Part shown: in pieces, positions 1 to 64,000 of the stretch
How positions within the stretch are numbered: the first letter of the stretch is position 1
How the letters are laid out: every line of letters starts with the position of its first letter
Assembly: GCA_041562555.1 (NCBI GenBank)
Contig: JBFEXS010000002.1
Span: 1 to 64,000 of the forward strand
Length of the DNA stretch: 64,000 nucleotides
DNA from: Sulfurimonadaceae bacterium
GTDB taxonomy: Bacteria; Campylobacterota; Campylobacteria; Campylobacterales; Sulfurimonadaceae
Direction of reading: 5' to 3'
Notes under the pieces: generated by a model
Database searches by the model: none
Seen by the model: the letters and a program-made list of their open reading frames with translations, nothing else
What the model was told of the DNA's origin: nothing
Position numbers and translations under genes: made by a program

Positions 1-606
1 TGAGGATATCCCGGCCTGAGCTGATTTGGCATCCTTGAGAGCTGTCTGTAGAGTCAGGACTTCTGCTTCCAATGTCTGATTTCTTGCTTTTAATGCCTTT
101 GAAGTAGATTCCTCTTCTTTCAGCGATCTTTCCAAAGAACGGATTCTCTGATCTTCATTGCCGGAGGTGTTTCCAGGAGTTTTGTTGCGTTTGAGTTTAT
201 TGAGCTGTGACAGCAAGGATTGGTTTTTTTGGACCAGTATCTGGGCAGAACTGTTCAACCGTTCGTTCTCGTTCTTCAGACTCTCTAACTCTCTTTGCAG
301 ACTGTCAAGTTCTTTCAACTCTTTTTTGACATTCGTATGGGCCTGCTTCAGTCTGCTGTTTTCGAGCTCAAGCTGTTTAATATATGGTGTTTGGTCTTTT
401 TTATCACCGGACTTTGAACCAAGCAGGATGTTCTGCTCTTTGACCTGTGCTACACATGCCTCATTTTCTTTAACTGCCGCCTCATAACGTTTTCGAAGTT
501 CACTCACTTCATCTACGACACTCTGCATGCGTTCTATCATCACATCCTCAGCATACAAAGATGCTGCGATCAGCAATGGTCCAAGGATCAATCTTTTAGA
601 CTTCAT
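1..606 (-). CDS. Partial exported coiled-coil protein, running off the window edge; not in the ORF track
   Basis: ATG at 606 overlaps the trmA TGA (ATGA). Manual translation MKSKRLILGPLLIAASLYAEDVMIERMQSVVDEVSELRKRYE... stays open to position 1. It has a signal-peptide-like N-terminus and heptad-rich E/K/L/Q sequence. Confidence 0.8.
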   Translation of the reverse strand, partial: MKSKRLILGPLLIAASLYAEDVMIERMQSVVDEVSELRKRYEAAVKENEACVAQVKEQNILLGSKSGDKKDQTPYIKQLELENSRLKQAHTNVKKELKELDSLQRELESLKNENERLNSSAQILVQKNQSLLSQLNKLKRNKTPGNTSGNEDQRIRSLERSLKEEESTSKALKARNQTLEAEVLTLQTALKDAKSAQAGISS

Positions 607-1715
607 GCCCTTCTCCTTCGCAATACAGCACCCATCTCCAGATGCGGTGTATAAGGGAACTGATCAAAGGCAGCCATTTGCAACAGTTCAAACTCATCTG
701 AAAGTTCCTCGAGATCGCGTTTTAAGGTCTCAGGATTACATGATATATAGATAAGATGCTCAAATCGTTTGCAAAAAGCCCTTGACCTGTCATCAAGTCC
801 ACTTCGAGGAGGATCAACAAAAAGGGTCTTTAAGGTATATGCACTTAAATCGATATCCTTCATACGTCTGAACTCACGTACCCCGTCAAGAGCTTCCGTA
901 AACTCTTCACTGCTCATCCGGACAAACTCGATATTATGTGTATCGTTTAATTGCATATTGCTCTTTGCTGCATTGATAGAACTTTTGGAAATCTCTGTAG
1001 CCAAAACCTTGTCAAACACACCGGCAAAGGGGATCGTAAAGTTTCCTGCACCGCAATAAAGCTCCAGCAAGTCTCCTTTCAAACCTTCTGCCTGCTTCAA
1101 TGCCCATGAGACCATTTGCTCGTTCACGCCCGGATTAGGCTGTGTAAACGAGTTCTCGATTTGTTTGAAACGATATTGACGCCCATTGAAGTTCAATGTC
1201 TCAGTCACATAATCCTGATTGACAACGACTTTTTGTTTACGGCTTCTTCCGATAATATTGATCCCCAACTCCTGGGAAAGTTCATGGGCCAAAGCATGCC
1301 ATGCATCATCAAGCGTGCGATGATATATCAACGACACAACGATTTCACCATCTGAAGCCGATAGAAAATCAATATTAAAAAGCTTGACATCCATCTGTTT
1401 CTCTTTGATTTTCTCAAGGAGTTTTGGCATAAGCTCCGATATCGACTCGTTCACCATAGGACAGGCATCGATCGTCACAACCCCCTGTTTGTCCAGACGG
1501 TTCATAGCATAGGATATCTCGTCATCAATATGCCATAACTTAAACTCGGAACGTGCTCTGTAATGTTCCGCTTTGGATCTGGCAACATCAAAATCACCCT
1601 GATACAAAGGAGCAAACATTTCTGTGACATCATCCAATTTATACTTTAACTGCTCTTCGTAGGACATCTCATACAGTTTACAACTTCCACAGATCCCAAA
1701 ATATTCACAATTCAC
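603..1715 (-). CDS. trmA: tRNA (uracil-54-C5)-methyltransferase
   Basis: N-terminal CxxFGxCGSC, SAM motif LLELYCGAGNF, VDPPRSG, YISCNPETL and DQFPYTPHLE motifs. Confidence 0.93.
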   Translation of the reverse strand: MNCEYFGICGSCKLYEMSYEEQLKYKLDDVTEMFAPLYQGDFDVARSKAEHYRARSEFKLWHIDDEISYAMNRLDKQGVVTIDACPMVNESISELMPKLLEKIKEKQMDVKLFNIDFLSASDGEIVVSLIYHRTLDDAWHALAHELSQELGINIIGRSRKQKVVVNQDYVTETLNFNGRQYRFKQIENSFTQPNPGVNEQMVSWALKQAEGLKGDLLELYCGAGNFTIPFAGVFDKVLATEISKSSINAAKSNMQLNDTHNIEFVRMSSEEFTEALDGVREFRRMKDIDLSAYTLKTLFVDPPRSGLDDRSRAFCKRFEHLIYISCNPETLKRDLEELSDEFELLQMAAFDQFPYTPHLEMGAVLRRRRA

Positions 1716-1727
1716 ACTGGCTCCTAA

Positions 1728-2459
1728 CTACTTTATACTCGAAATAAGATTACCGATAAGCAGATTCCATCCATCCACAAGGATAAATACAAGGACTTTG
1801 AAGGGAAGAGAAATCATCACCGGCGGAAGCATCATCATACCCATAGACATCAATATGGATGCGACCACCATGTCAATGACCAAAAAGGGTAAAAAGAGCA
1901 AAAAACCTATCTCAAAGGCAGTCTTGAGTTCGGATATCATAAAAGCGGGAACGATCACGGAAAGAGGGACATCTTTGACCGTTTGAGGATTGTCCATCTT
2001 ACGGATCCTAAAAAAGAGTGCCAGGTCTTTCTCTCGGGTATTTCTGATCATAAAGTTTTTAAAGGGCTCCGTCGTGCGTTCAAAAGCGACTTCATAACTG
2101 ATCTCTTCCGCCACATAGGGCTTAATACCGTTCTCATAAGCCTTTTTTCCTACCGGCTCCATAACAAAGATCGTCAAGATCAACGCCAAAGAGACAAGCA
2201 ATTGAGTCGGTGGTATCTGCTGTGTCCCAAGCGCCTGACGTAAAAACCCGAAGATGATAACAAAGCGGGTAAAGGTGGTCGTCATCAGCAATAGACTTGG
2301 TGCAAGAAAGAGGATCGTCAACATCAAGATGACATTGATCGAGCTCACCAGCTGTGCAGGTGTATCCGGGGATGAGAGGGATAAATTGATGGTTGGTACT
2401 TCTACCGTCTCTGCCAGCAAAGAGAGGCTAAGCATTATGAGTAAACTTAAGATCTTCAT
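1728..2459 (-). CDS. fliP: Flagellar export apparatus protein FliP
   Basis: FTRFVIIFGFLRQALGTQQIPP, PAFMISELKTAF and MGMMMLPPVMISLPFK...DGW motifs. Confidence 0.97.
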   Translation of the reverse strand: MKILSLLIMLSLSLLAETVEVPTINLSLSSPDTPAQLVSSINVILMLTILFLAPSLLLMTTTFTRFVIIFGFLRQALGTQQIPPTQLLVSLALILTIFVMEPVGKKAYENGIKPYVAEEISYEVAFERTTEPFKNFMIRNTREKDLALFFRIRKMDNPQTVKDVPLSVIVPAFMISELKTAFEIGFLLFLPFLVIDMVVASILMSMGMMMLPPVMISLPFKVLVFILVDGWNLLIGNLISSIK

Positions 2460-3241
2460 TGATTCAGTGTTTTCGCTTTATCAAGAACAGACTGTTTGAG
2501 TTCACCCTTGCTCTCATTCTTTCGTGCGTAAAAATATATCTCAACACGGCGGTTTTTTTCTCGTCCCTTAAGTGTCGTATTGCTTCCTTCGGGACGATAA
2601 TCCGCAAAGCCCGCTGCATGCATGCGGTCAGGTTTCACACCTCCCAGGAGCAGTTCTTTCAAGACTGCAATAGCCCGTGCACTGGAAAGATCCCAATTGT
2701 CTTGATACGGGCTGTTACGCGAAGGGGGAACATTGTCCGTGTGCCCACGTACGCTTGCCTCAAGGTCATTGGGAAGTTCTTGGATCAAAAGTGCTATACG
2801 TTTTAAAAACAACAATGCATCCTCATCCTCGATTTTAGCCTCTCCCGGCTTGAACAACAGCGACGCAGGCAAACGCAGGACAAAACCTTCCTCACTCTCA
2901 TTAAGCGTAACAGCAGGCCCCTTCCCTTTTTCCATCATCTCGTTCATCTCTGCAATGGCCTGCTTGATGCGATTGACCTGTTCAGAACTCTCATCACGGT
3001 TTTCGATAGGAGTAGACTCCAGAATACGTTGCTTTGAGATTTCCGTCTTGGTACCGCCTTCGAGGACGGACATTGCACCGGCAAGGGAACCGATAGCTTC
3101 AGAGATTTTCTTTGCGTCCATGCTTGACATGGAGAGCAAAAGTACAAAGAAACACAGTAGCAGTGACATAAGGTCACCAAAGGCTGCCAACCACGCCGGA
3201 AGACATTTTGGACAATCGCAAGGTTTGCTCTTTTTTCCCAT
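2456..3241 (-). CDS. motB: Flagellar stator protein MotB (OmpA-like peptidoglycan-binding domain)
   Basis: WLAAFGDLMSLLLCFFVLL transmembrane helix with the conserved Asp, plus GHTD, NWDLSSARA and NRRVEI; follows motA. Confidence 0.95.
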   Translation of the reverse strand: MGKKSKPCDCPKCLPAWLAAFGDLMSLLLCFFVLLLSMSSMDAKKISEAIGSLAGAMSVLEGGTKTEISKQRILESTPIENRDESSEQVNRIKQAIAEMNEMMEKGKGPAVTLNESEEGFVLRLPASLLFKPGEAKIEDEDALLFLKRIALLIQELPNDLEASVRGHTDNVPPSRNSPYQDNWDLSSARAIAVLKELLLGGVKPDRMHAAGFADYRPEGSNTTLKGREKNRRVEIYFYARKNESKGELKQSVLDKAKTLNQ

Positions 3242-3257
3242 TCCGTGCTACCCGAGT

Positions 3258-4022
3258 TTATGCAAACTGACTTACACGGTCAGCAGGAGAAAGGAAAGAA
3301 AGAAGTTTTGCTTCCAAAGTACGCGGGTTGTCCCCTGCTTGAATAGACATGATTCCTTCAAGTACGACCTCTTTGACAAGGTTCTCCTCATCGTTTCTGA
3401 TCAACAGGATATTGGCAATCGGCGCGCCAAAGATATTACCGATCATGGCACCATACATCGTCGTTAATAAGGCAACCGCCATTGAAGGACCGATTGCTGA
3501 GGGATCAGCCATGTTCAAAAGCATCGCGACCAGACCGATTAGTGTACCGATCATCCCCATCGCACCGGCAAAACCTGCCCATTGATCAAAAATCGCAGCA
3601 TTTCCTTTATGGCGGGTACTTGTCTGTTCCATCTCAATCTCCAAGAGATCACGTATAGTATCCGGTTCATTCCCGTCGACTGCCATGGAAAGCCCCTGTT
3701 TCAAAAAAGCATTCTGTTCCGTGTTCGCGGCTGCTTCCAGAGAAAGAATACCATCACGCCGCGCTTGAGTCGCATATTCGACAAGTTTGGAGATCAGAGC
3801 CTGCAGATCTTCTTGCGGTGGTTTGACGGCAACCATGAAAATCTTCACGAAATTCTTCATCTGCTCCATTTTGAAACCAACAAGAAGCGAGCCAAGCGAT
3901 CCACCAAATACGATTAACACCGAAGGGATATCAATATACGCACCAATACCAACACCCATTGCCATCGCACCCAGAAGCAGTGCAATAATTAAAACAAGAC
4001 CTATGACCGTCGCTAAATCCAT
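3258..4022 (-). CDS. motA: Flagellar stator protein MotA
   Basis: MDLATVIG start, ARRDGILSLE, GMIGTLIGLVAML, AVALLTTMYG and GDNPR motifs. Confidence 0.96.
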   Translation of the reverse strand: MDLATVIGLVLIIALLLGAMAMGVGIGAYIDIPSVLIVFGGSLGSLLVGFKMEQMKNFVKIFMVAVKPPQEDLQALISKLVEYATQARRDGILSLEAAANTEQNAFLKQGLSMAVDGNEPDTIRDLLEIEMEQTSTRHKGNAAIFDQWAGFAGAMGMIGTLIGLVAMLLNMADPSAIGPSMAVALLTTMYGAMIGNIFGAPIANILLIRNDEENLVKEVVLEGIMSIQAGDNPRTLEAKLLSFLSPADRVSQFA

Positions 4023-4261
4023 TCAATCCCCGTAAATTATTAAATTATTCATTAAGTACAATATTATTACTTAATTTTCAAAAAAGAAGCTTAAATCGCT
4101 CCTGCTGTAGCCAACTACCTACTCAAGTGTAGATATTTATTAACTCTAAATCGGTAGTTTTATCAAAAACATTATCTAAAAACAGGAAATACTCTGGCAG
4201 TGATGTTCATTGAAAATTAATGCTAAAATAACATTCATGTAACATGCATGCAAGTTATTTT

Positions 4262-4270
4262 TGTTATAAT
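4262..4270 (+). promoter_or_regulatory. Extended -10 sigma70 promoter for glmU
   Basis: TGtTATAAT about 30 nt upstream of the glmU ATG, preceded by an AT-rich tract. Confidence 0.6.
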
Positions 4271-4300
4271 CTCACAAAAAAATAAAAAAGAACAGTACTT

Positions 4301-5599
4301 ATGAATTTATCTATCGTAATCCTGGCTGCCGGTAAAGGCAGCCGTATGAAATCGTCCAAAGCAAAAGTCCTACATCCCATCAGTGGAAAAGAGATGCTCT
4401 ATTACATCATCAAGGAGTCTTTAAAGATCTCCAATGACGTCACTGTCGTCATCCACCATCAAAAAGATGCTGTACAGGAAGCTATGATCAAACACTTTGG
4501 AGACAAGATCAACTTTTTGGTTCAGGATGCCGACAATTTTCCGGGAACTGGCGGTGCAGTTATGGGTATTCAGCCCAAACATGACAGAGTCCTTGTTCTC
4601 AATGGTGACATGCCTCTGATCACTGCTGAAGCACTCAGCGGTTTTGAGGCATCTGCTGCCGATATAACGATGTCAATCTTTGACCTTGAAGACTCTTCAG
4701 GATATGGGCGTGTCATCATTTCCCCTGATGGCGTAGAACGCATCGTAGAAGAAAAAGATGCGAATGAGAGGGAGAAAGCCGTTACGACTGTAAATGCCGG
4801 CATCTATTCTTTTTCCAGATCTGTGATAGAAAGCTATCTTCCTAAACTCAGTAATGATAATGCCCAGCAGGAGTATTATCTGACAGATATTATCTCCATG
4901 GCTCGCGCTGACGGACTGAGTATTGAGCCTCTTCTGGTTGACGAAGAGCACTTCAAAGGTGTCAATTCAAAGTTTGATCTTGCCAATGCAGAAGAGATCA
5001 TGCAAGAACGTATCAAAAGTCATTGGATGAAAGCCGGAATCAGCATGCAGCTTCCTTCCACCATATACATCGAAGAAGGTGTCACGTTCAATGGTGAGTC
5101 CATGATCGAGAATGGGGTGCGTCTATGTGGGAACACACTTATCGAGAATGCCCATATCAAGTCCGGCTCCGTCATCGAGGACAGTATCATCAAGAACTCG
5201 GACATTGGACCCCTTGCACATATCCGTCCACATTCGCATATTGAAGATACCCATATCGGAAATTTTGTGGAAGTAAAAAAATCGACCCTCAAGGGAGTGA
5301 AAGCGGGACACCTTTCCTATTTGGGTGATGCACAAGTCGATGAAGGAACCAATGTAGGCGCCGGTGTCATCACCTGTAATTATGATGGTAAGGCCAAGTA
5401 TCAGACCATCATCGGTAAGAATGTCTTTATCGGTTCGGACACGCAACTGGTCGCGCCGGTGATCGTTGAAGACGATGTACTCATCGCCGCTGGCACCACC
5501 GTAACGGCAGACAAGATTGAAAAAGGATCTCTTTCCGTCTCCCGTACACCTTTGAAATCTGTTGCAGGCTTTTACTACAAGTTCTTTGGTAGAAAATAG
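4301..5599 (+). CDS. glmU: Bifunctional UDP-GlcNAc pyrophosphorylase / glucosamine-1-P acetyltransferase
   Basis: [40 protein letters not shown] and hexapeptide repeats. Confidence 0.97.
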
Positions 5600-5613
5600 T
5601 CAATAGCGCCGGT

Positions 5614-5991
5614 ATGAAATCCAGTCTGACTCTATTTCCGCTTACCTATGTACATAGGTATTGGCTGCCCTTAAGCCTCTTGATCCTGTTTGCTATCTCC
5701 CTGCTCTCTTTGTGGCCGTTGGAAACACTTCCATCCGTACCGGGGTCTGATAAAACTCATCACTTCATCGCATACATGGTTCTAGCCTTTCCAACCGCAT
5801 TGAGAAGGCCCCATAGATGGTTATACATCATCTTTTTTTTCATCCTTTATAGCGGTTGCATTGAACTGATCCAACCCTATGTTAATCGCTATGGAGAGTG
5901 GCTGGACATGTTAGCGAACACAACAGGTGTCATGCTTGGGATTCTATTGGCATATGCCGTCCGCATACGTCTAAACATCCCCAAAGACTAG
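5614..5991 (+). CDS. VanZ-like family membrane protein
   Basis: DKTHHFIAY, IELIQPY and DMLANTTG match the VanZ-family pattern; about four hydrophobic segments. Confidence 0.8.
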   Translation: MKSSLTLFPLTYVHRYWLPLSLLILFAISLLSLWPLETLPSVPGSDKTHHFIAYMVLAFPTALRRPHRWLYIIFFFILYSGCIELIQPYVNRYGEWLDMLANTTGVMLGILLAYAVRIRLNIPKD

Positions 5992-5992
5992 G

Positions 5993-7240
5993 TTAATCTC
6001 CCACATTCATCCCGGCCAGATATCCGCTTGCAAATGACCACTGCAGATTGTACCCGCCACACGGCCCGTCCAGATTCATCACCTCGCCGCAAAAATAAAG
6101 ACCTTTGATCACTTTGGACTCCATAGTCTCGGGACGGATTTCTTTCAGTGAAACACCACCCCTGGTGATCATTGCCATCTTGAACCCGTCATGTCCTATG
6201 ACGGTTAACGGTGTCCATGCCAACAATTTGATGAGATCTGCTTTGACCTGTCCCGGAAGTTTATTGAACCCAAGCTGCGGATCTGCGCCTGCGAGCTTGC
6301 ACATCTCCAGGGAAAGTGCCTCAGGAAGGAGAGTCTTAAGTAATTCCAGCGTATTTTCATATTTATTAGTATTAATCATCTTTTTGAAATACTTCAGCAG
6401 TTCGTCTTCATTTTTCCCCTTAGTAAGATTAAGCAGTAAAGGGACCTCTTTATACTGTTGTATCAATGGTGTTACTTCCCGTGCAAAATCCAAAACAACC
6501 GGCCCTCGTATCCCGTTTTTTGTAAAGATCAAATCACCCTTTGCTCGTAATTTTCTTGCTTTTTTAAGGTCCACACGAAGCTCTACTTTTGCGATGGTAT
6601 CTGCTCTGCAGTTTTCCACCCATCTCTCTTTGACCTTTAAGGGCATCATCGCCGGGAACAGTTCTGTCACCTTATGACCGACAGATTCGGCCAAAGGATA
6701 GCCATCTCCCTCGGCACCCAGAACAGGATACCCCAATCCACCTGTTGCCACCACGACTGAAGTAGCCATATAGGCTCTGTCTTGCGTCCTGACACCTTGC
6801 ATCTTCTCATCATCAAATATAAATTCATCAACACGAGCTCCAGTGATAACACGTACACCCAACCGAGTCAATTCATCTTCGAGGGCACTGAGTATGGTCC
6901 CTGCATTGTGTGTTATGGGAAAGACACGGTACCCGTCCGGAGCATGGGACTCAACACCGATCTCTTTAAAAAAAGCGATAAGCTTTTTATGATCAAAGGC
7001 TTCAAGAGCAGGTGTCATAAAACGCCCTTCTCTTCCAAAACGTGCCATGAACTCATCATTAGAGAGAGTATTGGTTAAATTACAACGCCCGCCGCCTGTT
7101 GCCTTTAACTTGGCTCCAAGTTTAGAAAGCTTTTCAAGCAATACAACTTTCTTACCTCGTCTTGCAGCAGTTATGGCAGAGATCATACCTGCAGCGCCTG
7201 AACCGACAACAATGACATCACAACGATTATTATCTGACAA
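5993..7240 (-). CDS. HI0933/BaiN/YhiN-family flavoprotein
   Basis: GSGAAG dinucleotide motif, GAKLKATGGGRCNLTN, ATGG, GEVMNLDGPCGGYNLQWSFASG. The likely start is TTG at 7240 behind a GAGGTG RBS, not the ORF-track start at 7339. Confidence 0.9.
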   Translation of the reverse strand: MSDNNRCDVIVVGSGAAGMISAITAARRGKKVVLLEKLSKLGAKLKATGGGRCNLTNTLSNDEFMARFGREGRFMTPALEAFDHKKLIAFFKEIGVESHAPDGYRVFPITHNAGTILSALEDELTRLGVRVITGARVDEFIFDDEKMQGVRTQDRAYMATSVVVATGGLGYPVLGAEGDGYPLAESVGHKVTELFPAMMPLKVKERWVENCRADTIAKVELRVDLKKARKLRAKGDLIFTKNGIRGPVVLDFAREVTPLIQQYKEVPLLLNLTKGKNEDELLKYFKKMINTNKYENTLELLKTLLPEALSLEMCKLAGADPQLGFNKLPGQVKADLIKLLAWTPLTVIGHDGFKMAMITRGGVSLKEIRPETMESKVIKGLYFCGEVMNLDGPCGGYNLQWSFASGYLAGMNVGD

Positions 7241-7337
7241 ACGCACCTCTTTCACATGGGTCATTACCCGTATCATAGGTGCAATTATACCGATTCGTCT
7301 AAAATTAGTGTAAAATACTCTAAAAAAGTTTCTATCC

Positions 7338-8552
7338 ATGTTTGCAGATCTACTTAAAAATAAAAAAATCCTTCTGGGCGTCAGTGGTTCTATATCTATC
7401 TATAAATCTCTCGAACTCATCCGCCTGTTCATCAAAAGTGGCGCACAAGTACGCGTGATCATGAGTGAATCAGCTAAAAAGTTCATCACTCCGCTGACCT
7501 TTGAGACTATCTCTATGAACACAGTACTGCATGAGGCTACAGAATCATGGGACAGTGATCTGAATCATATAAAAATAGGTGAATGGGCAGATGCCTTTGT
7601 TATCGCCCCTGCCTCGGCAAACACCATAGCCAAGCTTTCCCAGGGATTTGCAGACAACCTGCTCTTACAGACGGCATTGGCCTATCCTGGGGAAAAATTG
7701 CTTTGTCCTGCTGCAAACACCCATATGATCAATAATCCTATCATCTCCACTTCCATGCAAAACCTTGCAAAAAGTAACTATACATTGATGAATACCCAGA
7801 CCAAGCTTTTAGCCTGCAACACAGAGGGAGACGGTGCCCTTGTTGATATAGAGGACATCTATTTTCAAACGGCACAGATGCTCTTAAAAGATAGGTTTTG
7901 GCTGGACAGGTCTGTCGTCGTAAGCGGCGGGGGAAGTATCGAAAAGATCGATGATGTGCGCTATCTCTCCAATTTCTCAAGTGGAAAGATGGGTTCATCT
8001 CTTGCACTGGCACTCTACCTCAAAGGGGCAAATGTCAGTTTTATCTCCTCGCGTTTTCCGCAGCGCCTTCCGGCTTCTATGCAGCAGATCCCTGTACAGG
8101 GGTCCGCACATATGTATCAAGAACTTGTGGAACATATCGATACAGCAAAGAACACATCAAAAGAGCCCTATCTCTTTATGGTTGCAGCTGTGAGTGATTA
8201 TGTGCCAAGTTTTCCCAAAGAAGGAAAACTAAAGAAAAATGAGCTTGGAGAGCACTGGAGCCTGGAGCTTAAACAAAATCGCGACCTTCTTCACTCCATT
8301 GACAAAAAAGGGATAAAGGCTATAGGCTTCAAAGCTGAGATGGATCAAAAGCTTGCACTCGATCATGCAAAAAACATGTTAAAGAACAAATCCCTTGATG
8401 CTGTCTGTATGAACCTTCTTACAGACAGTTCCAGCTTTGCTACAGATGACAACGCTATCGAGTTCATAACTTCCAAGTCCCAAAAAAGTCTTGCAAGCCA
8501 GGACAAGCTTTCACTCTCATTGAACCTATTGGAGTTATGTAAAGAGCTATGA
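7338..8552 (+). CDS. coaBC: Phosphopantothenoylcysteine decarboxylase/synthetase
   Basis: LLGVSGSISIYK, APASANTIAK, LAC...GDG, IDDVRYLSNFSSGKMG, AAVSDY and GFKAE motifs. Confidence 0.95.
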   Translation: MFADLLKNKKILLGVSGSISIYKSLELIRLFIKSGAQVRVIMSESAKKFITPLTFETISMNTVLHEATESWDSDLNHIKIGEWADAFVIAPASANTIAKLSQGFADNLLLQTALAYPGEKLLCPAANTHMINNPIISTSMQNLAKSNYTLMNTQTKLLACNTEGDGALVDIEDIYFQTAQMLLKDRFWLDRSVVVSGGGSIEKIDDVRYLSNFSSGKMGSSLALALYLKGANVSFISSRFPQRLPASMQQIPVQGSAHMYQELVEHIDTAKNTSKEPYLFMVAAVSDYVPSFPKEGKLKKNELGEHWSLELKQNRDLLHSIDKKGIKAIGFKAEMDQKLALDHAKNMLKNKSLDAVCMNLLTDSSSFATDDNAIEFITSKSQKSLASQDKLSLSLNLLELCKEL

Positions 8553-9295
8553 TCATCGCTTCTGCCCTTCAGATTCAATCTCTTCTGGCAGAACTCTCTT
8601 CCAGGCGCTTATCCTCCTTATTGCCGGTAGAAGTCCTTGTACTTAAAAAGCTTTCTGATCAAACATTTCTATTGCAAATCAATTCCAAGACCTTTGAGAC
8701 GACAAGTCCCAAACCTTTGGAAGTCGGACAGACCTACCTTGCATCTATTTCAAAAGAGCCGAACAAAAGCACTTTGTTCTTGAATCATCTTTATAAAATT
8801 CCACTCAAACAAGAGCAAGCCCTTCTTCCCCTTGAGACAGTGATCTCCCACTTTAAAAAGCCTTCAAAAGAGTCGCTGACCCAATTACATTCAACACTTC
8901 TGTCTACCCTCGCAAACAGTTCATCAAAAGAGGAATTTAACTTTTTCACCCAAGTATTACTCGGACTATCCCAAGGTCTTGTATCGCTGCCTTTTAATTA
9001 CAAGAACGGATTTGGACTTTTACAGTATAAAAGAAAGCAAAAACAAGAAAAACAAAGCCAAGATGAAGTACAATTTTATGCACATCTAAAACAATTGGGC
9101 CCCCTCGACGGTACGGTCAGTATTACAAACGATGATGTGCACGTGCAAATCAATGTTCTGTTTGAAGAAAGTTTAGACATCCTTAATGAACTTAAAGAAG
9201 ATTTTTCCTTCCATCACAACATGCACATCAGGCTTAAAGAGGAGATATCACCTCTATTTGTCTTAAATGACAAGATACTTGATATCAAACTATAA
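8549..9295 (+). CDS. Hypothetical protein with a FliK-C-like C-terminus
   Basis: Coupled to coaBC by an ATGA overlap. C-terminal LKQLGPLDGTVSITNDDVHVQIN resembles the FliK C-domain pattern. Confidence 0.7.
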   Translation: MIIASALQIQSLLAELSSRRLSSLLPVEVLVLKKLSDQTFLLQINSKTFETTSPKPLEVGQTYLASISKEPNKSTLFLNHLYKIPLKQEQALLPLETVISHFKKPSKESLTQLHSTLLSTLANSSSKEEFNFFTQVLLGLSQGLVSLPFNYKNGFGLLQYKRKQKQEKQSQDEVQFYAHLKQLGPLDGTVSITNDDVHVQINVLFEESLDILNELKEDFSFHHNMHIRLKEEISPLFVLNDKILDIKL

Positions 9296-9310
9296 GTTGC
9301 TAGGGAAGTT

Positions 9311-9985
9311 ATGAACGAAGCCAAACATATCGCTATCATCATGGACGGAAACGGACGCTGGGCTGAGCAACAGGGAAAAAAGCGTTATGTAGGGCATGAA
9401 GCGGGTTCTGAAGTGGTTAGAGAAATCACAACCTATTGTGCCAATGACCCCGTAATCGAACGCTTGACCTTGTATGCATTTAGTACCGAAAATTGGAAAC
9501 GACCCAAACTTGAAGTTGACTTTCTGATGAAACTCCTTGCCAACTATCTTAAGAACGAACTTCCGACCTACCTTGAACTTGGGGTGCGTTTTGAAATGAT
9601 TGGTGATCCCACCCGTTTCTCCCCCTCTTTACAAAAACAGATCTCTGTTTTGGAAGAAGAGACAAAACATTGTACAAACCTTATTCAACACCTTGCCCTT
9701 AACTACGGCTCAAGAAATGAAATATTACGTGCTGTCAATTCCTTGAAAGGAAGTGAGATGATCACGGAAGAGAGTCTAAACAATGCCCTTGACTGCAAAC
9801 ATGATGTTGATCTGCTCATCCGCAGCGGAGGAGACCATCGACTCTCCAATTACATGCTTTGGCAAGCAGCCTATGCCGAACTCTTTTTTACAGACACTTT
9901 ATGGCCGGACTTTACAAGTGATGAGTTAGAGAGTATTATTACATCTTACAAAACTATTGAGAGACGCTTTGGAGGTATTAAATGA
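9311..9985 (+). CDS. uppS: Undecaprenyl diphosphate synthase
   Basis: HIAIIMDGNGRWA, YAFSTENWKRP, DLLIRSGGDHRLSNYMLWQ and LWPDF motifs. Confidence 0.96.
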   Translation: MNEAKHIAIIMDGNGRWAEQQGKKRYVGHEAGSEVVREITTYCANDPVIERLTLYAFSTENWKRPKLEVDFLMKLLANYLKNELPTYLELGVRFEMIGDPTRFSPSLQKQISVLEEETKHCTNLIQHLALNYGSRNEILRAVNSLKGSEMITEESLNNALDCKHDVDLLIRSGGDHRLSNYMLWQAAYAELFFTDTLWPDFTSDELESIITSYKTIERRFGGIK

Positions 9986-10731
9986 CACTTGGATTCGTAG
10001 TCGTTATAGGACTTGTCTTTGGTTCATTTTTAAATGTGCTTATCTCACGTATTCCCAAGAATGAGAATGTTGCCTTCCCCGCTTCTCACTGTCCCAATTG
10101 TAACACACCTTTGAAGATATATCATAACATCCCACTTTTTTCATGGTTGTTTCTGAGGGGAAAATGTTCTTTTTGTAAAGAAAAAATATCGATTCAATAT
10201 CCACTCGTAGAACTATTTACAGGTATTGTCTTCGCTGCGGTGTATCTGAAGATCGGTCTTTCGTACATGTCGCTGATGATCGTACTCTCCTTTAGCTTTT
10301 TACTCGCACTTTCTGTCATAGATTTTTATATCAAGATGGTCCCGGACAGTCTTAACCTCTTGGCCATGACTACAGCGATGATGGCTGCGATGAGCGTTCA
10401 AGGTTTTATTGTGAATTTCCAAAACACCTTGCTCTTCGTGGGTGGATTTGCTCTCCTTCGTTTTTACCTTTCCTATTTTATGAAACGTGAGGCACTGGGA
10501 GAAGGTGATCTGATGGTTGCAGGGACTATGGGAGCCATGGTAGGCATACAACTAGGCTTGATGGCGATCTTTGTCTCGGCATTGTTAGCACTGCCGGTGA
10601 TGCTCATCATGCGAAATGAGACAGATGAATCAAAAATGGTTCCATATGTTCCATTCCTTGCCCTGGCGCTCTTCTTAGTCTATATCTTTGACTTTGCATT
10701 TTTAGAATATTGGAACAGTCTATATGGATAA
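9982..10731 (+). CDS. A24 prepilin peptidase / N-methyltransferase (PilD-like)
   Basis: GSFLNVLISRIP, two CxxC pairs (CPNC, CSFC), ISIQYPLVE, LGEGD and PYVPFL. Confidence 0.92.
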   Translation: MTLGFVVVIGLVFGSFLNVLISRIPKNENVAFPASHCPNCNTPLKIYHNIPLFSWLFLRGKCSFCKEKISIQYPLVELFTGIVFAAVYLKIGLSYMSLMIVLSFSFLLALSVIDFYIKMVPDSLNLLAMTTAMMAAMSVQGFIVNFQNTLLFVGGFALLRFYLSYFMKREALGEGDLMVAGTMGAMVGIQLGLMAIFVSALLALPVMLIMRNETDESKMVPYVPFLALALFLVYIFDFAFLEYWNSLYG

Positions 10732-11743
10732 GCTCAAAGGCTACCTACTTTCAAACTTTTCACAGATCTACTTCTCGATCTTTTTGCCCTTATATGTTAT
10801 CGCTTCGGTAATTATGTTGATCAAGATTGCCGCTTTTACCTCGGTGATCCAACTGAATCTTTTTGAGATGATCAAGCTGTATCTCTTCATGCTTCCTGAG
10901 CTGCTGTTTTATACCTTGCCGATCACGTTTTTCATCTCAGCCGTTATGACGGTGGCCAAACTCTCTTTTGATTATGAGATGATTGTCATATTCTCATTAG
11001 GGGTCAAACCCTCCAGTGTCCTTCGTTTTTTTACCAAGCTTGCACTCTATCAGACAGGGCTGCTTGTTCTCCTGTTTTTTGTCGTGGCGCCACATACGAA
11101 GAATCTCTATAAGAACTTTCTCAAGGTAAAAACAACTGAAGCCAAATTCAATATCGAAGCGTCTGAATATGGCCATAAATTTGGAGACTGGCTGATCTTT
11201 GTCGGACAAGATCATGAGGACGGCCACTTCTCCGATGTCATCTTATTCAATCGTCAAAAAGAGCAAGAGACACTTATCGTCGCTAAAGATGCTGACATTG
11301 TCAGTAAAAAAGGCGTTTTGAAGCTTCAGCTTGAAGTTGGAAAAGGGTTTGAGTATAGTCAAGACTCCTTATCCCAGATGTCTTATCGAAAAATGTATAT
11401 CAACGACACCAGTGTTGCTGATACCAGTGAATATAAAAGCACACTGCAGTATTGGCTAAACCCTGAGAAGCGAGACAAGATGATACGTAAGTTTACCATC
11501 AACATGCTTGTCGCACTTTTTCCGCTGTTGAGTATTTTACTTGTACCTACCATAGGGATAATTAATGCAAGGCATCAAAAAGGTTATACCTATGCCTATA
11601 TCTTCGCGAGCGTACTTCTGTATTACGGAGGTACCTTTGCCCTGGCCAAACCTCTTGGTCTCTATACCATCGCCTTGATAGCGACAGTTACACTGGGTAT
11701 CGTCAGTTATCTATATTATCATAAAGTGGTCAAACGTTACTGA
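10724..11743 (+). CDS. LptF/LptG-family LPS export permease
   Basis: Three transmembrane helices, a soluble beta-rich domain, then three more helices; LPELLFYTLPI and LSFDYEMIVIFSLGV pattern. Confidence 0.85.
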   Translation: MDKLKGYLLSNFSQIYFSIFLPLYVIASVIMLIKIAAFTSVIQLNLFEMIKLYLFMLPELLFYTLPITFFISAVMTVAKLSFDYEMIVIFSLGVKPSSVLRFFTKLALYQTGLLVLLFFVVAPHTKNLYKNFLKVKTTEAKFNIEASEYGHKFGDWLIFVGQDHEDGHFSDVILFNRQKEQETLIVAKDADIVSKKGVLKLQLEVGKGFEYSQDSLSQMSYRKMYINDTSVADTSEYKSTLQYWLNPEKRDKMIRKFTINMLVALFPLLSILLVPTIGIINARHQKGYTYAYIFASVLLYYGGTFALAKPLGLYTIALIATVTLGIVSYLYYHKVVKRY

Positions 11744-12471
11744 TGCGCATTAAGCTTTTACTCTCTTATAACGGTGCTTCCTTTGAAGGTTCGCAAGTAC
11801 AGAAGCATACGGACAACACGATTATGGGCAAGCTCTATGAAGCCCTTCAAACACTCAATATCACAACAAAACTTCATGCCAGCGGAAGAACCGATGCCGG
11901 AGTTCATGCATTTAAACAGGTCATGCATTGTGATATTCCTGATTATTGGACTGATCTTACTAAACTAAAAGAACACCTTCAATATCAGCTTCCTGAGTCC
12001 ATCTACCTTCGAAGTCTTAGTGAAGTTGACCCAAGTTTTCATGCTCGATACAGTGCCAAACGAAGAGCGTATCGTTATATACTCAGTGATGGCAAAGTCA
12101 ATCCTTTTGAAAGCGGTTTCACCACTTTTGTCAAGACGCCTCTTGATCATGATGCTATTCGTGATGCCATGAAGGTTTTTGAAGGGGAACATGATTTTTC
12201 CCTCTTTAAGAAAAGTGGCAGCAGTGCTACTACCAGTATACGGTATATCTACAAAAGCCGAGTCTACACCTATAAGAACAGAACCATACTCTATTTTGAA
12301 GCCAACGGTTTTTTACGTTCACAGATCCGACTCATGGTCGCTTTCATCTTGCAAATAAGTGAACATAAACGTACAAAAGAAGAGCTTGTCGAGCAGTTGT
12401 TGGGCATAAAAAAGCACAACACACGCCCCGCCCCGTCCAATGGTCTTTACCTCTCTAATATTATCTACTAA
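11743..12471 (+). CDS. truA: tRNA pseudouridine(38-40) synthase
   Basis: SGRTDAGVHA catalytic motif, FHARYSA, GFLRSQIR and APSNGLYL. Confidence 0.96.
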   Translation: MRIKLLLSYNGASFEGSQVQKHTDNTIMGKLYEALQTLNITTKLHASGRTDAGVHAFKQVMHCDIPDYWTDLTKLKEHLQYQLPESIYLRSLSEVDPSFHARYSAKRRAYRYILSDGKVNPFESGFTTFVKTPLDHDAIRDAMKVFEGEHDFSLFKKSGSSATTSIRYIYKSRVYTYKNRTILYFEANGFLRSQIRLMVAFILQISEHKRTKEELVEQLLGIKKHNTRPAPSNGLYLSNIIY

Positions 12472-12475
12472 ACTA

Positions 12476-12498
12476 ACTTTAGCAATATAGACTAAAGT
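12476..12498. promoter_or_regulatory. HAIR-like (HspR) operator upstream of htpG
   Basis: aCTTTAGC-AATATAG-ACTAAAGt has 7-N7-7 geometry close to the HAIR consensus CTTGAGT-N7-ACTCAAG. It lies just upstream of TTGCAT (12512) and TATAAT (12536). Confidence 0.65.
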
Positions 12499-12569
12499 AT
12501 ATTGATACTTCTTGCATTAAATTATATTTTTTCGCTATAATCCGAAAAATTATTCTATAGGAGCTAATA

Positions 12570-14462
12570 ATGGCAAAACATCAGTTTCAGACAGAAGTCA
12601 ATCAAATCTTACAATTGATGATTCATTCACTATATTCAAATAAAGAGATCTTTTTACGCGAGCTTGTCTCTAATGCATCCGATGCCCTTGACAAACTCAA
12701 TATGCTTGTCCTAACGAATGATGAGTATAAGAACATAGAGTTTGCACCAAAGATAGATATCAGTTTTGACAAAGATGCGAAACAGCTTATTATTTCCGAT
12801 ACAGGGATTGGTATGGATGAGGCAGACCTGGTCGCCCACCTTGGTACCATTGCGAAGTCAGGTACCAAAGCCTTCCTTGAGAACCTATCAGGAGATGAGA
12901 AAAAAGATTCTCAACTGATCGGTCAATTCGGTGTCGGTTTTTACGCATCCTTCATGGTAGCAGACAAGGTAGAGGTGATTTCGAAAAAAGCAGGTACGGA
13001 TAAGGCCTATACATGGATATCTGAAGGAACAGGTGAATACGACCTCGAGGAGTCTACCCGTGAAGGGCATGGTACGACCATCATCATGCATCTTAAAGAA
13101 GATGAAAGTGAGTTTTTAGAGGCATACCGTCTAGAACGCATTATCAAGAAATATTCAAACCATATTCCTTTCCCGATCTTCATGGACAAAGAACACTATG
13201 TCCCTGCAGAAACCGATGAGGAAGGAAAAGAGACCAAACCTGCGACAACAGAGATCAAAAATGAGCAGATCAATAAAGCCAATGCGCTTTGGACGATTGC
13301 CAAGTCCGAGATCAAGGATGAGGAATATAAAGATTTTTACAGTTCCGTTTCCCACGATTCGGGTGAACCTCTTGCATGGATGCACAATAAAGCCGAGGGT
13401 ACTATTAACTATACTACGCTTTTTTATATTCCGGAAAAAGCTCCAATGGATCTGTACAGAGTGGATTACCAAACCGGTCTTAAACTCTATATTAACCGTG
13501 TGTTCATTACCGATGATGACAAAGAACTTATGCCGACATACCTACGTTTCCTACGTGGTGTGATCGACTCAGCTGATCTTCCACTGAATGTATCACGGGA
13601 GATCCTGCAATCAAACCCTGTTATGTCCAAAATTAAAAATGCATCGATCAAGAAAGTCTTGTCTGAGCTTTCCAAAATGATGAAGAAGGATGCAGACAAG
13701 TATGCCAAGTTTTTTAAAGAGTTTGGAAGCTGTTTAAAAGAAGGAATCTATACGGATATGGGCAACCGAGACAGACTGCTTGAACTTATGCTCTTTAATA
13801 CACTTAACTCAGACAAAGAAGTCTCTATCGAAGAGTTCGTAAAGAATGTAGACCCTGAGAAAAAAGAGATCTACTACATCACTGGTAAAATGCCTCTTGC
13901 AATGCTTAAAAACTCTCCGGCTCTTGAGCGTTTTAAGGCAAAAGGTATTGATGTACTTGTCTTGAACGATGAGATCGACACCGTTGTTTTCCCTGTTGTT
14001 ACAGAATATGACGAGTATCAGTTCATCGATGTATCCGACGCGGAATTCGAAGAGAGTGAAGAAGAGAAAAAAGCAGAGGAAGAGACAAGCAAAGAGTTTG
14101 AGACACTGATCAAAGAGTTTAAAGCGACTTTGGGCGAAAGTGTTAAAGAGGTTGAGATCACATCTGACTTGACTGAATCACCGGTATGCCTGCGTATCGA
14201 TAAAGAAGATCCTGCTTACGTAATGGCTATGGCTATGGCGCAGATGGGACAAGGGGCGGAGACACCTCCGATGAAGTTCATCCTTCAGATCAATCCAAAA
14301 CACGAAATTCTCACAAAACTGAAAGATTCAGGCGATCAAAATCTGATCAATGATGCTGCGCATGTTCTGTTTGATCAGGCGAAACTCTTTGAGGGCATGG
14401 AGATAGAGGATACGGCAAACTTCATCTCACGACTTAACCGAATCATGTCAAAAGCGCTTTAG
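12570..14462 (+). CDS. htpG: Hsp90 chaperone HtpG
   Basis: LYSNKEIFLRELVSNASDA, DTGIGM, LGTIAKSGT, IGQFGVGFYA and DLPLNVSREILQ. Confidence 0.98.
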   Translation: MAKHQFQTEVNQILQLMIHSLYSNKEIFLRELVSNASDALDKLNMLVLTNDEYKNIEFAPKIDISFDKDAKQLIISDTGIGMDEADLVAHLGTIAKSGTKAFLENLSGDEKKDSQLIGQFGVGFYASFMVADKVEVISKKAGTDKAYTWISEGTGEYDLEESTREGHGTTIIMHLKEDESEFLEAYRLERIIKKYSNHIPFPIFMDKEHYVPAETDEEGKETKPATTEIKNEQINKANALWTIAKSEIKDEEYKDFYSSVSHDSGEPLAWMHNKAEGTINYTTLFYIPEKAPMDLYRVDYQTGLKLYINRVFITDDDKELMPTYLRFLRGVIDSADLPLNVSREILQSNPVMSKIKNASIKKVLSELSKMMKKDADKYAKFFKEFGSCLKEGIYTDMGNRDRLLELMLFNTLNSDKEVSIEEFVKNVDPEKKEIYYITGKMPLAMLKNSPALERFKAKGIDVLVLNDEIDTVVFPVVTEYDEYQFIDVSDAEFEESEEEKKAEEETSKEFETLIKEFKATLGESVKEVEITSDLTESPVCLRIDKEDPAYVMAMAMAQMGQGAETPPMKFILQINPKHEILTKLKDSGDQNLINDAAHVLFDQAKLFEGMEIEDTANFISRLNRIMSKAL

Positions 14463-14503
14463 CGCTTTGTGTAATCAGACCTTATAAGCCTGACACCTTC
14501 TAC

Positions 14504-14533
14504 AGAAGACCGCAGCGAAGGTCTTCTCTCTTT
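14504..14533 (+). terminator. Putative intrinsic terminator between convergent htpG and the EAL gene
   Basis: AGAAGACC-gcagcgaa-GGTCTTCT stem followed by CTCTTT. Confidence 0.55.
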
Positions 14534-14607
14534 AGACACATCAATACAAACAAACTTCCACCCGGACATCCAACACTGAACGAACTGAAAACCAACAGCT
14601 TCTTTTC

Positions 14608-16455
14608 TTAAGCAATATTATTAACGGATTGTTGCCCAATCGACTCATCAACAATCTGAGCAGAAGGCTCGCCGATATAATATCCCTGAGAATAGTTAAT
14701 ACCAAGTGCACAGACTTTTTCATGAACCGATTTTGTATCTACGAACTCAGCGACAGTTTTGGCACCTATGCGTTGTGCAAAGGCAACAATGTTTTCGACT
14801 ACCATCTGATTTGACAGATTCGTATCGATGTTTTTAATAAATGAGCTGTCGATCTTAATTGTTTTTGCCTCAAGACGGAGCAATCGGCTGAAGACAGACT
14901 GATCCGTACCGAAATCATCAATTGCAATATTAAATCCTCGAGAACGTAAACGTTTGATCTGTTCCAAGGTCTGTTCCTTTCCATGGAGCGTGATACTTTC
15001 AACCACTTCAATGAATACCCGGCTAGGTTGAATATGATAATAGTCACACTTGTACTGTAAGAACTCTTCTAGGTAGTTTTCGGAAAAATCCTGTCCGGAC
15101 ACATTGATCGAGAAGTCATAATCATTGGACTGAAAGAACTTAAAGGCTTTATCAATCATCACCCTGCTGATTTTTGTTGTCAATCCGGCTAAATATGCAT
15201 GATGGATGAAAGTATCTGCATCAAGAACTTTGCCCTCTTTATCAAGGATACGACATAAGGCTTCATATTTATCTATCTTGCCGGTTTCGTTATTATAGAT
15301 CGGCTGATAATAGGACATCACCCGGTCATTTTTCAGTGCATCCTTAACTGTTTGAACCCAATGAAGAGCATCACGCTGACGCTTGACATATTCAGAGTTG
15401 TTCTGAAATACTACAAGCTGTGAACGGCCTCTCTCTTTGGCTTCTTGAGAAGCGATTTTTGCATGCACAAAAAGCTTGTTATCCTCACCTCTATCCATTC
15501 CCATAGAAAAACCGACATCAAATTCAATATCGCCAATAACAATCGGCGACTCTTTAAACATCGCATGGATCTGTTGCGAAAGCATAAGCTCTTGATTGGG
15601 TGTCGGAGAAAACATCAATATGACAAATTCGTCTGCGCTTATCCGATACAGCTCAGAGTTGGACGGTAAAAAACGGCTCAATCGGTTGGCCGTCTCCTTA
15701 AGCACTTTGTTCCCATACCCCATCCCATAAATAGTGTTGATACTTTCAAAATGATCAATATCGAGTAATAAAAGGGCTTTATGTCCCTCTTTATTCATCC
15801 CGTCTCTAAGCGCATGCTTGTTTGGAAGACCCGTCAAGTCATCTTTGAACTTGATTGTATCCAGAGCTTCCTGGGTCTCTTTTAGACGTGCCTGGAGTTC
15901 TCTCTCTTGTCCTAAGAGACGTCCGATCCGCTTACGCTCATAAGCGATTGTCTCATTTAACTTCACTTCGTTTTGTTCATAATGCTCTTGTAGTTGGCGT
16001 TTTTTAGCTTTGATCTCTTGTGACGCGTCGGCTTGTTGAAGCTTTTGCGCATTTGAGTATAGAACAGCACAACTCCGATGCATACTTTCAAGAAGTGCTT
16101 GCATATTGATCGGTTTTGGAATATACCCTTGGATACCCAGATTACTCCATTTAAGTATGGTTTGGGCGTCTTGTGCATTTGAAATAACGATGACATGTTG
16201 ATCAGGATTGATCTTCTTCATCTGCTCGACCATCTGAACGGCGGAATAGTTTTCCAAATTCGCTGCGGTGATGATCAGATCATGCTGATTGATTCTGTAG
16301 TGATTCAATCCATCATATCCATCCGCAGCATCATCTACCTGAGAAAAAACACGTGAAAATGTCTTGACCAGGGATTGGCGAACCGTAGTGTCCCCGTCAA
16401 CACACAATAGTTTCAGTTTTTTTGTAAAAGGTAATAGATCTTGTAGTTCAACCAT
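14608..16455 (-). CDS. Pseudo-receiver + coiled coil + degenerate GGDEF + EAL protein (likely c-di-GMP phosphodiesterase)
   Basis: REC-like N-terminus, DDLTGLPN, RISADEF at the GGDEF position, and YQPI..YEALCR, AIDDFGT, IKIDSSF, VAEFV, QGY. Confidence 0.9.
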   Translation of the reverse strand: MVELQDLLPFTKKLKLLCVDGDTTVRQSLVKTFSRVFSQVDDAADGYDGLNHYRINQHDLIITAANLENYSAVQMVEQMKKINPDQHVIVISNAQDAQTILKWSNLGIQGYIPKPINMQALLESMHRSCAVLYSNAQKLQQADASQEIKAKKRQLQEHYEQNEVKLNETIAYERKRIGRLLGQERELQARLKETQEALDTIKFKDDLTGLPNKHALRDGMNKEGHKALLLLDIDHFESINTIYGMGYGNKVLKETANRLSRFLPSNSELYRISADEFVILMFSPTPNQELMLSQQIHAMFKESPIVIGDIEFDVGFSMGMDRGEDNKLFVHAKIASQEAKERGRSQLVVFQNNSEYVKRQRDALHWVQTVKDALKNDRVMSYYQPIYNNETGKIDKYEALCRILDKEGKVLDADTFIHHAYLAGLTTKISRVMIDKAFKFFQSNDYDFSINVSGQDFSENYLEEFLQYKCDYYHIQPSRVFIEVVESITLHGKEQTLEQIKRLRSRGFNIAIDDFGTDQSVFSRLLRLEAKTIKIDSSFIKNIDTNLSNQMVVENIVAFAQRIGAKTVAEFVDTKSVHEKVCALGINYSQGYYIGEPSAQIVDESIGQQSVNNIA

Positions 16456-16576
16456 TTTACACCCCTTTTAACATAATTCTACAATTATGCCTCTCTGTTA
16501 CTCTATAACAACTTTAACATAAGTAAATAAATATAGGGTAAATATTAAAAGTAGTTTTTGTAACTAAAGGTAGCAG

Positions 16577-17509
16577 TCAATGGTTCTCGACTATCCTTAG
16601 GGCACCTTTATATATCGGCTCATCGATAAAGCCGTATTTTTCATCAGCAAAACCGGTCACGCCTTCTTGTTTCATTTTTTCAAAAAGAGTAATGATGTAA
16701 CGCGCTCTTTCCAGCTCTGTTTCCTCTGGCTCAAAGACTTTCATCGCTGCTGCAGCCTGCGTCGGCGACACACAGCCCTTTGCACTGAAGCCCATCGTCT
16801 TTTCAAGGTTAAGCCAGCGCTGGAACTCAGCCATGTTTTTATAATCCTGATAGACAAATGAAACCGGCAACGCACCTATCGTACGTGCGGAAATCAAAAA
16901 CTCCGAAAGGAGATAATGCATCGTAGGGTTTTCAGGTGAGATGATATTCTGACTCAGTCCAAGATCCGCCAGAAGATCAAGTATCCCCAGATACACCGCT
17001 TTTACACGATTATTGTACTGTAAGGTCTTTAGGTGTGAAAATGCTTCCTTTGTCTCTATGCTTAGGTGCAGTTCAATGCTTTCATCAAGTACGTTGGCCG
17101 CTTCTATGACATCATTAATACTTCTGACCTTGGGTATACGTATTGCATCAGGCCGATATTCGTTTAAGAATGCAATTTCATCGAGACCACCCTCATCCAA
17201 AGCGTTTACACGTACCACGATCTTTTTTGAACTCTGATGCAGGTTGGATATGAAATAGGCGGCTAGTCGTAATGCCACCGGTTTTTGTTCCGGAGCAACC
17301 CCGTCTTCAAGGTTCAACATGATACAGTCGCTGTCTACACTGTCCATCTTCAATAGATGCTTTAGTTTGTGCGATGACAACATCAATGCAGATTTGAAAT
17401 TTTGACTTCTGTTCTGAATACGGCTTGTCGGTTTAAGAAGGTTTTGTAATGACTGGATGTCATTCTCTTCTATCATCTGTTCTAAACGGTCTAATTGAGG
17501 GATGAACAT
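16577..17509 (-). CDS. CitE-like (HpcH/HpaI aldolase / citrate lyase beta family) protein
   Basis: LNLEDGV, VVRVN, IRIPKV, SIET, GFSAKGCVSPTQ and FIDEP motifs. Confidence 0.88.
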   Translation of the reverse strand: MFIPQLDRLEQMIEENDIQSLQNLLKPTSRIQNRSQNFKSALMLSSHKLKHLLKMDSVDSDCIMLNLEDGVAPEQKPVALRLAAYFISNLHQSSKKIVVRVNALDEGGLDEIAFLNEYRPDAIRIPKVRSINDVIEAANVLDESIELHLSIETKEAFSHLKTLQYNNRVKAVYLGILDLLADLGLSQNIISPENPTMHYLLSEFLISARTIGALPVSFVYQDYKNMAEFQRWLNLEKTMGFSAKGCVSPTQAAAAMKVFEPEETELERARYIITLFEKMKQEGVTGFADEKYGFIDEPIYKGALRIVENH

Positions 17510-17512
17510 CTG

Positions 17513-17848
17513 CTACTCCTGTGTGTGCAAATAATTGTACAAAGCTATCACTTCTTTATCGGTCAAGAAATACTTTGGCATGACTGAACGTTTTTCCTGC
17601 AAGGCAGCTTTGAACTCTACAAATCCTAATGAATTGATCTCTCTTGTCTGTAGATATTTGCTTTTTCCTTTGTCCTTGTATGATGAAATCAACATGCCCT
17701 CACCTTTTTGACCGTGACACTTGTCACATCCTATCCCTCTTGGGTTTTTATACAGATGCTGCGCGTACTCTAATTCTGTAATAAAGGAGTCTTTCTCTTT
17801 TGCGAAGAGTGTTAAAAAAGAGAAGAAAAAAACCAAGGCCAAACGCAT
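17513..17848 (-). CDS. Periplasmic monoheme cytochrome c
   Basis: Signal peptide, single CDKCH heme motif and distal Met in VMPKY. Confidence 0.85.
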   Translation of the reverse strand: MRLALVFFFSFLTLFAKEKDSFITELEYAQHLYKNPRGIGCDKCHGQKGEGMLISSYKDKGKSKYLQTREINSLGFVEFKAALQEKRSVMPKYFLTDKEVIALYNYLHTQE

Positions 17849-17910
17849 TCAAAGCACCCTTTTAGTGTAATACAGTATAATAACAAAAAATTTCTAAATG
17901 CGAGGTTTGG

Positions 17911-18759
17911 ATGCAGATTCTTGATGGTAAAGCGCTTTCATCAAAAATTAAAGACGAGGTGGCAAAAGAAGCTACTGCGTTGAAGGAAGAGACAGGACGT
18001 GTGCCTGGTCTTGCCGTTATACTTGTTGGTAGTGATCCAGCCAGTCATGCCTATGTCGGTATGAAGAAAAAAGCCTGTGATACGGTAGGCTTCTATTCAG
18101 TAACCCATGAAATGCCTCATGATATTTCTCAAGAAGCGATTGAGAAGACTATTGAAATGATGAATCAAAACCCGAATATCGACGGTATCTTGATCCAACT
18201 CCCTCTTCCGGAACAGATCGATACTACACGTCTTTTAGAACTTGTCGCACCTGAAAAAGATGTTGATGGGTTCCATCCTTTCAACGTCGGACGCTTGACT
18301 ACCGGTCTAGACGGATTCGTACCCTGTACGCCTCTTGGGGTCATGAAGCTTTTGGAAGAGTACGATATCGATGTACAGGGGATGAATGCCTGTGTCGTAG
18401 GTGCATCCAACATCGTAGGTAAACCCATGGCGAGCCTTCTATTGAATGCAAATGCCACTGTAGACATCTGTCATATCTACACAAAAGACTTGAAAGCACA
18501 TACCCTGCAAGCAGACATCCTCCTTGTGGGAGTCGGAGTCATCAACCTTATCAAAGAGGATATGGTTAAAGAGGGAGCCATTATCATCGATATCGGAATC
18601 AACCGTGCCGACAACGGGAAGCTTGTAGGAGATGTTGACTATGAAAACGTCAGCAAAAAATGCTCATATATCACTCCTGTACCAGGCGGTGTCGGACCAA
18701 TGACCATTGCAATGCTTCTGAAGAACACCCTAGAATCTGCTAAAAAACGTAAAGTATAG
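17911..18759 (+). CDS. folD: Methylenetetrahydrofolate dehydrogenase/cyclohydrolase
   Basis: LIQLPLP, KDVDGFHP, PCTPLG, SNIVGKP and TPVPGGVGPMT. Confidence 0.97.
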   Translation: MQILDGKALSSKIKDEVAKEATALKEETGRVPGLAVILVGSDPASHAYVGMKKKACDTVGFYSVTHEMPHDISQEAIEKTIEMMNQNPNIDGILIQLPLPEQIDTTRLLELVAPEKDVDGFHPFNVGRLTTGLDGFVPCTPLGVMKLLEEYDIDVQGMNACVVGASNIVGKPMASLLLNANATVDICHIYTKDLKAHTLQADILLVGVGVINLIKEDMVKEGAIIIDIGINRADNGKLVGDVDYENVSKKCSYITPVPGGVGPMTIAMLLKNTLESAKKRKV

Positions 18760-18773
18760 GAAAACAGACCATA

Positions 18774-19583
18774 ATGAAAGAAAAAGCAAAAGACTTCGCC
18801 TATAAGGCCTATAAATTTTCAAACTCTTGGACAGGTACGATCATTATCGTCCTTCTAGTCATCTTTTTTGTCGCACAAGCCTTTCGAATCCCTAGTGGTT
18901 CGATGAAGTCTTCTCTGCTCGTAGGTGATCACCTTTTTGCAAAAAAGTTTGCTTATGGTATTTCTACACCACACCTTCCATTTTTAGAGATCCCTCTTAT
19001 TCCAGGGACCGATGGACATATTATTGATGGTGACACACCACAGCGCGGAGATATTGTTATTTTCAGATATCCGCAAAACACAAGTGTACACTTTGTCAAG
19101 CGCTGTGTCGCACTTCCCGGAGACATCCTTTTTATCAATAACAAAGACCTCTATTTACATCCTGTCGAGGGGGATGAATATATCAAACAAAACTATGCTA
19201 AAGAGCAGATCATCAGTGCAATGGACATGCTTTTTGTAAAAAACCCATATCAATCCGACCACCCGGGTATTCATCATGATGATGCCGTTGTCAACGATGG
19301 ACAGACCCATGAACCGATTTTCTTCCTGCCGCCTATTAAAGTGCCTGAAGGGGAGTATTTTATGATGGGTGACAACCGTGATCACTCTAATGACAGTCGT
19401 TTTTGGGGAACAGTACCGTACGGTCTTATTGAAGGAACGCCTTGGTTCATCTATTTCAGTATCAATGACAATTATGAGATCCGTTGGGACAGGATGGGTA
19501 AAACACCTACTGATCTTGAGGGTGATGCATTCATCAAACGTGCCCAAGCTGAAGATGTAAAAAAAGACAAAGGTATATTCTAA
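18774..19583 (+). CDS. lepB: Signal peptidase I
   Basis: IPSGSM (catalytic Ser), FVKRC (catalytic Lys) and GDNRDHSNDSRFWG. Confidence 0.96.
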   Translation: MKEKAKDFAYKAYKFSNSWTGTIIIVLLVIFFVAQAFRIPSGSMKSSLLVGDHLFAKKFAYGISTPHLPFLEIPLIPGTDGHIIDGDTPQRGDIVIFRYPQNTSVHFVKRCVALPGDILFINNKDLYLHPVEGDEYIKQNYAKEQIISAMDMLFVKNPYQSDHPGIHHDDAVVNDGQTHEPIFFLPPIKVPEGEYFMMGDNRDHSNDSRFWGTVPYGLIEGTPWFIYFSINDNYEIRWDRMGKTPTDLEGDAFIKRAQAEDVKKDKGIF

Positions 19584-20279
19584 TTGGATAGTGTAGATAT
19601 TATCAAGATAATAGCAGCCGTTGCTGCCTTGATCATCGCAATTGTCGGACATGAGATCATGCATGGTTGGGTCGCCTATAAATATGGTGATAACACGGCC
19701 AAGGACTTAGGCCGTCTAAGTCTCAACCCACTGGTGCACGTTGATCTTTTCGGGACCATATTGGTACCTGCTATGATGTATTTCATACCTATGCTCTTTG
19801 GCGCAAGTTCCGGTCTTCTTTTTGGATGGGCAAAGCCTGTGCCTATCAATACCCGGACAGTGATTCATAACGGTGGCTATAATGCTGCCATGCAAGTCTC
19901 TCTTGCCGGTATTGCCTACAATCTTTTTATGGCCACACTTGCGTCGGTGATCTTTACGAGTATGATGCCCCGTGACCTTGGTTTACATGATCTTATCACC
20001 AATGCAGATGAGTTTATCATGCTCTATTTTGTATGGATGCTATTGATTATCAATGTTGTGTTGGCAGTATTCAATCTGCTGCCTATCCCCCAGTTTGACG
20101 GTGCGCATTTCCTTACCTATTTGAGCCTGAAACTCGGTCTTCCGAAGATTGCAGAGTTTTTTGTCAAAATGGAACCCTACGGTATGATCATTGTGATCAT
20201 CATGCTTGTTGTTGATCCTATACGGGACATCATCCTATTGATGCCCGTTCAACTTCTATTACAACTCTTGTTGAGTTAA
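19584..20279 (+). CDS. Site-2 protease (M50) family metalloprotease
   Basis: HEIMH zinc motif, FGWAKPVP and FNLLPIPQFDG. Confidence 0.92.
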   Translation: MDSVDIIKIIAAVAALIIAIVGHEIMHGWVAYKYGDNTAKDLGRLSLNPLVHVDLFGTILVPAMMYFIPMLFGASSGLLFGWAKPVPINTRTVIHNGGYNAAMQVSLAGIAYNLFMATLASVIFTSMMPRDLGLHDLITNADEFIMLYFVWMLLIINVVLAVFNLLPIPQFDGAHFLTYLSLKLGLPKIAEFFVKMEPYGMIIVIIMLVVDPIRDIILLMPVQLLLQLLLS

Positions 20280-20295
20280 AACAAAGGAAAATTAG

Positions 20296-20733
20296 ATGAA
20301 ATATTATGTGGCTACTGACCATGCAGGGATCGATCTTAAAAACCATACCTGCGAATACCTTAAATCCAAAGGGTATGAGGTCATCGACCTCGGTCCCAAT
20401 ACCAAGGATCGTGTTGATTATCCCGATTATGCCGTAAAACTCTGTGAGTCTGTACTTTCAGATGAAGGAAGTATGGGTGTGCTTATCTGTGGTTCAGGTA
20501 TAGGCATGAGTATGGCTGCCAACCGTCATCACGGTATCCGGGCAGCCTTATGTCATGATGCCTATACTGCACGTATGGGACGCCAGCACAATAATGGGAA
20601 TGTATTATGCTTTGGTGAACGTATAGTCGGTGTTGGTGTTGCGGAATCTATTATCGACGCCTGGTGTGAAGGCGAGTTTGAAGGCGGACGTCACGCAGGT
20701 AGAGTTGATAAAATCGAAGCGATCAAGGGCTAA
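20296..20733 (+). CDS. rpiB: Ribose-5-phosphate isomerase B
   Basis: DHAG, VDYPDY, ICGSGIGMSMAAN, HNNGNVL and FEGGRH. Confidence 0.96.
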   Translation: MKYYVATDHAGIDLKNHTCEYLKSKGYEVIDLGPNTKDRVDYPDYAVKLCESVLSDEGSMGVLICGSGIGMSMAANRHHGIRAALCHDAYTARMGRQHNNGNVLCFGERIVGVGVAESIIDAWCEGEFEGGRHAGRVDKIEAIKG

Positions 20734-20765
20734 CACCCTAGTGTAAGTACAGCAAAAGGATATCT

Positions 20766-21098
20766 ATGTTTTTTGAATGGTCATTACTAAGCCTGGTCAC
20801 GTTGGCTGCAATATTCTTATTTGTCAAGATGTTTTACTTCAAAAACATCACCTATAAAGAACAGAAGAGTAATGAACTAATGAAGCTAACGCTTCAAGAA
20901 GCGGAAATCCTTATTCGTAAATATCAGATACAGCTCCAACGTTCATTGGGAAATGTAGACATTCTTACCGATGAGCTTAATAAACTCAGGAATGAGCTGA
21001 AGGTCCTAAAACAGAGAAACTCATCTCACCGTTCTGAAACCGATAGATTGAAGAATAAGATCAAAGACCTTGAAGGTCGTATAGATGCCCTTCTGTAG
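20766..21098 (+). CDS. Membrane-anchored coiled-coil hypothetical protein
   Basis: AAGGA RBS, N-terminal transmembrane helix and a C-terminal leucine-heptad coiled coil; lies between rpiB and apt. Confidence 0.8.
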   Translation: MFFEWSLLSLVTLAAIFLFVKMFYFKNITYKEQKSNELMKLTLQEAEILIRKYQIQLQRSLGNVDILTDELNKLRNELKVLKQRNSSHRSETDRLKNKIKDLEGRIDALL

Positions 21099-21130
21099 CA
21101 TCATACTATTTCATATAAGAGAGAAATTTT

Positions 21131-21676
21131 ATGTTAGACAATGAAAACAGACAACTGATTATAGAAGCCATTAGAGAGATCCCGGATTTTCCAAAACCCG
21201 GGATTATTTTCAAAGACATCTCTACGATTTTAAACAATGCTCAAGCATACGGCAGACTGATGGATCATCTCAAAGACCGTTATAAGGATTACAACCTGGA
21301 CTTCGTAGCGGGTATAGATGCCCGTGGGTTCATATTTGGGGCCAGTTTGGCCCGTGATCTTGGTGTCGGATTTGTTCCTATACGTAAAAAAGGGAAACTA
21401 CCGTATACAACCATTTCTGAAAAGTATTCACTGGAGTATGGTGTAGATGAAGTAGAGATACATATCGATGCCTTTAGAGGGATAGAAAATGCCCGTGTAC
21501 TTTTAATTGATGACCTTATTGCAACCGGTGGAACCGCCTATGCAGCAGCAAGCTTGATCGGAAAATCCGGTGGTGAATGTGTTGAGTCTTGTTTTATTAT
21601 GAGTCTAGATTTTTTAGGAGGAAGTGAAAAACTTTCAACACTTGCTCCTGTTTACAGTGTATTAGGAGAAGCTTAG
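21131..21676 (+). CDS. apt: Adenine phosphoribosyltransferase
   Basis: [26 protein letters not shown] and [10 protein letters not shown]. Confidence 0.97.
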
Positions 21677-22878
21677 TGTATATACCTTCAAAAAGTAAAT
21701 TTGACCCGGATGAGAATGGTCATTTCGGAATCTTTGGTGGACGATATGTCCCTGAAACACTTATGCCGGCTCTGCTTGAGCTTAAAGAACAATATGAGCA
21801 GATCCGTCATGACGAGTCCTTTTGGAAAGAGGTGCACTATTACCTCAATGACTATGTCGGTCGCCCTTCTCCACTCTACTTCGCCCAAAACATCTCGGAC
21901 GAATTGGGTGCAAAGATCTATTTTAAACGTGAGGACCTTAATCACACCGGTGCACATAAGGTAAACAATGTCATCGCACAAGGTTTGATGGCCAAGCGGC
22001 TTGGAAAAAAGAAGGTTATTGCAGAGACCGGTGCAGGACAGCACGGTGTGGCAACAGCGACCATTTGTGCCCTTCTTGGACTCGAATGTGAGATTTTCAT
22101 GGGTGCAAAAGATGTCGAAAGACAAGAACTCAATGTCTTTAGAATGAAACTGCTGGGTGCAAAGGTCAATGCTGTTCAAAGCGGAAGCCGAACCCTTAAA
22201 GATGCTATGAACGATGCTATACGTCACTGGGTTACGAATGCCCGCGATACTTTTTATATTATCGGGACTGTCGCAGGACCACACCCTTATCCGATGATGG
22301 TACGTGATTTTCAAGCGATTATCGGATGGGAAGCCCGCGCTCAAATACTTGAACTTGAGGGTAGGCTCCCGGATAAAGTTGTCGCATGTATAGGCGGAGG
22401 ATCGAATGCTATCGGTGCCTTTCAACACTTCCTGGAAGATGAAGAGGTTGAATGTGTCGGTATTGAAGCGGGTGGCCTCGGTGTAGACACGGACAAGCAT
22501 GGTGCTTCACTGGACAAAGGGCGTCCTGGGGTACTGCATGGGCAGATGTCTTATCTTTTACAAGATGATGACGGTCAGGTCCTGGAAGCACACTCTATCT
22601 CAGCGGGATTAGACTATCCGGGGATAGGTCCAGAACATGCTTTTCACAAAGACAATAACAGCGTGAGCTATGATTCAGTCACCGATCAGGAAGCATTGGA
22701 TGCCTTTGTTTGGTTATCACGTCAAGAAGGCATCATCCCCGCCTTTGAGAGTGCACATGCTGTAGCTTATCTCAAAAAGATCAAAGACATCAAAGGCCAG
22801 ACGATTATTATCAACCTTTCCGGTCGCGGTGACAAGGACATGATCCAAGCCAAAGACTTATTACATTTTGACGATTAA
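21676..22878 (+). CDS. trpB: Tryptophan synthase beta subunit
   Basis: [14 protein letters not shown] (PLP Lys), [23 protein letters not shown] and NLSGRGDKD. Confidence 0.97.
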
Positions 22879-22899
22879 TAAGCGTAAGGAACTATACAA

Positions 22900-24336
22900 A
22901 TGAACATTTCAATCAATGACAAACACCTGTACGATATCACGGCAGATCTAACAGTCGTTTTCGCAGTAAACACCGATGAACTACTACACGAAGGTACCCT
23001 GCAGGAGCTTAACTTCAAAGCAGGTCAGGATGAAACCTGTTATCTATCTGAGTTTAAAACGCTTTATGTGGGAGTAGAAGCAAATGAGCATGATCTGTTT
23101 CGCTCTGCAGCAGCAACTGCATACAAGACCCTCTCAAAGTTCAGCTATAGCTCATTAAAGCTTGCCCAATATGACATCAATAACGATCAAGGGATATTTA
23201 ATGCATTGGTGGAAGGCTTCATCCTTGGTGCGTACAGCTTTGATACATACAAAAGTGAAAAGTCCGATCCTTCTTTGAAAGAAATCATTTTCTCCTCACG
23301 TACCCTGGAGGATGAACGTAGTGATCTAAATATCCTTGAAGATGAGTCCAAAAAAGCTCAGATCCTTGCAACGGCTACAAACTATACGCGAGAACTTGTC
23401 AATACAACTCCTGAAGATCTCTACCCGGTTGAGTTGGCAAACATAGCCAAGGAACTCGCATCAAATAATGGACTTGATTGTACTGTACTGGGAGAAGAGG
23501 CTTTGAACAATGAGAACATGCATGCCATGCTCAGTGTCGGCCGTGCATCACGTCACGAATCTCAGCTTATTCACTTAAGCCACAAACCTAAAAACCCTAA
23601 GGCTGTTGTCTCTCTGGTCGGAAAAGGCTTAACCTACGACAGCGGTGGACTAAGCCTCAAACCTTCTACATCCATGGTCAGTATGAAGCTTGATAAAAGC
23701 GGTGCCTGTGCCGTTCTTGGTATCATGAAGGCCGTATCAGAGCTTAACATCCCGGTAGAAGTCCATGGTATTATTGGGGCTGTTGAAAATATGATAGGCG
23801 GGGATGCCTACAAACCTGATGATGTCTTGACTGCGAAGAATGGCAAGACCATTGAAGTCAGAAATACAGATGCCGAAGGCCGCTTGGTATTGGCGGATTG
23901 TCTTTGCTATGCCCAAGAGAAGATTCAAGCGGATTACATCTTTGATTATGCGACCCTGACGGGTGCCTGTGTCGTTGCCCTAGGAAACTATACAACAGGA
24001 CTTATGGGTCATTCGAGTAAACTTAAGCGTTCTATGAGTCATGCCGCAGCAAATACAGGGGAACTTGTAGGTTCATTACCCTTCAACCGTTATCTCAAGA
24101 AACAGCTTAAATCGGAAGTCGCTGATATCTCCAATATCTCGAATAAACCCTATGGCGGTGCCATCACAGCGGCACAGTTCTTAGACTATTTCATCGATGA
24201 TGCGAATAAAGACAAATGGATGCACTTTGATATTGCAGGTCCTGCCTACGTAGAGTCCTCATGGGGGTACAACCCTTACGGTGCGTCAGGCGCAGGTGTG
24301 CGTATGACCTTAGATTGGCTGGGAGCCATCGACTAA
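22900..24336 (+). CDS. pepA: Leucyl aminopeptidase (M17)
   Basis: VGKGLTYDSGGLSLK, NTDAEGRLVLAD, ATLTGAC and HFDIAG. Confidence 0.95.
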   Translation: MNISINDKHLYDITADLTVVFAVNTDELLHEGTLQELNFKAGQDETCYLSEFKTLYVGVEANEHDLFRSAAATAYKTLSKFSYSSLKLAQYDINNDQGIFNALVEGFILGAYSFDTYKSEKSDPSLKEIIFSSRTLEDERSDLNILEDESKKAQILATATNYTRELVNTTPEDLYPVELANIAKELASNNGLDCTVLGEEALNNENMHAMLSVGRASRHESQLIHLSHKPKNPKAVVSLVGKGLTYDSGGLSLKPSTSMVSMKLDKSGACAVLGIMKAVSELNIPVEVHGIIGAVENMIGGDAYKPDDVLTAKNGKTIEVRNTDAEGRLVLADCLCYAQEKIQADYIFDYATLTGACVVALGNYTTGLMGHSSKLKRSMSHAAANTGELVGSLPFNRYLKKQLKSEVADISNISNKPYGGAITAAQFLDYFIDDANKDKWMHFDIAGPAYVESSWGYNPYGASGAGVRMTLDWLGAID

Positions 24337-24337
24337 A

Positions 24338-24357
24338 AAGGTAAGTACACTTACCTT
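24338..24357. repeat. Inverted repeat after pepA (terminator or operator)
   Basis: AAGGTAAGT-ac-ACTTACCTT, directly before a TATAAC -10-like hexamer for ychF. Confidence 0.5.
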
Positions 24358-24398
24358 ATGTATAACAAAAAAAATTAATCAATCAAGGAAACAAATTT

Positions 24399-25499
24399 AT
24401 GGGACTTAGTATCGGCCTAGTAGGCTTACCAAATGTCGGGAAATCGACCACTTTCAACGCACTAACAAAAGCACAGAATGCAGAAGCGGCAAACTATCCG
24501 TTTTGTACAATTGAGCCAAACAAGGCCGTGGTACCGGTACCCGATTATCGCCTGGACGAATTAGCCAAGATCGTCAACCCTGAAAGGATTCAGCACTCAA
24601 CCTTGGACTTTGTCGACATTGCCGGCTTGGTCAAAGGGGCTTCCAAAGGGGAAGGTTTAGGAAATAAATTCCTTGAAAACATCCGTGAAACCGAGGTCAT
24701 ATTACACATTGTCCGTTGTTTTGAAGATGAAAACATCGTACATAACGAAGGGAATATCGACCCACTGCGTGATATCGAAATCATTGAGACCGAACTGATC
24801 TTCGCTGATCTTGAAGCAGTAGATAAACGTGCAGAACGTCTTAAAAAACAGGCTAAAGCCGATAAAAGTGCCGCAGCATTGATGGAGACAGCCCTTGAGC
24901 TTGCTCAACACCTTGAATCGGGGAATATGGCCCGAAGTTTTCCTAAAGCCGATGAGGACAACTTCAAGCAACTCAACCAAGAACTGCGTCTACTTACTTC
25001 TAAAGAAATTATGTACGGTGCCAATGTTGATGAAGACGGTTTGGCTGAAGACAGTGATTTTGTCAAAGCGGTACAGGAGCATGCTGCTAAAACCAACTCA
25101 GAAGTCATCAAACTGTGTGCAAAATTTGAAGAAGACCTTGTAGGCATGGATGATGAAGAAGCAGCGGAATTTCTTGCAGAAATCGGTGTTGAAGAGTCTG
25201 GCCTGTCACAGATAATTCATAAAGGATTTGATAAACTTGGTTTGATGTCTTACTTTACAGCCGGTGTAAAGGAAGTAAGAGCCTGGACTATCCGCAAAGA
25301 GACAACAGCTCCCAAAGCGGCAGCGGTGATCCATAACGACTTTGAAAAGGGATTTATTCGTGCGGAAGTCATTGGATACGAAGATTATATCGCCTGCGGC
25401 AGTGAAGCCAAAGCCAAAGAAGCAGGTAAAATGCGTCTAGAGGGTAAAGAGTACATCGTCCAAGACGGTGATATCATGCACTTTAGATTTAATGTCTAA
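24399..25499 (+). CDS. ychF: Redox-regulated ATPase YchF (Obg family)
   Basis: [25 protein letters not shown] and C-terminal [18 protein letters not shown]. Confidence 0.97.
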
Positions 25500-25579
25500 G
25501 GCGCCAATATCAGTCTACCGATCAACGCCATAAGTAAAAGGCCCAAAAAGATTGGGATGTCTGATTTTTGCTTTTCCAT
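25496..25579 (-). CDS. Putative 27-aa single-pass membrane microprotein (below the ORF-track cutoff)
   Basis: ATG at 25579 to TAG at 25496 gives [27 protein letters not shown]: a charged N-terminus then about 20 hydrophobic residues. GGA lies just upstream, and the stop overlaps the ychF stop. Confidence 0.45.
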   Translation of the reverse strand: MEKQKSDIPIFLGLLLMALIGRLILAP

Positions 25580-25680
25580 AGTCCAATCTTACATCAAAAA
25601 AGTGAATGATTGGTAAAGATATGATTAAGAATTAATCAATCCTATAAAGTTTGATGTTTTTTTGTATTCTACGGTGTGGC

Positions 25681-26760
25681 TTAAGCCATGTGCTGTAGAT
25701 TATAGACCATGGCTTCTTTGACTCTCTTAAGCGTGATGTCAAAATTATCCAAAGGTCTCGCTCTTAAGGTTTTCAACTTGAGGCGCTGCTCCCTATAACG
25801 CTTGCTTTTTATTTCCAATTCACGTTTATACTCCTCAAAACGCGCTTCGATAAAACTTTCTGTGTTGACTGTTTGACACTTTTTAAAAAAATCTGATATC
25901 TGCTTATAGTCTTTTTGCTCATTTGCCTTATCCGTCATCCCTCCCGCCTGATTAGCGATCATGACAAGAGCATGGGCTTTTTCACCTGCAGAGACATAGG
26001 AGAACATTGTTTTCTTCGTATGCAGCTGTATGTCGTCATCATCGGTGAACATATCCAATAAAAGCTTCGGTGTGACATTTTTAATATCTGAAAGTGTTAA
26101 GGACTTTGCAGCGACGATTGCCGAGATATGAAGTTTGAGTTCATCGACACGTCGTACAAGCTTGACAATTTCATATTGATATTTCTTGGCTTTGAGGTTT
26201 TTATCATCGCGTGCCTGTTTGACACGCATCCACGCCTGATCACTTTTATAGAGTATCTGACCTCCACCATGTTGTTCCAGCAGGGATTTGCGCTTCTTGG
26301 TCCCATTGATCGCTTCCGAAACAACAGGGCTTAAATTATCTGCCTTATCTGCAATACCGATCAGATCGAAAAAAGTATTCACAACCTCTTTATAAAAGTA
26401 AGTTCCAAACCGTCGCATATAGATTTGGGCAAGCTCATATAAAAATTTAATATACTCTTTGTTCTTTTTGGCACTTTCCATCTCAACACGGGTATATCGC
26501 TTCTCTTTTAACAGGGATAAAAGTTCTGCTAACAGTAGCTGAACAAGTGCTATCTTAACACCGCTGAAATCAAGGTCATCGATGCTTTTGATCTTTAAAA
26601 AACTTATTTTTGGAGCCAAAGACTCATTGGCACAGATGTCATGGCAGATAAGTGACATCACCTCTTTTCTATCTTCATCACAATTAACATGTAGTACTTC
26701 TTTTTCAAATATGAGTTTATCTGAAAAGATATGGTCTAAATACTCTTGCGACTTTGACAT
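25681..26760 (-). CDS. Hypothetical helical, Lys/Glu-rich protein
   Basis: 359-aa ORF starting 5 nt after psd, with two coiled-coil-like stretches; no family recognised. Confidence 0.8.
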   Translation of the reverse strand: MSKSQEYLDHIFSDKLIFEKEVLHVNCDEDRKEVMSLICHDICANESLAPKISFLKIKSIDDLDFSGVKIALVQLLLAELLSLLKEKRYTRVEMESAKKNKEYIKFLYELAQIYMRRFGTYFYKEVVNTFFDLIGIADKADNLSPVVSEAINGTKKRKSLLEQHGGGQILYKSDQAWMRVKQARDDKNLKAKKYQYEIVKLVRRVDELKLHISAIVAAKSLTLSDIKNVTPKLLLDMFTDDDDIQLHTKKTMFSYVSAGEKAHALVMIANQAGGMTDKANEQKDYKQISDFFKKCQTVNTESFIEARFEEYKRELEIKSKRYREQRLKLKTLRARPLDNFDITLKRVKEAMVYNLQHMA

Positions 26761-26765
26761 CTACC

Positions 26766-27587
26766 CTACTCTTTCATATGTGCTATATCTTGTCCAAAGG
26801 ATACTTTTTCGCCACTTTTAACGAATATCTCCATCTTTTCTGAAATAATGACAACGGTTGAGCCCATTTGAAAACAACCAAAGTCATCTCCCTTATTCAT
26901 ATAAAGTTCCTCATAGGTATAAGCTACACTCTCCCGAATATCTGTATTCGTCTGAATACCAGGTTCAAAAGAGACTTCCATCTTACCCACATTCAATGCT
27001 CCTACAAGAATCATATAAAACAGTTCATCCTCTTGAGTATAACATTCTATGACTACACGCTCATTCTCGATAAACAAGTCCTGCTGTTTGTTCAAATAGG
27101 TAAAATTGACCGGATAGAGTTTGCCTGGGATGTGCACTGCTTTGCTTATACGACAATTGAGTGGAATATGATAACGATGATAGTCGCTAGGCGAAAGATA
27201 AAGATTTACGAAACGTCCATTCTTAATACGATGCTTATTCGTACCGTCTATGTGTTCACCCAGGAGTTCATCCACCTTGTATTTCATACCCTTGATCTGA
27301 AAAGAGCTGAAATCATGTACCTTTCCACACTCGGTGATCAAAGCATCACATGGAGAGATCATGATCGAACCGTCCATGTTAAACTGACGTTGTTCTCTAA
27401 GATGACGCGTAAATAGTTGATTAAGTGTTTCATAGGATGAAGCGGGATGAAAATCACTCATATCCAGACCCATCAACCTCACATAGGCACTGTTAATAAT
27501 ATTTTGCACGGGCCTTGGAAACGCCTTTGAAGCAAACTTTCCAAAGAGTTGCGAAGCAGCCGAAGTAATATGTCGTTTGTTCATCAA
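26766..27587 (-). CDS. psd: Phosphatidylserine decarboxylase proenzyme
   Basis: ISPCD, YLSPSDYHRYH, NERV, VGALNVG and the self-cleavage motif MGST. The start may be ATG at 27584. Confidence 0.93.
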   Translation of the reverse strand: MMNKRHITSAASQLFGKFASKAFPRPVQNIINSAYVRLMGLDMSDFHPASSYETLNQLFTRHLREQRQFNMDGSIMISPCDALITECGKVHDFSSFQIKGMKYKVDELLGEHIDGTNKHRIKNGRFVNLYLSPSDYHRYHIPLNCRISKAVHIPGKLYPVNFTYLNKQQDLFIENERVVIECYTQEDELFYMILVGALNVGKMEVSFEPGIQTNTDIRESVAYTYEELYMNKGDDFGCFQMGSTVVIISEKMEIFVKSGEKVSFGQDIAHMKE

Positions 27588-27618
27588 TGTCTTTCCTTAA
27601 TGTTATTTTATCTTTTTT

Positions 27619-28695
27619 TTATTCTTTGATTTCACGTTTTGCAAGTTCTTCAATCAACACAGTTGCATAGGACCCTTTTGGCAAAGTAAAGTGAAGCTCA
27701 TACCATGCTTTGTCCTCTTTATATTCAGATTCTATATCTTCGGGAAATACGAAAGCATAACGCCGGGTCCCGTCTTCATTCGTCACTGCATCAAACTCTT
27801 TTTCAACAGTATGTGCGATATCCTCACTCTTTTTCACTTTTTTACCAGGAAGTAGACCTGTCGGTGCACGGTCTTTTTCACTAAACAAACGCGCTTCCTC
27901 ATCCAAATCCTCTGCAAAGAAAATTGCTCCATACGGATAGTGCATACACAGATCACCGGGAAGCATCTTAAAAGGGTGTCGCTGCTTTTGTATCTCTTTG
28001 ATCAACTGTTTATCCAGATTAAGGACCTCTGAGGCTTCACCTGCTTCCAAACCGGATATCAGTCTACTGATCTCGATACGTCGGCTTAACCATAGATTAA
28101 AAAGATGCGACTGGTAGGCAGAAGCAAAGAGTTTTGCTTTTTTCTTATTCCTCTCTTTTCGTTTGCCTTCGATAATCTCCTGACCGATTTTATAATTATC
28201 TCCATCATTTCCAAAGCGCTGGTATCCAAAATAGTTTGGCATCCCGTCTGTTGCTATATGCTTAAGCGCTTCATCCAACTTTGCAGCTGCCACGGGAAGT
28301 ACTTTTTTCAGACGAATAAAAAACCGGTTTCCTTTAAGATGCCCCGTTCGTATCTTATTGTTGTGACGCACCTTGGAGAGTATCTTGATCTGCGGATGTT
28401 CAAAGCTGTCGATAGCGTCTTCAATACGTATCGGTACAGAGATGTATTGCGTAGTCAGAGCATGCTTGTCTTTCAATCCGGCAGTACCGACTTCCTTGAC
28501 TTTAATACCCAGAGTACTACAAAGTACATCGACCATCTCCCAGGTACTAAGGTTTTTTTTTCGTACGTGCAAGATCAGGTGTTCACCCTCACCGCTAAAT
28601 TCATACAAAGGAATCTCATCAACAACAAAGTCTCTTGGACTTTGTGCGAAGTGGAATGGTATCGGCGAATGTGTCAGATAATAATTTCTATTCAA
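27619..28695 (-). CDS. truD: tRNA pseudouridine(13) synthase
   Basis: AGLKDKHALTTQ, GHLKGNRF, PNYFGYQRFG and FTLPKGSYAT. Confidence 0.96.
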   Translation of the reverse strand: MNRNYYLTHSPIPFHFAQSPRDFVVDEIPLYEFSGEGEHLILHVRKKNLSTWEMVDVLCSTLGIKVKEVGTAGLKDKHALTTQYISVPIRIEDAIDSFEHPQIKILSKVRHNNKIRTGHLKGNRFFIRLKKVLPVAAAKLDEALKHIATDGMPNYFGYQRFGNDGDNYKIGQEIIEGKRKERNKKKAKLFASAYQSHLFNLWLSRRIEISRLISGLEAGEASEVLNLDKQLIKEIQKQRHPFKMLPGDLCMHYPYGAIFFAEDLDEEARLFSEKDRAPTGLLPGKKVKKSEDIAHTVEKEFDAVTNEDGTRRYAFVFPEDIESEYKEDKAWYELHFTLPKGSYATVLIEELAKREIKE

Positions 28696-29510
28696 AAGTG
28701 GTGTGCCTTACATCTTGATTTATAGTTGCTTCGTTTTGCTTTGGCAAAAACATTGAGTTCACAGCGCTCTGCTTTGGCCAGACGAATTATTTTTTTACGT
28801 GCTCGGGCGGGAAAGCCAATAAGCATTTCATACTCTTCACCGCTGCATCCGATCTCCTTGGGAACCCTATGCAAAAACTCAAAGCCCAGCTTATTTGCTT
28901 TTGAGAGTTTGGACAGATCTGCAAAAAGCCCATCAGAGATATCCATCCCACATGACAATGCCGGAGCACTGCGCCGGATAAACTTCTGTCGTAGTGTCGG
29001 TTTGAAAAAGCGTGAACTTCTTCGAGCCTTATCACTACGTAACAAAGAGTGCAACGCTTTTTTCGAGGAACCCAGACTGCCTGTATAGGCGAGTAGATGA
29101 CCACTTTTCAATCCCACACGATGCAGGGGGTTCTTACTCTTGGATAAAATGGTAATGGTAATATCGATCTTTACATTGGATACGGTATCACCACCAATGA
29201 TTTCCACACCATATTCCCGGGCTGCTCTTTCAAAACCACTGTGCAGTTGCTTTATCTCGTGCTTACTCAAGCTTGAAGGAAGTGCAACAGCCAAAAGTGC
29301 GTACTTGGGCTCAGCATTCATCGCAATGGCATCGGAGATATTGACCAACATCGACTTATAAGCGATTTCATCCAGTCTCAGCCAACTGCGTTTAAAATGT
29401 ACATTCTCAAAAAAAGCATCTTTTGAAACGATCCAACCGTCAATGATTGCCGCATCATCTCCAATGCGTTTAGAGTCAAAACAGGAGATAAAATAATCTT
29501 CTTTATTCAA
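28692..29510 (-). CDS. thiL: Thiamine-monophosphate kinase
   Basis: IGDDAA, NISDAIAMNA, IIGGDT, MDISDGL and GEEYE. Confidence 0.93.
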   Translation of the reverse strand: MNKEDYFISCFDSKRIGDDAAIIDGWIVSKDAFFENVHFKRSWLRLDEIAYKSMLVNISDAIAMNAEPKYALLAVALPSSLSKHEIKQLHSGFERAAREYGVEIIGGDTVSNVKIDITITILSKSKNPLHRVGLKSGHLLAYTGSLGSSKKALHSLLRSDKARRSSRFFKPTLRQKFIRRSAPALSCGMDISDGLFADLSKLSKANKLGFEFLHRVPKEIGCSGEEYEMLIGFPARARKKIIRLAKAERCELNVFAKAKRSNYKSRCKAHHF

Positions 29511-29758
29511 ATGTCGTCCGTTAAAGTTTTAGGTTATGCTGTTTATAAAATGAATTGTATCAAAACTTCCTTTTATCCGGATGGCACCGATTAGAACAAA
29601 ATACCATTTGCTCTAAAAAATGCGAAAGACTGCCCTATTTACCCACTCTTCATTTACTTATTTGGTTTATACTTGGCTTACTGTTATGCTTAAGTCTAAT
29701 TTAAAGCATACAAGTCTAAAATAAACACAATTATTAACCATATATATTAAGGACACTA

Positions 29759-30967
29759 ATGCGCTGGTCTGTTAAAAAAATCTTTGACAATATCTCCAAG
29801 ACTTCTCTTTTTCTAACTGTATTACTTGGGCTTTTAGCCGCTATTATCTTCACGCTCAACTCATCTGTTGAAAAAACCGATCTTTTATTACACCAAAAGG
29901 CACTTATCAAAGAAGCCTACAACCTAGGTCGTGAAGACATACAGTTAAGCAATATTCAGCTTAAAGGGATTATGAACAATATCAAGCATGATATCACTAA
30001 AATGAAGGATGCTTACACTTTCGATCTTCTCGGTGCATTTTTACTCGGTCACACCAAGGAATATGTTAATGACCTTGAACAACTAAGCATCAAACAACTT
30101 CTCTATATTGAAGCTGCCTATGCCTATTATGACCAGAGTCTGGAGAACCTTCCGATGCGTCTGGATGATTATGACTTTGCTCAGGCTGAATATGAGGCGA
30201 AGATTTTTGAGCTTGAAGAGAAGCACCTTATATACGAATCCCAGAAGTTCAATATTTATCAATATATCGTCTATCTTGCCTTTTTGGTCTCACTCATGTC
30301 AACCCTCTGGTTCACACGCAGACTCTCTTTTATCTATAAAGACCTGCGCACACTTTATTCCGTTGATGAGAATGGTAAAAGCCGTATGTTCTTGACAGAA
30401 GAAGCTGAGATGATCACTAAACGTATGTCCCGCAAACCTACAGCGACAGAAAACCCTGCTTTTATTGATCCGGTAACTGAGGTCAATAACTATAAAGGAC
30501 TTTTACATGGATTTGCAAACCGCAAAGGCAATAACGGTGCTTCCCTAACCGTTTGTGTTTTTGCTATCGACAACTTCAAAGAGCTCGAGAAAAAATATAA
30601 AAAAGACCTTACGAACCAGATCCTTAAGAAGATTGCCTTTATGTTCTCACTATATGAACAACATACGGATGTATTGGGTCGTATTGACTATGACCAGTTT
30701 GTTCTTGTACTCAATAGAGCCACAAAGGATGCTGCACTTAACGATTGTGAACAGCTGAGAAAAAGTATTGAAGAAGCTAAGTTCAAGGCACCAAAGGGTG
30801 AAAGTATCAGTGTCACTGTCAGTGGTGGTTTCGTTGTCAAAACACCGAATAAGCAACTTGACCAGACTATTGCCCATGCAAAAGAAGTGCTGGTTGCAGC
30901 CATCAAACAAGGTGGTAACAAAATCGCGCAACTGCGTGACAGTTCGGACAAACAACTCCGAGTCTGA
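29759..30967 (+). CDS. Two-TM sensor protein with a degenerate GGDEF domain
   Basis: TM, helical periplasmic domain, TM, then a GGDEF fold (IDPVTEVNN, IDNFKEL, VTVSGG) whose signature reads RIDYDQF. Confidence 0.85.
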   Translation: MRWSVKKIFDNISKTSLFLTVLLGLLAAIIFTLNSSVEKTDLLLHQKALIKEAYNLGREDIQLSNIQLKGIMNNIKHDITKMKDAYTFDLLGAFLLGHTKEYVNDLEQLSIKQLLYIEAAYAYYDQSLENLPMRLDDYDFAQAEYEAKIFELEEKHLIYESQKFNIYQYIVYLAFLVSLMSTLWFTRRLSFIYKDLRTLYSVDENGKSRMFLTEEAEMITKRMSRKPTATENPAFIDPVTEVNNYKGLLHGFANRKGNNGASLTVCVFAIDNFKELEKKYKKDLTNQILKKIAFMFSLYEQHTDVLGRIDYDQFVLVLNRATKDAALNDCEQLRKSIEEAKFKAPKGESISVTVSGGFVVKTPNKQLDQTIAHAKEVLVAAIKQGGNKIAQLRDSSDKQLRV

Positions 30968-31122
30968 TTCTTCCCCGGTAGCTGCTACACATCGTAGCAA
31001 GCCCAAACCATCCCTGCTTCAAAGCGTAACATCACCGCTTTTACCTTCAGAACCAGGTCGCTTTAACCTTCTACAAGTATTTACAAGATATAATCGTGAA
31101 AAATATTTTCGGAGGATTGCGA

Positions 31123-32835
31123 ATGAGTATTCCTATTTATACTTATGATGCCATTGTTGTCGGTGCTGGTCTTGCAGGCTGTGCCGCAGCATTAGAGCTG
31201 GAAAAAGCTGGCAAAAAAGTCGCTGTAATTACAAAACTACACCCTTTACGTTCACACTCAGGTGCAGCGCAAGGTGGGATCAATGCTGCCTTTAGTGATG
31301 CAGACAGTGTTGACCTACATGAATTTGACACAGTGAAGGGAGCAGACTATCTTGCTGATCAAGATTGTGTTGAGTTTATGTGTCAAAAAGCTCCGGAGAC
31401 TATCCGTTGGGCTGAACGCATGGGTGCAGCTTTTTCTCGTACAGAAGATGGGAAGATCGCACAAAGACCTTTTGGTGGTCAATCATCTCCACGTGCTTGT
31501 TTTGCAAAAGACCGTACCGGTCTTACTCTTTTACAAACTATTTATGAGCAAGCACACCGTTATGGTGTAACCTTCTTTGATGAATGGTATGCAGCTGACT
31601 TACTCTATGAAAACGGTAAAGTATACGGAGTTGCTGCTTTTGATATCCGCAATTCAGAAAAAGCAATCTTCAACGCAAAAACAGTCATGTTCGCTACTGG
31701 TGGATATGCACGCTCTTTCAAAATCAACTCCAACGCACACGCAAATACAGGTGATGGACTTTCTCTTGTTGCTCGTCATGGTCTTCCACTTGAAGATATG
31801 GAATTTGTACAGTTCCACCCGTCAGGTCTTTCAGGGAACGGTGTTCTTATTTCTGAAGCGGCACGTGGTGAAGGTGGACGCCTTCTTAACTCTGAGGGTG
31901 AGCGTTTTATGGAAAAATATGCGCCTAACGCTATGGAACTTGCTTCCCGCGATGTTGTTGCCCGTGCTATTATCCAGGAGATTCGTGAAGGACGTGGAGT
32001 CGGTCCTCGTAAAGATGCGGTTTACATTGACCTAGTACACCTTGGCAAAGACCTTATTATGGAAAGACTTCCGGAACTCCGTGATCTTGCGATCACATTC
32101 TTGGGTCTTGATATGATCAAAGAGCCTATTTTGATCTCTGCAACGGCACACTACTCAATGGGTGGTATACCATGTGATGTCAAAGGACATGTACGCAAAA
32201 ACAATGACGAGTTTGTAGAAGGCTTCTACGCTGCCGGTGAATGTGCTTGTGTATCTGTACACGGGGCAAACCGCCTAGGTGCCAATTCTGTTCTTGAAGC
32301 ACTTCTGTTTGGCCGATTCGTCGGTAAGACAATGGTTGAAGAAGTTGACAGCATTGAACTACGCAAAGCTTCTCAAGACGATGCAAAACGTATGGAAGAA
32401 GAGCTTGAATTCATTCTTACAAACAATGGAACGGAGAAAGTATCAGATCTCAGACATGAACTTCAGCAATCCATGACAGACAATGCAGGTGTTTTCCGTA
32501 CAGAAGAGACACTTGCTACCCAAGTCAATAAAATCAAAGAACTGCGTGAACGTTATAAGAACATCCGAATTGCTGACAAGTCTAAGATATTTAATACAGA
32601 GATGCAAGAAGCGATCGAATTTGGTCATATGCTTGATTACTGTGCATTTATTGTCCAAGCTGCCTTGGCACGTAAAGAGAGCCGTGGTGCTCACTACCGT
32701 GAAGACTACCCGACACGTGATGACGAGAACTTCTTAAAACACACTATGGGATACATGGACAAAGATGGAAACATCAGTCTGGACTATATGGACGTTGTTC
32801 TTGGTAAACATGAGCTTAAAGCTAGAACGTATTAA
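31123..32835 (+). CDS. sdhA: Succinate dehydrogenase/fumarate reductase flavoprotein of a type-E SdhABE complex
   Basis: [16 protein letters not shown] (covalent-FAD His), [28 protein letters not shown] and ESRGAH. ATG at 31123 follows a GGAGG RBS; TATAAT at about 31089. Confidence 0.93.
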
Positions 32836-32844
32836 GGAGAAAAG

Positions 32845-33825
32845 ATGAGTGTAATTCCAACGAAAAAAATCACCTTCAAAATGTTCCGCTTTAACAGCGA
32901 AACAGACTATCTGCCGACATACATCGATTATGATGTAGATGTAACACACGAGAACGTCATCCTTGATATTCTTACCCATATCAAGAATGAGGTTGATGGA
33001 ACGCTATCTTACCGCCGTTCTTGCCGTCATGGTATCTGTGGTATCTGTTCTGTCAAAGTCAATGGAAAAGCAATCCTTGCATGTAAAGAGAATGTACTTC
33101 AACTGGTTAAAACTTACGGGACAACATTAACGATTGAGCCATTAAGCATCAAACGCGCGATGAAAGACCTTATCATCGATAAAGAGGACTTCTGGGTCAA
33201 ACACGATCAAGTCAAACCTTACCTTATCTCCGACGTTGAAGAACATCCTGAACACGAACATATCGTCACACCGGCAGAAGCAGAAGAACTTCTTGAAGCT
33301 GACTACTGTATTCAATGTGGTGCATGTCACTATTCGTGTCCTTCCCTTGAAATAAACGATGCCTTCATCGGGCCTGCAGCTTTTGCAAAGGCGTATCGTT
33401 TTGAAGCAGATGTACGTGACGATGCTCACCGCGAGCGTCTTGATGTTATCAATGCGGAAGGGCAAGGTGTTTGGGACTGTGTCAAATGTATGGAATGTGC
33501 GGAAGTTTGTCCAAAAGACGTTAATCCGATCGAGAAGATTACTAAGCTACACAACATGGTCTTTACAGAGGGTAAACCACTTAACAACATCGCGACACGC
33601 CATGCTGTTTACTTTAAAGACTCTATTGCGAAGCACGGTCAGTTGAATGAAGCAGGCTTGGTCATATACTCTGAAAAGGGTTACGGTATGTATAAGCACC
33701 TTAAAGTTGGCGCAAAGATGATTGCCAAAGGTAAAGCTCATATCAATCCATTGATTGTTCCAAAATCAGACAAACTAGACGAGATCAAAAAACTAGTTGA
33801 GATCTCTTCTACAGCAAAATTCTAA
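32845..33825 (+). CDS. sdhB: Fe-S subunit of the type-E succinate:quinone oxidoreductase
   Basis: CRHGICGIC..C, CIQCGACHYSCP and CVKCMECAEVCP (four-Cys third motif), plus a C-terminal extension. Confidence 0.92.
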   Translation: MSVIPTKKITFKMFRFNSETDYLPTYIDYDVDVTHENVILDILTHIKNEVDGTLSYRRSCRHGICGICSVKVNGKAILACKENVLQLVKTYGTTLTIEPLSIKRAMKDLIIDKEDFWVKHDQVKPYLISDVEEHPEHEHIVTPAEAEELLEADYCIQCGACHYSCPSLEINDAFIGPAAFAKAYRFEADVRDDAHRERLDVINAEGQGVWDCVKCMECAEVCPKDVNPIEKITKLHNMVFTEGKPLNNIATRHAVYFKDSIAKHGQLNEAGLVIYSEKGYGMYKHLKVGAKMIAKGKAHINPLIVPKSDKLDEIKKLVEISSTAKF

Positions 33826-33835
33826 GGAGTACACG

Positions 33836-34714
33836 ATGTCTACACTTAAATATGCACTATTTACCGGTTGTACAGCACGTCAAAGTACACCTGAACAAAT
33901 GATGTCTACTATGGCTATCGCCAATAAAATGGGGATCGAGTTGGAGATCCTTGAAGAGGCTACCTGTTGTGGTGCTTCTCACCTTCAAGATTATGATGAG
34001 TTCTTATCATTAGTTCTTAATGCACGTAATATCTGTTATGCAGAGTCACGTGGTATGACAATGGTCACGATCTGTAATACCTGTCAGTTGAACACAATGC
34101 TGACAAAGCGCCGTCTTGACAATGATCCTGAGATGAAAGCAAAAGTAAATGAGAAGCTTGCAGAAGTCGGTCTGGAGTACAAGGGTACTTCCGAGATCAA
34201 ACACTTCTTGTATGCCATCATTGATGACTTCGGTCTTGACAAGCTTAAGTCTATGGTAGTTAAACCGCTTGCAGAGTTCAACATCGCACCGTTCTACGGT
34301 TGTCACAACATTCGTCCTTCCGAGACGCATGAAGATTCAAACGGACATGAGAACGCTTATGCACCGACCTCGCTTGATGATCTTATCCTGGCATGTGGCG
34401 GTAACAACGTCGATTATGATGAAAAGAATAAATGCTGTGGTTTCCATGCAGAACTTCAAGCACCGCATACAGCAGCCACACTGACAGGTAATGCTCTGAT
34501 GGGTGCAATGGACAACAATGCAGACTGGATGGTAACACCATGTCCACTCTGTCACCTGAAGCTGGATACACAGTACGAGCACGCTTCTAAAGCTGTCGGT
34601 CGTGACGTAAAGCTTCCGGTTTTACACATGCAACAGATGATCGGTCTTGCTTTCGGAATTGATGGCAAAGAACTTGGTCTTCAACACCACGTATCCGAAG
34701 TAAACTTCGTATAA
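33836..34714 (+). CDS. sdhE: HdrB-like CCG-domain subunit SdhE
   Basis: Two CCG domains (FTGC..TCCG..CNTC and FYGC..KCCG..CPLC). ATG at 33836 follows an AAGGAG RBS. Confidence 0.88.
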   Translation: MSTLKYALFTGCTARQSTPEQMMSTMAIANKMGIELEILEEATCCGASHLQDYDEFLSLVLNARNICYAESRGMTMVTICNTCQLNTMLTKRRLDNDPEMKAKVNEKLAEVGLEYKGTSEIKHFLYAIIDDFGLDKLKSMVVKPLAEFNIAPFYGCHNIRPSETHEDSNGHENAYAPTSLDDLILACGGNNVDYDEKNKCCGFHAELQAPHTAATLTGNALMGAMDNNADWMVTPCPLCHLKLDTQYEHASKAVGRDVKLPVLHMQQMIGLAFGIDGKELGLQHHVSEVNFV

Positions 34715-34721
34715 CTTTGGC

Positions 34722-34743
34722 AGTAAGGCAAACTAGCCTTACT
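34722..34743 (+). terminator. Stem-loop after sdhE
   Basis: AGTAAGGC-aaacta-GCCTTACT, with no clear U-tract. Confidence 0.45.
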
Positions 34744-34998
34744 CCTCACACTCCCTCAGCCATCATCCAGATATATAATATTTTATAATAAAATATTCTT
34801 TCCTTGACCTAATAAAGGTAACACTTTCGATGATTTTATATGAATCTAAAAATCTATCCAGATTTAAAGCGAGGTACAAGTTTTGCCTTGTTAGTATGCA
34901 CAACATATGTTTATTTCAAAACACTTAGGACAAAAATATTATCAGCACCTGGATTTCATATCTGTATATTTTGTTGATTACAACAAGGATAGATACGC

Positions 34999-37900
34999 AT
35001 GAAAATCACTCCTAACGAATTTAAAGACGCCAAGTCACTGGCCTCACAATGGCAAGAGTCCATCTCTAAAAACCGTGAACCCGAAGAGAAAAAGTTTCAC
35101 GAGATGATGGTCAATATGCTCAAAGACCCTCTAAATAAAGTCTTTCTTATCGAACTTCTTGATCAAAGTTTCAGATCACAAAACCCTGAGCGCATTGCAA
35201 AACAGATCGAATATGTATTTGAGCAGTATGAAGACACGAGTATTTTCTCTGACTTTGAAGCACTACTTATCGCCCTCTTTCGTTCTGTGGGCATGTGGTT
35301 TCCGAGACTTTCGATCCCTATGTTTATCAACTACCTGCGAAATGATATCAGCCGTATCGTCATCAAGGGCGAATCAAAAGCCCTAACGGATCATCTGCAG
35401 ATGCGCCGCAATGAGGGAACCCGGGTCAATATCAATCTTATCGGTGAAGCCGTCTTAGGCGAAAAAGAGGCACGCGAACGCATTGAAAAGTATAAGGATG
35501 CCTTGAGTAACCCTAATATCGACTATATCTCGATAAAAATATCCACTATATTCTCACAGATAAACCCTCTGGCCCATGAGTGGAGTGTCGAACAATTAAA
35601 AGCACGACTGAGTGAGATCTATCAAGCAGCGATGAAATACCCTTTCACAGATACACAAGGATATACCCAAGCAAAGTTTGTCAATCTGGATATGGAAGAA
35701 TATCGTGACCTTCATCTTACTCTCGACGCCTTTAAAACGACACTTGAACAAGATGAGTTTAAAAACTTTCATGCAGGTATCGTTCTTCAAACCTATCTTC
35801 CAGACACACTAAAAGAACTAAAATCCCTTGCACAGTGGGCAAAAGACAGGGTTCACAGTGGAGGTGCACCGATCAAAGTGCGTCTTGTCAAAGGTGCCAA
35901 CCAGGAGATGGAACTTACCGAGGCAAGCTTGCGTCATTGGGAATGTGTAACCTACCTAAAGAAAGAGTATAGTGATGCCAATTATAAGATTTGTATGGAC
36001 TTTTTACTTGATCCCGAAGTTGCGCCCTATGTGCACATCGGTATAGCATCCCATAACCTTTTTGATCATGCCCTTGCCAATATTCTGGCCAGCTCTCGTC
36101 AAGTAGAACAGTATTATACTGCTGAGATGCTTGAAGGCATGAGTGAGACAGCCTATAAACTTCTCAAGTCAAAGGGTATCAATGTTATCCTCTATGCCCC
36201 AATCGCAACGGCGAAAACCTTTACCAACGCTATCGCCTATTTAGTCCGCCGCTTTGATGAAAACACAGCAGATCAGAACTTCTTACGCTACAGTTTTGGA
36301 CTTCAAATGAGATCGCCTGAATGGGAAAAGCTCCTGCAGAGCTATGACAAGTCTATAGAGGCCATCCCCTTCACATCCCAGATGCCCTTTAGAACACAAG
36401 ATCGCAATCAGTCGCCTCATCCATGTACAACAAAAGTTGAGGACTACCGCTTCAAAAACGTAGCGGACACAGATTTTTCGCTTTCGCAAAACAGGGTCTG
36501 GGCCGTAAAAATACGTGATAAATGGCAAAACATATCTAAAGAAGGAGGATTTCATGCCATGCCTGTCGTCGATGGCAAGCCACTTCCGAAGAAAAGTCCT
36601 CTCCGTGTTATAGACAAGTCCCAATACCATCAAGAGATCACCGTAGGCTCTTACACGAATGCAGATGCCTCAGATCTGCTCAAAGCGGTTGAAGTCGCGG
36701 CGCTTGATCCTGATGGCTGGAGAGAGAAAAGTCTTTCGCAGCGCCAGGAAATTTTAATGCAGGTAGGTGTAGAACTTGAAAGACGACGCGGTGATCTTAT
36801 CGGTGTCGCTGCTGCCGAAGTCGGAAAGGTCTTCACTGAAACAGATGTAGAAGTCAGTGAAGCGATCGATTTTTGTAATTTTTACCCTTACAGTGTACGT
36901 CAGATCAATAGCTATACCGGCATTCATACCCGTGGCAAAGGTGTCGGTCTTGTCGTCTCCCCCTGGAACTTCCCCGTAGCCATTCCGACCGGAGGTGTTG
37001 CCGCAAGTCTTGCTGCAGGAAACACCGTACTTATCAAACCTGCTTCAAACGCCGTACTTTGTGCCTATATGATGTGTGAATGTTTTTGGGCGGCAGGTGT
37101 CAGTAAAAGGACGCTGCAATTTATACCTACTCCGGGCAAACTGGCCGGTGAAATACTCATTCCAAACAAAAAAATTGACTTCGTCATCTTTACCGGAGGT
37201 GAGCAGACCGCCTATGATATGCTCAAAGTCAAACCCGATCTACATTTAAGTGCTGAGACCGGGGGAAAAGATGCCACCATAGTCACCTCTCTGGCGGACC
37301 GGGATCAAGCGATCAAGAATGTTGTCGCTTCTGCGTTTAATAACTCCGGGCAAAAATGTTCCGCCACTTCTTTGCTTATCCTCGAAAAAGAACTGTATGA
37401 AGACAATGCTTTCATGAACAACCTTGTTGATGTGGCATCTTCCCTGGAAGTCGGTTCTGTATGGGACTTTAAAAACCGCATAGGTGCACTCTCGGATCTG
37501 CCGCAAGGAAACCTGAACAAAGCCCTGCACCACCTCGATCCAAAAGAGAGATGGGCACTTCAGCCTTCCTATGCAGACCGTGATAATCCATATATGCTAA
37601 GACCTTCTATCCGGTATGGAACCCAAGCCGGCGATTTTTGCCATATGCATGAGCTCTTTGGTCCCGTACTAAGCGTAATGAAGGCAGATTCCCTGGACGA
37701 AGGGATCGAGCTTGTCAATGCTACCGGCTATGGGCTTACCTCCGGTATAGAGTCTCTGGACAGAAGAGAACAGGAGTTCTGGAAAGAGAGACTTAAAGCA
37801 GGAAATCTTTATATCAACCGTATGACGACCGGTGCCATTGTATTACGTCAACCCTTTGGCGGTATGGGAAAATCGGCCATAGGTAGCGGGCGTAAAGCAG

Positions 37901-38586
37901 GCGGTCTGAATTATGTTGCCCAGTTCATGGACATAGGTTCGACCGGTGCACTCTTACTCAAAAGTGCAAAGCATATTCAGGTCGACCGACTTGCTGCCCT
38001 TTTGGATGGTGAACGTTTTTTTACACAAACGCTAAATGATGCCATACGGATTGCATCACACTTTGCCTCGTTTTTATATGATGAGTTTCTTCAAGAACAT
38101 GATTATGTCAATGTACGGGGCGAGAGCAATGTTATTCGCTATCTTCCAATGAAAAGCGTACTCCTTCGTCTTGAAGAGAGCGATGATCTGGTCGAGATGC
38201 TTGTGAGTATTTCGGCTATCAAAATGAGCGGTGCCAAGCTCATCCTCTCACTGCCTTCTCTCTTGAGCAATGAACATAGTCTATGGCTGTATGACAAAGC
38301 ATCGATGCTTTTGGATGCCCAGGACGAAGTCTATACAGAAGACCTCGGGCAGATGCTTGAACATATACCAAGAGTAGAACGGTTACGGTTTTTAAACAAA
38401 TCTACCTGTAGTCCCTCAGTCTATGCACATGCCCGTCAGCATGGCGTACATATAGCTACCGAGTCCTTCATATCCCATGGTCGTATAGAACTGATGCATT
38501 ATTTTTACGAGCAGAGTGTTTCAAACTCCTATCATCGCTATGGAAACTTGGGACGCAAAGGTCTATCTTACAAGGAAAACACATGA
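34999..38586 (+). CDS. putA: Bifunctional proline dehydrogenase / P5C dehydrogenase
   Basis: PRODH motifs NLDMEEY, RLVKGAN, ASHN and YLVRRFDEN. ALDH motifs EAIDF, SPWNFP, ETGGKD, GQKCSA, ELFGP and QPFGG. Confidence 0.95.
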   Translation: MKITPNEFKDAKSLASQWQESISKNREPEEKKFHEMMVNMLKDPLNKVFLIELLDQSFRSQNPERIAKQIEYVFEQYEDTSIFSDFEALLIALFRSVGMWFPRLSIPMFINYLRNDISRIVIKGESKALTDHLQMRRNEGTRVNINLIGEAVLGEKEARERIEKYKDALSNPNIDYISIKISTIFSQINPLAHEWSVEQLKARLSEIYQAAMKYPFTDTQGYTQAKFVNLDMEEYRDLHLTLDAFKTTLEQDEFKNFHAGIVLQTYLPDTLKELKSLAQWAKDRVHSGGAPIKVRLVKGANQEMELTEASLRHWECVTYLKKEYSDANYKICMDFLLDPEVAPYVHIGIASHNLFDHALANILASSRQVEQYYTAEMLEGMSETAYKLLKSKGINVILYAPIATAKTFTNAIAYLVRRFDENTADQNFLRYSFGLQMRSPEWEKLLQSYDKSIEAIPFTSQMPFRTQDRNQSPHPCTTKVEDYRFKNVADTDFSLSQNRVWAVKIRDKWQNISKEGGFHAMPVVDGKPLPKKSPLRVIDKSQYHQEITVGSYTNADASDLLKAVEVAALDPDGWREKSLSQRQEILMQVGVELERRRGDLIGVAAAEVGKVFTETDVEVSEAIDFCNFYPYSVRQINSYTGIHTRGKGVGLVVSPWNFPVAIPTGGVAASLAAGNTVLIKPASNAVLCAYMMCECFWAAGVSKRTLQFIPTPGKLAGEILIPNKKIDFVIFTGGEQTAYDMLKVKPDLHLSAETGGKDATIVTSLADRDQAIKNVVASAFNNSGQKCSATSLLILEKELYEDNAFMNNLVDVASSLEVGSVWDFKNRIGALSDLPQGNLNKALHHLDPKERWALQPSYADRDNPYMLRPSIRYGTQAGDFCHMHELFGPVLSVMKADSLDEGIELVNATGYGLTSGIESLDRREQEFWKERLKAGNLYINRMTTGAIVLRQPFGGMGKSAIGSGRKAGGLNYVAQFMDIGSTGALLLKSAKHIQVDRLAALLDGERFFTQTLNDAIRIASHFASFLYDEFLQEHDYVNVRGESNVIRYLPMKSVLLRLEESDDLVEMLVSISAIKMSGAKLILSLPSLLSNEHSLWLYDKASMLLDAQDEVYTEDLGQMLEHIPRVERLRFLNKSTCSPSVYAHARQHGVHIATESFISHGRIELMHYFYEQSVSNSYHRYGNLGRKGLSYKENT

Positions 38587-40076
38587 TGCAGACACCTACC
38601 CTTATCTCATTTCTTATCTATATGTTTGGCATGATTGCTATTGGTATCTATTTTTACTTCAAAACCAATGATCTAAGTGATTATGTACTCGGAGGCAGAG
38701 GACTAGGCCCCAGTGTGACTGCACTGAGTGCCGGTGCTTCCGATATGAGCGGATGGCTTTTACTGGGGCTTCCGGGGATGATGTATAGTGATGGTATCGT
38801 AGGCTCCTGGATCGGTATCGGTCTAGTGATTGGAGCCTATATTAACTGGCATTATGTGGCAAGGCCCCTGCGTGTCTTTACCCACCGATTGAACGATGCC
38901 ATTACCATACCCGATTATTTTTCAAACCGCTTTGAAGACAGTGGAAACCTTCTACGCGTTGTCACTGCCATCGTCATCTTGCTCTTTTATACCCTGTATA
39001 CCTCTTCCGGACTGGTCGGCGGTGCCAAGCTGTTTGAAGCCACTTTTGGACTTGACTACTCAACTGCCTTGATGATAGGAAGTTTCATCATAGTCTCGTA
39101 CACTTTTTTGGGTGGGTACAATGCCGTTAGCTGGACCGATTTTTTTCAAGGTATCCTCATGATGCTTGCCTTGATCATCACCCCTATTGTCGTTCTTTAT
39201 GACATAGGTGGTATCAATAAGGGAATTGAGATCATCGCATCCATAGATGCGACAAGACTTGATATGTTCAAGGGGACATCTTTGATCGGCATCATTTCTC
39301 TTATGGCCTGGGGGCTTGGGTATTTTGGACAGCCCCATATACTAGTAAGGTTCATGTCTATCCGTCATGAAGATGAACTACATCGTGCAAAGCATATCGG
39401 AATGAGCTGGATGATTCTTTCGCTTATAGGTTCATTGGCCGTCGGCTTTTTCGGCTTTGTGTATGTTATAGCAAACGGTGTCGATCTGCAGGATAATGAG
39501 AAGATATTTATCATCCTCTCCCAATTGGTCTTCAACCCGTGGATTGCCGGTTTTTTGCTGGCAGCTATATTAGCGGCCATTATGAGTACCATCGATTCAC
39601 AACTTCTTGTTTCATCTTCTGTATTGACCCGTGACATCTATCATGCACTTATACGTAAGGATGCGAGCAATAGGGAGCTTGTGTGGGTAGGTCGAGTCAC
39701 GGTCATTATCATCGCGATAATTGCATGGTATATCTCGACAGATAAAGACTCCAAAGTACTTGACCTTGTAGCCTATGCATGGGCAGGATTCGGTGCATCT
39801 TTCGGTCCCCTTGTCATTCTCTCCTTATATAACAGGAACATCACCAAATATGGTGCTATTGCAGGGATGATTGTCGGTGCTCTTACCGTAATTATATGGA
39901 AGCAGCTCCAAGGCGGTATATTCGAACTTTATGAGCTCCTTCCGGGGTTTATCGCAGCATGGATAGCCATTCTTCTGTTTAGCCCATTTGGTAAGCAAAT
40001 GACATCAGCTTCACAGCAGATGTTTGATGAAGCACACCGCACACTCAATCAAAAAACATTAAAAGGAAATCAATGA
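38583..40076 (+). CDS. putP: Sodium/proline symporter
   Basis: DYVLGGR, ALSAGASDMSGWLLLGLPG, WGLGYFGQPHILVRFM and AIMSTIDSQLLV. Confidence 0.95.
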   Translation: MMQTPTLISFLIYMFGMIAIGIYFYFKTNDLSDYVLGGRGLGPSVTALSAGASDMSGWLLLGLPGMMYSDGIVGSWIGIGLVIGAYINWHYVARPLRVFTHRLNDAITIPDYFSNRFEDSGNLLRVVTAIVILLFYTLYTSSGLVGGAKLFEATFGLDYSTALMIGSFIIVSYTFLGGYNAVSWTDFFQGILMMLALIITPIVVLYDIGGINKGIEIIASIDATRLDMFKGTSLIGIISLMAWGLGYFGQPHILVRFMSIRHEDELHRAKHIGMSWMILSLIGSLAVGFFGFVYVIANGVDLQDNEKIFIILSQLVFNPWIAGFLLAAILAAIMSTIDSQLLVSSSVLTRDIYHALIRKDASNRELVWVGRVTVIIIAIIAWYISTDKDSKVLDLVAYAWAGFGASFGPLVILSLYNRNITKYGAIAGMIVGALTVIIWKQLQGGIFELYELLPGFIAAWIAILLFSPFGKQMTSASQQMFDEAHRTLNQKTLKGNQ

Positions 40077-40834
40077 AACGACTTGTTATAAAAGTTGGTA
40101 GTGCCGTTTTAACGGAAGAGAATCATATTGCAAAAGAACGCATGCTCAACCTAGTCTCTCTTGTTGCTGCACTGCAAGGAGTATATGACGTTATACTCGT
40201 CACATCAGGTGCCGTAGCAGCAGGATATTCTGCCCTCAAACTTGATAAGAAAAAGCAGATCGGGAAAAAAGCACTGGCAGCTGCTGGTCAGCCTATACTC
40301 ATGACTGCCTACAAAAAGAAGTTTGATATCTATGATATTGACACCGCACAGATACTACTGACAGAAGACGATTTTGATTCACGTAAACGTACCCGGATGT
40401 TTCAAGAGATCATCGATGCCCATTTGGAAAACGACATCCTTCCTATCATCAATGAGAACGATATAACATCCACGCCGGAGCAACTTTTTGGAGACAACGA
40501 CCAACTCTCTGCGAATGTAGCTTACGCGACCGATGCTGAGCTTCTTGTCATTCTCAGTGATATCGATGGGTATTATGACAAAAACCCTCAAGAGCATGCC
40601 GATGCAAAGCTCTATAAAATAGTCAACCACTTACCACAAGAAGCACTGGAAGATGTCTCAACAGCCAATAATGATTTTGCGACAGGTGGAATCGTCACAA
40701 AACTCATTGCAGCAGATTATCTTATCAAGCGTAACCGAAAGATGTTTTTATGTAATGGCTTTGATCTCAGTGCGGCTGAATCTTTTTTGCTAAAGGGGGA
40801 ACATACCCTTGGAACACTCTTTGAGCCTTTATAA
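40073..40834 (+). CDS. proB: Glutamate 5-kinase (short form without PUA domain)
   Basis: VIKVGSA, VTSGAVAAG, AAGQ, PIINEND, FGDNDQLSA and TGGIVTK. Confidence 0.92.
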   Translation: MKRLVIKVGSAVLTEENHIAKERMLNLVSLVAALQGVYDVILVTSGAVAAGYSALKLDKKKQIGKKALAAAGQPILMTAYKKKFDIYDIDTAQILLTEDDFDSRKRTRMFQEIIDAHLENDILPIINENDITSTPEQLFGDNDQLSANVAYATDAELLVILSDIDGYYDKNPQEHADAKLYKIVNHLPQEALEDVSTANNDFATGGIVTKLIAADYLIKRNRKMFLCNGFDLSAAESFLLKGEHTLGTLFEPL

Positions 40835-40925
40835 GCAGATATAAAGTCTTAGTGTAACCCTAGATGTATGAATTAGCTTTACCAGTCTAGAGATGATTTA
40901 AATCTATCCTTGTACAATCGCGTTC

Positions 40926-42365
40926 ATGAATTTAGACGCGCTGCAACTCGACACACCTTATCTCTGCCTTGATCAAGAGTTTTATGATGTATGTGATCCT
41001 ATTCCTCTCGATCAACCCTATCTTGTCAGCTTCAACCCTAAGGCAGCCCAACTCATCGGGCTTGATATAGACACGCATCAAGACCCTGCTCTCATAGAGC
41101 TTTTCAACGGTACCCACCTCCCCAAGGGTGCCAAACACTTTAGTATGTGCTATGCAGGGCATCAGTTCGGTAACTATAATCCGCGTCTGGGTGACGGCCG
41201 AGCACACAACCTCGGTAAAATAAAAGGCTGGAATCTTCAGCTCAAAGGAAGTGGAGAAACACTATATTCCCGTATGGCTGACGGAAGGGCTGTATTACGG
41301 TCTTCCATTCGTGAATACCTCATGAGTGAAGCGATGTACCACCTTGGCATTCCGACGACACGTGCCTTGGGTATCATCGGTTCACAAAGCAAGGTCCTGC
41401 GAAATGACATGGAGCGTGCTGCTATTGTCATGCGTATGTCCAGCAGTTGGATACGTTTTGGTTCTTTTGAATATTTCTACTATACCAAGTCCTATGATAA
41501 ACTAGAAGCACTTGCTGAGTATGTTATACAGGAATCCTTTCCCCATCTGACAGATGATGAAGACCGGTTTTTCAAAATGTTTTGCGAGACCCTTGAGCGT
41601 ACGGCGAAGTTGATTGCCCAATGGCAAGGGGTAGGCTTCTGCCATGGTGTGATGAACACCGACAATATGTCCATAGAGGGACTGACGATCGATTATGGTC
41701 CCTTTGCCATGATGGATGATTTCAACTATGGCTACGTCTGTAATCATACCGATAAGGCAGGACGTTACAGCTACGGAGAACAACCCAATGTCTCCTACTG
41801 GAACCTGACCATGTTGGCCAAGGCGCTCTCTCCTATCATAGAGCACAAACGCATGCAGCAAAAGCTAAACGAATTTGGTGCCTTTATCTATCCCGATGCC
41901 TACATCGATGTAATGCGTAATAAGCTGGGGCTTGAGATCGAACATGAAGAGGATGTAGAACTGATCAAAGAACTTATAGGGATATTGCAAGATGTCTGTG
42001 TCGACCACACCCTCTTCTTTCGTACTTTAAGCCGTTACGATACAGACAAGAGTGAGATGTATGATATTGTGATGGAGCCGGTAATCTTGGACAAGTGGCT
42101 TCAGCTTTACGACAAGCGGTTAAGCCTTGAAACACGTTCGCATACGCAGCGCCAGGAGTCTATGTTGAAGATAAATCCCAAATATGTACTTAAAAACCAT
42201 ATGCTCCAAAAGGCTATTGTCTTAGCAGAGAAAGGTGACTTTTCTATGGTCGAGACACTGTTGTATATTGCTTCTCATCCCTACGACGAGTTGCCCGAAT
42301 ATGAACATTTTTCCCAAGACACCCCGGAAGAGTTTAAAAACCTTGGGCTTTCGTGTTCTTCCTAA
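40926..42365 (+). CDS. selO: Protein adenylyltransferase SelO/YdiU
   Basis: YAGHQFG, LGDGRA, QLKGSG, DGRAVLRSSIREY, HGVMNTDNMS and TIDYGP; ends in SCSS (Cys form). Confidence 0.94.
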   Translation: MNLDALQLDTPYLCLDQEFYDVCDPIPLDQPYLVSFNPKAAQLIGLDIDTHQDPALIELFNGTHLPKGAKHFSMCYAGHQFGNYNPRLGDGRAHNLGKIKGWNLQLKGSGETLYSRMADGRAVLRSSIREYLMSEAMYHLGIPTTRALGIIGSQSKVLRNDMERAAIVMRMSSSWIRFGSFEYFYYTKSYDKLEALAEYVIQESFPHLTDDEDRFFKMFCETLERTAKLIAQWQGVGFCHGVMNTDNMSIEGLTIDYGPFAMMDDFNYGYVCNHTDKAGRYSYGEQPNVSYWNLTMLAKALSPIIEHKRMQQKLNEFGAFIYPDAYIDVMRNKLGLEIEHEEDVELIKELIGILQDVCVDHTLFFRTLSRYDTDKSEMYDIVMEPVILDKWLQLYDKRLSLETRSHTQRQESMLKINPKYVLKNHMLQKAIVLAEKGDFSMVETLLYIASHPYDELPEYEHFSQDTPEEFKNLGLSCSS

Positions 42366-42421
42366 AGCCTGATAAAGTCAATCTAGACTATAGTTTCATA
42401 CCACATCATAAAGGATGACTC

Positions 42422-42874
42422 ATGCTAGAAGTGGCGGATATCAGTGATATAGAGCTCAAACAGCGATGGAGGCTTTATTGGATCCAATCAGTATTTGAAT
42501 TTTCCAACCTGAGGCTTCAACGTATGTCCTGGATCGAGGCTTCTGAAGTGTCCTGGCCCGATGAGCCTTGGGAATCTTCCTTTGAAGCATGTAATGACGC
42601 CTACTTCGAGAGTCTGGACCTGTATGATCAGTATGAAAAGGCCGTTGAAAGAACCTACGTAACTCCAGATGAGGCTGAACATGCCAAAAGCTTTCACCAA
42701 CTCGCTCTGGCCTACATAGAGCCAGATGATGATCCGGTACTGATATTAGGCGATGAAACATGGCTTGAAGTCGTAGAAGCAGCTAAAGAGTTTTGGGAAT
42801 ATCTAAAAACGCATGTAGATGCGCCAAGGGAAAAAGAACTCATCAAGAAACTTGAAAACGAGTTTCCCTTATAA
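42422..42874 (+). CDS. Acidic, Trp-rich hypothetical protein
   Basis: AAGGA RBS and a 150-aa ORF. The pattern Q-x3-W...IL-x-D-x-x-W-x-x-V-x3-A is reminiscent of SCO4402-like proteins (recalled, unverified). Confidence 0.75.
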   Translation: MLEVADISDIELKQRWRLYWIQSVFEFSNLRLQRMSWIEASEVSWPDEPWESSFEACNDAYFESLDLYDQYEKAVERTYVTPDEAEHAKSFHQLALAYIEPDDDPVLILGDETWLEVVEAAKEFWEYLKTHVDAPREKELIKKLENEFPL

Positions 42875-42876
42875 GT

Positions 42877-43989
42877 CTATAAGAATGAGATGGCCACCTT
42901 ATGCTCGTCAAACCCAAGCTTGGCACTGTCTTTTTCGCCTTTTAGAAGTTGCGTAAACTGTTCTTGAGAAACAACACTCATTCCCAGTTCTCTACCGACA
43001 AGCTTTTCCATCTTTGATTGGTTTTTATCAAAGAAATTTTTCGTTTTCTCATTTTTAACCAGTAAAAAATCGGCATTATTGTCTTTTGCTTCGACAAGGA
43101 TATCCCCTGCAATCTTCAATGAAAAGCTCTCGTCTATCAATGCAGAATTGGGAGCCAAATCTTCTCGACGTGAGTTTAAAGAGATATAGTTTGCCTGTGA
43201 GTCGTATACCAAAGACTCCAATTCGCTCCCCTCTACACCATCATAGGAAGCGATATTAAAGTCCTTGAAGAGTTGTGCAACACTTGGTTTTATTCCACTG
43301 TCCATATTCTCTTCAAAGCCGGAGATATCTGTCTTATCCAGGAATGCAGCTACACGTTTAGCCAACTTTGTCCTTGGCTTGATATATTCGAGTGCAAGAT
43401 AGATCAATTTTTGGATCTTATTTTCTTCCTCGCTACGCCCTAGCCGCTTTTCCAGTGAAGTGTGATACCAAATACCATTTACTTCACTGATAAGCAGGTC
43501 TAAAATCTCATTTCTGAGTTCAAATTTCTGTTCAATCAAGTCTGCAGCAATGATCAGAACATGATCGCCAATATAATCTCGATTGTAGTTTAAAGTGTTG
43601 GATGCATAATAGGCAAGCTCTGTACTCTTTCTATAAGCTATATTTTTTTCTGCGTCTATATATTTATCAATCAATGAAAGTTTTTCTATGAAATCCGATC
43701 GATCAATCTTCAAATCCTCTTGCGCTCTCAACTCACTGATAGGATCGATTCTTAGATCCATTCCATATTGAGCCACCATATCACGCACCAAGGTACGTGC
43801 ATTCACATAAGAGCTGTTCACCTTAACATTCATATTGTCATCAAAACCAAAAGCATCTATGGCGTTAATCGTATGCAAAAGGTCATTGATACTTTGCGTT
43901 GCATCATATGCAAGTGTATACTTTTTGTAATATGGAAGGTAGTCTGTGCGTGCATTGAATCTAAAGAGTTCTATATTAATCTTGTTCAT
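42877..43989 (-). CDS. Cysteine-free fusion of SdhB-like and SdhE/HdrB-C-terminal-like domains (possibly the DUF5644-type family)
   Basis: Colinear similarity to the SdhB and SdhE in this window (see findings). No Cys in 370 aa. Has its own TATAAT at 44023-44028 on the minus strand. Confidence 0.85.
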   Translation of the reverse strand: MNKINIELFRFNARTDYLPYYKKYTLAYDATQSINDLLHTINAIDAFGFDDNMNVKVNSSYVNARTLVRDMVAQYGMDLRIDPISELRAQEDLKIDRSDFIEKLSLIDKYIDAEKNIAYRKSTELAYYASNTLNYNRDYIGDHVLIIAADLIEQKFELRNEILDLLISEVNGIWYHTSLEKRLGRSEEENKIQKLIYLALEYIKPRTKLAKRVAAFLDKTDISGFEENMDSGIKPSVAQLFKDFNIASYDGVEGSELESLVYDSQANYISLNSRREDLAPNSALIDESFSLKIAGDILVEAKDNNADFLLVKNEKTKNFFDKNQSKMEKLVGRELGMSVVSQEQFTQLLKGEKDSAKLGFDEHKVAISFL

Positions 43990-44066
43990 CTATAATCTGT
44001 CCCTAACATCTAAAATTGCATCATTATAATATAAAATTTTAAAATAGGTGAATATTCAAAAAGGAG

Positions 44067-44170
44067 TTCCATTCTCTCAAATAGAAATGGGAAAAAAGAG
44101 GACGTTTCGTGCGTGAATTCTGGCAAGGCAGCCTGCAACTTGAAGAAACCCACAATACTCACACGTCCCT
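44067..44170 (-). terminator. Large structured element / tandem terminators downstream of frdB
   Basis: On the minus strand, GGGACGT...ACGTCCT encloses a nested stem and is followed by CTTTTTT. A second hairpin TTCCCATT...AATGGAA is followed by CTCCTTTTT. Confidence 0.55.
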
Positions 44171-44177
44171 GACAGGT

Positions 44178-44924
44178 TTATTTGTCTTTCATCATTACCA
44201 TCTTACGACGTAAATAGGCGATCTTGGATTGCAAAGGAAGATCCTTCGGACAGACATCCTCACATCCCATTAAAGACATACATCCAAAGACACCATCCTC
44301 ATCTCCGATAAGGTTGTAATAATCTTCATCATTCCGTTTATCCCGTGGATCAATAGCATAACGTGCAATTTTATTCAGCCCCACAGCCCCTACAAAGTTC
44401 TCGCGCATCACCACTGTCCCGCATCCGGCGATACAACAGCCGCACTCGATACAACGGTCAAGTTCATAGATCTCATCCGTCAGATCAGGATCCATCTTTT
44501 CTTCCAATCTGTCTACATTGACTTCCTGATTACCTTGGGCATGTATCCAAGTCTCCAGCCTGTCATTCATTCCGCTCATCCATTCACCCGTATGTACCGA
44601 AAGATCACCGATCAATCTAAACACCGGTAAAGGTGCCAAGGATATCTCCGGATCCATTTTGGATGTCAAAGTACGGCAAGCCAGACCCGGACGGCCGTTG
44701 ATCACCATAGAACATGAACCACAAATACCTGCACGGCAAACAAAATCAAACTTCAAGGAGTTGTCTTGATGTTTGCGTATCTCATTTAATGCGATAAAGA
44801 GTGTCATCCCAGGTGCTTCTTCTACCTCAAAGGTCTGAACCCGCGGTCTATCCCATTTTAATTGGGGGTTATAGCGCAAGATCGATAGTTTTAAGATGCG
44901 TCCTTTTGGTTCACTGTTACTCAT
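44178..44924 (-). CDS. frdB: Fumarate reductase iron-sulfur subunit
   Basis: [20 protein letters not shown] and [12 protein letters not shown] (3Fe-4S type); Wolinella-type sequence. Confidence 0.95.
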
Positions 44925-46924
44925 TTTGATTCTCCTGACAATGGTTCATATAAACGTTCATTCTTGCCTTGATACCGTTTAGGCAGCATTTCTCTAAAAG
45001 GCATCAAAGCTTCTTGTATCGCAAAGCGGTCTTTGCCTTCGGCCTCAAGTTGTTCTCTGATCTTATCCACCTCTTCCTGTCGCTTTGGCGAATCAGGATG
45101 GTGACGGGTCATATCCTTACCATATCCCCTGAATCCAGGCGGAAGTTCCATCTGTGAAATATCGATATCCTCATAAGTCACCGTAGGAAGCATCTGGTTT
45201 TCATCAGGCCACGATGTGATGGTACGATTCAAATACTCCTCATCGTTACGCTCCGGGAAATCCTCTCTGGAATGTGCACCACGACTCTCTTTACGATCAA
45301 GGGCACCCTTCGCTACACACAGTGCAAGTTTCAACATTCTTTGAGTTCGGTAGGCATTGAAAAGCTCAGGGTTAGCCGTCAGTGTTTTACACTTTACCAA
45401 TATGTTTTTGGAACGGATCAGAAGCTGTTCAAGCTCATCTACGGCCTCTTGCAGGTCTTTTCCATTTCTGAAAATCCCAACTTTTTCCATCATAATCTCT
45501 TCCATACGCTCACGCAGCATGAAGGCATCTTCAGGATTTTCTTTCTCTTCAAGTAGGTATTCCAGCTTTGCCTGTTCTTTGTCTAAGAATCCTCTGACCA
45601 ATTGCGTTGAAATATCGATCTCACTCTCTTTAGTGTCACAATAGTCAGAGATATATTCCGCAACAAGCATTCCTGAGACAACGGTTTCAGCCACCGAGTT
45701 CCCTCCTAGACGGTTAAATCCGTGCATATCCCAGCAAGCCGCTTCTCCACAGGAAAAGAGCCCTTTCAGGGTTTGACTCTCTCCCCGATAATCCGTTCGG
45801 ATACCTCCCATGGAATAGTGCTGTGTCGGACGCACAGGGATAGGATCGACCGCAGGATCAATTCCCAGAAAGCTCTCACATATCTCTTTGACCTCACGCA
45901 GGTTCTTTTCGATATGTTCACGCCCCAGGATCGTTATGTCCAACCAGAGATGATCTCCGTATCGGGACTTCACACCCTTTCCTTTTCGCATGTGTTCGAC
46001 CATACGGCGACTTACAACATCACGACTGGCAAGCTCTTTCTTCTCCGGCTCATAGTCTGGCATGAAACGGTATCCGTCCTTATCCAGTAAAAGTCCTCCG
46101 TCGCCGCGGCATCCTTCTGTTGTTAAAATACCGACGGGAACAATTGCTGTCGGATGGAACTGTATTGCTTCCATATTTCCCAAAGTGGCAACACCCGTCT
46201 CTAACGCTATCGCTTGGCCCATACCCTGACAGATGACGGCATTGGTTGAGACCGCATAGATGCGTCCATAGCCGCCCGTAGCTATCACTGTTGCCTTGGA
46301 GACATACGCGACCAGTTCACCGGTCATTAAATTACGGGCAATCGCTCCATAACAGCGTCCATTCTCATGAATGATTGCCATCGCTTCCATACGCTCACGT
46401 ACTTCTATCTTATCCTCATGCGCCTTATTATCCATAGCAAAGAGCATGGAGTGTCCTGTACCATCAGAGGTATAACAGGTACGCCACTTCTTCGTTCCTC
46501 CGAAATCACGGGCAGTGATGAGTCCATGTGCCTCTTCTTTTTCAGTGATGGTCACCTTTTGTGCGTTTATGATGACCTGATGATCTCCTGCACGAACCCG
46601 TGTCCAAGGCACACCCCAGGCAGCAAGTTGCCGGATCGCCTTTGGTGCAGTATTGGTAAACATACGTACTACTTTCTGATCCGCACCCCAGTCACTTCCT
46701 TTGACCGTATCTTCGAAGTGGACATCTTCATTATCACCTTCACCTTTGATCGCATTTCCAAGACTTGCTTACATACCACCTTGAGCAGCTGCCGAATGCG
46801 AACGCTTAGGCGGGACAAGAGACAATAGGATACAGTCATGCCCTCTCTGTTTTACTCCGGTGGCAGCCCTTAGACCTGCGAGACCTCCACCGATCACGAG
46901 TACATCCGTATAGGTAACTTTCAT
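44921..46924 (-). pseudogene. frdA: Fumarate reductase flavoprotein with an in-frame TAA at codon 52 (pseudogene or sequence error)
   Basis: From ATG at 46924: [21 protein letters not shown]...[21 protein letters not shown]..., continuing in frame into the ORF-track 580-aa fragment. The TAA at 46769-46771 replaces the Gln of GGMQASLG. Confidence 0.9.
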
Positions 46925-47697
46925 TTATGCACTCCTTTTTCAATAATTGATGCCGGAACATATCGTTCACCCGCCATATCCTTATGCGCCAAGCCTATTT
47001 TGATATACGCTGCCAGTGAAAGCAACCCAAGCGTCAAAAAGAAAACAGTAATAAACCACTTGTACATCTTTAAACGTTTACGGCTTTTTTTAGGATCATT
47101 CCCTTCAAACCATCCCCACTTGATCGATAGTCGGTACAGACCAATGGAACCGTGAAATTCAACAGCAAGCAGCAGCAATAGGTACAACGGGGCCATCCAG
47201 TCACTTACCACCCTGTCTGCCGAGGCATAGGGTCCGATCTCCGAAGGATTTGTCATAATGATATAGAGGTGAACGGAACCGAGAAAAAACATCACAAAAC
47301 CGGTAAAGACCTGATAAAACCAGAGATTGGTATCCCCATGTTTCATACGCTTCATGTGGGCACGGTAAAGACGGTACTCCTTAAAGTTTCCCGGAAACTT
47401 TCGAACCGCAATAAGTGCATGCGCAATAAAGATGATAAAAAGAAGTCCTGCTGTTACCGAGACGATCTGTGGATATGATTCACCAAAGATATAGGTTCCT
47501 TCAAACATTTTAGTGACCGTATACATCACCTCTTCACCCAAAAGAATACTCGAGACAAAGATCATATGGCCCCACATAAACAGCGCCAGGATCAAACCCG
47601 TTGCACTCTGTAAATAGTCAAGTTTAGCGGGCATTCGGCTTTTTTTGACTCCGTACTTTATCTCGACCTCGTCAACACGCGTGAGTTCTCTCTCCAT
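46921..47697 (-). CDS. frdC: Fumarate reductase diheme cytochrome b subunit
   Basis: Five transmembrane helices with four candidate heme His residues (FMWGHM, FIAHAL, GSVHLY, VEFHGS) and [11 protein letters not shown]. The likely start is ATG at 47697 behind AAGGAAG. Confidence 0.93.
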
Positions 47698-47888
47698 ACT
47701 CTTCCTTTTATCATTCACAAGATTATCTTGTTAAGTGTAGTAAATATACCTTTAATAGATGTTAAGTTTCATCATAAAATCTAATATTAACATGATCGGT
47801 GTAATACAGTTGTAAAGTTTTTGCCGACTCTTTTAAGCCTTACGATACAAGCACTTGGATAGAATTCCACTAAAAACAGGGAAATATT

Positions 47889-48659
47889 TTGTCTATAGAA
47901 ATCATCTCATGGAATGTCAATGGAATCCGTGCTGTCGCTAATAAAGAAGCTTTAAAATGGATCGATGAACGAGAACCGGACATCTTATGCCTGCAAGAGA
48001 TCAAAGCCCTTGAAGAACAGATTCCAGATGATCTTTTTGATTTGGAGTACAGTTCACGTGCTGTCAACAGTGCTGAGAAAAAAGGCTACTCAGGAACCTG
48101 TACCTATTCAGCCATGGAACCGGAATATACAGAGGTGCGTCACACTATTGACCTTGGACGGGAAGGACGTATCCTGGAACAGGATTTTGGCGATTTCGTC
48201 CTGTTTAACGTCTACTTTCCCAATGGACAAAAGGATGAGGAACGACTGGCAGTCAAGATGAAGTTTTATGATGATTTCTTAGATCACTGTAATGCATTAA
48301 GAGAGGAGGGAAAATCTATCGTCATCTGCGGAGATGTCAATACGGCGCACAAAGAAATCGATCTCAAAAACCCAAAAGCCAATTCTAAAACCTCAGGCTT
48401 TTTACCGATAGAGCGCGAATGGATCGACAAACTGATCGACAACGGGTACGTCGACACCTTTCGATATGTCAACGGTGATGCGATCGACGAATATAGCTGG
48501 TGGTCATACCGTTCCGGTGCACGGGCAAAGAACGTAGGCTGGAGAATCGATTATTTTTTTATCTCTGATGACTTGATCGAGTGCCTTGAAGATGCCTTTA
48601 TCATGCAAGACATCATGGGTTCAGACCACTGCCCTGTAGGGATAAAGCTCGACCTATAA
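47889..48659 (+). CDS. xth: Exodeoxyribonuclease III / AP endonuclease
   Basis: SWNVNGIRA, LQEIK, YFPNG, GDVNTAH, GWRIDYF and SDHCP. Confidence 0.95.
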   Translation: MSIEIISWNVNGIRAVANKEALKWIDEREPDILCLQEIKALEEQIPDDLFDLEYSSRAVNSAEKKGYSGTCTYSAMEPEYTEVRHTIDLGREGRILEQDFGDFVLFNVYFPNGQKDEERLAVKMKFYDDFLDHCNALREEGKSIVICGDVNTAHKEIDLKNPKANSKTSGFLPIEREWIDKLIDNGYVDTFRYVNGDAIDEYSWWSYRSGARAKNVGWRIDYFFISDDLIECLEDAFIMQDIMGSDHCPVGIKLDL

Positions 48660-49113
48660 CAGATATCCCTACCAATTAATTTCTAAGCATACAAAACTTG
48701 AGGGCGCCTATACTTTCAGTGATATCATACTGATACACGGCCCCTTAAAATTGTTTATATTCTCCATTTAGTCTTAATTTATCAATGAAAATATTACAAG
48801 CCTAACGATCTTTTTGTAAATCCCAACATATTATTTGCTAAACCGACTTTACATTAAACCTATATGTCTTATGAACGAAAAAAGCTGTTTTGAATATAAG
48901 GGATACATATAAGCTGACAAAAGGAATATCGTTGAATTTGCTTACATGAAGCTAGATTAAGTTAGAACTCTACATATATTTTTTTATAATTAATTTCCTA
49001 ATTATTGTGCTACACTATAGCTATAAGTCACTATAAGACTCGAGTAAATGCTCTTAATCATGGCTTCGTAAAACATAGATAAGTAATTATCAATAAAACT
49101 TAAGGTTGTAGAA

Positions 49114-49524
49114 ATGGAAAGAGAAATCAAAGCAAAAATGGATGAGTTGATTGCACTGCTGAAAGATCCAGAAGTAACTGTAAGTGAAAAAGAGATGATA
49201 GTGAAGTTGGAGAAAGTGCTCGAGTTAATGAACAATCCAGAGCAGATTGCAGCAGAAAGGGCTAAGTTACAAGAAAGACTTAAGGCTGTTGTTACCCTTG
49301 TCGATAAAGCATCAGTTGACCCGGACATTGATGTCGAGTATTGTGTATCTGAAAATGGTGAGGCCCCGTATATTGCTGTTAAATATGCTGAAGACAAATA
49401 TGTTGAGCGGAAAATTCGTTTGACTGACAAGTATTTAGATAATTCTGCCGAAGAGATTGCAAAACTAGTAACCTTCTCGATTGAACAGTTTAAAGAAGAA
49501 ATTGATTCTGTTCAGATGGGTTAA
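49114..49524 (+). CDS. Acidic hypothetical protein
   Basis: TAAGG RBS, 136 aa with protein-like composition; no family recognised. Confidence 0.75.
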   Translation: MEREIKAKMDELIALLKDPEVTVSEKEMIVKLEKVLELMNNPEQIAAERAKLQERLKAVVTLVDKASVDPDIDVEYCVSENGEAPYIAVKYAEDKYVERKIRLTDKYLDNSAEEIAKLVTFSIEQFKEEIDSVQMG

Positions 49525-49837
49525 GATTCAGCTCATATCTTGTCACAATTAGCAGTTTTTTATACTTAGTCTAAAGTTCACAACAAAATGAGTTCACATA
49601 TATCAAAAAGTGAATAACCAACTGCAACTTTGGTGTGCAGTAATACCGGTCAAGATGACAATACTAAAAAGCATTCAAAGTGCTTACAATAGAAATTAGG
49701 ATAAACAGTAGGGTGATTTTAGATGAATACTGCTGACATTTGATAAACATCACGTTGTGCCATTGTTAAATTCGGGTTCTATTAGGCTTCAGATATTACC
49801 TATGAACACCTATTAAGTTTATGAATAAAGGAAAATT

Positions 49838-50422
49838 GTGAACAAAATAATAATTTTTGTATTAGGCTTTATACTAACCTCATGCGTCACAATAGCACCT
49901 GTTGTGAACCCTAATAATGAAATCAGTATATATGGTGTCACATCATTGCCTCCTCAAAATGGTAACTGGACTTTACTTGCTGCTGCAGGTTACCAAATAT
50001 CTCTTGCTAAAGAAGGGTCGCAAAAAAATGAATCTTTAGTTGCTAATGTAGTAATTTATCAAATTCCTGAATTTACAAACAATGATGAGTTTCTTAGTCA
50101 CATTTCTCAAGGCCGTGCAGCAGAGCCTGATATAGGAAGATTTGAAAATATCAAAAATGAAGAAATACTTACACTTTTTAAAGACGTAACATGTGTCAAG
50201 TATCATTCAATATCAAAAGACAAGGCAGCAAGACTTCAAACTGGTGATACAGCAGAAATGCTTTTAGAAAGCATGGGATATCATTGCATACATCCAAAAA
50301 ACAATACTGTGGGTGTGAATATAGAATATTCACTTCGTCATTTTTCAGATACAAACTACCCAATGTATCCTAAAGACGCGAATGAATTTTTCAATAATAT
50401 CAAGTTCACAAAATTCAAATAG
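49838..50422 (+). CDS. Hypothetical lipoprotein
   Basis: AAGGA RBS, GTG start, signal peptide ending in the lipobox LTSC, and AT-rich codons. Confidence 0.8.
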   Translation: MNKIIIFVLGFILTSCVTIAPVVNPNNEISIYGVTSLPPQNGNWTLLAAAGYQISLAKEGSQKNESLVANVVIYQIPEFTNNDEFLSHISQGRAAEPDIGRFENIKNEEILTLFKDVTCVKYHSISKDKAARLQTGDTAEMLLESMGYHCIHPKNNTVGVNIEYSLRHFSDTNYPMYPKDANEFFNNIKFTKFK

Positions 50423-50466
50423 TATCCAATATGTTGAGCTTTATTAATTATGAAATGTGAACAAAT

Positions 50467-50997
50467 TTATTTTGCCTTTGGGCGAAACGGCTTGATCACT
50501 TCCTCATTACACTCTAGATAAGGACCTTCGATAAGATCAATACAGTAAGGTACCGCCGGGAATACAGCATCCAGACACTCACGGATAGACTTTGGTTTAC
50601 CCGGAAGGTTGATGATAAGCGACTGCCCTCGTATACCGGCTGTTTGACGTGAAAGAATAGCAGTCGGCACAAATTTTAGAGACTCTTGACGCATTAATTC
50701 TCCAAAACCAGGCATCATCTTCTCACATACATTTTCAGTAGCTTCAGGGGTAACATCACGCAATGCCGGCCCCGTTCCACCGGTTGTAACAACTAAACAA
50801 CATTTCTCGGTATCACACAACTCGACCATTGTCTTTTCGATCTCTTCTTGTACATCAGGAATACAACGATAAACAATCTCAAACTCACTTGTCAAATATT
50901 CTTTCATCGTATCCTGGATCGCGACACCTGAAATATCCTCATAAATTCCTGCACTTGCTCTATCTGAAGCAGTGATCACTCCGATCTTAATCTCCAT
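50467..50997 (-). CDS. mog: Molybdopterin adenylyltransferase
   Basis: TASDRASAGIYEDISG, TTGGTGPALRDVTPEAT, LSRQ and NLPGKPKSI. ATG at 50997 follows AAGGAG. Confidence 0.95.
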   Translation of the reverse strand: MEIKIGVITASDRASAGIYEDISGVAIQDTMKEYLTSEFEIVYRCIPDVQEEIEKTMVELCDTEKCCLVVTTGGTGPALRDVTPEATENVCEKMMPGFGELMRQESLKFVPTAILSRQTAGIRGQSLIINLPGKPKSIRECLDAVFPAVPYCIDLIEGPYLECNEEVIKPFRPKAK

Positions 50998-51007
50998 TTT
51001 ATCTCCT

Positions 51008-51535
51008 TTATTCATTAGTGTCCTGTATCTGTAAAGTATGTCCGGCATGATTGATCATATAGGTCGTCGCATAAGGAAGAAAAAATATTTTTGCCTTATA
51101 TGCATCAATTATTTTGTCTTCACTACCTAGATATACTTCGATCTTGACGCCTCTATCATTTAGCTCTTTTAGCTCATCCACCTTCCAGACAAAAGAGAGC
51201 AGCTCATCAAGCTCTTCTGCCTTCCCGGCTTCCAATCGGACACGCTCGTCTTTATCAACAGGATCAAAACAGGAAGCTATGAAGTTCTGCAGATAAGCAT
51301 CTCTGTCTTTGGAAAAATACATGTTTTGCATACGCTTGAACTTGTCGTTTTTATCCTGAAAAAATGCAGGTGAAAAGAGTTGAAGGGTATCTACCCTGCT
51401 CCTACTCTCCTGTACCGCTTTAAAAGCTTTAATGGCACCATAGGAAAAACCGGCTACCGTGTAAGCAGAGTCTTTGAGATAGTCTGTAAAAAGTACCTGG
51501 TCGTTTGACAGAGAAAACCCGCTATAAAACTTCAT
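51008..51535 (-). CDS. bioV: Pimeloyl-ACP methyl ester esterase, BioV-like alpha/beta hydrolase
   Basis: MKFYSGFSL start, nucleophile elbow GFSYGA, DKIID and C-terminal GH; sits between ftsH2 and mog as in Campylobacterota. Confidence 0.8.
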   Translation of the reverse strand: MKFYSGFSLSNDQVLFTDYLKDSAYTVAGFSYGAIKAFKAVQESRSRVDTLQLFSPAFFQDKNDKFKRMQNMYFSKDRDAYLQNFIASCFDPVDKDERVRLEAGKAEELDELLSFVWKVDELKELNDRGVKIEVYLGSEDKIIDAYKAKIFFLPYATTYMINHAGHTLQIQDTNE

Positions 51536-53165
51536 CCATCACTTTCTTGATCTGTTCTTTGTTGATCTGTTCTTTACTTATCAGTTCATTTTGCAGAGCT
51601 TGTATCTGTGCCTGCATTCCTGTTAAGAACTCTTTGGTTTCAGTATACAAGCGGTTGATAAGATGTATATCGTCTTTGGAACTAGGAATGATCTGATCAC
51701 CCATTCCATAGTTCTCTAAAATCAACGTCACGATCTTTTTGACCTCATTAAGGTCCTGTTCCACATTGGTCGAATGTTCACCATAATGGATCTCGCAGAT
51801 CGCCATACCCGAAAGCATCACCTTCACATAAGAAAGAAGCTTGTGTTTCGTGACCAACTCCACATCATAAGGTCTCAGGCCGTCATTAATCATGGTGAAC
51901 TTCTCAAAGGGCACCTCAAACCAGTACGCACTTAAGGCCTTGGCCGCTTGATATAAGGCTTGGAGCTCTTTTTCTTCACGTGTATACGACTTGAGCTTAC
52001 GCTTCCCGAAAACCACCTTGTCCTTGACCGCCAAGACTTCTTCCATAGAGATATTATGACGGTTACGACGAAGTGCTTCCAGGGCCGCCTCATTGACCAG
52101 AGTCGCCAAAGAAGCTCCGTTGAATCCAATCGTCATCTTTGCGATCTCTTTTGTGTCAACTTCATGGATCATCTTCTCAAAATGCTTATCCAGGATTAAA
52201 CGGCGTTCATCAATATTTGGAAGATCTACGAAGACACGTCTATCAAAACGTCCTGAACGCAGCAATGCTGAGTCCAGTACCTCTATTTTATTCGTTGCAG
52301 CGATCACGACAACACCCGATGAATCTTCAAAACCATCCATCTCGGTCAGAAGCTGGTTAAGTGTCGCTTCGCGTTCATCATTACGTGTCCCGCCGCGGGA
52401 ACGCCCGACAGCATCGATTTCATCAATAAAGATAATACTCGGTGCATTACGTTTGGCCTGAATAAAAAGTTCACGTACGCGTTTTGCACCCATTCCGACA
52501 TAGATCTGTACAAATGAGGCACCCGATTGATAATAGAAAGGCACATTCGCTTCTCCGGCCACCGCCTTGGCGATCATCGTCTTACCAACGCCCGGAGGAC
52601 CTACTAACAATACTCCTTTTGGCATCTTTGCACCAAAGTTTCTGTATTTTTTAGGGCTTTTCAAAAAGTCAATAATCTCTTCAAGTTCTTCTTTGACATC
52701 CTTGATCCCGCCAACATCCTTGAAGGTGATATCAGAATGGGAAGGCACAATAGGCTCACTCAGTCCAGAACCATTTACACCTGTACTGTTTTTTTGACTT
52801 TTATGCTTCTCTTCATTCTCTTTCAGACTAAAACGATATGTCACACCGCCGACGATCATGATGATGGTCAAAAGCATCAGGATCTGGACAGCATAATTCC
52901 CGGACCCCGTCTCTACGGGAACATGAGAAAACATCTCCTTATCGACCAAGACTGTGGGAATACGGTACTTCTCATCAGCGGTAATAATATAGACTTTCTC
53001 ATCCGCCAGGACTGCACGTTTAATCAATCCTTTCTCCAAAAGTTCCGTCGTCTTGTCCAGGGTAATAGGTACCGAACTATCCCGTAAGAGTGCAAATAGA
53101 AAAAGTCCAAGTAAGACACCCGCAGAAACGTATAAGACCCAGCGATTTGTCTTAGAGTCTAGCAT
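51522..53165 (-). CDS. FtsH paralog (membrane AAA+ ATPase, protease motif degenerate)
   Basis: Two transmembrane helices, [23 protein letters not shown] and [14 protein letters not shown] stands where YHEAGH is expected. Confidence 0.9.
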
Positions 53166-54402
53166 AGTTCAACTCCTCTTTGATCTCATAATCCTCAATC
53201 GTGATCCAGTTCCCGCTGAGATCATGTTCACACTCTATCTCAATCTTATTGAAAAATTGGTCGAGACCCGTGTATATTCCTTCTTTTTCACTTTCAACCA
53301 AGACCTCCAAGGGTACCTTGTGGGATTTTCTAAATGCCAGATTGTTCGCATGTATGAGCTCAGTGAGTTCTGTCATCCTTGCTTTGGAGACAAGCCCGTT
53401 CACCTCCCCCTTCATGCTGGCAGAAGGCGTGCCGTCACGTTTAGAATACGTAAAGGCGTGGACATGGGTCAACGGCATCTGCTTCAGATTACGCATCGCT
53501 TCAGTCCATAGCGCATCCGTCTCGCCAGGATGTCCAACGATAAAATCCGTCCCCAGAGCATATCCCTTTTGTGCAAGTTCATTGAGCAGTTTAATATCCG
53601 TATCAACACGATTACGGCGGTTCATGATGCGCAACATCTCCTGGCTTGAGTGTTGGATCGCAATATGTAGATGTCTTTCCAACCACGGCTCGTCTAGCAG
53701 CTCTTTGAACTCAGGCGTGATCTGTATCGGCTCCATACTACCTAGACGGATACGGCGTACACCTTTGATCATAGACATGCGTTTAAGCAAACCTGCCATG
53801 GAGCGCTTTTCACCCTGTCCGTAGGAGCCGACATTCGTTCCTGTCAGGATAAACTCACCAAACCCGTTGGCCGCCAAACGTCTGACCTGTTCCAAGATCT
53901 TCTCTTCATCATGGCTTCGGGCATCACCCCGTACAAAAGGTATGATACAGTATGAACAGCGAAAATTACACCCTTCTTGCACCTTGATAAAGGCGCGGGA
54001 TTTTCCGACAAACTCTTCTACCACCGTATCGTCAATAAAGTCTAAATCGCCAATCTCGTAGAACTTCGTCTCTTTCTTGAGCATCTCATTGATCTTTGCC
54101 TTCTCCGACTGGCCAAAGACACCAAAGACCTTATCTGCTTCAAATAATGACTCGCCTTTCGTATGGGCCCCGCATCCAGTCAGATAGACCTTGGCTCCTT
54201 TTTTATTCGCCGCATTGACATAACCCCGCACACCGGAGTCAGCGCCATTGGTCACAGTACATGAATTAACGATGATGATATCTGCTGCATCCTCATCCTG
54301 AGTGATCTCGAAATCTTTAAGGTGTGAAAGCATGACCTGCGAATCAAAGAGGTTTGTTCGACAACCGAAGGTCTTGATATATACTTTAGGGCTGTTGGCC
54401 AT
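53152..54402 (-). CDS. mtaB: tRNA t6A37 methylthiotransferase
   Basis: TFGCRTN, NSCTVT, VTGC-like LTGC, radical-SAM motif CNFRCSYC, IIPFVRG, and YSKRDGT. Confidence 0.93.
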   Translation of the reverse strand: MANSPKVYIKTFGCRTNLFDSQVMLSHLKDFEITQDEDAADIIIVNSCTVTNGADSGVRGYVNAANKKGAKVYLTGCGAHTKGESLFEADKVFGVFGQSEKAKINEMLKKETKFYEIGDLDFIDDTVVEEFVGKSRAFIKVQEGCNFRCSYCIIPFVRGDARSHDEEKILEQVRRLAANGFGEFILTGTNVGSYGQGEKRSMAGLLKRMSMIKGVRRIRLGSMEPIQITPEFKELLDEPWLERHLHIAIQHSSQEMLRIMNRRNRVDTDIKLLNELAQKGYALGTDFIVGHPGETDALWTEAMRNLKQMPLTHVHAFTYSKRDGTPSASMKGEVNGLVSKARMTELTELIHANNLAFRKSHKVPLEVLVESEKEGIYTGLDQFFNKIEIECEHDLSGNWITIEDYEIKEELNYARL

Positions 54403-56033
54403 TACCACTGTGCTCCTAAATCTTTTGACTCATCCAATGGAGGAAGTTCATTCGGCCGTTTTTCTACGGGATTGAGATGAAGCATCTGTGTAGGGTAAGC
54501 GATTTGAATATCTTCTGCCTGATTATAGGCCTCAATGATCTCAACTGAGATAGTCGATCTCAAGGTCAAGGTCGCATAGGCATTGGTCAGGTACCAGGTA
54601 CTGATACGCACCCCGTTCTCTTCAGCAAACGAGAAGATGCGCGGCTCAACATTGGTGTTCTTGAGACTATAACGGTTACGCAGTTTATTCAACTGTGTCC
54701 GGGTAATATCCGTATACCCTTTAGAGTACTTTCGGGCGATCTCTTTAGCGATATGGCTCGCTTTGCGATGGTTGGAATCAAAGGTGATCGTTATATCAAT
54801 ACCATCCCATACGGTTTTCAAAGTCGCGTGAGAATAGTTCGCCAGAAGCGTCGTAAAGACATAGTTATTAGGGATAAAGATGATACGCCCGGCGCGACGG
54901 TTACTCATGTAGGTCGTAAGGGTGATATCTTCAAAGATAGTGATACGCAGCAAGGAAATATCCAGTACATCACCGACATATTCCACCCCCTCTTTGATAA
55001 CACGGATCCTGTCACCGACACTGATGGAACCACTCACCAGAAGTACAAACCAGCCTAACATCGACATGAACCAGTCTTTCATCGCAATGGCGATACCTGC
55101 AGAAGCGAAACCCAGTACGGTGATGATATAACTTACGTTGTCGATATATGAGAATGCGACAATGATGACGATGAGCGAGATGTTAACGAAGGTAAGCATC
55201 TTATGCGCCATATAGATACGTTCATTATCGGTGATATATTTCTTGATGACCAGTTTGGCTAAAACGAACAGGATAAAGAGGACGATAATGATGATCCCAA
55301 GGTTCAACAGTTTCCATATCTGCGCCTTGATCTCCTTTTGAAGTTGTGTCTCGACTCCGTCAATACGCTGTGCATATAGGACAGAAGCCTTATTAACCGT
55401 TTCCAGAGCACCCTCGAAAATCGTCAGTTTATGTAGGTCATCTTTGGCGATCACTCCATCTTCTTCTGATTTTGTCAATGCTGCCAGTTCACTGCTGATG
55501 CGTGTCTTTTTACGCAAGAGGACAATATAATCACCCAAAGTACTCTCTTCTTGAAGGTATTCTTTGAGTTTTCCTTCAATAAGCTTGATATACGAAAGCG
55601 CGGTAAAAATCGAAAAAGGATTACTTACTTCAGGTACTTCAGGCAGTTCATCAGGGATAAGCAGTTCGGTAAAGGGTGCATTCTCCTTGCCCTGAAGCAG
55701 ATCGATTTGATTTGCAAGGATATGCTCGCGGGTCTCCAAAGCATTAAGTTCGTCCCGCTCTTCAAAATTATTACCCTTTTTGGCAAGTTTCTTGATCTGC
55801 TTTCGAACCTCTTTAAGCTCTTTGGATACATTCAGCGAAGTAGTGTAGGAGTCGTATGACTTCTGCCATAGGATGCCCTCTTTTCCAAGCTCTTTGATCG
55901 TCTTGTCATGCGCTTCTCGTAATTGATTGATATGCGCCTGTCGCTGTAGCTGTTCCGTTCTATTAAGATCTGCTGTCTCTTCAGCAAAACAGAGTGTCGC
56001 GACACTCAACAATACCAATAGAAGTCTAGTCAC
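54402..56033 (-). CDS. MscS-family mechanosensitive channel with a long periplasmic helical N-terminus
   Basis: Signal peptide, coiled coils, then three transmembrane helices with LGFASAGIAIAMKD, ISVGDRI and IFIPN. Confidence 0.88.
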   Translation of the reverse strand: MTRLLLVLLSVATLCFAEETADLNRTEQLQRQAHINQLREAHDKTIKELGKEGILWQKSYDSYTTSLNVSKELKEVRKQIKKLAKKGNNFEERDELNALETREHILANQIDLLQGKENAPFTELLIPDELPEVPEVSNPFSIFTALSYIKLIEGKLKEYLQEESTLGDYIVLLRKKTRISSELAALTKSEEDGVIAKDDLHKLTIFEGALETVNKASVLYAQRIDGVETQLQKEIKAQIWKLLNLGIIIIVLFILFVLAKLVIKKYITDNERIYMAHKMLTFVNISLIVIIVAFSYIDNVSYIITVLGFASAGIAIAMKDWFMSMLGWFVLLVSGSISVGDRIRVIKEGVEYVGDVLDISLLRITIFEDITLTTYMSNRRAGRIIFIPNNYVFTTLLANYSHATLKTVWDGIDITITFDSNHRKASHIAKEIARKYSKGYTDITRTQLNKLRNRYSLKNTNVEPRIFSFAEENGVRISTWYLTNAYATLTLRSTISVEIIEAYNQAEDIQIAYPTQMLHLNPVEKRPNELPPLDESKDLGAQW

Positions 56034-57084
56034 CTTTATGTCCTGCGTAAGTTTTAAGGATGTCCATCACGATATCTTTATCAATGTCATCTCGAAGCTG
56101 CACTCCGCCGATATGTTCGGGCACAATAAAGGTGATTGCAGCGTCTGAACTTTTCTTATCCAAGAAGAACGCTTCATAAAATGCCTCGACATCACTGATT
56201 TCATAGGCTACAGGAAGTTCATACTTTTGAAGCAACTGCTTGATACGCATCTCCTCATCACTTTTCATCATCCCAAGACGTGTTGCCAGTTCATTGGCCA
56301 TCATCATACCGATCGCTACGGTTTCACCATGAAGATAGCGTGTATAGTTCGTCTCATTCTCAATCACATGACCGAAGGTATGTCCATAGTTCAACGCGGC
56401 ACGCAGACCTTTTTCTTTCTCATCTTGAGAAACAACATAAGCTTTAGTCTCCACAGATTTAGCGATAGCCGTTTTGATCTGTTCAGGATCAAGTAGGTCA
56501 GCCTGTTCCAGCCATTCAAAAAACTCCTGGTTAAAGCAGACAGCCATCTTAACCACTTCGGCGATTCCCGCCGCATATTCACGTCTAGGTAGTGTAGACA
56601 AGAAGTGCGGATCGATATAAACAGCTCGGGGCTGATGAAATGCACCGATAAGATTTTTTCCGTAGGCATTGTTAATACCTGTTTTACCGCCTACACTTGC
56701 ATCTACCTGTGACAGCAGTGTTGTAGGGACTTGAATAAAGTCAATCCCACGCTGATAAATACTTGCTGCAAATCCTGTCATATCACCGATAACACCACCG
56801 CCCAAGGCGATCAAGACCGAAGAACGGTTGAACTTGTGCTCGAATAGATTATTGACGATCTTTTCTATTGTCGAAAGTGTCTTGTAGTTCTCACCGTCTT
56901 CAACGGTGATTATATAGACCTCTTTTGCACTTAATCGTGAAAGAAGATAATGCAGATGCAAACCACCGACTTTTGGGTTAGTCACAATGGCGACTTTTGC
57001 ATCTACCGTGATCTCTTCGAGGGTACCGATATGTACCGGGTAAGAGTTGTCGATCTCTTTTTTTAGCTCAATATCTATCTTCAT
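56026..57084 (-). CDS. aroB: 3-dehydroquinate synthase
   Basis: LGGGVIGDMTGF, PTTLLSQVDASVGGKTG, KNLIGAF and LNYGHTFGH. Confidence 0.97.
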   Translation of the reverse strand: MKIDIELKKEIDNSYPVHIGTLEEITVDAKVAIVTNPKVGGLHLHYLLSRLSAKEVYIITVEDGENYKTLSTIEKIVNNLFEHKFNRSSVLIALGGGVIGDMTGFAASIYQRGIDFIQVPTTLLSQVDASVGGKTGINNAYGKNLIGAFHQPRAVYIDPHFLSTLPRREYAAGIAEVVKMAVCFNQEFFEWLEQADLLDPEQIKTAIAKSVETKAYVVSQDEKEKGLRAALNYGHTFGHVIENETNYTRYLHGETVAIGMMMANELATRLGMMKSDEEMRIKQLLQKYELPVAYEISDVEAFYEAFFLDKKSSDAAITFIVPEHIGGVQLRDDIDKDIVMDILKTYAGHKGD

Positions 57085-57155
57085 TATCTATCCAAAATGT
57101 TTTAATGGGATAGATAATACTAAAGCAAGGCTTTAAAGGGGATAAACCGGGCTGT

Positions 57156-58562
57156 TTATAATTGGGTAGGAATGAAAAGTTGGTGATATTCACCAAGTCG
57201 GTGATACAATTTTTCACTATCTGTTGAGAAAAGTGAGTACAAAGGCAGATCCAAGATCTTTTCCGTGAATGGAAGACAGTATAAAAAGTTCTCTTTTTCA
57301 CGTAAAAAACGAATAGGATTCTTCTCTTGTGAATTGATTTTGATCGATTTGGAAAAGATGATCGACAGGTTTTCATAATGCTCGATGATACGCTCTTTTT
57401 CATCGGTCTTTTCCTGGGTAAATTCAAAAAGCTCAAGATTAAAAGAGAGTTGTGCGGAGATGTCAAAAACCGTCGTGGAAATCTTTTCCAGATCTCTGTT
57501 TTCCGTCAGGACGACTACAGACTCCTTGAGTTTGGAGAAAGGCTTATTAGACAGCTTCAATACCGGCACCCTGCTTTCATGCAGGGTCTCTCGCATCTGT
57601 GTAATACCAAACAGTGTTGATGAGAGCATGACAAGGCCGATATCCATCTTTTTAATATCATTTAATATAATATCCTTATAGCCCCGAGTAGTGTAATCAA
57701 CGTCAATAATAATATCATCACTTCGATGAGACTTTATCTTTGTCAGGGTCTCAATATCACTGGCATTGACAACACGGATATAGAGTTTATCACCGATATT
57801 TCTATGAATATATTTTGAACGTTTGATCAATTTTGGCAGCGTCTTGACATTCTCTTTGGCCATATCGATATACAGGTACAAGTTACTTCCATACGGAGCA
57901 GGAAACTGACCCAACTCACGCTTGATCGCCCGATATACGGTCTTCAGTACGGAAGGTTCTCCGACCAGGACAAGCAGGTCATTGGGCTGGATCATCCGCT
58001 TGGCGGTAGGAAGAATAAGACGCTGATTTCGGTAGATGGCCACGATCTTCCAGTTCTTCTGTTCAAGGGCACCGATATGTCTATATACGAAGGAGCTTCC
58101 AAAGGGAACAGAGACCTCCATGATCTCACCCTCTCCCATTCCGACGTTTTGTGCGATCACCGGTACATTCGGTAGATAATCAATCAAACGGGATGAGAGT
58201 AACTCATTGGTATTGACGACAACAATATTCTGATCATCAAATTTAAGACCCCACCGATCAAGGGTGACAATACGCAGCTGGCTTTTCACCGCACGAATGT
58301 TTTTAATACTAAGTTCAACATCCGTAGCATGCTTCATAACGATTAGCACTTGGATGAATTCCATCTTCAACAGATTAGAGAGTTTATGAAAGGAAGTCGG
58401 ATCAAATTGGTAGAACTTAAACTGGGCCTGTTTGGCATTTTCTATCTCAAGCTTGTCCATGGATACGACATAATAGATATTTTCACTGGTATAGGTATCA
58501 GCCACACGCTCAACAAAGTGTCTGCCGACATTTCCATCCGTTAAGATCAATATCTTTTTCAT
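57156..58562 (-). CDS. TrkA-N/TrkA-C (RCK) domain protein, COG3400-like
   Basis: Rossmann-like start (KILILTDGNVG) and RCK-C pattern IVAIYRNQRLILP...IQPNDLLVLVG; lies between tgt and aroB. Confidence 0.8.
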   Translation of the reverse strand: MKKILILTDGNVGRHFVERVADTYTSENIYYVVSMDKLEIENAKQAQFKFYQFDPTSFHKLSNLLKMEFIQVLIVMKHATDVELSIKNIRAVKSQLRIVTLDRWGLKFDDQNIVVVNTNELLSSRLIDYLPNVPVIAQNVGMGEGEIMEVSVPFGSSFVYRHIGALEQKNWKIVAIYRNQRLILPTAKRMIQPNDLLVLVGEPSVLKTVYRAIKRELGQFPAPYGSNLYLYIDMAKENVKTLPKLIKRSKYIHRNIGDKLYIRVVNASDIETLTKIKSHRSDDIIIDVDYTTRGYKDIILNDIKKMDIGLVMLSSTLFGITQMRETLHESRVPVLKLSNKPFSKLKESVVVLTENRDLEKISTTVFDISAQLSFNLELFEFTQEKTDEKERIIEHYENLSIIFSKSIKINSQEKNPIRFLREKENFLYCLPFTEKILDLPLYSLFSTDSEKLYHRLGEYHQLFIPTQL

Positions 58563-58595
58563 CTCTATCCTGTTTTATTAGTTAAGTGATTGTAG

Positions 58596-59771
<1,176 letters not shown>

Positions 59772-59789
59772 TCAATTAAAGGAGAGATC

Positions 59790-60590
59790 ATGATCACCAA
59801 CGAAAAAAAGATACACCTGGGTGTCAATATCGACCATATTGCTGTCTTAAGAGAGGCTCGCCGCATCAATGATCCTGATCCTGTCGATGCGCTGGGAATC
59901 TGTAAACGTGCCGGGGCAGACCAGATCACCATTCATCTGCGCGAAGACCGCCGCCATATCAATGACCTGGATGCACAGAAGATCATGTTTAATTCTGCAC
60001 TACCTGTCAACCTGGAATGTTCCATAGACCCGGACATTATCGATATCGTCTGCCAACTTAAACCCCACCGCGCGACCCTTGTCCCGGAAAAACGCGAAGA
60101 AGTCACAACTGAAGGCGGTCTGGACATACTGGGGCAACGCAAACAGATTCAAAAAGCCATTGAGCAACTTAAGGCCCATGAAATAGATGTTTCCCTCTTC
60201 ATCGATCCAAATGAAGAAGTGATCGAGTTCTCTTCCCAGCTTGACATTGATATGGTCGAACTTCATACCGGCAGCTATGCCAACATCTATGCCATGCTTA
60301 ATACACCCCTTGCAACGACACACCATAGTATCAAAGAGCTTGAACGTCCCCGTTCCGAACTCAAGAAGATGCTCCATGATGCTATCGAACAGATCAAAGA
60401 TGCGGCTTATCTTGCGCACCAGAAAGGTCTGATGGTAGCAGCAGGACATGGTCTGAACTATCAAAACGTACAGGCCATGTGTGATATCGGAGTTATTCAA
60501 GAGCTCAATATCGGTCAAAGTATCATAGCCCGTTCCGTCTTTACCGGGCTGGAGCAAGCTATTATCGATATGAAAGAGCTGATCCAATGA
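59790..60590 (+). CDS. pdxJ: Pyridoxine 5'-phosphate synthase
   Basis: LGVNIDH, IHLREDRRHI, LVPEKREEVTTEGGLD, ELHTG and AGHGL. Confidence 0.97.
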   Translation: MITNEKKIHLGVNIDHIAVLREARRINDPDPVDALGICKRAGADQITIHLREDRRHINDLDAQKIMFNSALPVNLECSIDPDIIDIVCQLKPHRATLVPEKREEVTTEGGLDILGQRKQIQKAIEQLKAHEIDVSLFIDPNEEVIEFSSQLDIDMVELHTGSYANIYAMLNTPLATTHHSIKELERPRSELKKMLHDAIEQIKDAAYLAHQKGLMVAAGHGLNYQNVQAMCDIGVIQELNIGQSIIARSVFTGLEQAIIDMKELIQ

Positions 60591-61516
60591 GCAGACCCGT
60601 CATTGCAGTAAGTGTCGGTGACCTAAATGGTATTGGCATTGAGATTCTACTCAGAGCTCACGAAGAGATCAACAAGATTGCCCGTCCAGTCTACTGTATC
60701 TCCGAGTCAATGCTCTCTCAGGCAGCACAAAAGCTTAAGCTTTCTGTTCCCAAAGAGATAGAACTCTTTCCGGTACGGGGAGATTTTGATATACATCCTG
60801 CAAAGATCAGCAGCAAAAGCGGTCTATATAGTTACAACTCATTCAAAAAGGCTATCAAACTGTGTGAAAAAGGGATCGCGGATGCCTTGGTGACCCTTCC
60901 AATACATAAAGAAGCTTGGTTTAAAGCAGGTGTTGACTACAAGGGCCATACCGACATGCTTAGAGACTATTTTGACAAAGATGCTATTATGATGCTTGGC
61001 TGCGAAGAACTTTACGTCGCCTTATACACAGAGCATACCCCGTTAAAGTCTGTTGCGAAACAGATCAAAACAAAAAAGATCCTCCGCTTCCTTCTGGATC
61101 TCTCTAAAGACATCAAAGCTGAAAAGATTGCTGTTTTGGGGCTTAATCCCCACGCCGGTGATGGAGGCGTATTGGGTAATGAAGAGACAGAAATAAGCCA
61201 TGCTGTCCAAAAAGCCAATCAGCAACTCGACAAAGAGCTTTTTATTGGACCAATGGTTCCCGACACCGCCTTCACCGCACGGATGCGCAAAGAATTCAAA
61301 CATTATGTTGCCATGTACCATGACCAGGGGCTTATTCCCCTAAAAGCCCTCTATTTTGAAGAGAGTATCAACATCTCCCTCAATCTTCCGATCATACGTA
61401 CATCTGTCGATCATGGTACCGCTTTTGATATTGCCTATAATGATAAGAATCCTTCAACTATTTCTTATCTCAATGCCGTCAAGGCTGCTATAACACAATC
61501 CAATCAGCGCCCATAA
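60587..61516 (+). CDS. pdxA: 4-hydroxythreonine-4-phosphate dehydrogenase
   Basis: GDLNGIGIE, GHT, LNPHAG, MYHDQGL and RTSVDHGTAFDIA. Confidence 0.96.
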   Translation: MSRPVIAVSVGDLNGIGIEILLRAHEEINKIARPVYCISESMLSQAAQKLKLSVPKEIELFPVRGDFDIHPAKISSKSGLYSYNSFKKAIKLCEKGIADALVTLPIHKEAWFKAGVDYKGHTDMLRDYFDKDAIMMLGCEELYVALYTEHTPLKSVAKQIKTKKILRFLLDLSKDIKAEKIAVLGLNPHAGDGGVLGNEETEISHAVQKANQQLDKELFIGPMVPDTAFTARMRKEFKHYVAMYHDQGLIPLKALYFEESINISLNLPIIRTSVDHGTAFDIAYNDKNPSTISYLNAVKAAITQSNQRP

Positions 61517-61621
61517 TAGTCCTCTTAAACTAAAAAGTCAAAAATTTATTTTACTTATATTATATTTTTGGGTATTATTATTATGTAAACATAATATTCA
61601 AAGTGTGACAGGACTGTGCGG

Positions 61622-63343
61622 ATGACGGATGATTTTCTTTTTCAAGACGAAGAATCAATTACTCCGGACAGTCAAAAAAAGCCCTGGAAGGTACTCATCG
61701 TCGATGACGATATCGGTGTACATGAGGTCACCATACTTGCACTAAAGAACCTATACGTAGATGACAGACCTTTGTCTTTTACCTCTGTTTATTCTGCGAA
61801 AGAGGCAAAGAGCCTGTTGTCCGAAGACGACAGTTTTGCCGTTGCCCTCATTGATGTGGTAATGGAAACTGCCAATGCCGGTCTTGAGCTCACACAATAT
61901 ATCCGTCAGGAGCTTCTTAATCCACATCTTCGCATCATAATTCGTACCGGTCAGGCCGGTCAAGCTCCCGAAAAGTTTGTGATCGATCATTATGACATCA
62001 ATGATTATAAAGACAAGACAGAGCTTAATGCAGATAAGTTATACAGTTCTGTCAAAATAGCGATCAACAACTTTTCCAGTCTTTTTCAGGTCAATACAGA
62101 AAAAGAAGCACTCTATAAAGAGATAATCCATCACCCTTTGACCAACCTCTATAATCAACACAAGCTTCATAACGACCTCATGGAGTTGACAGATGTAACC
62201 ATAGTGCTGCTGAACGTAGACAGGTTCTCTCATATCAATGATCTGTATGGATATGCCCAGGGAAACTACATCATTGAAGAGATCGGAAAGACACTCAAAC
62301 TGCTCGAAGGCAAGGGAAACAAACTCTATCACATCGGTATCGATGAGTTCTTATTGCTTACACAAAAGAGCACTCCGATGGAGATTGACGAGACTGTTGC
62401 ACTGATTCAAAATAAATTCCAAAACTCCAGTTTCACCCATGAAGATATCGATTTTAATATTACCTTTACTATCGGTATTGTTGAAAATGAAACCGAGAAT
62501 CTCTTCAATAAGGCTGATCTTGCGGTCAAAGAAGCCCGTCTTATCAGTTCTAACCGCGTGCAACGCTATCATGAGAACATGAGTGTCATCCGTGATATAC
62601 AAAACAATGTTACATGGTTTAAAGAGATCAAACATGCGTTGAAAGAAGATCGTATCGTCCCGTTTTTTCAACCGATCTATAATAACAACACTAAAAAAAT
62701 TGAGAAATATGAATGTCTGGTACGTATGATCAAAGATGATGAAGTCATTCCTCCCGCCACCTTTTTAAAAGTTGCGGAAGAGACAGGGATACTTGTTCAA
62801 ATCACACGTACCATGCTGGAAAAAAGTGCTAAGGTGTTCGCAGACAACAACTTCGTCTTTTCCATCAATATCACTCCCCATGACTTACAAGACGGGAACT
62901 TTTCCTCCTATGTCAGTTCTATTCTTGAGACCTACGATATAGAGCCTTCGCGTATTATCTTTGAAGTGTTGGAAAACAACTCTCTGGATACTGTTCTTAA
63001 CAGTCGAGAGAACATCAAACAGCTTCATGAACTTGGGTGCGGTATCGCTTTGGATGACTTTGGTGCCCAATGCCAAAACTTTGCCAACATCATCAATCTG
63101 CAACTTAATTCTATTAAAATTGATGGTTCTTTTATCAAAAATGTCCAAGATGAGATGTACCGCAAGATGGTCGACAGTATTGTCTATTTTGCCAATAATG
63201 TCGGTATCGATCTTGTAGCCGAATTTGTCTGTAACGAAGAAATATACACCATAGTAAATGAGCTCGGCATCAAATACTCCCAGGGGTATTTTATCTCTGA
63301 ACCTCTGCCACATCTTAGTGAAAAGGAGGACCCTTTATCATGA
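61622..63343 (+). CDS. Receiver + degenerate GGDEF + EAL protein
   Basis: REC motifs VDDD and LIDVVME, HIGIDEF at the GGDEF position, and FQPI..YECLVR, ALDDFG, IKIDGSF, VAEFV, QGY. Confidence 0.9.
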   Translation: MTDDFLFQDEESITPDSQKKPWKVLIVDDDIGVHEVTILALKNLYVDDRPLSFTSVYSAKEAKSLLSEDDSFAVALIDVVMETANAGLELTQYIRQELLNPHLRIIIRTGQAGQAPEKFVIDHYDINDYKDKTELNADKLYSSVKIAINNFSSLFQVNTEKEALYKEIIHHPLTNLYNQHKLHNDLMELTDVTIVLLNVDRFSHINDLYGYAQGNYIIEEIGKTLKLLEGKGNKLYHIGIDEFLLLTQKSTPMEIDETVALIQNKFQNSSFTHEDIDFNITFTIGIVENETENLFNKADLAVKEARLISSNRVQRYHENMSVIRDIQNNVTWFKEIKHALKEDRIVPFFQPIYNNNTKKIEKYECLVRMIKDDEVIPPATFLKVAEETGILVQITRTMLEKSAKVFADNNFVFSINITPHDLQDGNFSSYVSSILETYDIEPSRIIFEVLENNSLDTVLNSRENIKQLHELGCGIALDDFGAQCQNFANIINLQLNSIKIDGSFIKNVQDEMYRKMVDSIVYFANNVGIDLVAEFVCNEEIYTIVNELGIKYSQGYFISEPLPHLSEKEDPLS

Positions 63344-63843
63344 GGAAATCACTTCTTTTCATAAGTATCATCCTATTAAGCACCAAGCTTCTGGCTGTTT
63401 CAGAGACGCAGATCAAGGCTGTGTTTTTAGAGAAGTTCACCCATCTTATCGAATGGCCGAAAAGTGACAAGTCCTACTTCTCCGTATGTATACTCAATGA
63501 TGATGATTTTGCAGAAATCCTGGAAAAAGTCTATATTGATAAAACCTATCATGACAGACCGGTCAAAATTCTGCGTGTTTCTGATTTATCCAAGATACCT
63601 CAGTGTGATCTTCTTTTTATCGGGAAAAATACGAAAAATGTCTCTTCTATTACCGACAAGTACACATCTTCTGCCCTATTGACAGTAAGTGACAACAAGC
63701 AGTTTCTCAATAAGAATGTTATGATCACCTTCTATTTACGGGACAAGCGTTTTAAATATATCATCAACAACAAGGCTGCCAAAGATGCCAATATCAAGAT
63801 CAGCTATCTGTTGCTGAAATCTGCCGAAGAGGTGATACAATGA
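63340..63843 (+). CDS. YfiR-family (DUF4154-type) periplasmic protein
   Basis: Signal peptide, ETQIKAVFLEKFTHLIEWP, CDLLFI, LTVSD and ISYLLLKSA match the YfiR pattern. Confidence 0.88.
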   Translation: MRKSLLFISIILLSTKLLAVSETQIKAVFLEKFTHLIEWPKSDKSYFSVCILNDDDFAEILEKVYIDKTYHDRPVKILRVSDLSKIPQCDLLFIGKNTKNVSSITDKYTSSALLTVSDNKQFLNKNVMITFYLRDKRFKYIINNKAAKDANIKISYLLLKSAEEVIQ

Positions 63844-64000
63844 ACCGCTTCTCTGATTTTTCGATCAAATACAAACTTATTCTATCCGTTGTCAATCTTT
63901 TGGTCCTGGCCCTTGGTGCCTATGTCTTCTTTACTCTTTTTGTAAACTATCAGCGCAACACTTCTGCTTTGCTGAGTGAATCAAAACTACAATCACAGCT
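63840..64000 (+). CDS. Partial membrane sensor protein (N-terminus only)
   Basis: ATGA overlap with the yfiR-like stop; MNRFSDFSIKYKLILSVVNLLVLALGAYVFF... is a typical sensor first-helix start. Confidence 0.75.
   Translation, partial: MNRFSDFSIKYKLILSVVNLLVLALGAYVFFTLFVNYQRNTSALLSESKLQSQ

Follow-up and report, generated by a model that had tools for sequence, protein, structure and literature searches.

The closest described relative of the protein reported here is HP0468 of Helicobacter pylori (structure 3KWL), a true homologue with the same fold. HP0468 is described just as a hypothetical protein and is reported to be up-regulated by H2 (PMC6090961). In the literature outside subscription journals and supplements, we found table or list entries for its family, DUF5644, and for 3KWL, and no functional account of DUF5644, 3KWL or HP0468. 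The parent folds are those of the type-E succinate dehydrogenase subunits SdhB and SdhE, two separate chains that carry Fe–S ligands. The nearest known architecture is that of TfrB, subunit B of the thiol:fumarate reductase of methanogens (NF004898), in which FrdB-like and HdrB-like parts naturally form a single chain. TfrB is a catalytic subunit (488 model positions) and binds clusters.

A possible functional analogue, in mode of action only, is the small non-redox assembly factor SdhE/SDHAF2/Sdh5, which shares its name with the type-E subunit. The factor is reported to occupy the same FrdA surface as FrdB during maturation and, when bound, to inhibit catalysis by free FrdA or SdhA; loss of the Fe–S subunit is reported to lower flavinylation (PMC5773532). 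It is reported to be conserved in alpha-, beta- and gamma-proteobacteria and in eukaryotes (PMC5042078). A search of the literature outside subscription journals and supplements yielded no paper on SdhE flavinylation in epsilonproteobacteria. Our searches of Pfam, NCBIfam and PDB folds gave no match that would relate the assembly factor to the protein described here.

The gene lies in a 64,000-nt stretch of a Sulfurimonadaceae genome (the window), where it occupies exactly 42877..43989 on the minus strand, stop codon included. It starts with ATG and encodes 370 amino acids, an SdhB-like part followed by a part resembling the second half of SdhE/HdrB. A promoter-like site, TTCACC-18-TATAAT, is found by consensus match only at 44052-44023 on the same strand, 33 nt 5' of the ATG. 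A preliminary description of the window had given the gene its own -10 element, with which this site is compatible, and had described an intact frame that encodes no cysteine, as the translation confirms (Cys = 0 in 370 aa).

The protein is a member of the catalogued family DUF5644 (PF18712 with HdrB-like_C, PF22196). The label is based on the precomputed annotation of the window protein itself (PF18712.8) and on source names, and a Pfam scan at E<=0.01 did not return PF18712. At E<=1e-3 we obtained 389 homologues, with the source name 'DUF5644 domain-containing protein', and the nearest Atlas clusters are DUF5644 (score 0.97). The family forms 357 clusters at 50% identity across Campylobacterota; the H. 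pylori cluster holds 7233 member sequences, and the gene is conserved in gastric Helicobacter. The window protein matches 3kwl_A over residues 3-197 (phmmer E=2.1e-11) and the H. pylori protein P0222 in both its N-terminal (BLASTP 7e-15) and C-terminal (5e-4) parts. The Helicobacter form (495-521 aa) has a longer SdhE-like part, which aligns to the window SdhE from residue 72, whereas the window protein has just a linker in place of the first CCG half. Relatives also occur in a long form and in a split form of stand-alone halves. Public records label some members '2Fe-2S iron-sulfur cluster-binding protein' or 'Heterodisulfide reductase, subunit B'. The gene and its neighbours had initially been put forward as a candidate for an undescribed system; the protein itself is not new, as the family is catalogued and the HP0468 structure solved. 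In the literature outside subscription journals and supplements, we found neither the link to sdhABE nor the reading as a pseudo-subunit.

The presumed functional partner of the gene is the sdhABE operon on the plus strand of the window (31123..34714), which encodes a type-E, non-exported succinate dehydrogenase. It comprises sdhA (31123..32835, with an alternative GTG start at 31096), sdhB for the 326-aa iron-sulfur subunit (32845..33825) and sdhE for the HdrB-like CCG-domain subunit (33797..34714; orthologues suggest a start at 33836). SdhA keeps the histidine of the covalent-FAD site, as do 24 of 24 aligned SdhA sequences. The N-terminal two thirds of the DUF5644 protein have SdhB as their closest paralogue and its C-terminal third has SdhE, so that the single chain follows the gene order sdhB-sdhE. 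BLASTP aligns SdhB residues 8-257 with residues 3-217 of the DUF5644 protein (E=4e-17, 28% identity), including the pairs (DUF5644 protein/SdhB) LFRFNARTDYLPYY/MFRFNSETDYLPTY, YGMDLRIDPISELRAQEDLKIDRSDF/YGTTLTIEPLSIKRAMKDLIIDKEDF, NRDYIG/NDAFIG and NGIW/QGVW and the shared VKVN. SdhE residues 89-305 align with residues 166-370 (E=1e-9), including FNIASYDG/FNIAPFYG, AKDNNADF/AMDNNADW, KLVGRE/KAVGRD and LGFDEHKVAISFL/LGLQHHVSEVNFV (DUF5644 protein/SdhE). Profile comparison by hhalign of the family alignment with 19 SdhB (probability 99.6%, E=1.5e-23) and 19 SdhE sequences (98.4%, E=7.1e-15) gives the same result. The FrdB of the window aligns only at E=0.35, which rules out the adjacent FrdB as the source of the paralogue; the likeness is specific to type-E SdhB and SdhE.

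Domain models detect the same regions below their cut-offs. Pfam HdrB-like_C (PF22196) matches residues 285-364 (E=1.8e-7, 31.5 bits, cut-off 33.4) and Fer2_3 residues 6-101 (E=0.0023, 18.4 bits, cut-off 27); the Pfam scan gave no match to the CCG domain (PF02754). NCBIfam FrdB/SdhB models match at E=5.9e-9 and 3.8e-6, under their cut-offs, with scores of 26.5 bits against 88 for TIGR00384 and 35.7 against 333 for PRK12385. The TfrB model matches residues 2-121 weakly (E=0.0093, 14.6 bits against a cut-off of 385); the domain order is that of TfrB, without the cysteines.

The AlphaFold2 model of the protein (pLDDT 84.9) predicts that the two-domain SdhB fold is retained. An unrelated fold had been named beforehand as evidence against a pseudo-subunit. 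Among PDB entries, Foldseek gives 3KWL as the best match (E=1.5e-15; TM 0.70 on the query, 0.54 on the target), FrdB/SdhB chains match over ~240 columns (E 6.9e-8 to 1e-3, TM on the target 0.61-0.65) and HdrB matches through 5odc_B (E=5.6e-4, TM 0.32-0.40). Residues 1-105 (43675..43989, minus strand) form a beta-grasp domain, the counterpart of the [2Fe-2S] domain of SdhB; it contains the family-wide motif FRFNxxTDYLPYY and a cluster loop shorter by 8 residues. Residues 113-203 (43381..43653, minus) form a helical domain, the counterpart of the [4Fe-4S]/[3Fe-4S] domain, with the conserved motifs YYASNT and YIGDH. A linker at residues 208-232 (43294..43368, minus), of low confidence and poor conservation, marks the site of the first CCG-like half in longer relatives. 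By alignment and model, residues 241-370 (42880..43269, minus) form an alpha/beta domain that corresponds to the second CCG domain of SdhE and probably to its HdrB-like C-terminal domain. Nothing in the protein matches residues about 258-326 of type-E SdhB, its C-terminal extension, or the first of the two SdhE CCG domains.

Together with the selection data given below, these comparisons show that the DUF5644 protein is a selected, cluster-free paralogue descended from a duplicated type-E sdhB-sdhE pair that was fused into one chain, and that the first CCG half was lost in the window lineage. The origin proposed in the preliminary description, a duplicated, fused and redox-inert paralogue colinear with SdhB and then with the second CCG domain of SdhE, is thus borne out by BLASTP, in which all the motif pairs that it quoted are present, and by hhalign and Foldseek. 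The protein retains the SdhB and SdhE module folds and many non-ligand residues that are conserved in true SdhB.

What distinguishes it from its parents is the loss of every Fe–S ligand. All 12 Cys ligand positions of SdhB, which serve the [2Fe-2S], [4Fe-4S] and [3Fe-4S]/second [4Fe-4S] clusters, are deleted or replaced. C60 and C65 fall inside the 8-residue deletion, and the two remaining [2Fe-2S] ligands, C68 and C80, are replaced by M53 and A64. In the helical domain, all eight positions are substituted: C155, C158, C161 and C165 by R120, T123, A126 and S130, while C212, C215, C218 and C222 are aligned with Y175/H176, S178, K181 and R185. In the alpha/beta domain, C156, C200, C201, C236 and C239 of SdhE correspond to V252, D277, L278, N313 and T316, and neither of two CCG motifs (CXnCCGXmCXXC) is present in the window protein. 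The 17 aligned SdhB and SdhE positions agree with the initial claim that every ligand motif had been deleted or replaced. With ligands for none of the three clusters of SdhB, nor for that of the CCG domain, the protein cannot transfer electrons.

Among the 120 homologues listed, sequences contain between 0 and 6 cysteines, and 15 contain none. Of the new cluster representatives, 144 rank ahead of the first Cys-rich SdhB; none of these has a full Cys ligand motif, while a single CxxC occurs in 3 and a single CC in 6. Across 80 diverse representatives there is no conserved Cys column, with cysteine in at most 19 of 80 sequences at any column. The conserved Asp, His, Asn and Ser residues of the family, together with the two public names given above, might be taken to mean that the protein still holds a redox or metal centre through non-Cys ligands and takes part in electron transfer. 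However, the residues at the 17 former ligand positions form no plausible metal site, the public names were carried over automatically from weak Fer2_3 and HdrB matches, and the missing Cys column also argues against it. We consider this very improbable.

Loss of all cofactor ligands would also be expected of a pseudogene decaying from an sdhB-sdhE duplication, as would its divergence, which is faster than that of the paralogues: between the window and one related locus (L001), the DUF5644 protein is 65% identical, whereas SdhA, SdhB and SdhE are 90-92% identical. It thus evolves much faster than the real subunits. The gene is nevertheless under purifying selection and shows no decay. In all 45 DUF5644 pairs compared, pN (0.13-0.34) is lower than pS (0.62-0.96), and in the 8 pairs with unsaturated dS omega is 0.08-0.16. 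Of 56 related loci, 55 have no interruption in the matched frame, which is also intact in the window, and 37 columns are invariant among 32 sequences. These data, with the spread of the gene over several Campylobacterota families and the confidently predicted fold, refute the pseudogene reading, whose probability we regard as negligible; they agree with the earlier proposal that the paralogue has been kept, for which a dN/dS comparison had been suggested.

The genomic context points to complex II. We surveyed 56 DUF5644 loci, one genome per species, with flanks of up to 10 kb. Type-E sdhA, sdhB or sdhE lies in the flank of 38 of them, and in 31 less than 400 bp separates the DUF5644 gene from an sdh gene. 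These loci span Sulfurimonadaceae, Arcobacteraceae, Sulfurovum and other Campylobacterales. HP0468 is not reported beside complex II genes. The DUF5644 gene directly precedes sdhA on the same strand in 18 loci and lies directly downstream of sdhE in 3, divergent from sdhA in 7 and convergent with sdhE in 8. In the window it is convergent with sdhABE across an 8.1-kb putA-putP-proB-selO block. As a check on co-transcription with sdhA, scans of three intergenic regions by consensus gave a terminator-like hairpin in one (L014) and none in the other two (L046, L030). On the neighbourhood counts, DUF5644 has a conserved genomic association with type-E sdhABE. The preliminary description had proposed a wider system of the gene with sdhABE, selO and frdCAB, of which only the sdhABE part stands: frd genes are found in 2 of 56 loci (L004, L011) and selO in 1 (L006).

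The remaining 18 loci have no sdh gene in the flank, four of them (L035, L039, L043, L044) with at least 8 kb on each side. In 14 sdh-less loci, the 43 flanking ORFs examined with Pfam are heterogeneous (peroxidase, solute-binding protein, MoaA-like, EPSP synthase, SelA/SelB, DEAD helicase and others), so that no other recurrent partner emerges. Since the paralogues were born adjacent, part of the synteny may reflect history and not function. H. pylori is not known to have sdhABE; as gastric Helicobacter keep the gene, its role is not strictly specific to SdhABE.

Because the gene usually adjoins those of the real enzyme, its product is probably a helper of succinate dehydrogenase. More specifically, and with confidence somewhat short of even, we suggest as the likeliest reading that it is an accessory of complex II that acts by protein–protein binding, as a stand-in at the SdhA surface. 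It would take the place of the SdhB-SdhE module and cover the surface by which the flavoprotein SdhA binds SdhB (in species without sdhABE, that of FrdA), while SdhA matures or awaits its oxygen- and iron-dependent Fe–S subunit. The preliminary description had likewise proposed a scaffold, assembly factor or inhibitor that would dock on SdhA/FrdA or on the SdhBE oligomer. In complex II structures, the [2Fe-2S] loop lies at the SdhA-SdhB interface. The DUF5644 loop on this side is shorter by 8 residues, so the docking surface for SdhA may have changed. A complex prediction from an SdhA alignment (570 aa) and a DUF5644 alignment, run with no controls, returned ipSAE values of 0.01 and 0.05, where the mark is 0.32, and is given no weight in either direction.

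It is possible, though we find it rather doubtful, that the SdhB/SdhE scaffold has instead been recruited for a job outside complex II, for instance one in which newly conserved polar residues bind a small molecule or some other partner, and that the position beside sdhABE is mostly a leftover of tandem duplication. The family has invariant polar residues of its own at or near former ligand sites, namely S130-N131 (in place of Cys-Pro), D142-H143, R182, D277 (where CCG has its first Cys), D303, D307, R333 and H363. The much faster divergence from the window to L001, the 18 loci and the Helicobacter members without nearby sdhABE, and the description of HP0468 in PMC6090961 would also fit such a role. 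However, most residues conserved across 80 diverse members, among them F9, F11, D16, Y17, L18, P83, D92, L93 and F100, are conserved in true SdhB as well, which suggests that a structural or interface role has been kept and speaks against a new pocket. The adjacency to sdhABE has outlasted four rearrangements and spans several families, beyond what inertia would predict, and the sdh-less loci offer no alternative recurrent neighbour.

Binding at the SdhA surface could also be antagonistic. As a regulatory decoy, the protein would compete either for SdhA, against SdhB-SdhE, or for SdhB-SdhE, against SdhA. It might thereby shut down succinate/fumarate turnover or change its course; in these autotrophs the change could be between an oxidative and a reductive TCA cycle. 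The mimicry and synteny that suggest an accessory fit this equally, and inhibition of free FrdA/SdhA by the bound assembly factor offers a precedent (PMC5773532). The gene has a promoter-like site of its own in the window, and the 15 of 56 loci in which it is divergent from or convergent with sdhABE suggest that it may be regulated separately. In contrast, the 18 loci in which the gene directly precedes sdhA on the same strand suggest co-expression and not antagonism, and the present data fit a chaperone just as well. We regard a decoy function as unlikely.

The boldest form of the accessory reading, which we offer as a speculation with a low but real chance of being correct, is that DUF5644 is a Campylobacterota-wide complex II maturation factor that has so far gone unrecognised. 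This Fe–S-free mimic of SdhB-SdhE would dock on the flavoprotein, which is SdhA or, in Helicobacter, FrdA. There it would hold or protect the flavoprotein and help FAD to be attached covalently, or help to pass the flavoprotein on to the real Fe–S subunit. The need for a dedicated flavinylation factor is weakened by reports that the type-E SdhA of Sulfolobus tokodaii attaches its FAD covalently by autocatalysis (PMC9557727) and that in Wolinella one Ala-to-His change is enough for covalent FAD (PMC2680327).

If this proposal is correct, DUF5644 would fill the role played by the unrelated SdhE/SDHAF2 in alpha-, beta- and gamma-proteobacteria and in mitochondria, and HP0468/3KWL, a structural-genomics orphan conserved in gastric Helicobacter, would gain a function. 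It would also be a clean case of a redox subunit turned into a pseudo-subunit. The database names '2Fe-2S cluster-binding' and 'heterodisulfide reductase subunit B' would need correction for Cys-free DUF5644 proteins. Should the protein have no tie to complex II, it would still represent a well-defined reuse of a scaffold. The question bears on how the complex II flavoprotein matures and assembles in bacteria that lack SdhE/SDHAF2, for which DUF5644 is a concrete and cheaply testable candidate.

The open reading frame at 42877..43989 lies on the minus strand exactly as placed in the preliminary description, starts with ATG and encodes 370 amino acids, none of them cysteine. A promoter-like consensus match (TTCACC-18-TATAAT) 33 nt 5' of the ATG is consistent with the -10 described for it. 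The reported similarities to two subunits of succinate dehydrogenase are real and well beyond chance. By BLASTP, residues 3-217 align with residues 8-257 of the window's SdhB (32845-33825; E=4e-17) and residues 166-370 with residues 89-305 of its CCG-domain subunit SdhE (33797-34714; E=1e-9); with the adjacent FrdB, E is no better than 0.35. Comparison of our 32-sequence family alignment by hhalign yields 99.6% probability against 19 SdhB sequences (E=1.5e-23) and 98.4% against 19 SdhE sequences (E=7.1e-15). Both halves are recognized by curated models, with all scores under the cut-off (HdrB-like_C, 31.5 bits against 33.4; Fer2_3, 18.4 against 27; TIGR00384, 26.5 against 88; TfrB model, 14.6 against 385).

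The AlphaFold2 model built on the family alignment is confident (pLDDT 84.9, pTM 0.73), with a low-confidence linker at residues 208-232. The top Foldseek match in the PDB is 3KWL, the structure of H. pylori HP0468 (E=1.5e-15, TM 0.70 on the query). FrdB/SdhB chains follow, with alignments of about 240 columns (E from 6.9e-8; target-based TM 0.61-0.65), and HdrB is represented by 5odc_B (E=5.6e-4). The model and these three kinds of match therefore indicate a three-part chain: residues 1-105 are predicted to form a beta-grasp domain and residues 113-203 a helical domain of the SdhB type; the linker is followed by an alpha/beta domain (241-370) corresponding to the second CCG domain and an HdrB-like C-terminal domain. 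The protein has nothing that corresponds to the first CCG domain of SdhE, nor to the C-terminal extension of type-E SdhB.

All parental Fe-S ligand positions are gone in both the BLASTP and hhalign alignments. SdhB C60 and C65 fall inside an 8-residue deletion, C68 and C80 are replaced by M53 and A64, and C155, C158, C161 and C165 by R120, T123, A126 and S130. At the third cysteine motif of SdhB the target has Y175/H176, S178, K181 and R185, and SdhE C156, C200, C201, C236 and C239 correspond to V252, D277, L278, N313 and T316. With every ligand position lost, binding of the parental clusters by the protein is impossible, in agreement with its description as redox-inert. Among 120 homologues listed, proteins contain 0-6 cysteines, and 15 contain none. 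A profile search ranked 144 new representatives above the first cysteine-rich true SdhB (P0265, 12 Cys, E=1.5e-18); one CxxC occurs in 3 of these and one CC in 6, and none has a full cysteine motif. The most cysteine-rich column in an alignment of 80 diverse representatives reaches 19/80, and CxxC is absent from the target copies at 56/56 related loci, drawn from one genome per species. Judged by these sequences, no family member appears to retain a cluster, and a hidden metal centre is very improbable. Five distant copies (L049 and L053-L056) carry CC where SdhB has its third motif ('GI-CCCEYENN' or similar), possibly a relic of a lost cluster site.

The gene is under purifying selection. Pairwise Nei-Gojobori counts for the window gene together with nine close orthologues place pN (0.13-0.34) below pS (0.62-0.96) in 45/45 pairs, with omega at 0.08-0.16 in the 8 unsaturated pairs and dS saturated in the other 37; neutral decay has a similarly slight chance. 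The matched frame is open at 55/56 loci, three of the 56 being cut by contig ends; the L010 copy (10001-11128) has one in-frame stop. There are 37 invariant columns in the 32-sequence alignment. At least 80% of 80 diverse members keep F9, F11, D16, Y17, L18, Y20, L38, N58, I81, P83, D92, L93, D99, F100, Y128, S130, G141, A148, G172, L195, A301, D303, A306, L309 and R333, many of which are also conserved in true SdhB. The target evolves faster than the parental subunits, with 65% identity between the window and locus L001 compared with 90-92% for SdhA, SdhB and SdhE.

The protein is a new member of DUF5644, a family already catalogued in databases; precomputed annotation of the window protein lists both PF18712 and PF22196. 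A word-indexed search gives 389 homologues at E<=1e-3 (best 69% identity), the named ones being 'DUF5644 domain-containing protein', chiefly from Sulfurimonas, and an exhaustive profile search gives 357 clusters (50% identity) at E<=1e-3, 95 of these at E<=1e-30. The nearest solved structure is 3KWL (E=2.1e-11), an 'uncharacterized protein' of H. pylori. A table lists the H. pylori DUF5644 protein as HP0468 (PMC9570263), which is reported elsewhere as hypothetical, a GWAS hit and H2 up-regulated (PMC6090961). In the open-access main texts searched, we found neither an interpretation of DUF5644 as a fusion of SdhB and SdhE devoid of clusters nor its conserved place beside cytoplasmic type-E sdhABE; no functional account of DUF5644, 3KWL or HP0468 was found there, mentions being table or list entries or non-functional.

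Gastric Helicobacter forms comprise 495-521 aa (the H. pylori cluster has 7233 members) and Campylobacter forms about 345 aa. The alignment of the H. pylori form with SdhE begins at residue 72, in stand-alone members of about 276 aa the match spans almost the whole of SdhE (P0254, 98.2%, profile residues 28-290), and proteins of 210-250 aa match only in the SdhB-like part. From this spread we therefore distinguish long full fusions (P0210/P0215/P0222/P0241/P0242/P0253, 482-573 aa), apparent stand-alone pseudo-SdhB (P0173-P0199, about 210-250 aa) and pseudo-SdhE (P0245/P0254-P0256/P0260-P0264/P0268, about 252-281 aa), and the shortened fusion of the window. Some cysteine-poor members bear the public names '2Fe-2S iron-sulfur cluster-binding protein', 'succinate dehydrogenase/fumarate reductase-like Fe-S protein' or 'Heterodisulfide reductase, subunit B', which are probably over-transferred. 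Among known proteins, TfrB comes closest in architecture but, unlike the target, bears clusters.

The suggested co-occurrence with cytoplasmic sdhABE holds at locus level. A single scan of species-representative genomes gave the 56 loci, which come from Sulfurimonadaceae, Arcobacteraceae, Sulfurovum and other Campylobacterales; type-E sdhA/B/E lie in the flanking DNA examined at 38/56, the nearest sdh gene being within 3 kb at 37 and within 400 bp at 31. The target gene is directly 5' of sdhA on the same strand at 18 loci (Arcobacteraceae, Sulfurovum), directly 3' of sdhE at 3, divergent from sdhA at 7 and convergent with sdhE at 8. In the window the two are convergent with 8.1 kb inserted between them (34999-42874, +), where putA, putP, a glutamate-5-kinase-like gene (proB), selO and a 150-aa ORF separate sdhABE from the target; put genes are common to the window, L007 and L020. 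In relatives, the spacing between sdhE and the target is no more than 12-1435 bp, as in L001, L003, L005, L009, L010, L016 and L017. The 150-aa ORF (42422-42874, +) is tail-to-tail with the target, ending 2 bp from its stop codon; it has no Pfam family, only a sub-threshold match to the NCBIfam SCO4402 family (E=0.0096), and no tblastn match (E<=1e-10) across the 56 loci. The sdh-less loci number 18/56, and flanks of 8 kb or more on each side are present only in L035, L039, L043 and L044; neighbours are heterogeneous at these four and ten more. The wider system envisaged with frdCAB and selO is not conserved, since frd genes occur near the target at 2/56 loci only (L004, L011) and selO at one (L006, adjoining the target). 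A GGDEF-domain gene adjoins sdhA in the window (29759-30967, +), and one adjoins sdhA or the target in many Sulfurimonas-type loci (L001, L004, L005, L009-L011, L013, L015-L017, L021, L029, L041, L052), which hints at a conserved link of c-di-GMP signalling to the sdhABE region.

The partner operon sdhABE (31096-34714, +) encodes the cytoplasmic, histidine-type form without a Tat extension. SdhA scores over the cut-off of the 'sdhA_forward' model and matches the methylmenaquinol:fumarate reductase (MFR) model only from position 46, far under cut-off; the histidine for covalent FAD attachment ([10 protein letters not shown]) is shared by 24/24 aligned SdhA. Exported MFR of Wolinella and Campylobacter is described as lacking this histidine (PMC2680327). 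With the histidine present and no Tat extension, we rejected a periplasmic MFR of the Wolinella and Campylobacter jejuni type for the window operon. The start of sdhA is probably ATG 31123, not GTG 31096, and that of sdhE 33836, not TTG 33797. In frdA (44921-46924, -), an in-frame TAA at codon 52 (46769-46771) sits just past the covalent-FAD motif (...[15 protein letters not shown]...), where L004 and L011 encode Gln. Either a nonsense mutation has made frdA a pseudogene in an otherwise intact-looking frdCAB operon, or the stop is a sequencing error.

The target keeps the parental folds, is selected and stays beside sdhABE. Several points count against its acting in the SdhB site of the flavoprotein. 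Type-E SdhA of Sulfolobus is reported to undergo autocatalytic flavinylation (PMC9557727), and in Wolinella an Ala-to-His change alone reportedly sufficed (PMC2680327). Co-transcription with sdhA is only putative, judged from three intergenic regions: a perfect 12-bp-stem hairpin, terminator-like on both strands, directly follows the DUF5644 gene and precedes sdhA in the Arcobacteraceae genome L014 (11071-11098), and is absent from the intergenic regions examined in L046 and L030. The 8-residue deletion takes out the [2Fe-2S] loop, which in SdhB is located at the SdhA interface. Adjacency of paralogues may be historical, and Helicobacter, which is not known to have sdhABE, retains the family. 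A new function unrelated to complex II is rather unlikely, and a regulatory decoy distinctly so.

A precedent for the SdhB-site model is the unrelated assembly factor SdhE/SDHAF2, reported to bind FrdA on the same surface as FrdB; the same source describes lowered flavinylation upon loss of the Fe-S subunit (PMC5773532). This factor, reported as conserved in alpha-, beta- and gamma-proteobacteria and eukaryotes (PMC5042078), would provide the nearest known mode of action, although its fold is unrelated. We infer that the target works through binding. In one chain it copies the module formed by SdhB and SdhE, which in the real enzyme turns its free surfaces to SdhA and the membrane, and a chaperone or assembly factor in the SdhB site of the flavoprotein would therefore be the simplest model. 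Of the readings considered, an accessory or assembly factor of complex II is tentatively the likeliest for the target, short of an even chance.
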